Assembly (NCBI GenBank): GCA_963807235.1
Contig: CAWEBF010000025.1
Coordinates: forward strand, 77,214-141,213
Length of the DNA: 64,000 bases
Reading direction: 5' to 3'
DNA from: an uncultured Acidobacteriota bacterium
GTDB taxonomy: Bacteria; Acidobacteriota; Vicinamibacteria; Vicinamibacterales; UBA2999
Shown piece by piece: positions 1 to 64,000 of this stretch. The notes under the pieces were generated by a model. The model was not told the origin of the DNA. It saw only the letters and a program-made list of their open reading frames with translations, and did not search any database. Numbering within the stretch: the first letter of the stretch is position 1; every line of letters starts with the position of its first letter. A program made the translations under genes and the position numbers.

Positions 1-2
1 AG

Positions 3-494
3 ATGTGGGACGTGCCGCGGGCGCTGCTCCCGGCCGCCAAGTACAACGCCATCCTGTTCTTCGTCCCCAACGTCGATGCCGGGTCCGAGTACTTCCTGTC
101 CAATCTGCGGGTGGCGGTCGGCGCGCCCGACACGCGCAACAAGCTGGTGACCCAGGGGAAGTTCGTTACCCACGGCATCCTGTTCGACGTCAACAGCGCC
201 AGCCTGAAGCCCGAGTCGTACGGCACGCTGAAAGAGATCGCCGGCGTGCTGACCGAGAACGCCGCCCTCAAGGTGCAGATCGTCGGGCACACCGACTCGG
301 ACGGCGACACCGCGCCCAACCTCGACCTGTCGAAGCGCCGCGCCGCGTCGGTGCGCGACGCGCTGGCCAAGGAGTTCTCGATCGACGCCGCGCGGCTGAC
401 AACCGACGGCAAGGGCGAGGGCGAGCCGATCGACAAGAACGAGACGCCGGCGGGCAAGGCGAACAACCGCCGCGTCGAGTTCATCAAGCAGTAG
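3..494 (+). CDS. OmpA-family (OmpA_C-like) protein, C-terminal part; 5' end lies outside the window
   Basis: ORF 3..494 is open at the window edge. It has an OmpA_C-type block VQIVGHTDSDGDTAPNLDLSKRRAASVRDAL...ANNRRVEFIKQ and a TAG stop. Confidence 0.85.
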   Translation: MWDVPRALLPAAKYNAILFFVPNVDAGSEYFLSNLRVAVGAPDTRNKLVTQGKFVTHGILFDVNSASLKPESYGTLKEIAGVLTENAALKVQIVGHTDSDGDTAPNLDLSKRRAASVRDALAKEFSIDAARLTTDGKGEGEPIDKNETPAGKANNRRVEFIKQ

Positions 495-501
495 GCGGCC
501 G

Positions 502-1737
502 ATGACTGCCATGACTCGCCGGCAGGCGATCTCGGCGCTCGCCGCGCTTCCGCTTGCCGCCGGGTCGGCCGCAGCGCAAACGCGGCCGGGCCCCAGGCGC
601 CGCGTCATTCTCGGAAACGGCACCGGCATCCTGCTGGCGGCCGACGGCACGCTGCACATGTGGATCCGGCAGCCCTCGGAAGAGGACGCCGCGCGGAGTT
701 CGCTCGGGCGCAGCGATACCCAACCCGTGAAGGCGTTCACGCTTGTCGCGGTGCCGGGCCTTTCTGACGTCGTCGCCGTGTCCGCCGGGTGGAACTGCAC
801 CTTCGCGGTCCTGAAGGACGGCCGCCTGCTGGCCTGGGGCAAGAATCCCAACGGTCGGCTGGGCACCACCACGCAGGCGCAGATGGAGACGCTGGCGTCG
901 TGGTCGCCGAACGAGTCGAGCGTGCCGATTCCTCTGTCCACGCGGTTCGACGCGGTGGACGTATCCGCGGGCGACGACCACGCCCTTGCGCTGGCGCGCG
1001 ACGGGAGCGTGTACGCCTGGGGAGTCGGCAAGGATGGACAACTGGGGATCGGCCCGATGCCCGCCATCAACTTCCGGACCAGCACGCCGGCGGCGTTGAC
1101 CTACATGCCGGTCCCGGTGCGCGTGCCCGATCTCGGGGACGTGACCGCCATCAGCGCGGGCAGCAACCAGTCGCTGGCGCTGCTCAAGGACGGCACGGTC
1201 CGCGCGTGGGGCTACAACAAGAACGGAGAAGTTGGCGACGGCACCACCATGAATCGAGATCGCCCGATGCCGGTGCCAGGCGTGCGCGACGCGGTGGCGA
1301 TCGCCGCGTGCGGGATGTTTTCGATGGCGTTGCTGGCGGATGGCATCGTGATGGTGTGGGGCGCCAGAGGTTTCAACAACAAGCCCGTGGGTGGGACGCG
1401 GCCGGCGCCGTTGCCCGGTCTGCGCGGCATCAAGGCCATCGCCGGTGGTCTGGCATACGGCGTCGCACTGACCGAGGCTGGGACCGTGATGACCTGGGGC
1501 GACAACGCGCACTCGCAGCTGGGCCGTGGCCGCAACGTGCCGGAGACCCCAGGCGTGATCAAGGAGCTGACCGGCGTGCAGTCGATCGCCGCCAGAATCG
1601 AAACCTCGACCGCCGTCCTGGAGTCGGGTCGAATCATGACGTGGGGTGCGGTCCGCGAGTTCAACCGCGACGGCCGCCCTTCTCAGTACAGCGCGTCGCC
1701 CATCCCGCTGTCGGTGGACGGTCTGGGGAATCCGTGA
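502..1737 (+). CDS. exported RCC1-repeat beta-propeller protein
   Basis: ORF 502..1737. Tat/Sec-like leader MTRRQAISALAALPLAAGSAAAQ, followed by repeated RCC1-type motifs WGKNPNGRLG, WGVGKDGQLG, WGYNKNGEVGDG and WGDNAHSQLGRG. Confidence 0.8.
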   Translation: MTAMTRRQAISALAALPLAAGSAAAQTRPGPRRRVILGNGTGILLAADGTLHMWIRQPSEEDAARSSLGRSDTQPVKAFTLVAVPGLSDVVAVSAGWNCTFAVLKDGRLLAWGKNPNGRLGTTTQAQMETLASWSPNESSVPIPLSTRFDAVDVSAGDDHALALARDGSVYAWGVGKDGQLGIGPMPAINFRTSTPAALTYMPVPVRVPDLGDVTAISAGSNQSLALLKDGTVRAWGYNKNGEVGDGTTMNRDRPMPVPGVRDAVAIAACGMFSMALLADGIVMVWGARGFNNKPVGGTRPAPLPGLRGIKAIAGGLAYGVALTEAGTVMTWGDNAHSQLGRGRNVPETPGVIKELTGVQSIAARIETSTAVLESGRIMTWGAVREFNRDGRPSQYSASPIPLSVDGLGNP

Positions 1738-1743
1738 CTTCCC

Positions 1744-2235
1744 CTACTGCAACCCTCCCCGCACGGACGTGATGATCCCGGTGTTGAGCCCGAACCAGTT
1801 CATGCGGCCCATGTAACGGGCGTGCTCGACCTTGAGGCACCGGTCCATCACCACCGAGAGACCGGCCGCCTCCGCGATGCGGCCGCCCTCCTCGTTGATC
1901 ACCGAGAACTGGCACCACAGGGCCTTCGCGCCGATAGCGGCGGCCTCCGTGGCGATCTCAGGCAGGGCGTCTGGCGCGCGGAAGACATTGACGATGTCCA
2001 CGGGCATGGGCACGTCGGCCAGCGTCTTGAAGCTCTGCTCGCCAAGGACCTCGCTTTCGCGCGGGTTGACCGGGATCACGCGATAGCGGTAGCGCTTCAG
2101 GTAGTAGCCGACGAAGTAGCTGGCGCGCAGCGGGTTGCTTCGACAGCCCGACGATCGCGATGGTCTTCGCGCCACGGATACCCGCTGAATCGTCGCCGGA
2201 TTCTGATAGCGCTTGAGGTCGAAGGGCGGCGTCAT
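1744..2235 (-). CDS. CoA-binding domain protein (YccU-like) with a locally out-of-frame N-terminal motif
   Basis: This is the 3' 492 nt of ORF 1744..3153. ATG 2235 overlaps the metY stop (ATGA). The C-terminal part reads NPLRASYFVGYYLKRYRYRVIPVNP...VDIVNVFR...AKALWCQF. The expected KTIAIVGLS motif is encoded in another frame at 2141-2170. Confidence 0.7.
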   Translation of the reverse strand: MTPPFDLKRYQNPATIQRVSVARRPSRSSGCRSNPLRASYFVGYYLKRYRYRVIPVNPRESEVLGEQSFKTLADVPMPVDIVNVFRAPDALPEIATEAAAIGAKALWCQFSVINEEGGRIAEAAGLSVVMDRCLKVEHARYMGRMNWFGLNTGIITSVRGGLQ

Positions 2236-3548
2236 CGCGACGCCACCTGATTCGCCGCCGACGCGGCCACGCGGGCGAAGCCCTGGTCGAGATCCCAGAT
2301 CAGATCCTCCACGGCCTCGATCCCGACCGACAGCCTGATCGTGCCTGGCCCGACGCCGGAGGCCTTGAGCTCGTCGTCGCTCAGCTGGCGGTGCGTGGTG
2401 CTGGCGGGGTGGATGATCAGGCTCTTGGCGTCGCCCACATTCGCCAGATGCGACCACAGCGTCACGGCGCGGATGAACTCCTGCCCCGCGGCCCGGCCTC
2501 CCTGGCAGTCGAAGGAGAACACGGCGCCCGCGCCGCCCGGCAAGTACTTCTGCACCAGTGGCCGGTAACGGCTCGCGGGAAGGCCGGAGTAGGTCACGTT
2601 CGATGCGAGGCTGTGCGTCTCGAGGTAGGCCGCGACCGCCCGGGCGTTCTCGACGTGACGGGTCATCCGCAGCGACAGCGTCTCCAGACCCTGCAGGAAC
2701 AGGAAGGCATTGAAAGGGCTCATCGCGGCGCCGAGGTCGCGCAGCGTTTCGGCCCGCAGCTTCATCAGGTACCCGTAAGTGCCGAAGGTCTCGTGAAACT
2801 CGAGGCCGTGATAGCCCGGCGACGGCTCCGCCACCACCGGGAAGCGGCCGTTCGACCAGTTGAACTGCCCGGAGTCCACCACCACGCCGCCGATGCTCGT
2901 GCCGTGCCCGCCGATGAACTTGGTGGCCGAGTGCAGGACGATGTCGGCGCCCCACTCCATCGGACGGCACAGGAACGGCGTGGCGAAGGTGTTGTCCACG
3001 AGCAGCGGTATGCCGTGCTCGTGGGCGATCGCCGACACGGCCTCGATGTCGAGCACGTTGCCCGCCGGATTGCCGATCGTTTCGGCAAAGAACGCCTTGG
3101 TGTTGGGGCGCACCGCGGCCTTCCAGGCCGCCGCGTCGTCGGGATTGACCCACGTCAGCTCGACCGACAGCTTGCGGAACAGGTGCTTCAGCTGGTTCAC
3201 CGTGCCGCCGTAGAGAGCCGACGAGGACACCACGTGGTCGCCCGGTGTCAGGAGCGTGAAGAGCGCGGCAGCCTGCGCGGCGATGCCGCTGGCGAACGCC
3301 ACCGCGCCGCAGCCGCCCTCGAGGCTCGCGATGCGCTCCTCGAACGCGGCCACCGTCGGGTTCATGATGCGGGAGTAGGTGTTGCCGAACTCTTGCAGGT
3401 TGAAGTACGCCGCCGCCGACTCGGGGTCCTCGAAGACGTAGCTGGTCGTCTGATAGATCGGGATTGCCCGAGCGCCGGTGTTGGGGTCGGGTCGCTGCCC
3501 GGCGTGAACCTGACGTGTCTCGAACCCGAAGCGACGGGATTCTTCCAT
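2232..3548 (-). CDS. metY: O-acetylhomoserine sulfhydrylase (PLP-dependent)
   Basis: ORF 2232..3548, 438 aa. Typical N-terminus [10 protein letters not shown]...[10 protein letters not shown] and PLP-lysine motif [11 protein letters not shown]. It lies immediately downstream of metX on the same strand. Confidence 0.9.
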
Positions 3549-3561
3549 GAGCGCTGATCTC

Positions 3562-4761
3562 CTAGCGCGCGAGGAAGTCTTGAATCATCGGAGTCTGGCG
3601 CGCCTCCTCCAACAGGAAGCAGTCGTGTCCGTACGGCGCGTCGATGACGTGGAGCTCCACGCTTCTGCCGTGTGTCAGGAGCGCCTCGGCAAGCTCCTCG
3701 GATCCTGACGGGGGATACAGCCAGTCGGAGCTGAAGGCGATGAGCAGCGTGCGCGCCGACACCGTGCGAACCGCGTCTGCCAGACGTCCTCCGCCATATT
3801 GCCGTGCCAGGTCGAAGTACGAGAGCGCGCGAGAGGTATAGAGATAGGTGTTTGCGTCGAAGCGTTTCACGAACGACTCCGCCTGGTGCCGCAGGTAGTT
3901 CTCCACCTCGAACTCGGGCTCGGTGAGCACGTAGCGGATGTCGTCGGCGAACTGCAGGCGACGGCCGAATTTGGTGCCCACCGAAACCGCCGAGAGGTAC
4001 GTCATGTGCCCGAGCATCCGGGCCACGCCCATGCCCGCCGTCGGTGCCCGGCCTGTGCCGTAGTAGTGGCCCTTTTGCCAGTCTGGATCGGCGGTGATCG
4101 CGTTGCGGGCGATCGCGTTCCACGCCACCCCTTGCGGCTGCAGCGCGTGCGTGCTCGCGATTGGGATGATGGCGTCCACGTCGCCGGGGTAGGTCACCGC
4201 CCACTCCAGCGCCTGCATGCCCCCCAGCGATCCGCCAGCGACGGCGGCCAGCCGCCTAATGCCGAGCTGGCTGAGCAGGGCCCGCTCCACCCTGACCATG
4301 TCGGCCACGGTGACGACGGGGAAGTCGGAGCCGTACGGCCGTCCGGTCGCGGGGTTCGCGGACGACGGGCCTGTGGTGCCACGGCAGCCCCCCAGCAGGT
4401 TCGAGCTGACGACGAAGAACCGATCGGTGTCGAACGCCTTGCCCGGGCCGATCATGCCGTCCCACCAACCCAGGCCGCGGGCGGCGCCGGCATCGCGTTC
4501 TTCGGCGCGGAATCCGTCCCGTGTGGCGCTTTCGGCGGGAGTCGGTGAAAAGCCCGCCGCGTGTGCGTCGCCGCTCAGCGCGTGGCAGACCAGGATGACG
4601 TTGTCGCGGGCGGGCGACAGCGTCCCGTACGTTTCGTAGGCGACCCGTACCTCGGGCAGCGTTCGGCCGCAGTCGAGCTGCACGGGTTCCGGGAGATCCA
4701 GGAACTGCGTCGCGACCGTGCCCACCGAGCCGGCGTCGGGCCTTACCCGAGCTGTGGACAT
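3562..4761 (-). CDS. metX: homoserine O-acetyltransferase
   Basis: ORF 3562..4761. Hallmarks are VILVCHALSGDAH, the nucleophile elbow GGSLGGMQALEWA and the C-terminal DAPYGHDCFL. Confidence 0.9.
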   Translation of the reverse strand: MSTARVRPDAGSVGTVATQFLDLPEPVQLDCGRTLPEVRVAYETYGTLSPARDNVILVCHALSGDAHAAGFSPTPAESATRDGFRAEERDAGAARGLGWWDGMIGPGKAFDTDRFFVVSSNLLGGCRGTTGPSSANPATGRPYGSDFPVVTVADMVRVERALLSQLGIRRLAAVAGGSLGGMQALEWAVTYPGDVDAIIPIASTHALQPQGVAWNAIARNAITADPDWQKGHYYGTGRAPTAGMGVARMLGHMTYLSAVSVGTKFGRRLQFADDIRYVLTEPEFEVENYLRHQAESFVKRFDANTYLYTSRALSYFDLARQYGGGRLADAVRTVSARTLLIAFSSDWLYPPSGSEELAEALLTHGRSVELHVIDAPYGHDCFLLEEARQTPMIQDFLAR

Positions 4762-4899
4762 GCCGTGAATAGTAAGTCTGACGGGGCTCTGCCCCGCCCA
4801 GATTCAGTGTCTGCCTGGCCGCCGCTGCGCGGCGGCGTCGATGTATGATCCCGCCCTTACGCGAAGCCATCAGATAGATCGGTCTTCGGGAGATTCATC

Positions 4900-5454
4900 A
4901 TGGAAAATACGAAAGCGAACAACGGGGTCAACGTCGATGCGTTGCTTGCCGCCCGCGAAGTACTGAAGGGCGCACCGCAGGCAGCAAAGTTCACATGGCG
5001 TGCGTCCTGCAAATGGAAGAACGGCACGCACAGCGAAACCAGCATCCAGGGGTTTCACGGGCTCGGCGAGGAGCAGAAGCACAAGACTGAAACCTCCTTC
5101 AGCGCCGATCACCCCGAGGTCTTCGCCTCCGAGGATCTGGGCATCACGCCGGTGGAGTACCTGCTTGTTGGTCTGGCCAGCTGTTTGACCGCCGGGGTTG
5201 CCGCGGTCGCACAGAACCGTGGCATCCAGCTGCGCTCGGTCGAGTCGAGGGTCGAAGGCAAGATGGACATCCAGGGCATCCTGGGCATCGACAGCGACGT
5301 GCGCAACGGCTACGACGACATCAAGATCACGTTCAAGATCGACGCGGACGCCTCGAAGAAGGACATCGAAGCCCTGGTCGCGCAATCGCAGAAGCGCTCG
5401 GCGGTGTACGACGCGATCACGAACCCGACGAACGTGACCGTGGAAGTGCTGTAA
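4900..5454 (+). CDS. OsmC/Ohr-family protein
   Basis: ORF 4900..5454. OsmC-fold pattern ADHPEVFASEDLGITPVEYLLVGLASCLTAG...SAVYDAITNPTNV. Confidence 0.8.
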   Translation: MENTKANNGVNVDALLAAREVLKGAPQAAKFTWRASCKWKNGTHSETSIQGFHGLGEEQKHKTETSFSADHPEVFASEDLGITPVEYLLVGLASCLTAGVAAVAQNRGIQLRSVESRVEGKMDIQGILGIDSDVRNGYDDIKITFKIDADASKKDIEALVAQSQKRSAVYDAITNPTNVTVEVL

Positions 5455-5486
5455 CGCGCCGCGCGCGGAGCTGAGCCATCGAACGG

Positions 5487-6728
5487 ATCACAACGGTCGT
5501 CGTCGGCGCGGGACACGCCGGGCTGGCGGCGAGCCGCTGCCTGACCGAGCGCTCGATCGACCACGTGGTACTCGAGCGCGGGGAAGTCGCAGAGTCCTGG
5601 CGGCGTCAGCGGTGGGATTCCCTGCGGCTGCTGACGCCCAACTGGCAGAGCCGCCTGCCTGGCTTCTGCTACGAGGGCACCGATCCCGACGGCTTCATGA
5701 CGATGCCCGAGGTGATCGCCTTCATCTCGCGGTTCGCGCAGGCTGCGGCCGCCCCGGTTCGTCCGCACACTGTCGTCACATCGCTCCGGCAAGCCGACGA
5801 CGGGTACCACGTCGCCACGGACAACGGTGAGCTGCGGTGCCGCTGCGTGGTGCTCGCGAGCGGCGCCTGCAACATCGCCAACGTGCCGGCCGTGCGCCAG
5901 GCGATTCCTTCGTCGATCGAGTGTGTGTCGTCGCTCGACTACCGGAATCCCGGCCAGCTGCCGGAGGGTGGAGTGCTTGTCGTGGGCGCGTCCGCCAGCG
6001 GCGTGCAACTGGCCGACGAGATCAGCCGTTCGGGCCGGCCGGTCACGCTCTGCGTGGGCGAGCACGTGCGCATGCCGCGGACCTATCGCGGCCGCGACGT
6101 GCTGTGGTGGATGGAGGCGTCCGGCGTCTGGAACCAGCGCTACGACGAGATCGACGATTTGACCCGCGCGCGAGGCCTGCCGTCGCCCCAGCTGGTCGGG
6201 ACGCCCGAGCGCAGCACGCTGGATCTCAACGCGCTGCGAGCGTCCGGGGTCACGCTCGTCGGCCGGCTGGCTGCCGTGCGCGACGGCAAGGCGCTCTTCT
6301 CCGGCGGCTTGCGGAATCAATTCGCGTTGGCGGACCTGAAGATGGAGCGGCTGCTCGACACGTTCGACGAGTGGGCCCGCGAGCACGCGCGCGACGCGGA
6401 GATCGGCCCGCCGGAACGGTTCGAACCCACGCAGCCCCCGGTGTCGTCGCCCCTTGGGCTCGACCTCACGAGCGGGCGGATCCGCACGATCGTCTGGGCC
6501 ACTGGATCGCATCCGGACTACAGCTGGCTGGACGTGCCGGTGCTCGATCGCAAGGGTTTTCTGCGGCACGAGGGCGGCGTGGTGGATGCCCCCGGCCTGT
6601 ATGCGCTCGGGCTCCCTGTGCTGCGCCGCCGCAAATCCACCTTCATTCACGGTGCCGAGGACGACGCGCGCGACCTGATGGAGCACCTGGCCGGTTACCT
6701 TGCCCACGCGGGTAGTAGCGCCGTCTAA
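5487..6728 (+). CDS. FAD/NAD(P)-binding oxidoreductase (flavin-monooxygenase-like); start codon unresolved
   Basis: ORF 5565..6728 plus an in-frame upstream extension. The first dinucleotide-binding motif VVVGAGHAGLAAS is at 5496-5534, upstream of the first ATG/GTG/TTG. A second motif VLVVGASASGVQLADE lies inside the ORF. Confidence 0.7.
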   Translation: MTTVVVGAGHAGLAASRCLTERSIDHVVLERGEVAESWRRQRWDSLRLLTPNWQSRLPGFCYEGTDPDGFMTMPEVIAFISRFAQAAAAPVRPHTVVTSLRQADDGYHVATDNGELRCRCVVLASGACNIANVPAVRQAIPSSIECVSSLDYRNPGQLPEGGVLVVGASASGVQLADEISRSGRPVTLCVGEHVRMPRTYRGRDVLWWMEASGVWNQRYDEIDDLTRARGLPSPQLVGTPERSTLDLNALRASGVTLVGRLAAVRDGKALFSGGLRNQFALADLKMERLLDTFDEWAREHARDAEIGPPERFEPTQPPVSSPLGLDLTSGRIRTIVWATGSHPDYSWLDVPVLDRKGFLRHEGGVVDAPGLYALGLPVLRRRKSTFIHGAEDDARDLMEHLAGYLAHAGSSAV

Positions 6729-7449
6729 GGAGCGCCCGCTCAAGACGCTGGAGCGCGTGCTCTCCAAGGCGGGGGTCGGCTCCCGCGTCGAGGCCCGCAG
6801 CTGGATTCACGCCGGCCGCGTCACGGTGAACGGCATCCTGACTCGTAACCCGGACCAGTGGATCGACCTGGAGCGCGACCGCGTGCGGCTGGACGACAAG
6901 CCGTTGGTCGCTCGTGAGCGCCTGTACGTGCTGCTCTACAAGCCTGCTGGCTACCTGACGACCCACAAGGATCCTCAGGGCCGGCCGACTGTTTATGACC
7001 TTGTTGCCGACGTTGGCACGTTCCTGTCGCAGGTCGGGCGGCTGGACTTCGACACATCCGGCTTGCTGCTGATGACCAACGACACCCAGTTCGCCGAGCG
7101 CGTGACGAATCCGGAGTCGCACGTGACGAAGACCTATCTGGTGAAGGCCTCTGTGGTGCTGACCGACGCACAGCTTCAGCAGCTTCGCGACGGCATCGAG
7201 CTGGCCGACGGGCCCACCCGGCCTGCCACGGTCCGGCGCGTGCGCGACTCGGCGAAGTACACCCATTTCGAGATCGCCTTGACGGAAGGGCGGAACCGGC
7301 AAGTGCGACGGATGGTCGAGGCGCTGGATGCGCACGTGCTGAAGCTGGTGCGGGTGAAGATCGGGCCGCTGGCAATCGGGAAGCTGCCGATCGGCAAGTG
7401 GCGGCTGCTGACGCCTGCGGAAGTGCAGGCCGTCACGCGCAGGGCCTGA
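6700..7449 (+). CDS. pseudouridine synthase (RsuA/RluB family)
   Basis: ORF 6700..7449. S4-like N-terminus LERVLSKAGVGSRVEARSWIHAGRVTVNG and catalytic motif GRLDFDTSGLLLMTND. Confidence 0.85.
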   Translation: MPTRVVAPSKERPLKTLERVLSKAGVGSRVEARSWIHAGRVTVNGILTRNPDQWIDLERDRVRLDDKPLVARERLYVLLYKPAGYLTTHKDPQGRPTVYDLVADVGTFLSQVGRLDFDTSGLLLMTNDTQFAERVTNPESHVTKTYLVKASVVLTDAQLQQLRDGIELADGPTRPATVRRVRDSAKYTHFEIALTEGRNRQVRRMVEALDAHVLKLVRVKIGPLAIGKLPIGKWRLLTPAEVQAVTRRA

Positions 7450-7450
7450 C

Positions 7451-7918
7451 GTGCCGAAGGCGAAGACCAGCGCGGCGATTCTGCCGTATCGACTCTCGGA
7501 CGGACGGCTCGAGGTGTTCCTGGTGCACCCGGGCGGCCCGTTCTGGGCGAAGAAGGATCTCGGCGCCTGGTCGCTGGCGAAAGGCGAATTCGAGCCGCCG
7601 GAGGATGCGCTCGAGGCCGCGAAGCGGGAGTTCACGGAGGAGACCGGGTTCGAGGTGACCGGGGCGGTGACACCGCTGACGCCGAGAAAGCAGCCGAGCG
7701 GCAAGACGGTCCACGCGTGGGCTGTCGAAGCGGCCTACGACCCGGAGCAGGTGCGCAGCAACACGTTTCAGATGGAATGGCCCAGAGGCTCAGGCAGTCT
7801 GAAAGAGTTTCCGGAGATCGATCGCGCCGCCTGGTTTGACATCGACGAGGCCCGCCGGCGTCTGCTGCCGGGTCACGTCCCGTTCCTGGACGAGTTGGTG
7901 GCGCGGACGGCCAGCTGA
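7451..7918 (+). CDS. NUDIX hydrolase
   Basis: ORF 7451..7918. Nudix box GEFEPPEDALEAAKREFTEETGF. Confidence 0.8.
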   Translation: MPKAKTSAAILPYRLSDGRLEVFLVHPGGPFWAKKDLGAWSLAKGEFEPPEDALEAAKREFTEETGFEVTGAVTPLTPRKQPSGKTVHAWAVEAAYDPEQVRSNTFQMEWPRGSGSLKEFPEIDRAAWFDIDEARRRLLPGHVPFLDELVARTAS

Positions 7919-8052
7919 ACGGCGTCCGCCGATGGGACGTCTTGTTCCCGCGACCGGCCCGCTTACACGTCAGCGTCGTTTCGAGACAGCGCTTTCGCAG
8001 GCGCGAGCCCTTGGTATCACACTTGCTTCGTGCTTGTGCCCGGAAGGTCACG

Positions 8053-10473
8053 ATGCCTACGGTGAATTGGCTCGACGAGCTGCAGCGCGACGTCAAGTTC
8101 GGCATACGCCAGATGGTCGCGGCGCCGACTTTCACGATAGTGGCCGTGATGACGCTGGCCCTCGGCATCGGCGCGACCGCCGCGATGTTCAGCGTCGTGA
8201 ACGCCGTGCTGCTGCGCCCGCTCCCGTTCGATGCGCCGGATCGGCTGGCGGTGATCTGGGTAGGCGCACCCGGGCAGGACGTGCGAGGACGCCCGTCGTA
8301 TGCGATGGTCGAAGCCTGGCGTGCCGGGCGAAGCTTCGAGGACATCGCGGTCATGGATCCGGTGACCGTGACGTTGTCGGGCCCGGAGGGCGCCGAACGC
8401 ATCCGCGTCGCGCGAGTGTCGCCGAACTTCTTCCCGCTCCTCGGCATCCGCGCCCTCGAGGGGCGACTCTTGACCGACGATGACGCTGCGCAGCGCCGCC
8501 GGCTGGCGCTCATCAGTCACGAATTCTGGCAGGAGCGGTTCGGTGGCTCGCGCGAGGCCATCGGCGCGAACCTGGTGCTCGACGGCGCCGCTTCACAGAT
8601 CGTCGGCGTCCTGCCGCCCGGACTCCTTGGTGCCGACCGGGATGTCTGGGAACCGCACACCCTGTTTCCGGACTGGGAGGAGCGCCGGACAGCGCGCAAC
8701 GCGGGTTCGTGGTTCGCCTGGGGCCGCTTGCGCCCGGGCGTGAACGCCGGACAGGCGGAAACAGAAGTCAGCGCGATTGCCCGGACGCTCGATCGGGATG
8801 TCCCGGCAGACAATCGCGTCCAAGGCGCCAGCGTCATGCCGCTGAGCCGCTTCATCGTTGGCGATACACCGCGGCTGGCCCTGTGGCTGCTGGCCGGCGC
8901 GGTGTTCTGCGTGCTGCTCGTCGCCGCGGCCAACGTGGCCGGACTGTCGCTGGCGCGGGCCATCAGCCGCACTCGCGAGATGGCGATTCGGGCGACATTG
9001 GGTGCGAGCCCCGGCCGCATCGTCCGCCAGTTGCTCGCTGAAGGCATTGCTCTTGCGGCGATTGCGGGCGCCCTCGGCGTGTACATTGCCGCCGCAGCGG
9101 TGCGCGTCATCCAGGCGTATGGCCCGGAGGACCTGGCGAGGCTGGACGAGACTGCCATCGACGGACGCGTGCTCGCAGGCGTCGTGGCTGCCACCGCCCT
9201 GACGGGCATCCTGATCAGCCTGGCGCCGGCACTCATGCGGCGCTACTCGCGACTGCCGCGGGAGGAAGGCGCAAGAGGATCGTCGGCGGGGGCGGCTGCA
9301 CGCAGTATCCGCCGCGCGCTCGTGATCGCGGAACTGGCGCTGGCCATTGTCCTTCTGACTGGCGCCGGACTGCTGATTCGCAGCTGGCAGCAGGTAGCGG
9401 GCGTCGATCCCGGCTTCAGGCCGCAGCGCATCCTGTCGCTGCAGCTCTCGACCACGGCATTCGCCGAGCCGAATCAACGCGCCGATTTCTACCTGGAGGT
9501 GCTTGACGAGTTGCGGTCGCTGCGCGGCGTGGAGAGCACGGGCATCGTCAGCGATCTGCTCGTGTCGAGCGACGCCGAGCGGTTGATCACCATCGACGGC
9601 GGGTCCGGCGCGATCTCGCAGCGCGTGCGGCTGCGCGCCGACGAGGCCAGCGAGGGCGTCTTCAGCACGGTGGGGACCCGGCTCGTGCAGGGCCGCTTCT
9701 TCTCCAGCACCGATCGGCCTGGCACACCGGCTGTCGTCATCGTCAACGAGCTGATGGCACGACGGCTGTGGCCCGGCCAGGATCCGCTCGACCGGCGCTT
9801 CAAGTTCGGCCCGCCGAACGCCGATACGCCCTGGCTCACGGTGGTGGGCGTGGTCGCCGACATGCGCCGGCAGGGCCTGGAGATCGAGCCGATCCCGCAG
9901 CTGTTCGAGGCGCTGAGGCAGAATCCGCCGCGCCTGGCGACGCTGCTCGTTCGCACGGCCGCGGCCGATCCGCTGACGATCTTGCCGTCCATTCGGGCTG
10001 CCGTCCGCCGCGTTGACCCGGATGTGCCGCTCTACGCCGTGACGACACTGGACGCGAGGCTGGAACGATCGCTCGCGCAGCGCCGCTTTCAGACACTGCT
10101 GCTCGTGTCGTTTGCCGGCCTGACCCTGATTCTCGCCGGCATCGGCGTGTACGGCCTCGTGCACTACACGGTGACGACACGGACGCAGGAGATCGGCATC
10201 CGCGCGGCCGTCGGCGCACGGGCGGCGGATATTTTTGGCCTCATCGCGCGGGAGGGGATGCAGCTGACCGCGGCAGGCGCCGGTTTCGGCCTCGCCGGCG
10301 CGCTGCTCGTGGGGCGTGCCGGCTCGAGCCTGCTCTTCGGCGTCACCCCCGCCGATCCGCTGACGTTCGCCAGCGTGTCGCTGCTGTTGATCGCGGTCGC
10401 CGCCGCGGCCTGCTACTTCCCGGCGCGCCGAGCGATGAAGATCGAGCCGATCATCGCGCTCCAGCGCCAGTGA
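8053..10473 (+). CDS. duplicated MacB/FtsX-type orphan permease (ADOP-like), copy 1, intact
   Basis: ATG 8053 lies inside ORF 7942..10473. N-terminal TM FTIVAVMTLALGIGATAAMFSVVNAVLL, then two periplasmic-domain plus FtsX 3-TM blocks ending YFPARRAMKIEPIIALQRQ. No adjacent ATPase or PadR. Confidence 0.85.
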   Translation: MPTVNWLDELQRDVKFGIRQMVAAPTFTIVAVMTLALGIGATAAMFSVVNAVLLRPLPFDAPDRLAVIWVGAPGQDVRGRPSYAMVEAWRAGRSFEDIAVMDPVTVTLSGPEGAERIRVARVSPNFFPLLGIRALEGRLLTDDDAAQRRRLALISHEFWQERFGGSREAIGANLVLDGAASQIVGVLPPGLLGADRDVWEPHTLFPDWEERRTARNAGSWFAWGRLRPGVNAGQAETEVSAIARTLDRDVPADNRVQGASVMPLSRFIVGDTPRLALWLLAGAVFCVLLVAAANVAGLSLARAISRTREMAIRATLGASPGRIVRQLLAEGIALAAIAGALGVYIAAAAVRVIQAYGPEDLARLDETAIDGRVLAGVVAATALTGILISLAPALMRRYSRLPREEGARGSSAGAAARSIRRALVIAELALAIVLLTGAGLLIRSWQQVAGVDPGFRPQRILSLQLSTTAFAEPNQRADFYLEVLDELRSLRGVESTGIVSDLLVSSDAERLITIDGGSGAISQRVRLRADEASEGVFSTVGTRLVQGRFFSSTDRPGTPAVVIVNELMARRLWPGQDPLDRRFKFGPPNADTPWLTVVGVVADMRRQGLEIEPIPQLFEALRQNPPRLATLLVRTAAADPLTILPSIRAAVRRVDPDVPLYAVTTLDARLERSLAQRRFQTLLLVSFAGLTLILAGIGVYGLVHYTVTTRTQEIGIRAAVGARAADIFGLIAREGMQLTAAGAGFGLAGALLVGRAGSSLLFGVTPADPLTFASVSLLLIAVAAAACYFPARRAMKIEPIIALQRQ

Positions 10474-10476
10474 CCG

Positions 10477-11425
10477 CTACGGTGGCAGCTTGCCTTCGAT
10501 CTCCAGGTACGTCTGGCGGATCGCGTCCGGCAGGTTGTTGGCCGCGCGATACCAGTACCTGGAACTCGCCGAGGTTGATGAGGCGCGGCGCGTTCTCGGC
10601 GGACACCTTCGCGGCATGGAGCCGGCGGGACTCCGACACCAGGTTCTCCAGCGCGCGAACGAAGTTGTCCATCTCCTCGTTGAGCACGGCCGGGCTGTCG
10701 ATGAAGCCGTGGTTCGGTAAGTAGAGGCCGGCTTTCATCGCCTTGGCCTTCTTCACCGTCTCCAGCCACTCGATCGGATACGCACTGCGGTTGCCGCCCA
10801 CCGACGGGTAGATCCGGTTGAAGAACGTCTCGCTCATCCACAGGATGTTCTCGCGCGGCAGGAACACTTCGAGGTCGCCGCCGGTGTGCCCGCGCCCGAG
10901 AAACAGAATCTGGATCTCGGTGCTGCCCATCTTCATGACCCGGCGATCCGACACGGTCTCTTGCGGCACCGGCATACGGGGCGCGCCCGCCGGTTGCCGC
11001 GCCGCCATCTCTTCGATGACGCGCTTCGACTTCGGGTGCGAGATGAACGTCGCGGCGGCCGGAAAGGCGCTGTTGCCCGCGACGTGGTCGCTGTGATCCG
11101 CGCCGACGACGACGTACTTGATGGGCTGGGGCGTGAGCCGCGCGACCTCCTCCACCAGCCGCCTGGTCTTGGAGATGCTGCCCTGGCCGTCCACCACCAT
11201 GACGCCGTCAGTGGTCACGATGATGAAGCTGTTGGTGGTGAACGCGGTGTTCGAGTCAATCGTGCCGTTCAGGTCCTCGTAGGCGTAGACGTTCTCGGCC
11301 AGCTTCACGAGGCGTGGGAAGTCGTCGGCGCGAAGGCCGCGGACGGTGGCGTCCGCGGTCCGCACCTGGGCGTGGATCGGCAGGGCAGCGGCCAGCAGCG
11401 CGACGGCGAATGCAGTTCTTCGCAC
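10477..11425 (-). CDS. exported MBL-fold metallo-hydrolase, C-terminal frameshift
   Basis: GTG 11425 lies inside ORF 10451..12073, with signal peptide VRRTAFAVALLAAALPIHAQ. MBL-like motifs VVVGADHSDHVAGN and GRGHTGGD. Removing one nt near 10558 gives a protein-like tail EFQYWYRAANNLPDAIRQTYLEIEGKLPP ending at TAG 10477-10479. Confidence 0.7.
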
Positions 11426-11452
11426 AGGTACCCGAAGGATATAGTGGCCACG

Positions 11453-12358
11453 ATGACCGCGGGCGGAGATTTGCGAGTGAAGGACCACAGGCTCCTGGAC
11501 GGCCGCGCCGTGCGCGACCGCATCCTCGACGAGCTGGCGGCCCGCGTGCGGGAAGCGGCTGTTACCCACGTGATCGGACGCCTGGTGTCGGTCAGTATTG
11601 GCGAGCACGGCGCCGCTTCGGTCTACGAGCGTGCCCAGGCAAGCGCCGCGCGGCGCGTGGGCCTGCGCTTCGAGGATCAGGCGTGGCCGAGCGCGCTCAG
11701 CCAGGAGGAGTGCAAGGCGCGGCTCGTGGCGATGAACGACGACAGGGACGTTCTGGGCGTCATCCTGCAGCGCCCGGTGCCGCCGCACATCCACGGGCGC
11801 TCGCTCGCCTCGGCGATCCACCCGCTGAAGGACATCGAGGGGATGAACCCCGCGTCCATCGGAAACATCGTCTACAACGACCTGGCACTGGCGCCTTGCA
11901 CCGCCGCGGCGTCGGTGGAGCTGATCAAGGCCACCGGCCTCGCGCTGCACGGCCTGGAAGTGGTGATGGTGGGCCACTCCGAGATTGTCGGCAAGCCGGC
12001 CGCGTTCATGTTGATGGCCGAGGGCGCGACGGTCACGGTCTGCCACCATCTGACACGCTCGGTGGCCGCGCACTCACGCCGGGCCGACGCGGTGCTGGTG
12101 GCCGTCGGCAAGCCGCACTTCTTGAAGGCGGACATGGTGAAGCCGGGTGCGGCCGTCATCGACATCGGCATCAACCAGGTGACCGGTGCGGACGGCAAAG
12201 TGAGCATCGTGGGTGATGTGGACACCGACGCGGTGAAAGAAGTGGCGAGCTGGGTCACGCCGGTGCCGGGCGGCGTCGGGCCGGTGACCGTGGCCATGTT
12301 CATGCGCAACGCCATCACCGCGCACGGCAAGCAGTTGGCGGCCGGCTGGCTGCGGTGA
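11453..12358 (+). CDS. folD: bifunctional methylenetetrahydrofolate dehydrogenase/cyclohydrolase
   Basis: ATG 11453 lies inside ORF 10886..12358. FolD-like blocks LVSVSIGEHGAASVYERA, ILQRPVPPHI, PCTAAASVELIK, VMVGHSEIVGKP and TPVPGGVGPVTVAM. Confidence 0.9.
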   Translation: MTAGGDLRVKDHRLLDGRAVRDRILDELAARVREAAVTHVIGRLVSVSIGEHGAASVYERAQASAARRVGLRFEDQAWPSALSQEECKARLVAMNDDRDVLGVILQRPVPPHIHGRSLASAIHPLKDIEGMNPASIGNIVYNDLALAPCTAAASVELIKATGLALHGLEVVMVGHSEIVGKPAAFMLMAEGATVTVCHHLTRSVAAHSRRADAVLVAVGKPHFLKADMVKPGAAVIDIGINQVTGADGKVSIVGDVDTDAVKEVASWVTPVPGGVGPVTVAMFMRNAITAHGKQLAAGWLR

Positions 12359-12390
12359 ACGCTGGCGTGGCTGGCGCTAGGCCGAGTGCT

Positions 12391-14253
12391 TCAGCGGCTC
12401 GCGGCGGGCAGGCGGAACGCAGCCATCTCCTCGCCGTTGCGCACCAGCAGCAGGTTGCCGATGAGCACCGGGTGGTTCCAGGTCTTGCCCTCGATGGCCT
12501 TGAAACGCGCGACCTCTGTGAACTGATCGGTGGTCGCCTTGACCAGCGCCAGCTCCCCTTCCTCCGACAGCACCAGCAGCAGGTCCTGGTCGGCCAGCAG
12601 CACCAGCTGGCCGTGGCCGTAGCGGCCGCCCTTCCACTTGCGCTTGCCGTCTTCGAGGTCGATCGCCGCCAGGATGCTGCCGTCGAAGCCGAACGCGTGG
12701 CCGGCGTGCACCACGAAGTCGTTGAAGTACGGCTTCAGCCCGGTTGAGGTCCAGCGCTCTTTCACGCTCCACCCGTCCGCCTGGTGCGCGACGGAGACGC
12801 GACGCATACCGGTGTTGGACGACAGGCCCGAGCCGCTGCCGATCAGGATGTCACCGCCCGCGAGCACGGCAGGCTGCACCATGCCGTCGCCGGGCCATTC
12901 ATGCTTCCACAGCACCGAGCCGTCGGACGGGGCGACGCTGACGGCGCCCGGGCCGTGCAGCAGCACCACCTGCGGCACGCCGCCGATCGTGGAGAGGTGC
13001 GGCGAGCTGTAGCCCCAGCCGCCTTTGGGGCCGAACCATCGCGGGTTCCCGGTGGCGGCGTCGTAGCCAGCCAGCAACCCGGCGGTGGCCGCGATGACCA
13101 CGTCCCCGACCACGAGTGGCGAGCTGGCGATGCCCCAACCCGGAACCTCCGCCCCCGTATCTGCGGTCGCGTTGCGCGACCAGACTCGAGATCCGTCGCG
13201 GGCGTTGAGCGCGCTCAGGATTCCCGTGCCGCCCAACGCGTAGACGCGGCCGTGGCCCAGAGCCGGCGTTGCCCTGGGACCGGCGCCGCCATTCGACTCC
13301 CAGAACCGGGCCTTGTCGGCATGTCTCCACACAGGTTGCCCGGTGCTCAGCTGGTAGGCGGAAACGACCTCCTCGTCACCGCGCTGCTCTTGTGTGTAGA
13401 CCCGATCCCCCTGCACCGCGAACGACGACCACCCAGGCCCGATCGCGCGGCGCCACACCTCGATCGGTGGCGTGCGAGACCAGTCCGTCTCGATTCGCAC
13501 GCCGCGGATCGCGCCATCGCGCTCGGGACCGCGGAAGCCGGGCCACTCAGCACGCGACGCAACGGGGGCTGGCGCCGCTTCCGCGTCTCCGGCGGGGGCG
13601 GGCGTTTCGACGGTGGCGACAGCGGGACCGTCCTCCGAGTTCGCCGCGACATCGCCTGTCTCTGGTGCTGGCGTCTGCCCCGGAGCCGTTGCGGCCGGGG
13701 CCGGCAACGGTACCCGCGGCTCCTCTTCGGCCTGGGCAAGGAGCCGCTCTTCAGCCGTTGGCGTCCAGCGCCATCTGAGATCCGACCTGAAACCCCCGAT
13801 GATGCCTTCGGTCCGGATGAGTGTCAGTACGCCGCACGCCAGCAGGATCGCCCCCACCAGAGCGCCTCGCCGGGGTCCCGCGGATAGCCGGCGGCTGGCC
13901 ACTGCCCAGACGACGAGCGCGAGGCCCAAGGCCGGGATGGCATAGATGATCGGCATGGCCCCCTGCATGCCGTTTGAGACGGACTCGTGAACGAGGCGCG
14001 ACGCGGCAAATACGCCGGCCACCATCAGCACGATGGCTCCCAGGCGTTCCGCCCAGGGCACCCGGCTCAGAAACAGCCACCACAGCACGACACCCAGTCC
14101 ACTGGCGATGCCGGCGACGAACGCCGTCATGCCGATCTCCGGGGCGAGCGAGGGAACCACGAACATGCCCAGCCACTGCGCCGTCACGGCGATGAGGCCC
14201 GGCCACAACCGGAGCGGTTTCCCGGGGGAATCGTCGCTGGTGGTGTTCGGCAT
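12391..14253 (-). CDS. membrane-anchored PQQ-like (BamB-type) beta-propeller repeat protein
   Basis: ORF 12391..14253. About 180 aa of hydrophobic TM segments, an Ala/Pro-rich linker, then repeated propeller motifs (GDRVYTQ, GRVYALGGTG, DVVIAATAG, GHAFGFDG, LLLVRNGEEMAAF). Confidence 0.75.
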   Translation of the reverse strand: MPNTTSDDSPGKPLRLWPGLIAVTAQWLGMFVVPSLAPEIGMTAFVAGIASGLGVVLWWLFLSRVPWAERLGAIVLMVAGVFAASRLVHESVSNGMQGAMPIIYAIPALGLALVVWAVASRRLSAGPRRGALVGAILLACGVLTLIRTEGIIGGFRSDLRWRWTPTAEERLLAQAEEEPRVPLPAPAATAPGQTPAPETGDVAANSEDGPAVATVETPAPAGDAEAAPAPVASRAEWPGFRGPERDGAIRGVRIETDWSRTPPIEVWRRAIGPGWSSFAVQGDRVYTQEQRGDEEVVSAYQLSTGQPVWRHADKARFWESNGGAGPRATPALGHGRVYALGGTGILSALNARDGSRVWSRNATADTGAEVPGWGIASSPLVVGDVVIAATAGLLAGYDAATGNPRWFGPKGGWGYSSPHLSTIGGVPQVVLLHGPGAVSVAPSDGSVLWKHEWPGDGMVQPAVLAGGDILIGSGSGLSSNTGMRRVSVAHQADGWSVKERWTSTGLKPYFNDFVVHAGHAFGFDGSILAAIDLEDGKRKWKGGRYGHGQLVLLADQDLLLVLSEEGELALVKATTDQFTEVARFKAIEGKTWNHPVLIGNLLLVRNGEEMAAFRLPAASR

Positions 14254-14267
14254 CTTTGAACGACTGC

Positions 14268-17200
14268 TTAGACGTCTCGCCCCACGGGCATGTTCCGGTT
14301 CCGGTCAACGTAACGCGCGGCGAGTGCCGGCACGAACCGCGCCTCGAGTGCGTGTGAGACGTCGGCGGCGATGCCGGGGTCGATGGGCGACAGCTCTCGC
14401 ACGACGCCCTTTTCGATGACGGCCAGTGGCGCGCCGTCTCGATAGACAAGCCGGTTGCGGCCGGCGGTCCGGATTCGCTCGCCAGCGGTGACGATCCCCG
14501 CGAGGTTCAGCGGATCGGCCGTGCTGATGGTCACAAGACTGCCGTCGGCCGGGATGCGCCGCACCTCGCGCAGCCGTTCGACGGCGTCCGGAAGCGCGAA
14601 CTGCTCGCCAGACATGCCCGTGACGAACCGCCCGCTGCGGATCTCGCCGCGCGCCTCGAGCCGCCGGTAGACGCGCGCGAGCTCCCGCCACGGAGCGGCG
14701 TTCGTCTCGCGGGTCAGCAGCCGCCGGAACACGACGCCGTAGCGGCGGAGCAGCGTCCACGCTTGCAGCTCGACCGCCTCGTCGCGAGGGAAGGCTTCGC
14801 CAGTCTCTTCGATCGCGGTCCATCGGCCAGCGAACCTGCTGCCGCGATTGCGCGGCACCGGGCGTCCGCGCGCCGCCCAGACGAGGGCGCGTAGTCCCGC
14901 GAATCCGTCCGATGTGGCGAGCCCGCTGGCGACCAGCGCGCCGATGGCCTGCTGAAGCTGGTCGGCGTCGAACCCGCTGGCCGTCGCGAGATCGCCGAAG
15001 AACGACGCACCCCGTGCGCGCAGCATCGACAGGACGTGGCGAGCCTCGTCGCCGAGCGGCGGCTCCTCCGCGGCTGGCCTCAGCGCTCGCCACGCATCCG
15101 CGTTCTCGCGCAGGACCAGCGCGATCGGCGTTGCCGGCACGAGCGCAGGCACGGGGCTTCCCTGAGGCTGGGCCGGCGAGAGCCGCGCCCATCCAGCCTC
15201 TCCCGCCAGGCAGATCATGTCGAGCATCGACGGCTCATAGCGGTCGAGCCGCGCCGGCAGCACGGCACGCTCCCACGCCGCAGCCGCCAGCTCGTAGCCG
15301 TCGAGTGCGGCGACCACCTCGCGCAGGCCGTCCAGTCCGGTCAGCCTGGACGATTTCTCGACGTGCTGCCAGCGGAACAGGAAGCGCATGAAATCCGCCG
15401 GGCTGACCGGCTCGATTTCGGCGCGAAGCCGGTTCAGCGTGTAGCGGTGAATGCGGGCGAGGAGCGTGCGATCGCACCACTCGAGTGCTGTTTCGCCTGG
15501 AGTGAAGCGGCCACGCAGGACCACGCCGTCCGCTTCGAGCTGCAGCAGCGCAGCGTCCGCGGCGGCGGGTGGAATGCCGAGCGAATCGGCCAGCGCAGAA
15601 CCGGTGACAGGGCCGGTCAGCGTGAGCCTGCCGCGCAGGACCTCGGCGATCGCGTCGCCGCGCGTCCAGGATTTCGCGAGCCGGGAGGCCGGCGGCTGCA
15701 GGGTCGCGAGGCTGCGCCTCGCGACGACAGTGTCTTTTTGCCCCGCTTCGCGGGGGGCGGCACGGTCAGGTCCGGGTGGATCGCGCGCAATTCGGGCAGC
15801 CGTTCGACAGCCACGATGATCCGGCGCGAATGCGGCGTCGATTCGCCGAAAAGTGCGTGACCCGCGCGGCGCGCCGCCGTCAGCGTCTCGAGGAGCTCCG
15901 GGCGCGCACCCTCCAGCTCGCCGCCGGTCAGAAACCCCGCCGTCAGCAATGCATCGTGCAGCTCGTCGGCATCGCGCGGATCCGGACGCTCCTCCTCGCG
16001 CACGCGCGCAATGGCATCGAGATCGAGCGCGCCCAGATCGCCGGCCGACGCGGGGTCTGTAGCCCGCCGCGTTTGCACGGCATGGCTCCGGCGCTCTTCC
16101 AGCGGCGCGTCGTCCAGAAACGCGTACGGCTTGGCGTTCAGGATCTCGTGGGCGAAGAGCGACGGCTCGGGCGTGTCGCGCGATATGAGCCGCAGCTCGC
16201 CCCCGTGGATCCGGTCCAGCACGGTGCGAAGCCCTTCGAAGTCCATCGCCTCCTCGAGGCAATCGCGCACGGTCTGGGACACGAGTGGGTGATCGGGAAT
16301 CTGCCGATCGCCGGGGATGTTCTCCAAACAGGCCGCCGCGTCAGGGAACACGGCTGCCATCAGGTCGTCGGCTACCATCCGCTGAATCTGTGGCGCCACC
16401 TTGCGTCCGCTTTTCGCGCGCGGCACCGCAAGCGAAATGGTGGTGTTCCACCGCCAGCGCGTCTTGAACACCGGCGCGTCGAGGAACGCCTGCACGAGCA
16501 CATCGCGGGCCGTTTCCGAGTGCAGATAGCGGAAGACGTCCGACAGCGGGAACGAGTGCTGCGGCCCCAGCGAGAGCATCAGGGCATCTTCGGTGGCGGC
16601 TGCCTGCAGCTCGAAGTTGAACTGCCGGCAGAAACGCTTCCGCAGCGCCAGCCCCCAGGCCTTGTTGATGCGGCTGCCGAAGGGCGCGTGCATCACCAGC
16701 TGCATCCCGCCGGCTTCGTCGAAGAACCGCTCGAGCACGAGCGTCTCCTGCGACGGGATCACGCCGAGCGCGCGCCGGCCCTCTGCCAGATAGGACACGG
16801 CCTGGCCAGCGGCCTCACGCTCGAGTCCCGTCTCCGCGATCATCCAGTCCACAACGGCGTCGCCAGACGACGCTTCATCGAGCCGCCGATCGACCTCAGC
16901 GCGAAGATCGCTGACCGCATGCGACAGCTCGTCACTGCGGGCCGGCGCCTCGCCCAGCCAGAACGGGATCGTCGGCGGCGCTCCCTTGGCGTCGGCAACC
17001 CGCACGTTGCCCCCGGCCACCTGCAGGACCTGCCACGACGCGTTGCCCAACTGGAAGATGTCGCCGGCGTTGCTCTCGATCGCGAAATCCTCGTTGAGCG
17101 TGCCGATGAAGGTGTCGTCCGGATCGAGCACGACCCGGTAGTCGGCGACCTCGGGGATGGCACCTCCCGATGTCTGGGCCAGGAGCCGCGCGCCACGGCG

Positions 17201-18634
17201 TGCGCGAACGGTGGCGTTGACCTCGTCCCTGTGCACCAGGGCCGCGCGGCGGCCGCGGCGCGTGGCGAAGCCCTCGGCCGTCATCCGCAGCACGCTGTCG
17301 AAGGACGCGCGGGTGAGGGCGCGATAGGGCCACGCGCCCGTGGAGAGCGCGAAGAGATCGTCCTCCGAGTAGTCGCGGCACGCGGTCTCGGCCACGATCT
17401 GCTGCGCCAGGACGTCGAGCGGCGCGTCGTGCGACACGATCGCATCGAGCTGGCCGGCCTGGATGGCCCGCAGCAGGGCCGCGCACTCCACCAGATCGTC
17501 GCGCGACACGGGAAACACCCGGCCCTTCGGAGTACCGGCGATCGTATGGCCCGACCGGCCGACCCGCTGCAACAGCGTGGCGATGCGGTGCGGTGAACCG
17601 ATCTGGCAGACCAGGTCCACGTGGCCGATGTCGATGCCAAGCTCGAGCGACGCCGTGGCGACGAGTGCCTTCAGCTGCCCGGACTTCAGCCGGGACTCCG
17701 CGTCGAGGCGCCTCTCTTTCGACAGGCTGCCGTGGTGCGCGGTCACCGCATCCTCGCCGAGCCGGTCGCTCAGGTGCCGTGCAACGCGCTCCGCCAGGCG
17801 CCGCGTGTTCACGAAAATCAGCGTCGTGCGGTGGGCCGTGATGAGGGAGGTGAGCCGGTCGTAGTATTCCGCCCAGACCTCGTGCGACATCACCGCGTCG
17901 AGCGGCGAGCGCGGGATCTCGACGCCGAGATCCAAGTGACGCCTGTGCCCGACGTCCACGATGGTGCAGCCGGCGGAGTCGCCGGCCGTGAGATATCTGG
18001 CCACTTCCTCGATCGGCGTCTGCGTGGCCGACAGACCGATGCGCTGCAGCGGACGTTCCGCCACCGCCGCCAGCCGTTCGAGGGTGAGCGCGAGGTGTGC
18101 GCCGCGGCGCGAGCCGATGACGGCGTGAATCTCGTCCACGATCACCGTGCGGACGGTGCGCAGCATCTGCCGGCTGCGGTCCGACGTGAGCAGGAGATAC
18201 AGCGATTCCGGTGTCGTGACCAGGATGTGCGGCGGCGTCCGCAGCATCGTGGCACGCTCTGTCGGCGTGGTGTCGCCGGTTCGCACGGCCGCCGTGATCG
18301 CCGCTGGTTGCAGCCCGGTCTCCAACGTCAGGCGCTGAATCCCTGCGCGTGGCTCGGCCAGGTTCTTGTGGATGTCCGCGCTCAGCGCCTTGAGCGGCGA
18401 CACGTAGAGGACGCGCACCTCGTCCGGCAGCGGCGCTGCGAGGCTCTCCTCGAGGAGCGCGTTGATCGCGGTGAGGAAGGCCGCCAGCGTCTTGCCGGAG
18501 CCCGTGGGCGCGGCGATGAGCGTGTGGCGGCCGGCCGCAATCGAGTCCCAGCCGCGCAGCTGCGCGGGCGTCGGTTCTCCGACCTCTGTCGAGAACCACT
18601 GACGGACGACGGGATGGAATCCAGCAAATCCCAT
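14268..18634 (-). CDS. lhr: Lhr-type ATP-dependent DEAD/DEAH-box helicase (about 1455 aa), one frameshift
   Basis: ORFs 15617..18688 and 14268..16262 join at a C7/G4/A5 homopolymer stretch around 15735-15762. Motifs: Walker [10 protein letters not shown] and DEIH (VIVDEIHAV). The C-terminal Lhr-type extension continues in the second frame ([30 protein letters not shown]). Confidence 0.85.
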
Positions 18635-18738
18635 GGAGGCAGACACTTCGGATCGGGGGGAACCCCAATCATAGCCACGAACGACCAACTACCAACGACC
18701 AACTTCCGCCGACAGTCCGCTGATGTAACCTCTGGGCC

Positions 18739-19420
18739 ATGAGCCGACTGAGTCCTGCTGATTCTTGCGTTGACCGTGGCGGTGTGGACGCCGGTTCGCG
18801 CACAGGCCCCGGCCGCCGACACCACCTTCCACGCGGTCGCCTATGTCGAGACGACCGGGGCAGGAGCCGGCGCTGCCACGCGCGCGCTGACCGCCTACCG
18901 CGACGCCAGCCTGCGCCTTGACGGCTGTTTGCGTGTGGACGCGTTCGAGCAGATCGGCCGTCCGGGTCACTTTGTGGTGCTCGAAGCGTGGCGCGACCAG
19001 AAAGCGTTCGACGCGCGCGACACGGCCCCGAGGACGCGGTTGACCGAAGCCCTCGCTCCCATCCGCGTCAGCGGCTACGACGAGCGCCCCTACAAGACCC
19101 TCGCCGTCGCTCCGGCCCGCGAGGCCGGCGGCGCGGCTGCGGTGTCTGTGATCGCGCACGTGGACGTGGCGCCCAACCCCGCCGTGGCCCCGATGCTGGC
19201 GCGCCTGGCCGAGGCCAGCCGGCAGGAACCGGGGAACCTGCGGTTCGACGTGCTGCAGCACATGATGCGCGCCAACCATTTCACGGTCGTGGAAACATGG
19301 CGTGATCAGGCGGCTCTCGACGCGCACGTCGCGGCGGCGCCCACAAAGCGCTATCGGGACGAGCTGCAGCCGCTGACGGGGAGCCCGCTCGACGAGCGCG
19401 TGTTCAAGGCGGTCCGGTAA
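18739..19420 (+). CDS. exported tandem ABM (antibiotic-biosynthesis-monooxygenase-like) domain protein, N-terminal frameshift
   Basis: ORF 18770..19420 has two ABM-like halves (GHFVVLEAWRDQKAFDAR and NHFTVVETWRDQAALDAH). ATG 18739 plus a 1-nt correction near 18752-18765 gives the signal peptide MSRLS.LLILALTVAVWTPVRAQA. Confidence 0.65.
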
Positions 19421-19431
19421 TTCTCTCGGCC

Positions 19432-21066
19432 ATGCGTTCACTGCTGCTCCTGGTCATCACGATCCTGCCGGCAGTGGCGACCGCGCAGAACCTGACGCGG
19501 ACGCCCGCAGACTGCGAGAGGCTGGCAGCATTGGCGCTGCCCAACACGCAGATCACGTCGGCGCAGGTGGTGGAGGCGGGCCGGTTCACTCTCCCGGCGA
19601 GCTTTGCTCCCCGAGGTGGAGGCGGCTCGTCGGCGCTCGCCGGCACCATCGGCGCGGTCCCCGATGTTCCGGGGCGCGTGACGGCGAACACGGCGGGGCT
19701 GGGCCTCGGATACAACGGCGGGCGCGGCATCCCGCCGTTCAGCACGCTTCCCGCCTTCTGCCGCGTCGCGGCCACGCTGAAGCCGTCGCCGTCCTCGGAC
19801 ATCCGGATGGAGCTGTGGCTGCCGGTTGCCGGCTGGAACGGGAACTTTCGCGGCACGAGCCCCAACGGGCTGGGCGGCGTCATCAACTACAACGCGATGG
19901 GCGTCGGCCTGACCGACGGGTTCGCGGTCGCCAGCACCGACACGGGGCATCAGGGTGGCGACACCGCCTGGATGCAGGCGCCGGACAAGGTGACGGACTT
20001 CGCCGGCCGCGCCATGCACGAGACCACCGTCGCCGGAAAGGCGCTGACCGCCGCCTACTACGGCAGCGCGCACAGGTTCTCCTACATGATCGAATGCGGC
20101 GGCGGCTCCGCCGCGGCGCTACACGAGGTCCAGAAATACCCCGCGGACTACAACGGCGTCGTCGTGGGTGGTCACGCGGCGCACCTGACGCGGCAGATCT
20201 TCGGGCAGATGTGGCTCTGGCAGGCCACCCATCCCAACGGCGTGGCCGTGATGCCGCCGCCAAAGCTGCGCGTCCTGCACGACGCCGTGCTGGCCAGGTG
20301 CGATCTGCTGGACGGCGTGAAGGACGGGCTGCTCGAGAACCCGCTCAGCTGCGCGTTCGATCCCAAGGAAATCGAGTGCCGGGCTGGCGACGGGCCGAGC
20401 TGCCTGACGCCGCAACAGGTGGACGCGGCGCAGAAGGTCTACGCAGGGCCGTCCAATCCGCGAACCAAGGGGCGCGTCTGGCCGGGGCTCTATCGCGGGA
20501 GCGAGCTGGACTGGAGCTTCTTCACCGACGCGGCTGGCCCGATCGGGATCGCCACGAGCACGCTGCGCGACGTGGTGCTCAAGGATCCGGCCTGGGACTA
20601 CCGCACGAGCCCCGTTGATTTCGACCGCCACGTCGCGCTGGCCGATCAGTCGGACATCGCCCGCGTGAACGCGTCGAACCCCGACATCTCGGCCTTCGTG
20701 AAGCAGGGCGGCAAGCTGATCCTGTCGGGAGGATGGAACAACGCTCTTGTGCCGGCGGGCGCGGTGCTGGACTACTACGAGCGCGTGCGCGCGACGCTTG
20801 GTCCGGCGCAGGCGCAGCGCGCCGTTCGCCTCTACATGGTGCCGGGGATGATCGAGTGCAACGGCGGCCCGGGCACGGACACGTTCGACATGCTGGGCGT
20901 CATGCGGAACTGGGTGGAGCGGAATCAAGCGCCGAACGAGGTGATCGCCTCACGCGTCGAGCATGGGAAGGTGCTGCGTACGCGCCCGTTATGCCCGTAT
21001 CCGCAAGTCGCCACGTACCGCGGCCGGGGAAGCACGGACGACGCCGGCAGTTTCTCCTGCAAGTAG
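19432..21066 (+). CDS. tannase/feruloyl-esterase-family protein with substituted catalytic positions
   Basis: ORF 19432..21066. Signal peptide, then family blocks FCRVAATLKPSPSSDIRMELWLPVAGWNGNF, AVASTDTGHQG and CDLLDGVKDGLLENPLSCAFD. The Ser and His motif positions read MIECGGG and MIECNGG. Confidence 0.75.
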   Translation: MRSLLLLVITILPAVATAQNLTRTPADCERLAALALPNTQITSAQVVEAGRFTLPASFAPRGGGGSSALAGTIGAVPDVPGRVTANTAGLGLGYNGGRGIPPFSTLPAFCRVAATLKPSPSSDIRMELWLPVAGWNGNFRGTSPNGLGGVINYNAMGVGLTDGFAVASTDTGHQGGDTAWMQAPDKVTDFAGRAMHETTVAGKALTAAYYGSAHRFSYMIECGGGSAAALHEVQKYPADYNGVVVGGHAAHLTRQIFGQMWLWQATHPNGVAVMPPPKLRVLHDAVLARCDLLDGVKDGLLENPLSCAFDPKEIECRAGDGPSCLTPQQVDAAQKVYAGPSNPRTKGRVWPGLYRGSELDWSFFTDAAGPIGIATSTLRDVVLKDPAWDYRTSPVDFDRHVALADQSDIARVNASNPDISAFVKQGGKLILSGGWNNALVPAGAVLDYYERVRATLGPAQAQRAVRLYMVPGMIECNGGPGTDTFDMLGVMRNWVERNQAPNEVIASRVEHGKVLRTRPLCPYPQVATYRGRGSTDDAGSFSCK

Positions 21067-21113
21067 TGCAGCCCATCCTTTGAACTTCGTCGGGCCGTCG
21101 CCGTCGAAGATCG

Positions 21114-21866
21114 ATGGACATGGCCTCCGAACCGAGATCCGTCGAGCGCCTTGCCTACGTAGTCGGTGCGCTGCTCATCCTTAGCGGCCTTGTGCATGTC
21201 GTCGTTCTACTGATGAGCAGCGGTTCTTGGGAAGGCCCGCTGTCGCTGCGCAAGCCGGCAACCTTCGGCCTCTCATTCGGGCTGACATTGATCAACGTTA
21301 CGCTGATCGCCGGGTTCGTATCCCTCACGGATCGAACGCGTGCGTGGCTGCTCGGCATCTTCGCGGCGGCGTGCGTCCTCGAGACCGTCCTGGTGTCGAT
21401 GCAGGCGTGGCGGGCCGTTCCCTCTCACTTCAACATGGAGACGCCGTTCGACGCGGCGGTGGCCCAAACATTGGCGTTCGGCGGATTCACGCTCGTCGTG
21501 GTCATCGTGACGCTGACTGTTGCGGCATTCCGGGATCGGGCGCCGCTGCCGGCGGGCGTTCGTCTGGCGACCCAAGCCGGTTTGGTGGCCTTGGTGGGCG
21601 CGCAGGTCGTCGGTGGTCTGATGATCGCGACCGGTGTGCGGCTCGTGTTCGCCGGCGATCCGCAGGGCGCGTACGCGACCGGCGGCTGGCTGAAGCCGGT
21701 TCATGCCGCGTTGATGCACGGCATCTTGGTGCTGCCGCTTGCAGCATGGTGGATCTCGAGAACGGATTGGCCCCAGCCAACCCAGTCGCGAGCCATGTGG
21801 GCTTGTGTCGGCCTCTATGGGCTGTTGGTCGCCACGACCGTAGTGGCGAGTCTGGTCTTGCGCTGA
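21114..21866 (+). CDS. hypothetical polytopic membrane protein
   Basis: ORF 21114..21866 has about six hydrophobic segments. I recognise no family. Confidence 0.5.
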   Translation: MDMASEPRSVERLAYVVGALLILSGLVHVVVLLMSSGSWEGPLSLRKPATFGLSFGLTLINVTLIAGFVSLTDRTRAWLLGIFAAACVLETVLVSMQAWRAVPSHFNMETPFDAAVAQTLAFGGFTLVVVIVTLTVAAFRDRAPLPAGVRLATQAGLVALVGAQVVGGLMIATGVRLVFAGDPQGAYATGGWLKPVHAALMHGILVLPLAAWWISRTDWPQPTQSRAMWACVGLYGLLVATTVVASLVLR

Positions 21867-21938
21867 TCGCCTTGAATGGAGGCAGGACGCACAACGGCGG
21901 CCGGGGCCGCCGTTGTCGTCAGAAGAGAGTCGGCTGTG

Positions 21939-23408
21939 CTATTTCCCGACGGCCTTCCACAGGTCGGCCTTGGTCTGGGGCGTGTTCCCCCTGTGCACCG
22001 ACATGTACTGCTCGAAGTCGAGGTTCAGCTTCTCTATCGCGGGCTGGAGCGCGCGGATGTGATCGTTGGGCTGCTGCCCCGCGGCCGGCAACGTGTAGTC
22101 GGCCTGGAACAGGATCTTCTCCTTCGGGATGAACGCAACGGTCAGACCGTTGGAGTGGGGCGACGGGTAGATGTGGTGGAACTCCACCGTCCGCGTGCCA
22201 TCCGAGTAGACCTTCTTCGCGCCGATCGTCTCGATCTTGACCTTCTTCGGACTCTTGGCCAGCGTATCGTTCAGCAGCGTCCTCGGCGTGTTGAGCGCCT
22301 TTTCGAAGAACTCCTTGTTGTTTTCCTGCGTGATGAGCGTCACGCCCTCGGCAACGAGCGCCGGCAGCCCGCCGGTGTGGTCCGAATGCGGGTGCGAGTT
22401 CCACACGTACCGGAGCGGCTTGTTCGGGTAGAGCTTCTTGGTCTCGGCGATGTAGGCCAGGCTGCGGGCCTCGGGCTGGCCGGCCTCGAGCATCATCACG
22501 TAGTCCCTGAACTCCACGAGCAGCGAGTCGTAGCTGCCGGGCCCAGTGGTCAGACGGGTGAGCCCGTCGCCGAGCTTCTCGACGGTGACGGTCAACGCGG
22601 GAGGGCCACCAGGACCACCCGCAGGCGGGCCGCCGCCGCGGCCGGCCGGCGGTGCGGGAGCAGGCGCGAGCGTCGCGACGTCGGCGGGGTTGGCACGCGC
22701 GGCGGTGACGTCGGCCTCGAAGAACGGCAGGCCGCCGCGAGTCTGAACGACCTTCGCCGGCGCCATGGCGCCGCCAAAGTCCTTCCACCCGCTGTAAGTG
22801 GCGACGATGTGCATGTCGCCCATGATGTTCTCGCCCACCCAGGTCTCCACGCGTTCGATCAGGTTGCGGTCATTGACATAGCCGTTGATGGTGTAGCCCT
22901 TGCCCGACGGTGCCTTGACGGCCGGACTCCACGAGAGCACGGTCAGGTTGCCGCGACGGCTCGCGGTGGCGTTGTTCTCTGCCGCACCCTTCAGGAAGCC
23001 CCAGGGGGTGAGATAAAAATCCACCGAGCCCGCCCACGGCTGGGAGAGGTCCGCCTGCTGCGGCGTCACCTGCTGGAAGAATGTGCCGGGTGCCGTCGTG
23101 GTCGAACCGCCAGCCCCGATGTTGTTGGTGCCGCCGGTGTGCCGTGAGGCCGGCGCCGCCAGGTCGATGACGCGAACGTAGTTCGCGATTGGCCGCATCG
23201 GGTTGTGCGCGCCCTGACAGGTCATCTGAGTGGCATTGGCCCCGCACTGTTGGAAGGCCACATCTTTCGCCGAACCCGAATACGTGATGGATTTGGGATC
23301 GCCCAATGCCTTTTGCGCGTTGGCGATCACGGTTTTTGCGTCTTGTGCCGCCGCGTCGCCGTACGGGTACACGAGGCAGATTGCGACTAGGGCCAGTCTT
23401 TTCACCAC
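21939..23408 (-). CDS. exported protein: uncharacterised N-terminal domain, Gly/Pro linker and C-terminal MBL-fold hydrolase
   Basis: GTG 23408 lies inside ORF 21939..23621 and is preceded by GGAGGAG. Signal peptide VVKRLALVAICLVYPYGDAAAQ. Canonical HxHxDH motif in WNSHPHSDHTGG. Confidence 0.75.
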   Translation of the reverse strand: MVKRLALVAICLVYPYGDAAAQDAKTVIANAQKALGDPKSITYSGSAKDVAFQQCGANATQMTCQGAHNPMRPIANYVRVIDLAAPASRHTGGTNNIGAGGSTTTAPGTFFQQVTPQQADLSQPWAGSVDFYLTPWGFLKGAAENNATASRRGNLTVLSWSPAVKAPSGKGYTINGYVNDRNLIERVETWVGENIMGDMHIVATYSGWKDFGGAMAPAKVVQTRGGLPFFEADVTAARANPADVATLAPAPAPPAGRGGGPPAGGPGGPPALTVTVEKLGDGLTRLTTGPGSYDSLLVEFRDYVMMLEAGQPEARSLAYIAETKKLYPNKPLRYVWNSHPHSDHTGGLPALVAEGVTLITQENNKEFFEKALNTPRTLLNDTLAKSPKKVKIETIGAKKVYSDGTRTVEFHHIYPSPHSNGLTVAFIPKEKILFQADYTLPAAGQQPNDHIRALQPAIEKLNLDFEQYMSVHRGNTPQTKADLWKAVGK

Positions 23409-23561
23409 AGCTACTCCTCCCCTAAACGGCCGGGGCACAACACGCGTTTTCACGATGCTGCATTTCCCGGCTGTCCTTCGAGATGCGGATTGTAACCGCC
23501 GCTTGCCGGTCGGGCCGCCAGCCAACCACGGCTTTGACGCCCATTTGCGGCGAACGAGCCG

Positions 23562-23638
23562 ATAATCACCGCATGAATTGCGGACATTGGCGTTAGATGC
23601 GGCGAGGGGCGGTATAATCACCGCTTATTCAGCGGTGA
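23562..23638 (+). promoter_or_regulatory. two copies of ATAATCACCGC-N7-GCGG upstream of fic; the second copy contains a TATAAT box and a 7-bp inverted repeat
   Basis: ATAATCACCGC occurs at 23562-23572 and 23614-23624, 52 bp apart. TATAAT is at 23613-23618. The inverted repeat TCACCGC(23618-23624)/GCGGTGA(23632-23638) ends 1 nt before the fic ATG. Confidence 0.45.
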
Positions 23639-24763
23639 ATGTCGATGTATATCCATGAGCTTTCGGAGTGGCCGAGGTTCCGCTGGGACGACAGGCGTCT
23701 GGCGGCTCCACTGGCGGCCGCCAGGCATCTGCAGGGGCGTCTCATCGGCCAGATGGAGGCGCTCGGCTTCAAGATCAAGGAGGAAGCCGTTCTCAGGACG
23801 CTCACGGACGATGTTCTGAAGAGCAGCGAGATCGAAGGCGAGAAGCTGGACGCCGACCAGGTGCGTTCGTCGGTCGCGCGGCGGCTGGGGATGGACATCG
23901 GCGGCTTGAAACCCGCCGACCGACACGTCGAAGGTGTCGTCGAGATGATGCTCGACGCGACACAGCGCTACGACCGGGCCCTCACGGAAGAACGGCTCTT
24001 TGGTTGGCACGCCTCGCTGTTCCCGGCCGGGCGGAGCGGGATGCACCGCATCACGGTGGGCGCGTGGCGGGACGACGCGCGCGCGTCCGCGCGCGGCACA
24101 GCGCCGATGCAGGTGGTGTCCGGTCCAATCGGGCGCGAGCGGGTGCACTTCGAAGCACCCGTCGCCGCGCGCCTGGACGCGGAGATGCGCCGGTTCCTGG
24201 AGTCGTTCGAGGGTCCCGTGACGGCCGAACCGGTGCTGAAGGCCGCGCTGGTACATCTCTGGTTCGTCACGATTCACCCGTTCGACGACGGCAATGGCCG
24301 TGTCGCGCGAGCCATTGCGGATATGGCCCTCGCCAGATCGGAGGGGAGCCCGCGCCGGTTTTACAGCATGTCGGCGCAGATCCGCCAGGAGCGCGACGAG
24401 TACTACCGCATCCTCGAGCAGACGCAGCGGGGCACCATGGACATCACGCCCTGGATGGAGTGGTTCCTCGGTTGTCTCACGCGCGCGATCGAGGGGGCGC
24501 AGACCGCGCTCTCGAGCGTGATCGCGAAGGCGCGGCACTGGGAGAGGCTGCGCGAGGTGCCGCTGAACGAGCGACAGCGGCTGGTGATCAATCGCCTGCT
24601 CGAAGGCTTTGAGGGAAACCTGACGACCTCGAAGTGGGCCTCGCTGACGAAGAGCTCGCAGGATACCGCGCTGCGGGACATCCAGCAGCTTGTCGAACGC
24701 GGCGTGCTGGTTCGCAACACCGCCGGGGGAAGGAGCACCAGCTATTCGCTCGCTCAGCTATAG
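23639..24763 (+). CDS. Fic-family protein (AMPylase-type)
   Basis: ORF 23639..24763. Fic motif HPFDDGNGRVAR and a winged-helix-like C-terminus. Confidence 0.9.
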   Translation: MSMYIHELSEWPRFRWDDRRLAAPLAAARHLQGRLIGQMEALGFKIKEEAVLRTLTDDVLKSSEIEGEKLDADQVRSSVARRLGMDIGGLKPADRHVEGVVEMMLDATQRYDRALTEERLFGWHASLFPAGRSGMHRITVGAWRDDARASARGTAPMQVVSGPIGRERVHFEAPVAARLDAEMRRFLESFEGPVTAEPVLKAALVHLWFVTIHPFDDGNGRVARAIADMALARSEGSPRRFYSMSAQIRQERDEYYRILEQTQRGTMDITPWMEWFLGCLTRAIEGAQTALSSVIAKARHWERLREVPLNERQRLVINRLLEGFEGNLTTSKWASLTKSSQDTALRDIQQLVERGVLVRNTAGGRSTSYSLAQL

Positions 24764-25728
24764 GCGATTCGCTGAGCCGCGTTGTCCCATCGCCAGATCC
24801 GGCTGCCGTTCTGTAAATGCACTCCGCCGAGCCACCGGTCGATGCCGCAGGTCGCCACCCGGTCCTGCCGGCCCGACAACACCGATCGACCCGTGTCCGT
24901 AAGGGTCACAACGCCCCGGAGGTCCTGGCTTCCTGGAGTACCTGAGCGATCCACAGCGAGGAGCGGAGGTGATGTGCATGACAAGGCCTCTGCCAGCTCG
25001 GCCAACGACTCGCGGGTGATGTGGTAGACGCGTTCGCCTTCGTACATCCGCGGGAACGCTTCCCGCAAGGCGATCCCGGTCCCGCCCGCCAGCTCGAGAA
25101 GCCGGCGCTCACTTCGCGAGAGTCCGTCGGTCGTCCACGGGTATTCCTGGAGAAAGCGGGTGATCGACGCGGCGAGATACGGCAACGCCGACGTGTCGTC
25201 TCGCCGCAGCTCGTCCAGCGCCTCGGGCGTCGGCTCACGGAAGGCCTGCCAGGCCCGTCGCGCCAACACATACTGTCGCTCACCCACAGGCCGTCTCGTT
25301 TCCAGGAGGGGCGCCAGTTCATCTGGGGTGAGCTCACCCAAGCCTTTGAAGTCGGGACGTCCAGGGAACTCGCCGATGCAGATGAGCGACACGGGCTTCG
25401 TTGCAGGAAGGTGGTCGCGAACCCACGCCAGCAACTGAATCAGATTCAGCTGGTCGAACAGGTCGTGTTCGAACCACAGGATCAGCTCGTCGTAGGACTC
25501 GTGGCGTTCAAGTGGAGTTCGCCACAGCCGCATGTCCGGCTCGGGTGCGTCCGCTGGTCCGAGATAGCGCGCGCGCACCTCGAGCAGCTCCGCATCGTTC
25601 AACCCGGCGGGAACTGGTCCATCATGCAGTGGATCGGCCCAGATGGAACACGCGCCTGGGATGCCGGCGGCTTCAATGGTCATCGTCGTGGACGTGCCAT
25701 TCGCGACGTGCAGAAGCCTCATCAACAC
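24754..25728 (-). CDS. DUF1835-like protein
   Basis: ORF 24754..25728. The N-terminus LLHVANGTSTTMTIEAAGIPG...SIWADPLHDGPVP resembles what I recall of DUF1835. It is convergent with fic, with a 10-nt overlap. Confidence 0.55.
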   Translation of the reverse strand: MLMRLLHVANGTSTTMTIEAAGIPGACSIWADPLHDGPVPAGLNDAELLEVRARYLGPADAPEPDMRLWRTPLERHESYDELILWFEHDLFDQLNLIQLLAWVRDHLPATKPVSLICIGEFPGRPDFKGLGELTPDELAPLLETRRPVGERQYVLARRAWQAFREPTPEALDELRRDDTSALPYLAASITRFLQEYPWTTDGLSRSERRLLELAGGTGIALREAFPRMYEGERVYHITRESLAELAEALSCTSPPLLAVDRSGTPGSQDLRGVVTLTDTGRSVLSGRQDRVATCGIDRWLGGVHLQNGSRIWRWDNAAQRIAYS

Positions 25729-25760
25729 ATTCTTGATCGCGCGGTGAACAGTGCCGATCT

Positions 25761-26711
25761 GTGGCAGGATTCAGCACGCAGTCGCGGATCGAAGGGAGCT
25801 ACGACGTGAACACACGCTTGATCGCCTCCGTCCTTTCAGCACTTCTGCTGTGCTTCGTTTTCGGTGACGCGCCGGGTGTCTCGGCGCAGTCTGGCGGGAA
25901 CTACAAAGTCGATCAGAACTGGGCGCGGCTGCCAGCGGGCACGACGTGGAATGGCAACACGTCGTGGATCACGGCGGACGGGAAGGGGCAAGTCGTGGTG
26001 CTGGTGCGCACGGCGCCGTACTTTCGAGTGCTCAGCCGCGACGGCGCCTGGGTGAAGGCCTTCGGAGACGACGGTCTGTTCCAGAGTGCACACAGCGTGA
26101 CGATCGATGCGCAGGGAGCCCTGTGGGTGACCGACTCCGCGGCGCACACCGTCCACAAGTTCAGTCCGGACGGCCGCCTGCTGATGACCCTCGGCAAGAA
26201 GGGCGTCGCCGGCGACAACACGTCGCGGGATCTGTTCAACCAACCCAACCACGTCGCCGTTGCGCCGAACGGCGACATCTACGTGTCCGATGGATATGTG
26301 AATGCGCGCGTCGTGCACTTCTCCAAGGACGGACAGTTCATCCGGATCATCGGCGGCGTGAAGGGATCGCAGCCGGGACAGCTGCAGCTCCCGCACGGCG
26401 TGGCCCTGGATTCCAGGGGCCGCATCCTGATCAACGACAGCGACAACCAGCGTGTGTCCGTCTTCGACAAGGACGGGACGTTCGTGGAGTCGTGGCCCTA
26501 TCCGTCGCGCGGCGGGATTGCCGTTGCCGCCGACGACACCGTCTACATCAGCGATGTGAATGCCGGCATCGTCAACATCGTGAAGAACGGGAAGCTGGTC
26601 GGCAGCGTCCTGGCGGATCGGGCGCACGGGATGGGCATCGACACCGATGGCTCGATCTACGTCTCCGGCGCGTCACGGATGACAGTCATGAAGATCACCA
26701 AGGCTCGGTGA
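25761..26711 (+). CDS. exported NHL-repeat six-bladed beta-propeller protein
   Basis: ORF 25761..26711. Signal peptide, then repeated NHL-type motifs (HSVTIDAQGALWVTD, PNHVAVAPNGDIYVSD, PHGVALDSRGRILIND, GIAVAADDTVYISD, HGMGIDTDGSIYVS). Confidence 0.75.
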   Translation: MAGFSTQSRIEGSYDVNTRLIASVLSALLLCFVFGDAPGVSAQSGGNYKVDQNWARLPAGTTWNGNTSWITADGKGQVVVLVRTAPYFRVLSRDGAWVKAFGDDGLFQSAHSVTIDAQGALWVTDSAAHTVHKFSPDGRLLMTLGKKGVAGDNTSRDLFNQPNHVAVAPNGDIYVSDGYVNARVVHFSKDGQFIRIIGGVKGSQPGQLQLPHGVALDSRGRILINDSDNQRVSVFDKDGTFVESWPYPSRGGIAVAADDTVYISDVNAGIVNIVKNGKLVGSVLADRAHGMGIDTDGSIYVSGASRMTVMKITKAR

Positions 26712-26712
26712 C

Positions 26713-27849
26713 TCAATCTGGCGTGCGCGCGAGACGGAGGCCGGTCCGCTCGTCGAACAAGTGCACACGCTCAGCGTTGATACGGAAGCCGACACGTTCG
26801 TCCAGGCCGACCGACGCGTCAGGCGCCACGGCCACACGCAAGAGCTGATTCGGCACGCGGTCGACGCGCAGATGAACGACCGTGGTTGCTCCCATCGGCT
26901 CCACAACTTCGACACGTCCAGTACCGTGCCCCGCATCCGCGCTCGTCAAATCGATATCGTGTGGTCGTATCCCGATCCGGACGCCGCGGGGGGCCTCGGT
27001 GCCGCGTGCGTCATCGGCGTCCGAAACCTCGGCCGAGGCATCGTTGGCACGCGTGTCCGCGATAGCAAACGCCGGCGACTCGAGTCGCCGGCCGAGGCCG
27101 TCCCGTGACAGCGTGCCCTCGATCAGGTTCATCGCCGGGGCGCCGATGAAGCTGGCGACGAAGATATTGGCGGGCCTCCGAAAGATCTCGAGCGGCGGCG
27201 CCAGCTGTTCGATGGCCCCGTCCCGCATCACCGCCACGCGAGTGCCCAGGGTCATCGCCTCTTCCTGGTCGTGGGTCACGTACACGATCGTCGCCCCGAG
27301 CCGCCGGTGCAGGAGGGCCAGCTCGGTGCGCATCGCGATGCGGGTCTGCGGATCGAGATTGGACAGGGGCTCGTCGAACAGGAACGCCTGCGGCTCCCGA
27401 ACGATCGCGCGGCCGAGCGCCACGCGCTGGCGCTGCCCGCCCGACAGCTGCGCCGGTTTGCGCTCGAGCAAGGTATCGATCCCGAGCGCCGCCGCGGTCC
27501 GGCGAACCCGTTCGTCGATGGCCGCCGGCGCGACATGCCGGAGCTGCAGGCCGAACGCCAGGTTCTGCCGCACGCTCTTGTGCGGATAGAGCGCGTAGCT
27601 CTGAAACACCATCGCGAGATCGCGGTGCTGCGGCGCCACGGCCGTCACATCACGGCCCCCAATAAGAACCTTTCCCGCTGTCGGGGTTTCGAGCCCGGCG
27701 ATCAACCTGAGGACGGTGCTCTTGCCGCAGCCCGACGGACCGACGAGCACCAGCAGCTCGCCGTCGGCGATATCGAGCGTGATGTCGCGGGCGGCGGCCT
27801 GACCGCCCGGAAAGACCTTGCTGAGGCCGCGAAGGTGGATTCCGGCCAT
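26713..27849 (-). CDS. sugar ABC transporter ATP-binding protein (MalK/UgpC-like)
   Basis: ORF 26713..27849. Walker A GPSGCGKST, signature LSGGQRQRV, Walker B FLFDEPLS and a C-terminal regulatory domain. Confidence 0.9.
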   Translation of the reverse strand: MAGIHLRGLSKVFPGGQAAARDITLDIADGELLVLVGPSGCGKSTVLRLIAGLETPTAGKVLIGGRDVTAVAPQHRDLAMVFQSYALYPHKSVRQNLAFGLQLRHVAPAAIDERVRRTAAALGIDTLLERKPAQLSGGQRQRVALGRAIVREPQAFLFDEPLSNLDPQTRIAMRTELALLHRRLGATIVYVTHDQEEAMTLGTRVAVMRDGAIEQLAPPLEIFRRPANIFVASFIGAPAMNLIEGTLSRDGLGRRLESPAFAIADTRANDASAEVSDADDARGTEAPRGVRIGIRPHDIDLTSADAGHGTGRVEVVEPMGATTVVHLRVDRVPNQLLRVAVAPDASVGLDERVGFRINAERVHLFDERTGLRLARTPD

Positions 27850-27850
27850 T

Positions 27851-28666
27851 TCAGCCCTTGACCGCGCCGGAGGTGAGTCCGGCGACGATGCCGCGCTGCG
27901 CGATCAGCACCAGCGCCACGACGGGAATCGTCGCGACGACTGCGGCCGCCAGAATCTCCCCCCATGGCACCTGATACTGCCCCCGGAAAAGAGTGATCGC
28001 CACGGGAACGGTGTAGCGCTCCGGCCCGAGGGTGAACGACAGGGCAAACAGGAACTCGTTCCAGCAGTAAAGGAACGTGAGGATGGCGGTGGTGGCGATG
28101 CCTGGCCACGACAGCGGCACGATGATCGTCCAGAACGTCCGGATCCGGCCCGCCCCATCCATCGACGCCGCTTCTTCCAGGTCGGCGGGAAGCTGGCGGA
28201 AGAACCCGGTGAGCAGCCAGATCGTCAGCGGCATGGCAAACGACAGGTATGGCAGCACGAGTCCAGGAAAGGTGTTCAACAGCCGCAGCTCGCGGAGCAG
28301 CAGATACAGCGGGCTCACGATCGAGATCTGCGGGAACATCGAGACCGCCAGCACGAACGCCAGCACTGGCGCCTTGCCGCGAAAGCGGAGCCGGGCGAGC
28401 GCGTACGCGCAGATCGATCCGAGCGCGACCGCCACGAGGGTCGTCGATCCGGCCACCACCAGCGAATTGCGCACGGGCGTCCAGAAGTCGCGTGTCGCAA
28501 ACAGGGCGCGGTAGTGCTCGAGCACGAGACCGCTCGGCACGAGTGACGGCGCCGCGAACAACCGGCTCTCCGGTGTGAACGACGAGATCACCGCCCAGTA
28601 CGCTGGGAACAGCAGGGCCAGCACGAGCAGGACTGTCATCACCGCCGCCGGGCGATTCGACCTCAT
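27851..28666 (-). CDS. carbohydrate ABC transporter permease (MalG-like)
   Basis: ATG 28666 lies inside ORF 27851..29551. EAA-type loop LEEAASMDGAGRIRTFWTIIVPL. ATGA overlap with the upstream permease. Confidence 0.85.
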   Translation of the reverse strand: MRSNRPAAVMTVLLVLALLFPAYWAVISSFTPESRLFAAPSLVPSGLVLEHYRALFATRDFWTPVRNSLVVAGSTTLVAVALGSICAYALARLRFRGKAPVLAFVLAVSMFPQISIVSPLYLLLRELRLLNTFPGLVLPYLSFAMPLTIWLLTGFFRQLPADLEEAASMDGAGRIRTFWTIIVPLSWPGIATTAILTFLYCWNEFLFALSFTLGPERYTVPVAITLFRGQYQVPWGEILAAAVVATIPVVALVLIAQRGIVAGLTSGAVKG

Positions 28667-29583
28667 TCGCGTCGCTCCACGAACGCCTCGCCGCCGAACG
28701 CGCGGATGCTGGCCAGGGCAAACAGGAACGACACGGTGAACACCATGACCGAGAGCGCGGACGCGAAGCCGAAACGGAGGTTCTGGAGCAGCGCGGTGAA
28801 GGTGAACAGCGCGATTGGCTCGGTGGCGCTGCCCGGACCGCCCCCGGTCATCACGTAGACGATGTCGAAGACCCGGAGGGCATCGAGGGTTCGGAAGAGG
28901 AACGCGACCAGCAGCGCCGGGCGAAGCAGCGGCAGCGTGATGTCCGTAAAGCGGCGCCATGGCCCGGCCCCGTCCATCGAGGCGGCTTCGTAGAGCGCGG
29001 AGTCGATGTTCTGCAGACCGGCGAGCAGCAGAACCCCGACAAACGGTGTCATCTTCCACACATCGGCCAGAATCAGCGGCACCCACGCGGCCGACGCGTC
29101 CGCAAACCAGGTCGGGGCGGCGACGCCGGCGCGGGCGGCGAGTGTGTCTGCGAGTCCGGACGGGCTCTCGAACATGAAGCGCCAGACCAGGGCCACGACC
29201 ACCGTCGGGATGGCCCAGGGCAGGAGCGCCGCCGTCCGTGCCAGCCCGCGCGCCCTCGTGATGCCGTTCAGCGCAAGGGCGAGCGCCAGGCCGCCGGCGA
29301 GCTCGAGCGTCACCGACACCGCCGCGAACAGCAGCGTGTGCCCAACCGCGCCGCGGAAGCGCGCATCGGCGAAGGCCTCGAGATAGTTGGCGCCGCCCAC
29401 GAACGGGCGGCCAAGCCAGGGCATGCGGAGATCGTGCAGGTGCATCGATTCCCACGCCGTCCACGCAATCGGGAAGACGGCAATCAGCGCAATCGTGCCG
29501 ATGGCGGGCAAGGCCAGCGCCCACGCCAGCCGCGCTTCGTGCCGCTGCCACGGCGCGTCCGGCGGGCGGGGCTCGACGATCAT
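28663..29583 (-). CDS. carbohydrate ABC transporter permease (MalF/UgpA-like)
   Basis: ORF 28663..29583. EAA-type loop YEAASMDGAGPWRRFTDITLPLL. Confidence 0.85.
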   Translation of the reverse strand: MIVEPRPPDAPWQRHEARLAWALALPAIGTIALIAVFPIAWTAWESMHLHDLRMPWLGRPFVGGANYLEAFADARFRGAVGHTLLFAAVSVTLELAGGLALALALNGITRARGLARTAALLPWAIPTVVVALVWRFMFESPSGLADTLAARAGVAAPTWFADASAAWVPLILADVWKMTPFVGVLLLAGLQNIDSALYEAASMDGAGPWRRFTDITLPLLRPALLVAFLFRTLDALRVFDIVYVMTGGGPGSATEPIALFTFTALLQNLRFGFASALSVMVFTVSFLFALASIRAFGGEAFVERRE

Positions 29584-30867
29584 GACGGCGGAGCCAGCTT
29601 CACTCTCACGAGCAGCTGTCGCATCGAGCGCGCGGCGTCTTGCAGCGCTGGGAGAGGATCCTGCTGACGCGTAAGCGCACGGTGCAGCGCTACCTGGAGG
29701 ATTTGCGACAGCTCGGTGTACACCGGCGTGACCGGCCGCGGGACCGCGCGCTCGATGATCAGGCGCGCGTCGTCCGGCGGCATGTCGAGCGCTGCTGCAA
29801 GTGCGTTCGAATCGTAGAGTGCCGGCCGCGGCGGAAATTGCCCGGCCAGTTGCGCCCGCTCGATCATCTGTGCCGGCTGCAGCAGATAGTCGATCAGCTT
29901 GTATGCCGCCTCCGGCTGCTCGCTGAACGCGCTGATCGCCAGTTGCGAACCTCCAAGCGCGGCCGTCGGCGTGCCCCCTGGACCCGCGGGCATCGGCGCG
30001 ACCGCAAACCGGCCCGCGACCTTCGAGTCGGGGTCATCCCGCAGCAGGGAGTACGCGTAGGGCCAGTTGCGCATCATCGCCGCCGCGCCGTTCTGGAACG
30101 CGAACCGCGCCTGCTCCTCCTGCCAGGTGAGGACGGCTTCCGGGGTGGCGCGCTGGACATGGATCATGTCGCGCATGGCGGTCAACGCTTTCACCGCAGG
30201 CTCCGCGTCGACCAACACACGACCCTGATCGTCCAGGATGGTGCCGCCGAATGCGCCCAGGATGTTCGAGGAACACGGTGACCAGGCCTTCGTAACGCGC
30301 ACCCTGCCAGACGAAACCGAACGGGATTTGTCCGCGTGCCGCCCCTTGGCTGGCAAATAGCGACAATTCGTCGATGGTGCGAGGCGCGCGCGGCAACAGG
30401 TCGGTCCGCCAATACAGCATGCCGACATCGATGAACCACGGCAGGGCGTGCAACCGGCCATTCCACCGGTTCGCGGCGACGGCGCCTTGGAAGAATTCGT
30501 CGACGGCAGGTTGAAAACGGTCGAGGCTGTCGATCCATCCTGCCGCCGCAAATTCAGGCGTCCAGACGACGTCGAGCTGGAGCACGTCGGGATCCGTGGC
30601 GCGTGCGTTCAGCCACTGCACGTAGAGCTGATGGCGCAGATCGGCGGCGTCGGGCGTCGGGCGCAGGGCGACGGTAATCGTGGGGTTCAGCCGTTGGAAA
30701 CGTTCGAGTTGCCGGCGGATGACCTCGCCCTCGCGGCCCACGAGACTCCCGGAGAACGTGAGCACGCGCTCGGGCGTGCGGATGCAACCAGCCAAGCCGA
30801 GGCTGACCCCGAGTGCGATCGCGCCGCACATCGTGGCCATCGATACGCCGAGGGAAAGTCTCTGCAT
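29580..30867 (-). CDS. sugar ABC transporter substrate-binding lipoprotein, one frameshift
   Basis: ORFs 30034..30867 (lipobox LGLAGC) and 29580..30551 join near 30255-30275 (…GLVTVFLE / ILGAFGGTILDDQG…). ATGA overlap with the permease start. Confidence 0.8.
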
Positions 30868-30942
30868 CGCCGCACGCCGACGTGGACTCGGCGGTCTACC
30901 GATAGGAAGTGTGCCTCAAGGACGAAGCGGCGGGCGAATCAG

Positions 30943-33650
30943 TCAGTCGGTGCGCAGAGCGGCGAGCGGGTCCACGCGACTGGCGCGCCGCGCGGGCAGA
31001 TAGGCAGCCAGCCATGCCGCGACGCCGAGCACGAGCGGCGCACCGATCAGGGCGACAGGATCGAACGTCCCGACGCCAAAGAGCAGCGTCGCGAGGAAGC
31101 GTGCCGCGAGCAGCGACGCGGCCACACCGATCACGCCGCCGACCAGCACCAGTCGCACGCCGTGCGTCGCGAGCAGCCGCGCAACGCCGGCGGCGTCGGC
31201 CCCGAGCGCCATGCGGATCCCGACCTCGCGGGTGCGCATGGCCACGGTGTAGCGCACCATCCCGTACACGCCGATGGCCGCCAGCGCCATGCCCATCGCC
31301 GCAAACGCCGAGAGCAGGACGGCGCCTATCTGCGACGGCAGTCTCGACATCGCCAGATGCTGCGTCATCGTCGTCGCCTGCATCACCCGCAAGTCCGGAT
31401 CGACCTGCTGGCCGGCGGCGACGAGCGCCAGTGACATTCGCGCCGGATCCGTGGCGGTGCGGACGACGAAGGTGGCCCGCCGGCAGGCCCTCGCCCTGCG
31501 TATAGGGCTCGTAGACAACGTCGCGGGGAGCTTCGCCGAGCGATCGCACGTTGATGTCGCTCGCCACGCCGACGACCATCAGGTCGGCCTCGGCCGGATC
31601 GGGCCGGCGGAGGATCCGGCCCAGCGCGTTGCCGTCCGGCCAGTAGCGGCGGGCCATCGCCTGGCTGATGATGGCCACCGGCTGACTGTCGCGCCGGTCG
31701 CCATCGTTGAAGGTGCGGCCATCCACGATCGCCATGCCGGCCGCGTCGAAGAACCCGCCGTCCACTGTCGCGCTTTCGGCGCGAAACGCCTCCCGGCCCG
31801 GCGGGCGGAACGCGGCCGTCGATGGTGAAGTCAGTGTGGCTGGAGGAGAACTCGAGCGGCAGTGGCCAGACGAGGCCGACGGCCTCGACGCCCGGCAGCG
31901 TCCGAAAGCGTTCGAGCAGACGCCGCGTGCGCTGCACGGCGTCGTCAGGTGTTGATCGCGTGACCGGCATCATGACAGACAGTATCGATGTCGGAGCCCG
32001 GCCGAAGCCCGGATCCACGGCCAGCATCTGCTGCCAGCTCCTCAGGAACAGCCCGGCCCCCACGAGCAACACGAGCGACATGGCAATCTGGGCGACGACC
32101 AGCACGTTGCGCCATCTGAGCAGTCCCGGGCGCATCGCTTCCTCTGCTGCCTGTCTTGAGCGCCGAGCCGAGATCGGCGCGCGTTCCCTGAACGGCCGGG
32201 ACGAGTCCGAGAAGGCCCCCTGCCAACACGCCGGCGCCAGCCGTGAGCGCCAGCACTCTCCAGTCGAACAGCGCCCTCCAGTCGAGGCCGAGGTGAAGGT
32301 CGAGCCTCATGCCATAGGGCAACGGCAAGTCGACCGACAGCAGAACGTCGAGGAGCACGAGCGCCAGGACGAGGCCGACAGCCGCGCCGCCGAGCCCCAG
32401 CAGCGCGCTCTCGACGAGCAGCTGGCGCGCGAGCGCGCCTCGCGTCGCGCCGAGGGCGCGCCGCACGGCGACCTCCTGCGCCCGATCGAGCGCACGCGCC
32501 ACCAGAAAGCTCGCGAGATTCGTGCACGCCAGCAGCAGCACCAGTCCCACGACGGCCAGCAGCAGCCAGGTTGCCGCGCGCAGAAGCGGATCCACTCCAG
32601 GGACGACCTGCACGTCGGAGGTCGGCACGAGCACAAACTGCTCTCCGGGAACCCACCCCTCGGGCCGCGCGACGGTGAGAGACGCCGCCACGAGGGACGC
32701 GGCGTGCTCGGCCTGCGCTCGGGTGACGCCGGGTGCGAGCCGCGCCTTGACGAAGAAGCTGTGGAAGTCGCGCTGGTCGAGCATCTCGATGCCCATCAGC
32801 TCGTCCTGCATGGCCATCGGGACGTAGAAGGCGGGCGTGAGGGCCGGAAGGCCACCGCGATAGTCGGCCGGGGCGACACCGATGATCGTGTAGCTGCGCC
32901 CTCCCATCTGCAGCGTGCGGCCGACCACCTGCGGGTCGCCGCCGAAGGCGCGTTGCCAGTAGCCGTGGCTGAGCATCACCACCGGATGGCCGCCCCGCGC
33001 GACATCGTCGTCGGCCTGAATCGCTCTGCCAAGCGTGCGGCTCGATGCCGAGCAGCGCAAACGCGCCTCCCGTCACGGCCTCGCCCATGACGGTGCCCAC
33101 CGTGCCCCCGCGATCGATTTGCGCGACGGCGAACGTCGACGCCGCGATCCCGCGGAAGACGTGGGTCGTGCCCTTGCGCAGGTCCTCGATATTCGGGTAG
33201 CGACATCGGATTGAACCCGCGCCCGCCTTCGGATTCGTAGATGTTGACGAGGGTCTCGGGGTGGTCGAGCGGGGACTCGCGGAAGAGCACGGCGTGAGCG
33301 ACGCCGAAGATCGTCGCATTTGCGCCGATGCCGATCGCCAGCGACAGCACGGCCATCGCCGAGAAGCCCGGATGGCGGCGCAGCGAGCGCAGGCCGTAGC
33401 GGACGTCGCGCGCGAGGTTCTCGATGCGGGCGGCACGGAACTCGTCCCGCGTCCGCTCTCGCACCTGTTCCACGCCGCCGAATCGGATCAACGCCTGCCG
33501 CCGCGCTTCGTCCGGCGCCATGCCGGCGCGCAGGTTCTTCTCGGTCTGCTGCTCGACATGGAAGCGGATCTCGTCATCGAGCCTATCCTCGAGCTCCGTC
33601 CGGCGGCCGAGCGAACGGAGCCGCCGCCACACGTCAGCGAGCGCACCCAT
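30943..33650 (-). pseudogene. ADOP-like duplicated MacB/FtsX permease, copy 2, at least 5 frame changes
   Basis: Homologous sequence runs through six ORF fragments in different frames: 32976..33650, 32042..33436, 31945..33060, 31383..32135, 30896..31765 and 30943..31518. It starts with the PadR-associated prefix DRLDDEIRFHVEQQTEKNLRAGMAPDEARRQALIRFGG and ends LPARRASRVDPLAALRTD. Confidence 0.75.
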
Positions 33651-33659
33651 CAGGCCCTC

Positions 33660-34001
33660 TCAGTTCACGGTCGTCACGTCGAGAACGAGGTTGATCGCGC
33701 GCGACATGCGTCGCCACTGCGCCAGCGACTCGTTCAGGTGCCGCCGCCCGCGCGCGGTCAATGAGTAGTAGCGCGCGCGCCGGTTGTTGTCGGTGACGCG
33801 CCACTCGGAGCGGATGAAGTCCTGCCGCTCCAGGCGATAGAGCGCCGGATAGAGCGTCCCCTGCCCGAGCTGCAGCACGTGCTCCGACCATTGCTCGATG
33901 CGTTCGGTGATGCCCCAGCCGTGCATCGGTTCCAGCTGCAAGGCTCTGAGCACCAGCATGTCGAGCGTCCCCTGCAGCACGTCGCTTCTGTCCTTGGCCA
34001 A
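33660..34001 (-). CDS. PadR-family transcriptional regulator
   Basis: ORF 33660..34043. I prefer TTG 34001, which sits 7 nt after GAAAGGAG. PadR signature LQGTLDMLVLRAL...HGWGITERI...GTLYPALYRLERQDFI...RRARYYSLT. Confidence 0.85.
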   Translation of the reverse strand: MAKDRSDVLQGTLDMLVLRALQLEPMHGWGITERIEQWSEHVLQLGQGTLYPALYRLERQDFIRSEWRVTDNNRRARYYSLTARGRRHLNESLAQWRRMSRAINLVLDVTTVN

Positions 34002-34050
34002 CGCGGCGCTCCTTTCGACCGACGAAAGGAGTCTATCAGGCACTCCTTTC
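34002..34050 (-). promoter_or_regulatory. SD-like / anti-SD / SD triplet in the PadR leader (possible translational switch)
   Basis: The minus-strand RNA reads GAAAGGAGU(34050-34042)-9 nt-ACUCCUUUC(34032-34024)-7 nt-GAAAGGAG(34016-34009)-7 nt-UUG(34001). The middle element can pair with either flank. Confidence 0.4.
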
Positions 34051-34087
34051 GAACGTCAAGGGGAGCGTCAACCTGGATGGTCGGGTG

Positions 34088-36522
34088 CTAGGTGTCGGCT
34101 CGCAAGGCGACGATGGGGTCCACGCGCGACGCACGACGGGCGGGAAGATACGTCGCCAGCAACGCTACCGCCGCCAGGGCGCCTGATACGGCCGCATATG
34201 TGACCGGATCCGTCGGACCGACCCCGAACAGGAACGCCGACATGACACGCGTGAGCCCGATTGCGACGCCGATGCCGAGAACGATGCCGGTGAACGTCAG
34301 GGAGAGTCCATGGCGGAGAAACATCTTCCGGACATCTCCAGTCTGTGCGCCGAGCGCCATCCGCACGCCAATCTCGCGCGTCCGCTGCGTGGCCGCGTAG
34401 GCGATCACGCCGTAGATGCCCACGACGCCGATGAGGAGCGCGACGCTCGCGGCAATGCCGAGCATCACCAGCGCGAACGATGTCTGCGCCATGGAACGCG
34501 CCTGAATCTCTTCAAGCGTCTGCACGTTGGCCAGCGGCAGGTTCCGATCGACCGACCAGACTGCCTGCTCGAGCTCGCGCAGAAAACCCGGTGCGCCGAC
34601 TCGCGTGGAGCGCACGGCGAACGCCATCGTGCGCCATCGATAGGTCTCATTCAGCATCGGCCAGTACACGATCGCCGTCGGTGGCCGGTGCAGCCCATCG
34701 TCGCGCTCGTCACCGACCACGCCCACGACCTCCCGCCACGGCGGCTGCAGGCTGGCACGCACACGCCTGCCAATCGCCTTCGAAGGATCTTGCCAATACT
34801 CCCTGGCGAGCGTTTCCGAAATGACGATGACCGGCCGTTGCTGGTGGATCTCGCTCCACGTGATGGAGCGCCCCGCGACCAGACGGTTGCCCATCGTCTC
34901 GAAATAGCCCGGCGCGAAACTCTTGAACCGCCGGAGCCGGCCCCTTTCGCCTTCCGGCACCGGTGCGCCTTCCCACTCGATCGAGTTGCCGTTGTCCTCG
35001 CCGTCCATCGTGATGGACGACGAGAGACCAACGGACCCGACGCCTGGGACTTGACTAGCCGTTCCGCGACGCGCTCGAAGACGCGCGCGGTCTCCTGTGG
35101 ATCGCTGATGAGACCTTCCGGTATCGCGAGGACGAACGTCTGGACCTCCTCCGGACGCGTGAACCCCGGGTCGACCTGTCGCATGGCAATGAACGTCCGA
35201 ATCATCAGCCCCGATGCGATCAGCAACGTCAGAGCCAATGCGACTTGTCCCACGACCAGCACATTGCGGGTGCGGTGCCGGCCAGGAGCGTCGCCCGCCG
35301 ACCGGCCTCCTTCCTTCAGCGCCGCCATACTCGGCGTCCCGAACCGCAGGACCGCAATCAGGCCGAACAGAACACCGCTGAGCAGGGAGACGGACACGGT
35401 GAACAGCAAGACTCTTCCGTCGATACCGATGTCGTCCACACGCGGCAGCTCCGCCGGGGCGATCCGTCGCAGCAGCCCGGTCGCGGCCTGGGCAAGCGCC
35501 ACGCCGACCGCACCGCCCGCGAGTGCCAGTACCACGCTCTCCGACAGCAGCGCGCGCGCGATGCGGCCACGGCTGGCCCCAAGCGCTCCACGCATGGCGA
35601 ACTCCTGCTGACGTCCCTCCGCGCGCACCAGGTAGAGGTTCGCCACGTTCCCACACGCGATGAGCAGCACGACTCCGACGGCGGCCAGGAGAATCCAGAG
35701 GATCTCCCCGACGTTGCCGATCACGTCGTCTGCCAGCGGGCGCACGTTCGGCTGTAGCTCGAGTCTCGCAAAGATCGGCGGGAGCAGTGAGATCAGGCGC
35801 GCCACGTCGGCGTTGGCCTGTGCCAGCGTGACGCCTGGCTTCAACCGCGCGAGCGCCTGAAACCCGAAGCTGATTCCGCGCGGCGCGTTTGCGTCCAGTG
35901 GCATCGGCAACACGACGTCGGGCCGGGTACTCAGGAACTTGAACGACGAGGGCAGCACTCCGATCACTTCGACCGGGGCACCATCGATCGCGAGGGACTG
36001 GCCGACGATTGATTCAGCACCACCGAACCGGCGCTGCCAATAGCCGTAGGTCAGCAGCACTCGCGACGGAGTGCCCGGCGTATCGTCTTCGGCACCGAAC
36101 GCCCGGCCGAGGACGGGCTGTACGCGCAGCAGGGGCAAGGTGGCAGCACTGACCAGCAGAGCCTGAACACGCTCCGGATTACCGCCTCCAGTGATGGAGA
36201 CCTCGGCGGAGTCCCAGACGCCGATCGCCTCGAAGGCTTTCTGGTTCTCGCGATACGTGAAATAGGTGGCGGGGCCATGATTGGTCCCCGCTCCGTGCGG
36301 CGCGTGTTGCCGCAGGCTGACCAGCCTCTCGGGTTCCTGGAAGGGCAGGGGTTTCAGCAACACGCCGTGCACCACGCTGAAAATCGCAGCGGTGGCGCCG
36401 ATGCCCAACGCCAGAGTCAGGACGGTCGCGGACGCAAAGGCCGGCTTCTTCCAGAACGTGCGCGTGGCATAGCGCAGGTCCTGCCAGAGATCGCCCAGAA
36501 GGTGTCCGGTTGGATCGCCCAT
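34088..36522 (-). CDS. ADOP-like duplicated MacB/FtsX permease, copy 3, one frameshift
   Basis: ATG 36522 lies inside ORF 34651..36672. It joins ORF 34088..35656 near 35040-35065 (…RVFERVAERL / VPGVGSVGLSSSITMDG…) and ends YLPARRASRVDPIVALRADT. Confidence 0.8.
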
Positions 36523-36577
36523 CCTGCTGTGAATACTACGCGTGACCGAGGGCGTTACTTTCGTGCGGGCATCCCCG

Positions 36578-36606
36578 TTGACATACATAGCACTGCAATG
36601 TATAAC
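36578..36606 (+). promoter_or_regulatory. sigma70-like promoter with embedded inverted repeat upstream of a PadR gene
   Basis: TTGACA (36578-36583), a 17-nt spacer, then TATAAC (36601-36606). ATACAT(36583-36588)-N9-ATGTAT(36598-36603) spans the spacer. The ATG is at 36617, so the leader is very short. Confidence 0.5.
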
Positions 36607-36616
36607 GGTTCTACGT

Positions 36617-36955
36617 ATGGAACTCGCGAAGGATCTGGTTGCCGCCTCTGCCACGCCGCTCGTGCTCGCCATCCTTGTCGAAGGCGACAGCTACGGCTAC
36701 GCCATCATCAAACGGGTGACCGAACTCTCGGGCGGCCACCTGCAGTGGACGGACGGCATGCTCTACCCGGTGCTGCACCGGCTCGAGCGCCAGAGCCTGG
36801 TCGCGGCGAAGTGGGTCGCGTCGGACAGCGGCCGGAGGCGCAAGTACTACCGCATCACCAGAGAAGGCCGGGCCGCGCTTGATGCCCAGCGGCAGCAGTG
36901 GCAGGTCGTGGATGACACCCTGCGGGGTATCTGGATGAAGGCGTGCACGGCATGA
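36617..36955 (+). CDS. PadR-family transcriptional regulator
   Basis: ATG 36617 lies inside ORF 36542..36955. Signature LVLAILVEGDSYGYAIIKRV...GMLYPVLHRLERQSLV...RRRKYYRIT. Confidence 0.85.
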   Translation: MELAKDLVAASATPLVLAILVEGDSYGYAIIKRVTELSGGHLQWTDGMLYPVLHRLERQSLVAAKWVASDSGRRRKYYRITREGRAALDAQRQQWQVVDDTLRGIWMKACTA

Positions 36956-38353
36956 CGCCCTTCGTCGAGGCACCGCTCGAGGAGCACATCGCGCAGTGGC
37001 GGGCGTACCTACGCCGCCGGCCGGCCCTTCACGGTCCCGACGTGGAAGAACTCGAGGGACACCTGCGCGACCAGCTGGTGGCGCTCACCGAGGCCGGCCT
37101 GTCGGGGGACGAAGCCTTCCTGGTCGCGGTCAAGCGCATGGGCAGCCTGGATGCTCTCTCACGCGAGTTCGCACGCGCGCATTCCGAGCGGCTGTGGAAG
37201 CAGCTGGTCATGGCGCCGGAGGCGGACGCACCCGCGAACGCCTCACGCACCGAGATCCTCGTCGTCCTGGGCCTTGCCGTCGCGGCGGCGATTGGCGGTC
37301 AAGGTTCCGGCGCTGTTCGGTCTTCCGCTCAGCCCCGATGAGGAAGTGCCGCCGTTCTACTTCCGGAACGCCAGCCTGTTCGTTTTCCCGCTGCTCACGA
37401 TCTACTTCATGTGGAAGCGTGGGTCGGGCGTTGCGATCGGCCTCTGGCTGGCGTTGCCCTTCGCGGCCGCGGCTGTGTTCGCGAACGTCTACCCCTTCAA
37501 CAATTCAGAACGGCTCGACAACTTCCCGATGGGCAGCGACACTCACGTGCTGACCGTTCTGCACCTTCCAATCGCCCTATGGCTGGCCGTCGGCTTCGCG
37601 TATGTCCGGGGCCGATGGTTCGCCGACGGTGGGCGAATGAACTTCGTGCGGTTCTCGGGCGAGCTGGCCATCTACTACGTGCTCATCGCGCTCGGCGGGG
37701 GAGTCGTCACCGCTTTTACGTTCATGATGTTCTCCGCCATCGACATGAATCCTGCGTGGTTCGTCGGGGGCTGGCTGATCCCGTGCGGGGCGGCGGGAGC
37801 CGTCATCATCGGATCCTGGCTGGTGGAGGCGAAGCAAAGCGTCATCGAGAACATGGCGCCGGTGCTGACCAGGCTGTTCACGCCGCTGTTCACGGTTCTG
37901 CTGCTGGCGTTTCTGGCGACGATGGCGTGGACGGGCAGCCCCATCAACATCGAGCGGGAGGTGCTCATCGGTTTCGATCTGCTGCTGGCCGTCGTCGTCG
38001 GGCTGGTGCTCTACGCTGCGTCCGCGCGCGACCCGCAGGCGCCGCCCGACTTCTTCGATGGCCTGCAGCTGCTGCTCGTGGTCAGCGCGCTCGTGGTCGA
38101 CGGGGTGGCGCTGGCGGCGATCGCGGCCCGCATCTCCGAGTTTGGCTTCACTCCCAACCGGGTGGCGGCTCTTGGCGAGAACCTCATTCTGCTCGTCAAC
38201 CTGGCGTGGTCGGCGTGGCTCTATGCGCGTTTCCTACGTGGTCGCGGCTCGTTTGCCGCCCTGGAGCGATGGCAGGTGGCCTATCTGCCGGTGTACTCCG
38301 CGTGGGCGGCGCTGGTCGTCGTGGTGTTTCCGCCGGTATTCGGCTACCGCTGA
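36952..38353 (+). CDS. PadR-coupled membrane protein: cytoplasmic 'prefix' helix domain plus polytopic (DUF4153-like) membrane domain, one frameshift
   Basis: ATG 36952 overlaps the PadR stop (ATGA). The prefix reads EEHIAQWRAYLRRRPALHGPDVEELEGHLRDQLVALTEAGLSGDEAFLVAVKRMG. ORFs 36943..37341 and 37151..38353 join near 37290-37300. Confidence 0.6.
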
Positions 38354-38397
38354 TGCATCCGTGAAGACCCTCAACGGCAGGAACTAGTCGGGGTGGG

Positions 38398-39243
38398 TCA
38401 GACAATCACCGATCGGGCTCGAAGGAAAGCGCGGGCGAAGTCGGCCCGCCCCTCGACATGAACGGCGCCCTCGGCTTCGCCTGGGCGCAACGCATTGAAC
38501 AGCAGCTTCCACGCCGTGTCATCGTTCAGACGGATGCGAGTCGTCGGCGATGGCGGATGTCCCTGCCATAACGTCCAACGTTGCTCCTGGCGCGATAGGG
38601 TCCATTGGCCACCGCTCGCACCTCGAATGTCGAGGAAGACAGTCTGCCCAGGCTCCGCAGTCACATCACGGAAGGCGTGCGGTAACCCGCGAACGGCGAC
38701 ATCGATCACGGAGCGGAGATAGCGTGGGTCGGCGAGTGCGCCGGCACCAGTGGCCATTCGGACCTGCTGTTGGTGGTGCCACAGCTCCGTGAACTCACGC
38801 CCGATGTCAAACCAGCCGGCCGAAGCCTGTTCGCCCGCCCACGACACCGGGAACAGCGCTGGCTCGTCGAGTGAGAGAGATTCGAACCAGTCGGCTGCCT
38901 CGCCGCTGGCACGATCGTACAGATCGGTCAGTACGCGGTGACTCAACCGCTTCGCGGACTCCACCCATTGCGCGTTCAGGTCGTTGATGAATTCGACGAA
39001 GTCGCGTTCGGACACAATCGGACTCGAGGGAGCCGGAGGCATCATCCGATCACGATGGAACGAAAGGCGACGGAGTGTCGAGTCAAGAAGGTGAGCGACG
39101 ACGTCGCGGACGACCCATGTGCCGGCAACCGTTGGTCGGTCCCAAAGATCCACGGACAGTCCCCGAAGGATCGTTACGAGGTTGTGGGAAACCGGACGGA
39201 ACAGCGGACGGGTATCGATCGCGACCGGTGACTCGAGCGGCAT
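38398..39243 (-). CDS. DinB/mycothiol-maleylpyruvate-isomerase N-terminal-domain family protein
   Basis: ATG 39243 lies inside ORF 38398..39294 and is preceded by GGAGAGAAGGA. The N-terminal four-helix pattern reads LVTILRGLSVDLWDRPTVAGTWVVRDVVAHLLD. Confidence 0.55.
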   Translation of the reverse strand: MPLESPVAIDTRPLFRPVSHNLVTILRGLSVDLWDRPTVAGTWVVRDVVAHLLDSTLRRLSFHRDRMMPPAPSSPIVSERDFVEFINDLNAQWVESAKRLSHRVLTDLYDRASGEAADWFESLSLDEPALFPVSWAGEQASAGWFDIGREFTELWHHQQQVRMATGAGALADPRYLRSVIDVAVRGLPHAFRDVTAEPGQTVFLDIRGASGGQWTLSRQEQRWTLWQGHPPSPTTRIRLNDDTAWKLLFNALRPGEAEGAVHVEGRADFARAFLRARSVIV

Positions 39244-39396
39244 ACGTATATCCTTCTCTCCGGGTCCTTGGCGAGGTTGTCGACTGAAAGACACTCAAGA
39301 GCGAGGGATGTGACCGCGAATTAGCACCGCGTGTGACGGCCCGGCGACCAGACCAACTCCAGAAGGAGTTGGCTGGCCCCTGGGTTTCCGACAGTC

Positions 39397-40358
39397 TCAG
39401 TGGATCACTGTGATGGTTCCCGGCGCCGACTCGTTGTCCGCGGTATCGACGGCGACGATCGCGATGTTGTTGGTGACGCCGTAGTCGCTCTCGAGCTGCG
39501 CGGTGGTCTGGCCGACCACGACAGCCCGCAACTCATCGTTGACGTACACGTCGTAGCGGATGAGCGACTGTGGGGCGACATCATCCGTCGAGGGGTCCCA
39601 TCGCACGATGACGTGCGCACCATCGTTTTCTGCCGTGATGTTGGCCGGCTGTGTCGGGGGTGTGTGGTCGTTGGGGTCGGGGGATCGGTCGTCACAAAAA
39701 CGGGGTCGCTCACTGGCGACAGGTTGCCGTCAACGTCCCGAGCACGAACCGTGAAGGTATACGTCGTCTCTTGATTCAGCGGAACACATCCCGTAGGCAC
39801 CAGAACGGCGGCACAGGTAAAAGTCGCAGTTCTCGAATTCAGCGTGATGATGGGCTGGCCGTCGATGGAGATTGAATACCAGATCGTCGGGCCATCGTCG
39901 GTGGACGACCATGAAAGCGAGGCATGTGTCGGCCCGACATCCAGCAGCGTCACCACAGGCTTGGTCGGCGCGGCGAGCTCCCCGGGCAACGTGACCGTCA
40001 CGGAATTGCTGGATTTGGAGAGATTCCCCGCAGCATCCTTCGCGTAGACGCGAAAGACATAAGTCTTGCCCGGCTGCAGACCTTCGAGCGTGTGGCTCGT
40101 GACCGTCTGACTGACGGTCACGGTTGTACCCGCACAGCAGATGAGGTAGTTGAAGCTGCCCGAATTGTCCGTGGAGGGCCCCCAAGCGAGCGACACGCTG
40201 TGCTCTGTGGTCGCCGTCACCACGAGGTTGGTCGGCGCCGTTGGTGGTGTGCGATCCCGTGTCCGGCTGCCCTGGGCAGACAGCACCGACGAACCGACCA
40301 ACAGTGTGAGCACCACCATCTGGACTGCCGTGAACAACGGAGGGAGCGTTCTCCTCAT
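39397..40358 (-). CDS. exported protein with three fibronectin type III domains, one frameshift
   Basis: ATG 40358 lies inside ORF 39405..40445. FN3 signatures: PTNLVVTATTEHSVSLAWGPSTDN…YVFRVYAKDAAGN, then LSWSSTDDG…YTFTVRARDVDGN. The third domain continues in ORF 39397..39606 after a C-run near 39655-39662. Confidence 0.7.
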
Positions 40359-40675
40359 GCGAGTTCCTCTCTGCGAATTCAGCGCGTCGGGCTGTGACGT
40401 GCGAGCGCGTCGTAAGCAGTGCGGAGGGGGCAAATGCCGCGCCAAGGCCCTGGCGCGCCGTCGCGCCCGAGGTGTGGAGATGGACGACCCGGTTGGAGCC
40501 GGGCCGGGCGGCTTGCTTTCGTCCGTGAACGGCCTTACGCGAGGACGAACGACCAGATCGCGAGGCCGAACTCAATCGTACGGCTCGCGTCCGGTCGCAT
40601 CGTTTCAGGCGTTCCTCGATAAGAGCGGTTGCTTTCGCGGTAAGTGTTTACCGTCGCGGTAAGCCGCAATCGCCC

Positions 40676-41626
40676 CTACCGGGGAGCAGGGCGCGTGATG
40701 TACCACTGATTGCCGAGCGCATCCTCGACAAACGCCATTCGATCGCCGGAGGGCTGATCCACGGGAGGCGAAAGTGCCTTGGCACCCGCGGCGAGCGCCT
40801 GCTCGTACACCGCATCCGGATCCGCGACATACAGACAGAAGGCGCCGGGCATCGGATCGGCGGTGCCAAGTTCAATGGCCGCGTCGCCGACACGCGCACG
40901 CGCGTACGGAATGACGCCTCCCGGCAGCTCGTGCACCACCTCTTCGGAGGCACCAAATGCCCGCACGAGAAAATCGATATACCCGCGCACGTCGCGCGAA
41001 TGCACGAACGGCGTCACAGTCCGCAATGCGTGTCCGAGGGACTCCGGGCCGAGCGGGCTTGCGATGAACCAGTGGTTGCCGTAGGCATCCTTGACGAAGC
41101 CGGAGCGCTCTCCATACGGACGATCCGCTGGTTCGCCAACCGACTCGGCGCCCGCCGCAATCGCCTTCGCATAGACAGCATCGACGTCATCCACGAACAC
41201 GTGGAACGCCATCGACCTGCCCGGCACGATTTCACCCGTCGTCCCTTCGCTGAGCATGAGCATGGAACTGCCGATGCGCAGTTCGCGATGCGTACCGTGT
41301 CGTCCGCCCTCGGTGACGCGCGTTTCCACGGCATCGAACACGCGAACGAGGAAGTCGGAAAGGCCTCGGTCCGCCACCCACACGTATGGCGTAACGGTCG
41401 TGAACCCTTCGCGAATGTTGGTGAGTTCAGCAGTGGGCATTGTCAGCCTTCTTTCCAGTTGCGCACGCAGGCGCGTCTTGAAGTTGGCGCTCGGGTAGTG
41501 CCGCAGGTCGGCGGCAATCCGCACGAGCGCCGCCAGTTCCGGATCCCGGAGCGCGGCGGTCGCGTCACCCCGAGCCACAACGGCGTCGATCGCGCCGTCC
41601 AGCCGATCGGAGAGCTCGTCAGCCAT
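40676..41626 (-). CDS. sigma-coupled protein: anti-sigma-like helical N-terminus plus two VOC/glyoxalase-fold domains
   Basis: ATG 41626 lies inside ORF 40676..41725 and overlaps the sigma-factor stop by 8 nt. N-terminus LDGAIDAVVARGDATAALRDPELAALVRIAADLRHYP. Two VOC-like halves end GFVKDAYGNHWFIASP and AFVEDALGNQWYITRP. No TM segment. Confidence 0.6.
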   Translation of the reverse strand: MADELSDRLDGAIDAVVARGDATAALRDPELAALVRIAADLRHYPSANFKTRLRAQLERRLTMPTAELTNIREGFTTVTPYVWVADRGLSDFLVRVFDAVETRVTEGGRHGTHRELRIGSSMLMLSEGTTGEIVPGRSMAFHVFVDDVDAVYAKAIAAGAESVGEPADRPYGERSGFVKDAYGNHWFIASPLGPESLGHALRTVTPFVHSRDVRGYIDFLVRAFGASEEVVHELPGGVIPYARARVGDAAIELGTADPMPGAFCLYVADPDAVYEQALAAGAKALSPPVDQPSGDRMAFVEDALGNQWYITRPAPR

Positions 41627-42146
41627 TGACGCCCATGCCTTTCCGGAGGTTCTCGAGCGCGCGGAGCTGGAGCTGCTTGACCGCACCCTCAGACCGATCG
41701 AGCGCCGCCGCGACGTCGCGGACACTCCTGTCTTCCACGAACCGCATCTCGATCACGCGGCGCTGCAGGTCAGGCAGACGATCGACAAGCTGAAACAGGC
41801 TGACCCGTCGTTGCAACTCCTCGTGCTCGCGCTCGTCGGGCAAATCGGGCGGCGGATCCTGCGCCTCGCGGCCCTGCCGGCGCCAATGGTTCGCCAGGGC
41901 GTTCGCCGCCATGCGGTACAGCCATGCTGTGAACGGCACGCCGCGCCATTCGAACCGGGGCAGGTTCGCCAGCGCCAGCTGGAACACCTCCGAAGTGATG
42001 TCTTCGGCAACGAAACGGCTGCCGGCGCGCCGGCTGACATAGGCGTAGACCCGGTCCACGTAGCGGTCGTACACCTCGACGAAACGGGCAGGATCCGCCT
42101 TTGCCGCCTCGATCAGCGCCCGTTCGTCCTCTGTGCTGGTTGCCAC
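41619..42146 (-). CDS. ECF-type RNA polymerase sigma factor
   Basis: ORF 41619..42146. Region 2 reads YDRYVDRVYAYVSRR...AEDITSEVFQLALANLPRF...FTAWLYRMAANALANHWRR. Region 4 reads LPDLQRRVIEMRFVEDRSVRDVAAAL. Confidence 0.9.
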   Translation of the reverse strand: MATSTEDERALIEAAKADPARFVEVYDRYVDRVYAYVSRRAGSRFVAEDITSEVFQLALANLPRFEWRGVPFTAWLYRMAANALANHWRRQGREAQDPPPDLPDEREHEELQRRVSLFQLVDRLPDLQRRVIEMRFVEDRSVRDVAAALDRSEGAVKQLQLRALENLRKGMGVNG

Positions 42147-42346
42147 GTTGTGTGTAGCGCGCCTCCGAACAGGCCGCCGATCACTGTAACGGGCCAGGCA
42201 GTCGAAAGGTTACGGGTGGTCGAGCTTGGTGAAGACGTCCAGGTCGCCGGGCGCAACAGTCACGACCATTCATAGTCGGTGCTAAAATCGCCCCTCAAAT
42301 CTCGGATTCCCGCGCCCCGTAATTGGGGGCCCGGCGTGGAGTAACC

Positions 42347-42755
42347 ATGAGCACTCGAACCGCGCGACAGGTCGTATTGTGTGGATGCCTGATGACCGGC
42401 ATCGTGATAGCCGGCGGGGGGCTGCAGGCCCATCATGCCGTGGCGGGCGTGTACGACCTGAATAAAGAGGTGGTCCTCGAGGGCCGGCTCAAGAAGTTGA
42501 ACTTTACGAATCCGCACGCGAGCATCGAGCTCACCGTCCCGAACAAGAACGGCACGTTCACGGAGTGGAAGCTGACCACCGCCTCCATCACGACGCTGAC
42601 CCGGGAGGGAATCAACAAGACCTCCATGAAGCCTGGCGAGATCCTCAAGGTGACGATCCTTCCGGCGAGGAACGGGAACCCGGCGGGATTCATCAGGAAT
42701 CTCCAGCTCGGCGACCGCGAGCATCAAGCTCTTCTTCGGCGACGAACGCGACTGA
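42347..42755 (+). CDS. small exported protein 'D' (mature N-terminus HH, NPH motif; DUF6152-like by recollection), one frameshift
   Basis: ATG 42347 lies inside ORF 42323..43018, with GGAG 6 nt upstream. Signal peptide …IAGGGLQA then HHAVAGVYDL…FTNPHASIEL. A 1-nt correction at about 42722 gives the tail IKLFFGDERD and TGA 42753-42755. Confidence 0.6.
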
Positions 42756-42777
42756 CCGAATACCCTGGGAGTTGGCC

Positions 42778-43820
42778 ATGGCTGATCGACGATCTCTCGC
42801 GACAGGTGTGCTCGCTCGTTCTTGTCGCGATGAGCCAGCGTGGCCGCCTGGGGGCCCAGGGCCCGCCAGCCCAGGGGCCGGGTGCCGGAGCACCGCAGGG
42901 CCCCGGCGCGCGGAGCGGCCGAGGGGCGAGGTGCCGGAGCGCCGCCGGGTCGAGGCGCAGGTGGCGGTCGTGGCGACGCGGGAGCCGTTTACGCCCGCAG
43001 CCGGAGCCAAGGACCTGAAATCGGTCCTCTTCAACTGGACGTGGCACATGGGGATGCTGCGGAGCGGGGATGAGTCCGAGCTCGATCAAGACGCTCGACT
43101 ACCACGCTGCGGGGGGCACGATCCAGGTGGACGGTCAGCCCTGCACGCTGACGAAGTATCGCGTCCAGGCCAACTACCAGGTCCCGGGTACCGGACGCAG
43201 ATCGAGTGCACGCGTCCCAACAAACAGAACTATTCGAACGTTGAAACGATGAGCGGCGAGTACGCCTGGGACGAAGACATTCCGGGCGCGGAACTCGTTC
43301 CCGGCAAGGGCAAGGCAACTCCGCGGCCCGCCGCGCTCGAGGAGCGGCTGATCCGTCTGTGGGCGAGCCCTCACGGTGCGCCCAAGGCCGCCATCGCCGG
43401 CGCGGCCGGCCTGCCGCCGTCCGAGTCCTTCGGCGCAGAACCCGGCCACACTGCTCGATCGCCAGGCAGCCGCCGGCGCGAAGGCGACGACGACGCTGTC
43501 GTGGCAGGGGGAAAAGGCCGTCGTCACATATCCGATCCCGGGAGTGCCTGGGGCGACTGCGACGGCCACGCTCGATGCCGGCTTCCTGCCGGAACGCGTC
43601 GTGGTGACGCACGGGACGAACAAGACGGAGTTCGTCTACGGCAAGTTCGCAGGACTGGAACAATCCCCTGTTCAAGATCGAGGCTCTGTACGCCGGCACC
43701 ATCGTCGAGCGTCGGAACGGCACAGTCGTTCGCGACTTGAAGGCGAAGGTAACCGAAATCGGCCAGGTGTACGTCGTCGTGCCGGTTCCGGACAGTGTGC
43801 AGAAGGCTGCTGGAAAGTGA
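42778..43820 (+). pseudogene. exported uncharacterised protein 'X', at least 4 frame changes
   Basis: ATG 42778 follows GGGAG. The conceptual protein is read across ORFs 42565..43740, 43070..43252, 43376..44194 and a third frame ending VYVVVPVPDSVQKAAGK-TGA (43818-43820). It is collinear with X' at 47790. Confidence 0.5.
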
Positions 43821-43828
43821 GGATTGCG

Positions 43829-44683
43829 ATGAAGGCGACCATGGTGGCGATCGTTCTCGGTCTCCTCGTGACGCCAGTGGCGGCGCAAGGGGCCGGCGCC
43901 AGCGCAGCAGAACGATCGCGCAAGCTCCGACGCCCAGGTTGGCCAGCGGAAAGCCTGACCTGTCAGGCTCCTGGCAGGGGGCCGGCGGCGGTCAGCAAGG
44001 TTCCGGCGGCGATATGTTCCGGCGGTGCACTCCGTTCCAGTCGAAGCAGTGCATGGAGTGGACCAATCAGAGCGAGGACTGGGTGTTCATGTCGGCAACC
44101 CGGCTCGATCAGCGTCAGCCGCTGTACAAGCCCGAGCACTGGGACAAGATCATCGAGCTCGACCAGTGGACGAACAAGTACGACCCGGTCATGACCTGCC
44201 TCCCGCTCGGAATTCCGCGGCAGGGACCGCCGGCGCGAATCTTCCACACCGAGAACGACATCACGATGATCTACAGGGGCGGCGTCGACGGCGCCGGCGG
44301 GTACGCGGAGTTCCGCATGATCCCGCTCGACGGCAAGCCCCACGATCCCCGGCGGGCGCTCCATGTACACGTACATGGGGTACACGGTCGGCCGCTGGGA
44401 AGGCGACACGCTCGTCCTCGACTCCATCGGGTTCTCCGACGAGACCTGGCTCGGGCGCGGCGGCTTCTTCCACTCCGACCAGATGCGGGTCGTGGAGAAA
44501 TTCACCAGGACCGGGAACCAGATGCTCTACGAAGTGACGGTCGAGGACCCGGTGGTGTTGGTCAAGCCATGGGTCATGCCTTCACGGACCCTGCGGCTCT
44601 CCAACGCCAATACGATCATCGCAGAGCGAGGAAGCTGCACGGACAGCGAGCTGGCAGAGGTCAGCTCCCAGATGCGGCACTAA
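43829..44683 (+). CDS. exported uncharacterised protein 'Y', two frame changes
   Basis: ATG 43829 follows GAGGA. Signal peptide MKATMVAIVLGLLVTPVAAQG. It continues in ORF 43795..44715 (LYKPEHWDKIIELDQWTNKYDPVMTCLPLGIPRQGPP) and ORF 44363..44683 (VGRWEGDTLVLDSIGFSDETW…). It is collinear with Y'. Confidence 0.55.
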
Positions 44684-44688
44684 ATTTC

Positions 44689-44718
44689 TTGACTCATGAC
44701 GAGCGGTGCACGTAGCCT
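44689..44718 (+). promoter_or_regulatory. sigma70-like promoter upstream of a PadR gene
   Basis: TTGACT (44689-44694), an 18-nt spacer, then TAGCCT (44713-44718). GAGG lies 5 nt before ATG 44742. Confidence 0.35.
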
Positions 44719-44741
44719 ATGTGTCGAAGGTTGAGGCATTG

Positions 44742-45083
44742 ATGGCGTCCGCCCGATTTCCCATCCCCCAAGGCACGCTCGACATGTTGATCCTGCAGGT
44801 GCTGTCGCTCGAGGCCGCGCATGGCTACGCCATCGCGCAGCGGGTGCAGCAGATCTCACGCGAAACGGTGCGCGTCAATCAGGGCTCCCTGTATCCGGCG
44901 CTGCACCGCCTCGAACAGAAGCGCTGGCTGAAAGCGGAGTGGCGCCAGTCGGAAACGGGCCGCGAGGCCAAGTTCTATGCGCTCACGCGCGCAGGTCACA
45001 AACAGCTGGCGCTCGAAAAGGCCAGTTGGGGCCGTTTGACGGTGGCCGTTCAGCTGATCTTCGACGAGGAGCCTAGGCCGTGA
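44742..45083 (+). CDS. PadR-family transcriptional regulator
   Basis: ATG 44742 lies inside ORF 44706..45083. Signature PQGTLDMLILQVLSLEAAHGYAIAQRV...GSLYPALHRLEQKRWL...REAKFYALT. Confidence 0.85.
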   Translation: MASARFPIPQGTLDMLILQVLSLEAAHGYAIAQRVQQISRETVRVNQGSLYPALHRLEQKRWLKAEWRQSETGREAKFYALTRAGHKQLALEKASWGRLTVAVQLIFDEEPRP

Positions 45084-47705
45084 GCAGTTTGCTGAATCTT
45101 TTCAGTTGGCGGCGCGACCGGCTGGAGCGCGACCTCGATCGCGAGTTGCGGTATCACGTGGACCGCCGCGTCGATGACCTGATCAGGGCCGGTCTGAGCG
45201 AGCCCGAGGCCCGAAGGCAGGCGAGCCTCGAGCTCGGCGGCGTCGCCCAGGTGCAGGAGGCCGTGCGGGACACGTGGATATGGCGATGGCTCGATGCGCT
45301 CGTGCGCGACGTGCGCTATGCGATGCGGAGCCTGACGAGGAGCTGGGGCTTCACGCTCGGCGCCGGCGCCGTGCTTGCCCTGTCCATCGGTGCGAATGTC
45401 GCCATTTTCTCAGTGGTCAATACGGTGTTGCTCCAGCCGCTCCCTTATCCCGCCGCCGAGCGCCTCGTCTCGGTCGAGACATTCTGGACCAACACCGGAC
45501 GTGCCAACCAGATGTGTCCGGCCCCGACTTTCTCGACTGGCAGGCGCGAAACGACGTATTCGAAAAGATGGCCGTCTAGTCGGTGAGACGACGAGGCCGC
45601 CATCGTCGGCGACCGCGCCATGTTTGCCAACGCAGCGTTCGTCTCGGCCGATTTCTTTGCGGTCTTCGGCCAGACCGCGTCTGCGGGACGGCTGCTGACG
45701 GAGCGGCGATATCCCGGCGGAGGCGCGATCCGGCGGTCGCCGTCGTGGCGTATCACTGGGCGGTGACACACTTCGGCAGCGATGAGGCCGCGATCGGGAA
45801 AAGGATCGCGGTCTATGGCAACGCGGTGGAGATCGTCGGAGTGGCGGCGCCGGGATTTCGTTATCCCGGCTCCACTGATATCTGGTACACCCTGGCCGCA
45901 CGGCCGACGAAGATCCACAAACCGCGCAACCACATCTACCAGGCGGTCGGGAAGCTCAAGCGGAGACGTGGACCTCACGCGTGCGCAGGCGCAGATGCGG
46001 ACCATTGGTGACGCGCTCGCACGGCAAAATCCCGAGAACCGTTTCAAGACCGTGACTGTGATACCGCTGCAGGACCGGCTGACCGGCAACGTCCAGGCGA
46101 CGTTATGGGTGCTCATGGGCGCCGTGGGCGTCGTCTGGCTCATTGGGTGCGCCAATATCGCGAACCTCCTGCTGGCGCGGGCCGCGGGCAGGACGCGCGA
46201 GATCGCGCTCCGCGCCGCGCTCGGCGCGGGCCGGGGCCGTGTCGTGCGTCAACTGTTGACCGAGAGTTGCGTGCTCGCGGGGGTGGCCGGGCTGGCAGGT
46301 CTCCTCCTTGCGTCGACGCTCATGCAGGCACTCGTCGCGTTCTCACCCGCCAACCTGCCTGGCATCGGCGAGGCGCGGATGGACATGACCGTCCTCCTGT
46401 TCGCGCTCGGGCTCTCGCTGGTGTCGACCCTGCTGTTCGGCCTCGTGCCGGCCCTTCATGCCGCGCGGCTCGACTTGTCGGGTGCGTTGAAGCAGGGCGG
46501 CTCGAAGGTGACGGAGCGAGGGCCGGCACACGGTTCCGCTCGGCGCTGGTCGTGGCCGAAGTCGCGTTGTCGGTCATTCTGCTTGCGGCCGCGGGTTTGC
46601 TGCTGCGATCGTTCCAAGCGCTCCAGCACGTCGACCTCGGGTTCACGACGGACCGTGTGCTCGTGGCTTAGACGGAGTACGCGGTCACGGACGATCGGCG
46701 GACTCGCGCCAGGAGCAGGGCCTATGCCGATGTGCTCGACCGGCTACGTGCCATGCCTGGGGTGAGGGCTGCGTCGGCCGTGGCCTACGTTGGGATGGGA
46801 CGAGAGCCAAGGTCACCTCGGGATTTTTACATTCAGGGCCGACCGGATGGACGACCGGGCGACCGGCCGCAAGCGGAGTTTCACGCGATCACGTCGGACT
46901 ACTTCAAGACGCTGGAGATTCCGCATCGTGCCGGTCGCGACTTCGACAGGACCGACACGCCGGAGCGGCCGCCTGTCGTCATCGTCAACGAGGCCCTGGC
47001 ACGCATGGCCTTTCCGGGGAGTCGCCGATTGGAAAGCGTGTTCGGACGGGGACGAGTCCGCTGGCGTCGTGGATGGAGATCGTCGGGGTTGTCGGCGACA
47101 CCCGATGGCAGGACCCGAGTCAACCCGCGCCGGCCGTGATCTACGCGGCATCGACGCAGGGCTTCGGCAACTCGCCGGCGATCCTGGCTCGGACCTCGGT
47201 GGACGAGCTATCGCTGGCCAGCACGCTTCGCACTCTCCTGCACGATGCGAATCCCACGATGCCAGTCAAGTTCGAGACCATGGACGAGTTGTTCGACTCC
47301 ACGCTGGCGTATCCCCGGTTTCGCACGCAGGTCATTGGGCTGTTTGCGGGCGTGGCGGCTCTTCTTGCTGCCGTGGGCATCTTCAGCGTGCTGGCGTATC
47401 TCGTCGGACAGCGAACACGGGAACTCGCGCTCCGACGGGCCCTTGGCGCCCGGGCCGCCGATGTCCTCGGCCTCGTCGTGGGTCAAGGACTGCGGTTGGT
47501 GGCGATCGGCCTTGTGCTTGGACTTGCCGGCGCGCTCGCCATGTCGCGGCTGCTGACGGGTCTGCTCTATGAGATCAGCCCGTGGGACGTCCGCGCCTAT
47601 CTGGGGACGATCGCCGTGCTCGGCGGCGCGGCGCTGCTCGCTACCCTCCTTCCCGCGATCAGAGCAGCCACGATCGCGCCCGTCATCGTGCTCCGGCAGG
47701 AGTAG
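45080..47705 (+). pseudogene. ADOP-like duplicated MacB/FtsX permease, copy 4, multiple frame changes and in-frame TAG codons
   Basis: GTG 45080 overlaps the PadR stop (GTGA). Homology is traceable through ORFs 45080..45586, 45274..45579, 45583..46011, 45782..46765, 46105..46671, 46732..47139 and 47073..47705. TAG 46669-46671 interrupts a continuous frame (DRVLVA*TEYAV). A second TAG is at 45577-45579. Confidence 0.8.
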
Positions 47706-47789
47706 CCGGGCATCACGGTCAAGACGGCCGTGGGCCTTGACCTCGTCCTTCGGGACCGGCATGCTCACCCCAGAAGACGGAGGACCACC

Positions 47790-48768
47790 ATGAAGTTTGG
47801 TCGAAGGAATCTGGACGACGGTCGCATTCGCCCTTGTCCTGGCGATCGGCGTGGCATCGACAGCCGGTGCGCAGCAGGCTCCGGCCGGCGCGCAAGGGCG
47901 GGGCGGTGGGCCAGCTCCGGCCGGCCCACAAGGTGGGGGTCGTGGCGGTGCACCCGTACACACCCGCAGCGGGTGCCAAGGACTTGAGAGCCGTGCTGTT
48001 CAACTGGATGTGGCACCAGGGCATGCTGAAGGGCGCCGACGAACGCGACATGGTCGCGATGCTCGAGTACCAGGCCAAGGGCGGCACGATTCAGGTAGAC
48101 GGCCAGCCGTGCACGCTGTCGAAGTTCCGTGAGAGCACGAACTTCCAGACCTTCAGCCAGCGTATCCAATACACGTGCACGCGTCCCAACAAACAGACGG
48201 TTTCGAACATCGAGGTGGTCAGCTGGCAGTACGCGTGGAACGAGGACACGCCTGGCGCGGAGATCGCTGGATACGAAGGGCAAGGTGGCTGCGATGCCCG
48301 CGGCAGTGCAGGAGCGGCTGATCCGCATCTGGGCAAGTCCGCAGGGCGCGGCCAAGTCTGCGCTGGCAGGGACCATGGACACATGGAGGCTGGGCGCCAA
48401 CCCGGGAACGGTGATCGCCGACGGCGTGATGAAGGCCGGCAACACGTCCCTTTCGTTTGATGCCGCCGGCAAGCCGGTCTTCACGTTCCCGATTCCCGGC
48501 GTTGCCGGGGCGACCGGCACGGCCACGCTCGATGCGAAATACATGACGGAGAAGGTCGTCGTCACCCACGGCGCGCGGACGACGACGCGAGTTCACGTAC
48601 AGCAACTATCAGGACTGGAACAACCCGCTGCACAAGATCGAGGTGTACTACGCCGGCCGGTTGACTGAGCGGAAGAACGGTGCGGTGGTCCGCGATCTGA
48701 CGACGAGCGAAACGGAGACCGGCAATGTGTACGTCGTGGTGCCGGTGCCGCCAACCGTGCAGAAGGCG
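47790..48768 (+). pseudogene. exported uncharacterised protein X' (paralogue of X), at least 4 frame changes; its frame runs on into Y'
   Basis: ATG 47790 follows GGAGG. Signal peptide …IWTTVAFALVLAIGVASTAGAQQ (ORF 47797..48132) and a Gly/Pro-rich linker. It then runs through ORFs 47834..48460, 48129..48668 and 48643..49593. Confidence 0.5.
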
Positions 48769-49593
48769 ATGAACGTCACCACGAAGGCACCGACCATCGT
48801 CTGGGCCAGGACGGAGCCGCCGACGAACACGACGGCACCCACACCGCGGATCGGCGGGCATCCTGACATGACGGGCAATTGGGCGGAATTCAACATCGGC
48901 TGGATTGGGAACTACGGCAGCCGGCGATGCGGTCCCACGCAGGTGGCTTGCATTCGGGAAACCAACCAGACCGAAGACTTCGCGCTCTACTCACCCTCGC
49001 GCTTCGGCATGCTGGGTCGTCCTCTCTACAAGCCGCAGTACTGGGACAAGGTCCAGCAGCTCGACATGTGGACGAACAAGGAAGATCCGGTGATGACGTG
49101 CCAGCCGCTGGGGCTTCCGCGTCAAGGCCCGCCGCGGCGCATCTTCCAGTCGGAGAACGACATCACCTTCCTCTTCGGGAATTTTCCCGATGCAGGTGGC
49201 GGATACCCGGAATTTCGTGTGGTCCCGACTGATGGTCGTCAGCATGGCCCAGACGCAAAATACGCGAACAAGTACTTCGGCGACACGGTGGGGCGCTGGG
49301 AGGGCGATACGCTCGTGCTGGACTCCATCGGGTTCGTCGACACGACATGGATCGGGCGGGGCGGATACTTCCACACCGATAAAATGCATATCGTGGAGAA
49401 GTACAGGCGAGAGGGCGATGCCATTTTCTACGACCTGACGCTCGAGGACCCGGAGGTGTTGGCAGAACCGCTGGTGTTCCCGACACGGATCCTTCGGCGC
49501 AGCACGAATGCGAACGCGGGTCTCATCGCGGAACGTGGCAACTGCGAGACGACCTTTGAGACCGAAGCGGCCGCTTCACAGATTCGGCATTAG
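48769..49593 (+). CDS. uncharacterised protein Y' (paralogue of Y), contiguous in frame with the end of X'
   Basis: This is part of ORF 48643..49593. Blocks LYKPQYWDKVQQLDMWTNKEDPVMTCQPLGLPRQGPP, GGYPEFRVVPTDGRQH and VGRWEGDTLVLDSIGFVDTTWIGRGGYFHTDKMHIVEKY. There is no stop and no signal peptide between the X' and Y' parts. Confidence 0.6.
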   Translation: MNVTTKAPTIVWARTEPPTNTTAPTPRIGGHPDMTGNWAEFNIGWIGNYGSRRCGPTQVACIRETNQTEDFALYSPSRFGMLGRPLYKPQYWDKVQQLDMWTNKEDPVMTCQPLGLPRQGPPRRIFQSENDITFLFGNFPDAGGGYPEFRVVPTDGRQHGPDAKYANKYFGDTVGRWEGDTLVLDSIGFVDTTWIGRGGYFHTDKMHIVEKYRREGDAIFYDLTLEDPEVLAEPLVFPTRILRRSTNANAGLIAERGNCETTFETEAAASQIRH

Positions 49594-49607
49594 GAGGTCT
49601 GACAGCC

Positions 49608-50006
49608 ATGACTAACTGGATTTCGCGAGTCGCCGTTCTGTGCGCGTTCCTGGCCGCGGGTGCGTCGGTGTACGCGCATCATTCGCTGGCTGGTGTGTAT
49701 GCACTGGGCAAAGAGGCAAAAGTCACGGGCGCGTTCAAAGCGTTCAGGCTCGTGAATCCCCACTCGACGATGAAAATCGACGTCAAGGGCCCGGACGGCA
49801 AGACGGTGGAGTGGACCTTCGTCGGCGGCAGCGTCCAGCAAATCGCGAGGCTCGGTCTCAAAGAGGGCCCGAATGCTCTCAATCTCGGGGATGAAATCAC
49901 CGTCACGATTGTGCCGGCCATAGACGGCAAGAGCCCTATCGGGCTGCTGTCAGCGATCACCTACAAGGACGGGCACACCGTCCGTTTCCGTTCGCCCGAT
50001 GAGTAA
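49608..50006 (+). CDS. small exported protein D' (mature N-terminus HH, NPH motif), intact
   Basis: ORF 49608..50006. Signal peptide …LAAGASVYA then HHSLAGVYALGKEAKVTGAFKAFRLVNPHSTMKIDV. AGGAGG overlaps the Y' stop. Confidence 0.7.
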   Translation: MTNWISRVAVLCAFLAAGASVYAHHSLAGVYALGKEAKVTGAFKAFRLVNPHSTMKIDVKGPDGKTVEWTFVGGSVQQIARLGLKEGPNALNLGDEITVTIVPAIDGKSPIGLLSAITYKDGHTVRFRSPDE

Positions 50007-50043
50007 GGCGAAGGGCTAAGACCGGCGCCCGTCCGCCCGGGGT

Positions 50044-50949
50044 TCATCGAACCTCCGAACCCTGTGTCCGCGACGCAGACTGCACGAGGATGACGGCCAC
50101 GAGAATCAGCGCGGTCGCTCCGCCCACCTGCGGCGTCAGGGCCTCGCCAGCGGCCAACCAGCCGAGGAAGACGGCCACGGCGGGATTGACGAAGGTGTGG
50201 GTCGCGACCAGCGTGGCCGAGTGGCGCTCGAGCAGCCACGTGTAGGCCGAGAACGCGACGATCGAGCCGAACACGATGAGATAGCCGAGGCCCAGGAGCG
50301 AGCGTGACGAGACCTCACGCAGCTCGAGGTCGCCAAGCTCTCCGCTGATCGCACTCGACGCGATCAGCAGCACGGCGCCGCTCAGCAGCGTGGTCGAGGC
50401 CCGGACGAACGCGTCCTGCGGCAGCGGGGCGGTCGCCGAATAGCGCACGCCGAGAGCCCACGACATCGCGCCGATCAGGATCGCGGTCGATCCCCAGAGC
50501 TGAGTGGACCCCGCGGACAACGTGTCGCGCGGTATCAGCAGCGCGACGCCGGCGAGCCCGGCGACGAGGCCGGCGATGGTCCGCCATCCGACGCGCTTGC
50601 GGTCGGATGGCATCAGCATGGCAATCCAGACTGGCTCGGTCGCCACCAGCAGCGCGGCGATGCCCGACGGGACCGTCTGTTCCGCCCAATGGAGCGTCCC
50701 GTGGCCGATGAGAAAGAACAGGACGGCCACCACGACGCTGGCCCGCCACTCCGTCGCGCTGACCCTGACCCGCCCGCCCATCCACGTGGACACGCCATAA
50801 AGGACCGCGCCGGCAACGAGGTGGCGCACGCCGGCCGTCAGGAGTGGCGGGATGGTCTCGACGGCGTACCGGATCGCGAGGTAGGTCGACCCCCAGATGA
50901 CGTAGATGGCGAAGAACGCGAGCCATTCGCGCGCGCTGAGCTGCCTCAT
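50044..50949 (-). CDS. EamA/DMT-family transporter
   Basis: ORF 50044..50949. Ten hydrophobic segments and an N-terminus FFAIYVIWGSTYLAIRY typical of EamA repeats. Confidence 0.85.
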   Translation of the reverse strand: MRQLSAREWLAFFAIYVIWGSTYLAIRYAVETIPPLLTAGVRHLVAGAVLYGVSTWMGGRVRVSATEWRASVVVAVLFFLIGHGTLHWAEQTVPSGIAALLVATEPVWIAMLMPSDRKRVGWRTIAGLVAGLAGVALLIPRDTLSAGSTQLWGSTAILIGAMSWALGVRYSATAPLPQDAFVRASTTLLSGAVLLIASSAISGELGDLELREVSSRSLLGLGYLIVFGSIVAFSAYTWLLERHSATLVATHTFVNPAVAVFLGWLAAGEALTPQVGGATALILVAVILVQSASRTQGSEVR

Positions 50950-50983
50950 GCGGCGCTCGACCGATCAGTGCGGCGGCGAGGTT

Positions 50984-51860
50984 CTATTTCGCCGTGCCGC
51001 GGAGATGCTGCTCGAACCACCGCACCATTTCGGGATTGGCACGTGTGAAATCGGCGTCCGTGAACGCGTGTTCGGCGCCTTCGATTCGGACGAACGACGC
51101 GGGCACGCCCGCTTTCGACAGCGCCGCGTACATCGTTTCGCCCTCGGCCATCGGGACGAGCGTGTCGGCGTCGCCGTGCACGATGAGCGATGGAGCTGCC
51201 GCCGGCGAGACGAAGCGAATGGGTGAGTACTGCGCCGCTTCGGCCTCCGTCAACGCAGTTGCCGGGAACGCCCGGCTGTTCGCCCATCGAGAGAGATCCG
51301 TGGGCGGAAAGTACGCCACGACCGCGGCGACGCGACTGGATTCCCTGAGCACGGCGTCGGAGGCCGACGGATCCCCGGAGTCGGCTGTCGTACCGAGCAG
51401 CAGCGCGAGCTGCCCGCCGGCGCTGCCGCCCAACACGCCAATGCGGTTGGGGTCGACGCCGTACTCGCCAGCGTGCTGACGGATGAAGCGGACCGACCGC
51501 CGCATGTCCGCCACGATCGCCGACATGGGATATTTCGGGCTGCTGCCGTGTCTCACCGCGAATACGGTAAACCCCTTCTCGGTCAACGGGGGATAGGTAC
51601 TGGGCCATATGACGGCCTAACTCCACGCTCGATTGCCACCCGGCGCTCACGATCGAGATGACGCCAGCGCCGTTGGAGTGTGCCGGACGGTAGACGTCGA
51701 AAGTCAGGGCGAGGCCATCCTTGTGCCCGTACACCACATCCGTGGTCACCGAGGGCTGGCGCGCCGGCTCGGGCGCAGCGGCAACCCCAGGCTCCGATGG
51801 TGCACACGCCCACGTGAGAAGAGCGGCAAGTACGACGAACGACCGCAAGCAACTGCTCAT
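50984..51860 (-). CDS. exported alpha/beta hydrolase (esterase/lipase type), one frameshift
   Basis: ORF 50946..51860 (signal peptide, …ISIVSAGWQSS) joins ORF 50984..51586 at a C5 run around 51587-51591. Nucleophile elbow GGSAGGQLA and the motif HGDADTLVP. Confidence 0.75.
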
Positions 51861-52018
51861 TCGGATGCTCTGATGAAGCGTAACCTGACGACCGTCCTCT
51901 AGCTACAGAACCTGGCGATGTCCTTGCCAAGGTCCTGCCGGAGGTGCAGAATGTTCAAGCACGCGAGATAGCTGGTCGTCGATCGTGGCAAATGACGCTT
52001 CAGAAAGAGGACACGTCC

Positions 52019-52467
52019 ATGCTTCGAGTCAGTCTCTCAATCATCCTGCTCGCGGTGTGACGGTCGCCACTCCCGTGGCGCGCTCGGCCGATAACGACCA
52101 GATCGAGACATTGACGATCAAGGGCTCGGTCACCTACGAGGCCGACGCGGCGCTGCCTCCCGGCAGCCGCGCGGTCATCGAGCTGCGCCATCTGCCCGCG
52201 CTCCCAGGCGCCCCGTCGGTCGTCGAGCGGCGGATCGATCTCGAGGGCAAGCAGTCGCCAGTGCCGTTCGAGTTCACGTTGGAACGCTACAAACTCACCG
52301 GGAACGCGACGTACTTCGTGCGCGGCGCCGTCGTCTCCGAGAAGCGCGCGGTCTGGACCGCAGACGACATCAAGATCGACGTGACCCAGTCCACCGTGGA
52401 CGTGAAAGAGATCACGCTGAGGCCGGCAACGGCGGGCGCGCCGGTCCTGGACTCGGCGCCGCGATGA
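52019..52467 (+). CDS. exported YbaY/YscW-like domain protein, N-terminal frameshift
   Basis: ATG 52019 gives MLRVSLSIILLAV, then a 1-nt shift near 52058 leads into ORF 51985..52467. The sequence LTIKGSVTYEADAALPPGSRAVIELRHL…VPFEFTL…YFVRGAVV resembles YbaY-type lipoprotein domains. Confidence 0.45.
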
Positions 52468-52603
52468 CGGTCGCGCTGGCATAGCATCGATCCCGCCCGA
52501 ACTGAACTGCAGGGCAGAACGCCTTGCGACCTCAGTCGGTCGAGTCGCACCGTCCGGCTGGAATCGCGGGCCCGGACGTGAGACAAATGTCCCGGTCGGT
52601 CCG

Positions 52604-53680
52604 ATGAGCACGCCCGCGAAGACTCGCCAACACATTCGCTACGTGACTGCGCCGGATGGAACACGGCTCGCGTGGGCAGAATCGGGCGCCGGTTCGGTCC
52701 TCGTGAAAGCGGCCAACTGGCTGACGCATCTCGAATACGAGTGGGAGAGTCCGGTCTGGCGCCACTGGCTGCAGTTCTTCTCTGCGCACTGCCGCTTCGT
52801 GCGCTACGACGAACGCGGCTGCGGCATGAGCGACTGGCAGGACGGCGTCCTGTCGCTCGAACAGTGGGCAGGCGATCTGGGATCGGTCGTCGAAGCGGCG
52901 CGACCCGACGCTCCGGTGACGCTGCTCGGCATCTCACAGGGCGCCGGCACGTGCATTCAGTACGCGCTGGGCCACCCGGAACGCGTCGGTCGAATGATTC
53001 TCTACGGAGGATATGCTCGGGGCTGGAGACGGCGCGGCACCGCGGAAAGCCAGGCGGTGTACAAAGCGGTGATCGACCTCATGCGCGTCGCGTGGGGCAA
53101 AGACAATCCGGCGTTCCGGCAAACGTTCACGTCGCGCTTCATTCCGGGCGGCAGCCACGAGCAGCTGCAGTGGTTCAACGATCTGTGTCTGAAGACGACG
53201 CCAGGCGACGTCGCGGCCAGGATCCAGGAAGCGCGCGGCGATTTGGACCTCACCGCGGACCTGGGCCGCGTGAAGACGCCGACGCTCGTTCTGCATGCGA
53301 GAGACGACCAGGTGATCCCGATCGCGGAAGGCCGGCGGCTCGCGAGCGGCATTCCGGGCGCCGAGTTTGTCGAGCTCGATTCGCGCAACCACATCCTGCT
53401 CGAGCACGAACCGGCGTGGCAACGGTTTCAGGACGCCGTACTCGCTTTCCTGCAGCCCGGCCAGTCCCGCGGCGATTCCGTGTTCGCGGCCTTGTCGGCG
53501 CGCGAACGTCAGGTACTCGCGCTCATGGCCGACGGCTTGAGCAACACTGACATCGCCGAGCGGCTGAGCATCAGGGAGAAGACCGTCCGCAATCACGCGT
53601 CGAACCTGTTCGACAAGCTCGGTGTATGGTCGCGCGCGCGGGCGATCGTGTTCGCGCGCGATCATGGTTTCAGCGGCTGA
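52604..53680 (+). CDS. alpha/beta-hydrolase domain fused to a LuxR-type HTH
   Basis: ORF 52604..53680. GxSxG elbow LLGISQGAG. The C-terminal LuxR HTH reads LSARERQVLALMADGLSNTDIAERLSIREKTVRNHASNLFDKLGV. Confidence 0.8.
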   Translation: MSTPAKTRQHIRYVTAPDGTRLAWAESGAGSVLVKAANWLTHLEYEWESPVWRHWLQFFSAHCRFVRYDERGCGMSDWQDGVLSLEQWAGDLGSVVEAARPDAPVTLLGISQGAGTCIQYALGHPERVGRMILYGGYARGWRRRGTAESQAVYKAVIDLMRVAWGKDNPAFRQTFTSRFIPGGSHEQLQWFNDLCLKTTPGDVAARIQEARGDLDLTADLGRVKTPTLVLHARDDQVIPIAEGRRLASGIPGAEFVELDSRNHILLEHEPAWQRFQDAVLAFLQPGQSRGDSVFAALSARERQVLALMADGLSNTDIAERLSIREKTVRNHASNLFDKLGVWSRARAIVFARDHGFSG

Positions 53681-53774
53681 CTAGTGGCGGGAGATTAGCG
53701 AATTCATTCAAATCTCAGGGTCCGCTCACGGTTCGCTGAGGACTTTCGGGCAGGGCCTCCGTCACAGTGAACAC

Positions 53775-54788
53775 ATGAAACCCGCTACCAGTCTCGTGAA
53801 CCCCGGGAAGGCATTCGCCTTTATCGCCTTCGCCCTCGTCATCGGGCCCTTGGGCATCTATGTCGCCGAAGCTGACGATGCACCTGGCGCCGCGGTCATC
53901 GGCCTGCTGCTGATGCTCGTCGCGGTCGTGCTCGGCGTGAAAGCCGCGCGGAACCGGCTGCCGGCCTGGGCCGCCCGCACTGCGCTGGCCGTCGGCGCCC
54001 TTATTGCGGCGTTCGCCGCATTTGTGACCCATGCGACGGTTGTGGCAGCGCCCCTCTTCGCGCAGCCGGAGGACGTGCCGTCGGTCGTTGGGGCAGCGCC
54101 CTCTCAGCAGTGGGCGGCGGGGGCCGACCGCGCGCGGCAGCTGGTACGCGCAGCGATCTCCGACCGAAACCTGCCTGGACTTTCGATCGCAGTCGGCGCC
54201 GGCGGCGGCATTGTCTGGGCCGAAGGGTTCGGCTGGAGGGACGTCGAAACGCGCGCGCCCGTCACCCCGAACACGCGATTCAACATCGGCACGGCGGCGT
54301 CCGTGGTCACTCCGGCCACCGTCGCTCAGCTCGGGCTGACCAACACCGGCGCTGACTCGGCAGCGGCGTGGAGCCCGGAACATATCGGCGAGCCGGAAGA
54401 AGACTTCCCGCTCTTCAGGCTCATCCGCGACGTCATCCTCAGGCCGATCGGTATCGGCCGCGCGCAGCCGCTGCCGGGCGAGCGCGCGACGTTCTTCGTC
54501 CCGAGATCTAATGACAATCCAGGGCGCGGCAGGCGCCTGATGTATATGCGCGACCTGGCGTGCTGCGCCGGCGCGATGTCGTTCTACTCCACGCCTTCCG
54601 ATCTCGTGCGCTTCGGCCTGGCCACGGGCGCCAGCGTCAACGGCGAGCTGGCGGGCGGGATGGTGATGTCGTTGATGACGAGGCGCGACAGCGGCGTCGT
54701 CGTCGTGGTGATGTCGAACATCGCGCATACGAACACGTCCGCGCTCGCGCAGAAAGTCGGGGACGCGTTCGCGGAACTGGCGCGATGA
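53775..54788 (+). CDS. membrane-anchored beta-lactamase-related protein with degenerate SxxK
   Basis: ORF 53775..54788. Three N-terminal TM segments, then the serine-hydrolase-like block NLPGLSIAVGAGGGIVWAEGFGWRDVETRAPVTPNTRFNIGTAASVVT. Confidence 0.55.
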   Translation: MKPATSLVNPGKAFAFIAFALVIGPLGIYVAEADDAPGAAVIGLLLMLVAVVLGVKAARNRLPAWAARTALAVGALIAAFAAFVTHATVVAAPLFAQPEDVPSVVGAAPSQQWAAGADRARQLVRAAISDRNLPGLSIAVGAGGGIVWAEGFGWRDVETRAPVTPNTRFNIGTAASVVTPATVAQLGLTNTGADSAAAWSPEHIGEPEEDFPLFRLIRDVILRPIGIGRAQPLPGERATFFVPRSNDNPGRGRRLMYMRDLACCAGAMSFYSTPSDLVRFGLATGASVNGELAGGMVMSLMTRRDSGVVVVVMSNIAHTNTSALAQKVGDAFAELAR

Positions 54789-54851
54789 GGCACCCAGCCG
54801 CCGAGTGGACCGATGGCAACGCAACCGCGGCGCGGGCAACCCCGCTTGGCC

Positions 54852-55832
54852 TCACGGGAGGCCGAGAAAGCGGGCCGGATTGGTCTTGGTCATCAAGTCG
54901 ATTTCTGCCTGAGTGAACCCCTCCTTCAGGAGGACCGCAATCGCCATCTGGAAAGCCTCGGCGTAGTTCACCCTGCCAGGCTGGCCGAGATCAGAACTCA
55001 GGATGATGTTCGCTGGACCAAGCGCTCGAATGTCCGCGATCTTCTGCGGTCCGTAATCAATCGTCGGATTCTCGGCATTGACGACTGCGGGCACGCCCTT
55101 AACCGCGGGTCCCCCGGTGAGGCCCTCCCCGCTCGTCACCACCTCGATCATTGCGCCCTCACGCGCCGCTTCCTTCAGCTGCGTCATGGACATCACCATC
55201 CCCGAATGGTTGGGGTGCTGCACATAGATCTTGTTGACACCGACGGCCCTTGCCGCACGGATCAGCATCAGGACTTCCGCCGGACTGACGTGTCCAGTGG
55301 ACAAGCCGAGATTGTGCTTCGCGATGACCTTGAGGACTTCCTGCGTCTCCGGCAGCAGCCGGCCGTCACGCGAGACCGCGACTCTGCCGGGCTGGCCCTC
55401 GTTGCGGTATTCCGCGTCCATGGTCGGCATGTACACGACCTTACCCAGGCCGCCACGCGTCAAGGCCATCGCCTCCACCGCTGCGGGATTCATGCCGCCC
55501 ACATACCGGTTCAGGACGATGCCGCCGAAGACCTCGACGCCCGGGACAACCTGAGACACCAGGTAAGCCCAGGAAGCAGTCTCGGTCGTGTGTTCCTTGA
55601 GCACTATCCCCCGCATGCCGTAGATCTTGGCGATCTGGGCCGCCTGGATAGCGTCGAATTGGCGCTGGAAATTCAGCGCCCCCGTCTGCGGCGCCGCGTG
55701 CGCATGAATGTCGATGACGCCCGCGAGGCTCGGTGCAACCTTGGCCTGTGCGAGCCCCCTGCCAGGCAAGCAGAACAGCGACGCCAGAACACCCAAGAGC
55801 AACGCTCGACGTCTCATCGTTCGCCCCATCAT
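54852..55832 (-). CDS. exported amidohydrolase-like TIM-barrel protein (DUF6282-like by recollection)
   Basis: An internal ATG of ORF 54852..55925. Leader MMGRTMRRRALLLGVLASLFCLPGRGLAQA. The motifs VIDIHAHAAP … VQHPNH … SSDLGQ resemble metal-dependent hydrolase motifs. Confidence 0.5.
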   Translation of the reverse strand: MMGRTMRRRALLLGVLASLFCLPGRGLAQAKVAPSLAGVIDIHAHAAPQTGALNFQRQFDAIQAAQIAKIYGMRGIVLKEHTTETASWAYLVSQVVPGVEVFGGIVLNRYVGGMNPAAVEAMALTRGGLGKVVYMPTMDAEYRNEGQPGRVAVSRDGRLLPETQEVLKVIAKHNLGLSTGHVSPAEVLMLIRAARAVGVNKIYVQHPNHSGMVMSMTQLKEAAREGAMIEVVTSGEGLTGGPAVKGVPAVVNAENPTIDYGPQKIADIRALGPANIILSSDLGQPGRVNYAEAFQMAIAVLLKEGFTQAEIDLMTKTNPARFLGLP

Positions 55833-56046
55833 CTGTCCAATGTGTGGCAATGGAAACGAGAAACGATAGCGACTATTGGCGACCAACTGCAAATGGCTGG
55901 GAGGCAGGGAGCCCCGCTCACCCAAATCTCACGGAATGCTCACCTCCACGTGAAGACACCGGCTGGTTCGCGGTCGATACTCCCATCCGCCGGCTCGATG
56001 AGCATGGCCCCATGCACCGGCATCTGCGGACTGGAGGAGCGAGCGT

Positions 56047-58508
56047 ATGAATACCGGCCTGGTCTCGTGGCTCGACTGGAAGCTGGGCGCGCGTATGCTG
56101 CTGAAGTATCCCGCGCTCACGATCATCGGCGGCCTTTCGCTGGCCGCGGCCATCGCGATTGGGGCGGTCGGCATCGAAGTCGCCGGCGAACTGCTGTACA
56201 AACGCCTGCCGTTCCCTGAAGGCGGTCGAATCGTGCGCCTGGAGACGCAGGACGCGGCGGCGTCACGCGTGGAGCCAAGGGTGCTCCACGATTTCGCGAT
56301 CTGGCGGCGATCTCTCAAGACGGTGGGGGAACTCGGTGCCGCGCGCGTGAGCGAGCGCAACGTGCTCACGGGCGAAGGCCGCGTCGAAGCCCTGCGGGTG
56401 GCGGAGATCACGGCGTCGGCGTTTCCGCTCACCCGCGTGCCGCCGCTGCTTGGCAGGCCGCTGCAGCCGACAGACGAAATGCCGGGGGCGGCGCCCGTCG
56501 TGGTCCTGGGTTACGACGTCTGGCAGAGACAGTTCCTGCACGACCCGGCGATCATCGGCCGCGTCGTGACGGTGGGTCGCACGGCTCGCACCGTGGTGGG
56601 CGTGATGCCGCCGCGCTTCGGCTTCCCGCACAATCAGCAGGTATGGGTGCCATTGCCGGTCCAGGACGCGCCGCCGCGCGAAGGGCCGGCCGTGCAGGTG
56701 TTCGGCCGCCTCGCCGACGGAGCGAGCTGGCAGGACCGCCGCGGCGGAGCTCGACGTCGTCTCGGCACGCTTGGCCGCCGACCAGCCGGCAACCCACGCG
56801 CACCTGCGGACGCGCGTTCGCGCATTCGCCGGGCGCACGCCTGGTGATCCGCTGCGGCTGGAAGATCTGGCGATCCACGCCATCGTCCTGCTGGTGCTGG
56901 GGGCGGTCTCGGCGAACGTCGCAACGCTGATCTTCGCGCGCACGGCGATGCGCGAATCGGAGATGGTCGTCCGTCACGCGCTGGGGGCGAGCCGTGGCCG
57001 CGTGATCGCGCAGATCGTCACCGAAGGGCTCGTGCTGGCCCTCGCCGCCGCCGTGCTCGGGCTCGTCGTGGCCCAGACGACAGTGCGCTATGCCTGGGCC
57101 CGGGCGAGTCAGCTCACGGGGGAGGACCTGCCGTTCTGGGTAGATCTCAGGCTCGAGCCTGTCACCGTTGCGTATGCGCTGCTTCTCGCGCTCGTCGCCG
57201 CGGCACTGATCGGCCTGCTGCCCGCACTGAAGGCCACAGGTGGGTCCGTCCTGCGGGGACTACAGGGGATCACGGGCACCGGCGGGACGATGAAGTTCGG
57301 CGGCATCTGGTCGTTCATCGTCGGCGCGCAGGTGGCGTGCACGCTGCTGTTCGTGCCGGCCGCGGTCGGAATCTACACCACCTCTGTTCAGAACCGGCCA
57401 CAGTGGACAGCGTTTCCGACGGAGCGTTACCTCACCTTCCACCTCAGGATGGACACCGAGGCGCTGACCGGCGAGCGCGGTGTGCTTGACGATGTGCAGA
57501 TCGGCGCCCGTCGCGCGCTGGCATACGAAGCATTCGCGAGCCAGTTGCGTGAGCAGCCTGGTGTGACGCACGTGGCGCACGGCGATCGCCTGCCGACGAT
57601 GTCCCCGGAGTGGGTGGCGGTGGAAATGGAGCAGGACGGTGCACCTCCGGCCCGCCTGCAGCGGCAATTTCGAGGGCGGATTCGCGATGGCGGCTGTCGG
57701 TGCGGGCTATCACGAGGCGTTCGGCGCCAGGATCGTAGCCGGTCGCGGCTTGCGTGCCGCCGACGCTGGGGCGCCGAACGGGCCCGTCGTGGTCAACCAG
57801 GCGTTCATGCGCGTGGTGGGCAGGAATCCCGTGGGCGCACGCGTCCGAACGCTCCAGGGGGGCAGCGAGCGCGAGCCGGGACCCTGGCACGAGATCGTCG
57901 GCGTGGTCACCGATCTGTGGACGGTCCCGGCCGATTGGGGTGGGGCGGCGTACGTCTATCGCGCGGCCTCGACGGCGGAGCTCGATCCTCTCGTGGTCGC
58001 GGTGCGCGTCGCGGGGGACGCAGCGCCGCTTGCGCCCCGCGTCGCCGCCCTTGCGCGGCAGGTCGATGCGGGGCTGCAGCTCCGGGACATCGCGACCCTC
58101 CAGGAGACCGTCGCACAGCAGCAGGCGGGGGGCATCGGCGGCGTCGTAATCGGCAGCATTCTGCTCGTGGCGGTGGTCTTCTCCGCTGCCGGTCTGTACG
58201 CCCTCATGGCCGTCGCCGTGGCGCGTCGCACCCGCGAGATTGGAATCCGTATCGCACTCGGTGCCAACCCCCGCCACGTGCTCCGTAGCGTTTTCGCTCG
58301 CGCCGGTCGTCAGCTCGGCGGCGGCATCATCGCCGGCAACAGCATCGTCCTGCTCCTCGCGTGGCGCGCCGACAGCCTGACCGTGGATCTCCTCGTCTCA
58401 TCGATGATCACGTCCGTCATCATGGCGGCCGTGGGCGTGCTCGCGTGCGCCGCACCGGCGAGCCGAGCGCTGCGTGTTCAACCGACCGAGGCGCTGCGGC
58501 AGGGTTGA
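56047..58508 (+). CDS. MacB/FtsX-type duplicated permease (ADOP-like), copy 5, two frame changes, no cytoplasmic prefix
   Basis: ORFs 56047..56847, 56771..58288 and 57639..58508 join near 56733 (…ADGASWQ / TAAAELDVVSARLAADQP…) and near 57655. It ends PASRALRVQPTEALRQG. Confidence 0.75.
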
Positions 58509-58605
58509 CGTGTCTTGGGGCCTCCGGGACCCATTGCGCTGGCCACGGTAATAGGTCCTCAGGGCTCACGAAAGGGCGCTACCATCGCGATTGGAGGCCA
58601 CCGGA

Positions 58606-59040
58606 ATGAGGCAGGCACTGGTGACGCTGGCAGCGACTCTCTCTGTCGCACTCACATCGCCTCCTGCGCATGCGCATCACAGCCACTTCTACGATGAGTG
58701 CAAGATCATAACCATCGAGGGGCGTGTCGAAAGCGCGGCATTCAAGAACCCACACAACTTGATCGTTCTCAGACTCGATGATGGAACGGCCTATGCCGTC
58801 GATTGGGTCAATGTGACCTGGTTGACGAGGGCCAGCGTCATCAATGCCGCGAAAGGAGCGGTAGTACCTGGGGCGCGCCTCGAGGTGACGGGTTATCTCA
58901 TCAGGGATGCGGCTACGATCCCGAAATCGAAGGGCGTCGTGGACCCGAATACCGTCGAAGCTCGCTTGCTACGGCGCGTGGACGACAGTTTCAGCTGGGG
59001 GATGCCTCCGAGGTCAACCTCACCGAACTGCGACCGGTAG
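58606..59040 (+). CDS. small exported protein D'' (mature N-terminus HH, NPH motif), solo copy
   Basis: ATG 58606 lies inside ORF 58591..59040, with GGAGG 8 nt upstream. Signal peptide …LTSPPAHA then HHSHFYDECKIITIEGRVESAAFKNPHNLIVLRL. Confidence 0.6.
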   Translation: MRQALVTLAATLSVALTSPPAHAHHSHFYDECKIITIEGRVESAAFKNPHNLIVLRLDDGTAYAVDWVNVTWLTRASVINAAKGAVVPGARLEVTGYLIRDAATIPKSKGVVDPNTVEARLLRRVDDSFSWGMPPRSTSPNCDR

Positions 59041-59076
59041 GCAGCGCCGGCTGACGGAAAGACCAGTCAATGTCTC

Positions 59077-59109
59077 TTGACGGATATGTATATCGATTGA
59101 TATACATAT
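59077..59109 (+). promoter_or_regulatory. sigma70-like promoter overlapped by a perfect 10-bp inverted repeat (putative PadR operator)
   Basis: TTGACG (59077-59082), an 18-nt spacer, then TATACA (59101-59106). ATATGTATAT (59084-59093) and ATATACATAT (59100-59109) are separated by cgattg. The PadR ATG is at 59116. Confidence 0.55.
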
Positions 59110-59115
59110 GGGCCA

Positions 59116-59472
59116 ATGGCCAAGAAGAGCCCGGACGCGTTTCTACCCCTGAAGAGCAATTGGTTTCACATTCTGCTCTGTCTCGTCGAGGGCGAGCAGC
59201 ACGGCTACGGCATCATGCAGAACGTGCTGGAGCGCAGCGGCGGCAAGGTAACCCTCTGGCCCGCGACGTTGTACGGATCGTTGAAGCGGCTCATCCTGGC
59301 GGGGTTGATCGCCGAATCGGGCGACCGACCGGCGCCGGAGTTCGACGACGCACGACGTCGGTACTACAAGTTGACGCCGCTGGGCCGGCGCGTCCTCGAT
59401 CTCGAGAGCCAGCGGCTCAAGGACCTGGTCCGGATACTCGACACAAGGCGACGGCAGGAGGCGCGCTCGTGA
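59116..59472 (+). CDS. PadR-family transcriptional regulator
   Basis: ORF 59116..59472. Signature FHILLCLVEGEQHGYGIMQNV...ATLYGSLKRLILAGLI...RRRYYKLT. Confidence 0.85.
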   Translation: MAKKSPDAFLPLKSNWFHILLCLVEGEQHGYGIMQNVLERSGGKVTLWPATLYGSLKRLILAGLIAESGDRPAPEFDDARRRYYKLTPLGRRVLDLESQRLKDLVRILDTRRRQEARS

Positions 59473-60161
59473 GGCCTTTGGTGAGCGGCTGCGGCCGGCT
59501 GTATCGGCGCGTCGCACGCGCGTTTCCTGAAGAGTTCAGGGCGGTGTGCGGTGACGGCCTCGAACAGCTCGGGCAAGACGTCGTGCCGCTGGTCTGGCAG
59601 CAGCGAGGCGTTGTCGGCCTGGTGCGCCTCTTTTCCGATCTCGCCGTGCGGTTGCCCTACGAGTATCTCTCGTCTCTGATCGAGAAGCTGAAGGAGGTCA
59701 CCATGAGTGGCGACGTGTTTGAAGGGACGTGGAAAGCGAGGATCGACGATTCGCAGTGGGACACGGGCAACCCGACGCCTCAGCAGGCCTGCGTGCGATT
59801 CGAGGCTACGGACACGGGTTACCTCATGGTCGCGTATGGAATTGTTGACGGCCAGGCGGTGGCGGAACGTCCTCAAGCGATCAGTACGGACGGGCGGCGC
59901 CGGCCCCTCCTCGATCTCGGCGGCCGTCCGATTCCGGGGGTTCCAGCAGGTGCTGTGGGCTTTTGCAGCCGCCCGGATCCTCAGACTCTGCAACTAGGAA
60001 CCGAGGCCGACGGAAAGATACTTGGCGCGGGAACGTTCAAAGTGTCAGCGGACGGAAAGACGCTGACCGCGACCAACGAAGGCGTCGGCCTCAAGGGGCC
60101 ATTTAAGGTCGTCATGGTCTTGGAGCGCGTCGTCCCCGATCCGTACGTGCCGCAAAGCTGA
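59469..60161 (+). CDS. PadR-coupled protein: permease-type prefix (LYRRVARAFPEEFR…) plus small beta-rich (lipocalin-like) domain; possibly two genes
   Basis: GTG 59469 overlaps the PadR stop (GTGA) inside ORF 59070..60161. An internal AAGGAGG sits 5 nt before ATG 59703 (MSGDVFEGTWKARIDD…SADGKTLTATNEG…). Confidence 0.5.
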   Translation: MRPLVSGCGRLYRRVARAFPEEFRAVCGDGLEQLGQDVVPLVWQQRGVVGLVRLFSDLAVRLPYEYLSSLIEKLKEVTMSGDVFEGTWKARIDDSQWDTGNPTPQQACVRFEATDTGYLMVAYGIVDGQAVAERPQAISTDGRRRPLLDLGGRPIPGVPAGAVGFCSRPDPQTLQLGTEADGKILGAGTFKVSADGKTLTATNEGVGLKGPFKVVMVLERVVPDPYVPQS

Positions 60162-60168
60162 TTCGCGC

Positions 60169-60707
60169 ATGCGGCGCCTGCGTGCCGTGCTCGTTTTGCT
60201 CCTGACGCCAGCCGCCGTGTGCCAGGCGCAGGATACCGCTCGCATGGAGCAGGTGGTGCAGTCCTTTGCCACCAGCAAGACCTTCAGCGGCTCGATCCTG
60301 GTGGCGCGCGGCGACCAGGTGATCCGGCGTTCGCTGGACGCAAGGCGCTCGATCCGAGGCTGCTGCGCCGCATTGTCGAACGTGCGCACGCCGGCGGCCT
60401 GCGTGTGTCGGCGCACATCGTCAACGGCGCCGACTTCCGCAACGCCGTGAACGCCGGCGTGGACGAAATCGTGCACATCCCCGCCTGGGGGGCATTTCCC
60501 GCTGTTGAACAACGGATGGCTCAAATCGCCACCACTGCGCTCGACGAAGCGGGCATCCGGCAGATTGCAGCCGATTTGGCGGGGTTGATCCGGCTGATCC
60601 GTTGGACGACTGGCGCAACACCCGGCGAATCAAGCTGCGGTTCAAGCAGGGCGTGGAGGTCATCCATAATCGATAGCTGTGGTCATATGGAGACGCTGAC
60701 GGCCTGA
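60169..60707 (+). pseudogene. mosaic of gene remnants: the 5' end of a serine-hydrolase gene joined to internal and C-terminal amidohydrolase fragments
   Basis: ORF 60169..60450 gives a signal peptide plus MEQVVQSFATSKTFSGSILVARGDQVI. ORF 60219..60707 gives LLRRIVERAHAGGLRVSAHIVNGADFRNAVNAGVDEIVHIPAW. A third frame gives LDDWRNTRRIKLRFKQGVEVIHNR-stop. Confidence 0.5.
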
Positions 60708-60713
60708 AGCGGC

Positions 60714-63386
60714 TTATTCGTGTCGCAACGTGCGCATGGGATCGACCTTCGCTGCGCGCGCAGCGGGAATCCACGTCGCGAACAGGCACGCCGCCACGAT
60801 CACGCCGAGACTCGCGAGATAGGCGACCGGATCGGTGACATGCACGATTTGCGAGATCAGCGCGCCGGCCGGCGTCGCGAGCACCGCCGTTGCGAGTGCT
60901 GCGGCAAGCGCTGCGCCCGCGATCAGACCAGCCATCACCGGCCGCGTCGTCTGGGCGATCATCAATTGCGTCACCGAGCGCGCGGACGCCCCGAGCGCCA
61001 TTCGTACGCCAATCTCGCGGGTCCGCTGCTCGACCAGATATGACAGCACGCTGAACAGCCCCGATACGGTCAGCAGCAATGCGAGCCCGCCGAGCACGAG
61101 CGACACCCAGAACGCGATCTGCAGGAAGAGCGTCTCGAGCCTTGCCACCGTGCGCATGGTGATAATCGTCGCCATGTTCGGATCGACCCTGGTCAGACGG
61201 TCGAGCAGCGCTTGCCGCGCCAGGTTCGGCTCGCCCTGCACGCGTGCCACGATCGACGTCTTCGCTACGTCGAGGCCTGTGGGAAGGAATACGCCGGCCT
61301 CCTTGATGCCAGTGATGCGGAATCCGCGCACGTCTCGAGCCACCCCAATCACCGTGACCATGCGCGTCTGCAGCGGCCCTTCATCGGCGGGCGCACCGGG
61401 ATTGATCCTGAGGAACCCGCCGGGCGGCTGAACGCCGGAATCCGGTTCGAGCCGGAACGTTTCGCCCACGCCCCTGCCATCGGGCCACAACGCCCGCGCC
61501 ACGGATTCGGAGACGATCGCCACCGGATGATGGTCGCGTTCCCACGGCATGAACGCGCGGCCGCGCACGATGGGGATGTCGAGCACATCGAAGTACGAAC
61601 TCGAAACGGATTTGAACACCACCGGCGTCTTGCCGGCGCCAGCGTCGACCCAGCCAACGCGCAACGGCGCGAGCAACTGCGGCCTGACGGCAGCGTATGC
61701 GGTGATCGTCGCGTCGCTCGTAATTGCCTGGGTCATCGCCGCGCGCTTCGGCTCGCTGGTGATGTCGATCAACACCGTATCGGCGGTCCGTAAACCCGGA
61801 TCGACTCGAGCAGAGGCGATTGTGCTGCGCAGAAAGATGGCCGCGCAGATCACCAGCAGCGACGATGCGAACACCTGCATACCGATCAGCGCGTTGCGCG
61901 CGCGACCCGGTCGCGCGCCTTTGACCAGCTCCCCGCGGAGCGTCCGTACCGGGTGGATCGCCGTCGCGTGCAGCGCGGGCATCAGCGCGAAGAATCCGGT
62001 GGCCGCCACCGCGGCGACCACGAGAAACACCGCAACCCGCCAGTCGGCCGCCGGCACGCTGAGGTTGATGTCGCCAATATCGACCGGCATCGTCCGCAGT
62101 GCCCAGTAAACTGCGCCCTCGAGGGCGAGGCGCGAGATCAGGTAACCGCCCGCAGCCGCCGCCAGCGCCAGCAGCACGCTCTCGGTCATCAGCTGCTGGA
62201 CAATGCGCCGGCGCGATGCACCAAGCGAGAGTCGAATGCCGATCTCCCGCTGCCGAGCCACTCCCCGCGCCAGCAACAGGTTGGCGACGTTGGCGCAGGC
62301 GATCATCAGGATCAATCCGAAGGCGACGAAGAGCGGTGCGAAGACCGCGACGGCTTCCAGCGGCTGCGGGATGGTTCCGCGGCGTGGCACCAGGTCAAGG
62401 CTCGTGGAGCGGCGGTCGCCGGTGTCCGCCGACTGGTTCGAATCCCAGGCCGCCAGTTGCGCGCGAGCCTGCTCCTTCGACACGCCCGGTCTCAGCCGGC
62501 CGACGATCTCCACGCCGGCCTCGACTTCGCGGCCGCGATCGGGCGGCCGGAACTGCCCCAGCTGCGATAACGGTGCCCAGAGATCGGGGCCGCCCTCCTC
62601 GAGGCCGCGGAATCCATCGGGGGTAACGCCGATGATCTCGAACGGCGCGCCGTTGACGAGCACTGTCCGGCCGAGCACGTTCGGGTCACGATTGAAATGC
62701 CGATCCCACCCCTTGTGGCTCAGCACGATCACGGCGTTGCCGCCCGAACGCGTCTCGTCGGCCGGCATGAGGGCGCGGCCTATGACCGGATTGACGCGAA
62801 CGACCTGAAAGAAATTCCCGGTGACGAGCGTGACCGCCATTCTCCGGCCGTCGACGTAAAGATTGATCCCGAGTACGGTGGCGTAGGCGTCTGTGAAGAC
62901 ATGCGTGTCGGCTCGCATGGCGTCGAACATCGGACGCGCCAGCAGCGAGGGATCGCCGTTGGCCTTCTGGGTCCGCTCGACCGCGTACATCTCGCCGACG
63001 TCGGGCACCTGGTCGACGCGAAAGATGAGCGTATTGAGAATGGTGAACAGCACCGCCACCACGCCAAGTCCGATGGCCACCGTTACGACGATGGTGAATG
63101 CGGCGAGCGGCGCCTTGGTGAAGGTGCGCAACGCGTACTGAACGTCGCGAATGGTGTTGTCGATGACCGCGGTGCCGCGCTCGTCGCGGCAGCGATCGGC
63201 CGCCAGCGCCGTCGATCCGAAGCGCGCCTGCGCGCGTTCGCGTGCCTCTGCCGGCGTCATGCCTTCATCGATCAGCTTTCTGGCCTCGCGCTCGATGTGG
63301 AAGGCGAGCTCCTCGTCGAGCTCCTGCTCGACGCGGTTGGGCCTGAACAACGCACGTACCCTCAGTTTCAGGTCGTTGAATGTCAT
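60714..63386 (-). CDS. ADOP-like duplicated MacB/FtsX permease, copy 6, intact
   Basis: ATG 63386 lies inside ORF 60714..63431 and overlaps the PadR stop (ATGA). The prefix reads VEQELDEELAFHIEREARKLIDEGMTPAEARERAQARFG. It has two FtsX blocks and ends WIPAARAAKVDPMRTLRHE. Confidence 0.85.
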   Translation of the reverse strand: MTFNDLKLRVRALFRPNRVEQELDEELAFHIEREARKLIDEGMTPAEARERAQARFGSTALAADRCRDERGTAVIDNTIRDVQYALRTFTKAPLAAFTIVVTVAIGLGVVAVLFTILNTLIFRVDQVPDVGEMYAVERTQKANGDPSLLARPMFDAMRADTHVFTDAYATVLGINLYVDGRRMAVTLVTGNFFQVVRVNPVIGRALMPADETRSGGNAVIVLSHKGWDRHFNRDPNVLGRTVLVNGAPFEIIGVTPDGFRGLEEGGPDLWAPLSQLGQFRPPDRGREVEAGVEIVGRLRPGVSKEQARAQLAAWDSNQSADTGDRRSTSLDLVPRRGTIPQPLEAVAVFAPLFVAFGLILMIACANVANLLLARGVARQREIGIRLSLGASRRRIVQQLMTESVLLALAAAAGGYLISRLALEGAVYWALRTMPVDIGDINLSVPAADWRVAVFLVVAAVAATGFFALMPALHATAIHPVRTLRGELVKGARPGRARNALIGMQVFASSLLVICAAIFLRSTIASARVDPGLRTADTVLIDITSEPKRAAMTQAITSDATITAYAAVRPQLLAPLRVGWVDAGAGKTPVVFKSVSSSYFDVLDIPIVRGRAFMPWERDHHPVAIVSESVARALWPDGRGVGETFRLEPDSGVQPPGGFLRINPGAPADEGPLQTRMVTVIGVARDVRGFRITGIKEAGVFLPTGLDVAKTSIVARVQGEPNLARQALLDRLTRVDPNMATIITMRTVARLETLFLQIAFWVSLVLGGLALLLTVSGLFSVLSYLVEQRTREIGVRMALGASARSVTQLMIAQTTRPVMAGLIAGAALAAALATAVLATPAGALISQIVHVTDPVAYLASLGVIVAACLFATWIPAARAAKVDPMRTLRHE

Positions 63387-63712
63387 GCGAGCTTCATCAC
63401 GCGGCCGATGGCGTTTGCCATGCGTTCCCATTCCCGCGCTTCGACCGCGAGTTGACGGCGGCCCGACGCGGTAAGGTGGTAATACTTGGCGCGGCGGCCC
63501 AGCTCCGAGACCTTCCAGTCGGCCTCGATCCAGCCCTGGTGCTCGAGACGATGGAGGGCCGGATACAGCGAGCCCTGATTGATCTGCAGGACGTCTTGGG
63601 AAATCTGCTGGACGCGCTCGGAGACGGCCCAGCCATGCAGGGCATCCTTCTGCAGCGTGCGCAGGATCAACAGATCGAGCGTGCCGGGCAGCAAATCGGG
63701 TGTTCTCGCCAT
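63383..63712 (-). CDS. PadR-family transcriptional regulator
   Basis: ATG 63712 lies inside ORF 63383..63883. Signature LPGTLDLLILRTLQKDALHGWAVSERV...GSLYPALHRLEHQGWI...RRAKYYHLT. Confidence 0.85.
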   Translation of the reverse strand: MARTPDLLPGTLDLLILRTLQKDALHGWAVSERVQQISQDVLQINQGSLYPALHRLEHQGWIEADWKVSELGRRAKYYHLTASGRRQLAVEAREWERMANAIGRVMKLA

Positions 63713-63718
63713 GGTGTA

Positions 63719-63756
63719 GACAGTCGACACTACAAAGTCTTGGTGTCGACTGTCAA
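63719..63756 (-). promoter_or_regulatory. sigma70-like promoter overlapped by a 12-bp perfect inverted repeat (putative PadR operator)
   Basis: On the minus strand: TTGACA (63756-63751), an 18-nt spacer, then TAGTGT (63732-63727). GACAGTCGACAC (63754-63743) and GTGTCGACTGTC (63730-63719) are separated by 12 nt. The ATG is at 63712. Confidence 0.5.
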
Positions 63757-63774
63757 CACCAAGCCTGCCAAAGA

Positions 63775-64000
63775 TGAGACGAGCGCGATGGCGCTGAGGT
63801 TCCTCGCGTTGCTGTTTGGCCGCGTTCGCCAGCTCGTAGGCAATGAACCGGGCGATGTGCTCCTCGAGGACGGGCAGCGGCACCGAACCGATGGCGAGAA
63901 TGGTGTCGTGGTGGCGACGCTGATCGAACTTCGCGCCGAGCTTCTCCTATGCCTCGGCTCGTACGGTTATCCGGATGTGGCCTTTGCAAGTCTTCGCCAT
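63775..64000 (-). pseudogene. C-terminal remnant of a DUF885-like gene (continues beyond the window), with an in-frame TAG and no stop of its own
   Basis: The minus-strand frame reads …RAEA*EKLGAKFDQRRHHDTILAIGSVPLPVLEEHIARFIAYELANAAKQQ. TAG is at 63947-63949. The frame stays open into the PadR gene. Confidence 0.4.

Follow-up and report, generated by a model that had tools for sequence, protein, structure and literature searches.

A widespread, uncharacterised secreted module, a DUF6152 protein paired with a Y domain, present in two old copies in an uncultured Acidobacteriota bacterium

Histidine-brace copper proteins, among them CopC, YcnI/DUF1775 and the LPMOs, are small exported proteins in which cleavage of the signal peptide exposes an N-terminal histidine, which joins another histidine in binding copper (PMC10952591, PMC8424229). 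The Pfam family DUF6152 (PF19649) also consists of proteins with a signal peptide; it has no described function, and a literature search found no paper that mentions it. Barrel proteins of the calycin superfamily (FABP/CRABP, lipocalin, avidin, nitrobindin) form a third point of comparison, and in the FABPs the carboxylate of the ligand is held by buried arginines. The locus described here lies in a 64,000-nucleotide stretch of DNA from an uncultured Acidobacteriota bacterium (the window) and consists of two old copies, produced by duplication, of a widespread, conserved and uncharacterised secreted module. Copy A (42347..44683) is the rarer split form, in which D, X and Y follow one another as three open reading frames, and copy B (47790..50006) the common form, in which a fused XY of about 600 amino acids is followed by D'. 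Between the two copies lie a gene for a PadR-family regulator (44742..45083) and a duplicated MacB_PCD/FtsX permease gene of the ADOP type (acidobacterial duplicated orphan permease; 45080..47705), both neighbours outside the module. All of these genes are on the forward (+) strand.

The two copies were compared by tblastn, with the intact proteins from a sister contig (L001) serving as guides. X and X' share ~51-57% identity (E 5e-79), Y and Y' 52% (E 2e-85), and D and D' 32% (E 2e-17). At the DNA level, the copies are only 68-70% identical, over 863 and 484 nt, and a 23-mer common to both has exactly two occurrences (43206 and 48175), where none would be expected. In other genomes, the two copies have separate sets of orthologues. 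Split D-X-Y units of the copy A type are found in L001, L006, L036 and L078, while the XY gene of copy B has more than 120 full-length homologues of 585-627 amino acids, covering it at 77-90% identity. The separate orthologues bear out the view taken in the preliminary description, which had placed both copies at the same coordinates and had pointed out the same 23-mer, that this is an old paralogous duplication rather than an assembly duplicate. The permuted gene order of the two copies, on the other hand, does not reflect a local rearrangement, as D-XY and XY-D are both common and conserved arrangements elsewhere.

Copy B comprises two genes. X' and Y' occupy a single reading frame with no stop in between (47790..49593) and form one gene of about 600 codons, X'Y', whose product is laid out as signal peptide, low-complexity linker, X domain, linker and Y domain; the second gene, D' (49608..50006), is intact. 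This arrangement is the usual one, with X-Y junctions in frame in 86 of 96 cases from other genomes. In copy A, X_A (42778..43820; an intact 344-aa ORF in L001) combines a signal peptide and a stop codon of its own with a linker rich in Gly, Pro, Ala and Gln, and Y_A (43829..44683; an intact 282-aa ORF in L001) carries a signal peptide of its own (MKATMVAIVLGLLVTPVAAQ). In L006, L036 and L078, too, X ends at a stop codon and the Y gene after it begins with a Met of its own, and the split form recurs only among the copy A orthologues. The three-gene cassette previously ascribed to both copies thus stands for copy A, where D, X and Y are separate ORFs, but not for copy B. D, X, Y and XY all have N-termini that resemble signal peptides, and the gaps between genes are short, as had been noted. 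D' starts 14 nt past the XY stop, which is overlapped by a Shine-Dalgarno-like TAGGAGG.

Against PF19649 (gathering score 27 bits), D_A (42347..42755) scores 84.5 bits (E 5.8e-24) and D' 64.6 bits (E 9e-18), making both members of DUF6152. D_A shares 95% identity with its intact counterpart in L001 (135 aa), and the D proteins are all ~130-145 amino acids in length with a signal peptide, as is the family. In D_A, the signal peptide is followed by His-His at the putative mature N-terminus. Across 20 diverse sequences, H1, H2, G18 and H29 are invariant, with H29 in an NPH motif, and in 94% of 81 sequences the HH comes directly after a hydrophobic leader whose last residues are mostly 'AxA', the likely cleavage site. 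In its predicted mature N-terminal His-His and in His29, both invariant, D would resemble the histidine-brace copper proteins, but a PDB profile search detected no sequence relationship between them. It is these three histidines that suggest metal binding by D. As far as could be found, neither the invariant His-His...NPH motif of DUF6152 nor its near-obligate Y-like partner has been described before. A third, divergent DUF6152 gene, D3 (58606..59040, +), lies where the preliminary description had recognised a further D, with a frame-broken ADOP gene on one side and a PadR gene on the other. In the tblastn comparison it is 30% identical (E 1.5e-8), and its L001 orthologue carries PF19649. An HMM scan found no Y-like domain in the genes adjoining D3.

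The conserved unit is D (DUF6152) paired with a Y domain. In line with the preliminary description, D, X and Y are found together in other genomes as well: D is adjacent to 59 of 95 XY genes (within 600 bp, on the same strand, in either order), and 68 of the 73 D genes in XY loci adjoin a Y-domain gene. Loci were also chosen by D alone, using a different D subfamily and no Y criterion, and a Y-like gene is adjacent in 59 of the 68 assessable metagenome loci of this set. Same-strand adjacency of D and a Y domain is therefore found whether loci are chosen by D or by XY. In L067 and L071 the two are even fused in one ORF, with PF19649 at residues 16-99 (78.5 bits for the fusion protein) and a Y-like part after it. 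D is not an obligatory companion of XY, given that 36 of the 95 XY genes have no adjoining D and that, in Bryobacterales, an alpha/beta hydrolase follows XY in its place. The module is found in Vicinamibacterales, Bryobacterales and soil Gammaproteobacteria, and tandem multi-copy arrays of it are frequent, which points to an important role outside the cytoplasm, for instance in scavenging metals or nutrients.

X and Y fall outside any named family, as was suspected from the outset, with no match in Pfam, NCBIfam, PHROGs or PDB. Profile searches with Y, XY and 10 diverse Y-like proteins likewise returned no match in Pfam, NCBIfam or PDB, and no characterised homologue, solved structure or experiment was found for D, X or Y. 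The Y-like family is nonetheless large: at 50% identity it comprises ~8,900 clusters, and at E <= 1e-10 it comprises 3,276. Among members that are 29-51% identical, D106, C111, R150, E210 and D227 are invariant and R118, H202, R214 and C259 nearly so. The AF2 model of Y is of moderate confidence (pTM 0.71, mean pLDDT 67.6). X could not be modelled, the full-length model having a pLDDT of 51.5. In the model of Y, the C-terminal ~125 amino acids are predicted to form an antiparallel barrel. The best Foldseek matches of two independent models are FABP/CRABP-type barrels. Probabilities reach 1.0 and the target-normalised TM-score is ~0.5, but the matches are weak (E 0.02-0.05, none <= 0.001). The models thus weakly suggest an FABP-like (calycin) barrel domain. 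The buried arginines of the FABPs may have counterparts in the invariant or near-invariant R118, R150 and R214 of Y, but the calycin families share no sequence similarity with it. Y further differs from calycin barrels in its length of ~280 amino acids, its long conserved N-terminal part and its conserved C111/C259 pair, as well as in being exported and paired with D.

Many of these genes are broken in the window. Between the window and L001, which is 95-98% identical to it, X_A differs by ~17 frame-changing indels, and 1-nt indels are numerous. D_A has one frame-breaking indel near 42722, Y_A has two frame breaks (tblastn matches in frames 2, 1 and 2), and X'Y' has about three, all in the X part, with the Y part unbroken. 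Such breaks in X, Y, ADOP and X', together with the concentration of indels where divergence between the window and L001 peaks, would be expected if the cassette and the PadR-ADOP pair were true pseudogenes, the decaying relic of a duplicated locus. However, the D, X, Y, PadR (98% identical, with PF03551) and ADOP (875 aa) genes of the copy A region are intact in L001, and the frame breaks that L001 has in copy B differ from those of the window. Mismatches between the two contigs at the three codon positions number 16/10/51 in X, 19/15/46 in Y and 29/22/54 in the ADOP permease; this excess at third positions suggests that the divergence built up under purifying selection. With ~17 indels to only 26 first- and second-position changes, X is also far too indel-rich for neutral decay. 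Frame breaks extend to other genes across the window, including four of six ADOP genes, and related MFD MAGs are Nanopore-only assemblies with a single Medaka polishing round (PMC12313526). Pseudogene decay is accordingly very unlikely. Given the intact genes in L001, the third-position substitutions and the broken ADOP genes, the window frameshifts are most likely long-read assembly errors; the 99 indels between the window and L001 show no association with homopolymers. The PadR-ADOP module had been described as dead, which these comparisons do not support, and the need for frame correction of X and X' goes back to the many 1-nt indels. In practical terms, apparent pseudogene clusters in long-read MAGs should be compared with sister assemblies before gene death is inferred.

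The preliminary description had also tied the module to the neighbouring permeases, and the window lends itself to this reading: PadR-ADOP comes after copy A, ADOP precedes copy B, and D3 is flanked by ADOP and PadR genes, with PadR-ADOP pairs adjoining both copies and D3. If D, X and Y formed a periplasmic accessory module working with orphan ADOP (MacB-like) permeases under PadR control, the gene order XY-D-PadR-ADOP in L013 would also be accounted for. Elsewhere, this adjacency is not kept. Of the 79 loci chosen by XY, 10 contain ADOP and four contain PadR, with direct adjacency to the module only in L001 and L013; among the 80 D-chosen loci, ADOP is present in none and PadR in one. Furthermore, the window contains at least six ADOP and at least five PadR genes in 64 kb, making adjacency expected by chance. 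A functional tie is thus extremely improbable, and the PadR and ADOP genes lying between the two copies are unrelated neighbours of a very abundant kind, whose adjacency is coincidental.

As to function, the best guess is that D and Y are an exported metal-binding and ligand-binding pair. All components of the module would be exported, and cleavage of D after the AxA site would expose the invariant His-His N-terminus, which may form a metal site with the invariant NPH histidine. Y would be stabilised by a disulfide, and the strands of its calycin/FABP-like C-terminal barrel, bearing invariant Arg, Glu and Asp, may hold a small, probably anionic, ligand. The pair would then act outside the cytoplasm, with D giving metal to, or taking it from, the ligand or site of Y, and with X as a lineage-specific accessory domain. 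Tandem multi-copy arrays may reflect diversification for different substrates. In a bolder and rather unlikely form of this proposal, DUF6152 and Y-like proteins would constitute a new, very widespread extracytoplasmic two-component metalloprotein class in soil bacteria, in which a histidine-brace-like D exchanges metal (e.g., copper) with a calycin-like partner that holds a metallophore or organic substrate, and of which XY would be an elaborated branch.

The neighbouring genes of some loci raise a different possibility, that XY and Y-like proteins are secreted and, as enzymes or as binders, handle organic esters or aromatics of plant or soil origin, with D as an accessory and metal handling not the main role. 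A Tat-signal alpha/beta hydrolase directly follows XY in ~13 Bryobacterales loci, a carboxylesterase B is a neighbour in ~9 loci, and TonB-dependent receptors occur in 15 of 79. The gammaproteobacterial locus L084 combines tannase and COesterase genes with a TonB-dependent receptor, a Trp-halogenase and 2OG-Fe(II) oxygenases, and the window itself encodes a BD-FAE-type hydrolase (50946-51860, -). The invariant charged residues of Y would also fit such a role. Yet neighbours of this type are a minority, no neighbour family being present in more than ~20% of loci, and no catalytic motif or fold match speaks for enzyme activity of XY or Y. In addition, the strict pairing with D and the three invariant histidines would go unexplained, leaving this reading quite unlikely.

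The best explanation, offered as a plausible but still tentative one, is that the window holds two anciently diverged paralogues of an exported module of D and a Y domain, acting by the metal- and ligand-binding mechanism proposed above, with frameshifts due to assembly indels and with PadR-ADOP genes as unrelated neighbours. If the pairing is a real functional unit, it would define a large protein family that is at present unannotated, and the invariant three-histidine motif would give DUF6152 a role that can be tested. The hosts of the module, Vicinamibacterales, Bryobacterales and soil Gammaproteobacteria, are dominant and poorly cultured bacteria.

When 42300-44720 and 47700-50010 are read in each of the three forward frames, the sequence blocks that the preliminary description had reported as shared between the two copies of X and Y are recovered, and the reading frame switches repeatedly within X, Y and X′. 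With intact proteins from a sister contig (L001) as tblastn guides against the window, X and X′ match at about 51-57% identity (E 5e-79), Y and Y′ at 52% (E 2e-85), and D and D′ at 32% (E 2e-17). The third D reported at 58606-59040 is also present, at 30% identity to D (E 1.5e-8). As DNA, copy A (D 42347-42755, X 42778-43820, Y 43829-44683) and copy B (47790-50006) are only 68-70% identical, and in a window of ~66% G+C their shared 23-mer occurs exactly twice against 0 occurrences expected by chance. In combination, these matches establish the duplication as real and old, as originally proposed; an assembly duplicate is ruled out by the low DNA identity and by the separate orthologues of each copy. 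Copies A and B are paralogous, and their lineages are older than the divergence of these Vicinamibacterales genomes.

The sister contig (ENA ERZ25039494, contig_84572, 120 kb) was reached through P0165, a homologue 98% identical to X′. It aligns with 37896-60778 of the window at 95.5-98% identity and encodes intact forms of D (135 aa), X (344 aa), Y (282 aa), PadR (110 aa) and the acidobacterial duplicated orphan permease, ADOP (875 aa), while its X′ and D′ carry different breaks of their own. The two contigs are separated by 99 indels, mostly single bases, which are concentrated at 42-46 kb and 51-52 kb and show no association with homopolymers. Substitutions at codon positions 1, 2 and 3 number 16/10/51 in X, 19/15/46 in Y and 29/22/54 in ADOP, a third-position bias indicating that these genes diverged under purifying selection. 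Taken at face value, the broken frames would make the window genes true pseudogenes, yet in X about 17 indels change the frame while changes at first and second positions number only 26, a balance not expected of neutral decay. Nor is the cassette alone in having frame breaks: four of the six ADOP genes of the window are affected. ERZ25039495, whose accession neighbours that of the sister contig, is a Microflora Danica (MFD) MAG assembly and the source of the related locus L084; locus L050 comes from the same chromosome (OY969712.1, MFD02416.bin.1.163), and many other related loci likewise derive from MFD MAGs, which were assembled from Nanopore reads alone and polished in a single round of Medaka (PMC12313526). 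We infer that the window derives from an assembly of this type and that its frameshifts are most likely assembly errors, a reading strongly favored over pseudogenization. Given the intact genes of the sister contig, the third-position bias, the breaks beyond the cassette and the Nanopore-only relatives, the description of the intervening PadR-ADOP module as dead is unsupported. The sister contig, although otherwise collinear, lacks 2.3 kb of the window (52539-54848), an insertion or deletion at strain level. Two intact ORFs lie in this segment. The first (52604-53680, 358 aa) apparently encodes an alpha/beta hydrolase with a LuxR-type HTH at its C-terminus, and the product of the second (53775-54788, 337 aa) has an N-terminus resembling a membrane anchor.

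X′ continues into Y′ in a single frame with no stop codon between them (…VYVVVPVPPTVQKAMNVTTKAPTIVW…), and the stitched 600-aa X′Y′ query retrieved more than 120 proteins, 585-627 aa long, with 77-90% identity and a coverage of 91-100%. Among the best 79 of 398 stretches encoding a relative in the genome collection, X lies directly upstream of Y without exception, and the junction is in frame without a stop in 86 of 96 cases. X′Y′ is one fused XY gene (47790-49593), which together with D′ (49608-50006) makes copy B a two-gene unit. The three-gene cassette first described holds for copy A but not for copy B. The split form, in which X ends at a stop and Y has its own signal peptide, is restricted to copy-A orthologues (L001, L006, L036, L078), where the gene order is always D-X-Y. 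A scan for promoters and terminators yielded signals no more frequent than chance. Public XY homologues are often truncated or out of frame, frequently near the X-Y linker (P0082, P0159, P0187, P0191, P0225), probably because long-read indels affect other MAGs in the same way; if so, artefactual fragments of the XY family are numerous in protein databases. Some database homologues do break at the X-Y junction itself, but programmed frameshifting there was rejected, as the frame continues across most junctions and breaks vary between assemblies.

Neighbor counts, made with HMMs built from the loci and defining adjacency as same-strand placement no more than 600 bp apart, place D beside XY for 59 of 95 XY genes (61 of 97 in another count), confirming that D, X and Y co-localize in other genomes. 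In the larger count, D follows XY in 38 cases and precedes it in 21, and 2 XY genes have D on either side. The permuted gene order of the two copies, though real, is therefore ordinary variation between subfamilies. Conversely, 68 of the 73 D genes in these loci adjoin a Y-domain gene, 58 of them an XY gene and 10 a stand-alone Y-like gene. A test free of the bias from choosing loci on Y comes from metagenome contigs scanned with a different D subfamily, where a Y-like gene lies directly downstream of D in 54 and directly upstream in 5 of 68 assessable loci, and X in none of the 68. D-Y pairing is conserved and extends to fusions: two Bryobacterales MAGs encode D-Y fusion ORFs on the minus strand (L067 7785-9083 and L071 7796-9625), in which an N-terminal DUF6152 (PF19649, residues 16-99), with His-His after the signal peptide, is followed by a Y-like part. 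These fusions are of the 'Rosetta-stone' type and support a functional D-Y link. Tandem arrays are common, and the module is often amplified locally; L018 (1-5817), L002 (9179-20820) and L081 (6649-14670) carry the (XY-D) or (D-XY) unit in two to three head-to-tail copies.

The preliminary description had tied the module functionally to the orphan permeases, making D, X and Y an ADOP accessory module. The window itself is rich in such genes, with at least six ADOP (8068-10470, 30946-33605 (-), 34094-36498 (-), 45080-47705, 56047-58508 and 60714-63431 (-)) and at least five PadR genes in 64 kb. Across genomes, ADOP occurs in only 10 of 79 XY-chosen and 0 of 80 D-chosen loci, and PadR in 4 of 79 and 1 of 80, respectively; D and XY have no conserved link to either, and the proposed tie is not borne out. 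Other neighbors recur in a minority of loci only, including TonB-dependent receptors (15/79), carboxylesterase and tannase genes and, in Bryobacterales, an alpha/beta hydrolase after XY. These hydrolytic neighbors would fit a role in esterase-linked catabolism, a reading that their minority occurrence does not favor. In Bryobacterales (L057 10859-11713, with an equivalent in about 13 loci), this 284-aa hydrolase-like gene follows XY in place of D, and its product has a twin-arginine-type leader (MGSTRRTLLAAGAAAAATTAVARAFAQ). On the gammaproteobacterial chromosome OY969712 (L084, 1-21362), three DUF6152 genes and three XY genes are interspersed among genes for two tannase-family proteins, two 2OG-Fe(II) oxygenases, a carboxylesterase, a Trp-halogenase and a TonB-dependent receptor, an arrangement resembling a substrate-utilization island. 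An ECF-type sigma-70 gene (window 41619-42146 (-); Sigma70_r2/r4 in the sister-contig orthologue) lies divergently upstream of the copy-A D, and another lies near the XY-D array of L081 (15670-16131).

D is a Pfam DUF6152 protein in which H1, H2, G18 and H29 are invariant across 20 diverse sequences, the His-His lying directly behind a hydrophobic leader that mostly ends in 'AxA'; its profile gave no credible match among PDB sequences. For Y, a profile search of 1.84 billion representative proteins returned 8,908 clusters at E <= 1e-3, or 3,276 with the cut-off tightened to 1e-10, mostly stand-alone proteins of 270-320 aa, and every source-given cluster name is 'hypothetical protein'. Among members 29-51% identical, G36, D106, C111, P122, R150, G171, W194, E210 and D227 are invariant, and R118, H202, R214 and C259 nearly so. 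As the preliminary description held, neither X nor Y belongs to an annotated family: X, Y, XY and diverse Y-like and X members matched nothing besides DUF6152 in Pfam, NCBIfam and PHROGs (Pfam matches were absent from ten diverse Y-like and six diverse X members, and NCBIfam gave the Y-like set only two chance-level hits, far below curated cut-offs), and Y, XY and diverse Y-like alignments found no credible match in profile searches of PDB sequences. Comparison of X, Y and D by hhalign for internal domain duplication revealed no relation. The AF2 model of Y′ (mean pLDDT 67.6, pTM 0.71) is beta-rich in its C-terminal half, and the best PDB Foldseek matches of Y′ and full-length models are FABP/CRABP-type barrels, at a TM-score of about 0.5 (target-normalized) and a non-significant E of 0.02-0.05, suggestive of such a barrel in Y. 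The full-length XY model (pLDDT 51.5) is too poor to inform on X, and Foldseek recovered from it the Y barrel only. RR occurs within the first 15 residues of 91 of 120 full-length XY proteins (e.g., MKFGRRNRW…; compare window 47790-47880), ahead of a Gly/Pro/Ala/Gln-rich low-complexity linker, and the export signal is possibly of the Tat type.

A search of the literature for DUF6152, for PF19649 and for gene clusters of Vicinamibacterales turned up no description of the module. Neither the pairing of DUF6152 with a Y-like protein nor either of the families X and Y is described in the libraries and literature searched, and the module is therefore placed outside known kinds. Soil bacteria commonly encode conserved, secreted hypothetical proteins, and the module is itself widespread, with the window copies as ordinary examples. 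Tentatively, and as a possibility we hold to be rather less than even, D would be an exported protein with a metal site formed by its N-terminal His-His together with H29, by analogy with histidine-brace proteins (PMC10952591, PMC8424229). Y would likewise be exported and form a ligand-binding barrel in which charged residues are buried, and the two may operate as a pair, with X as a lineage-specific accessory domain.
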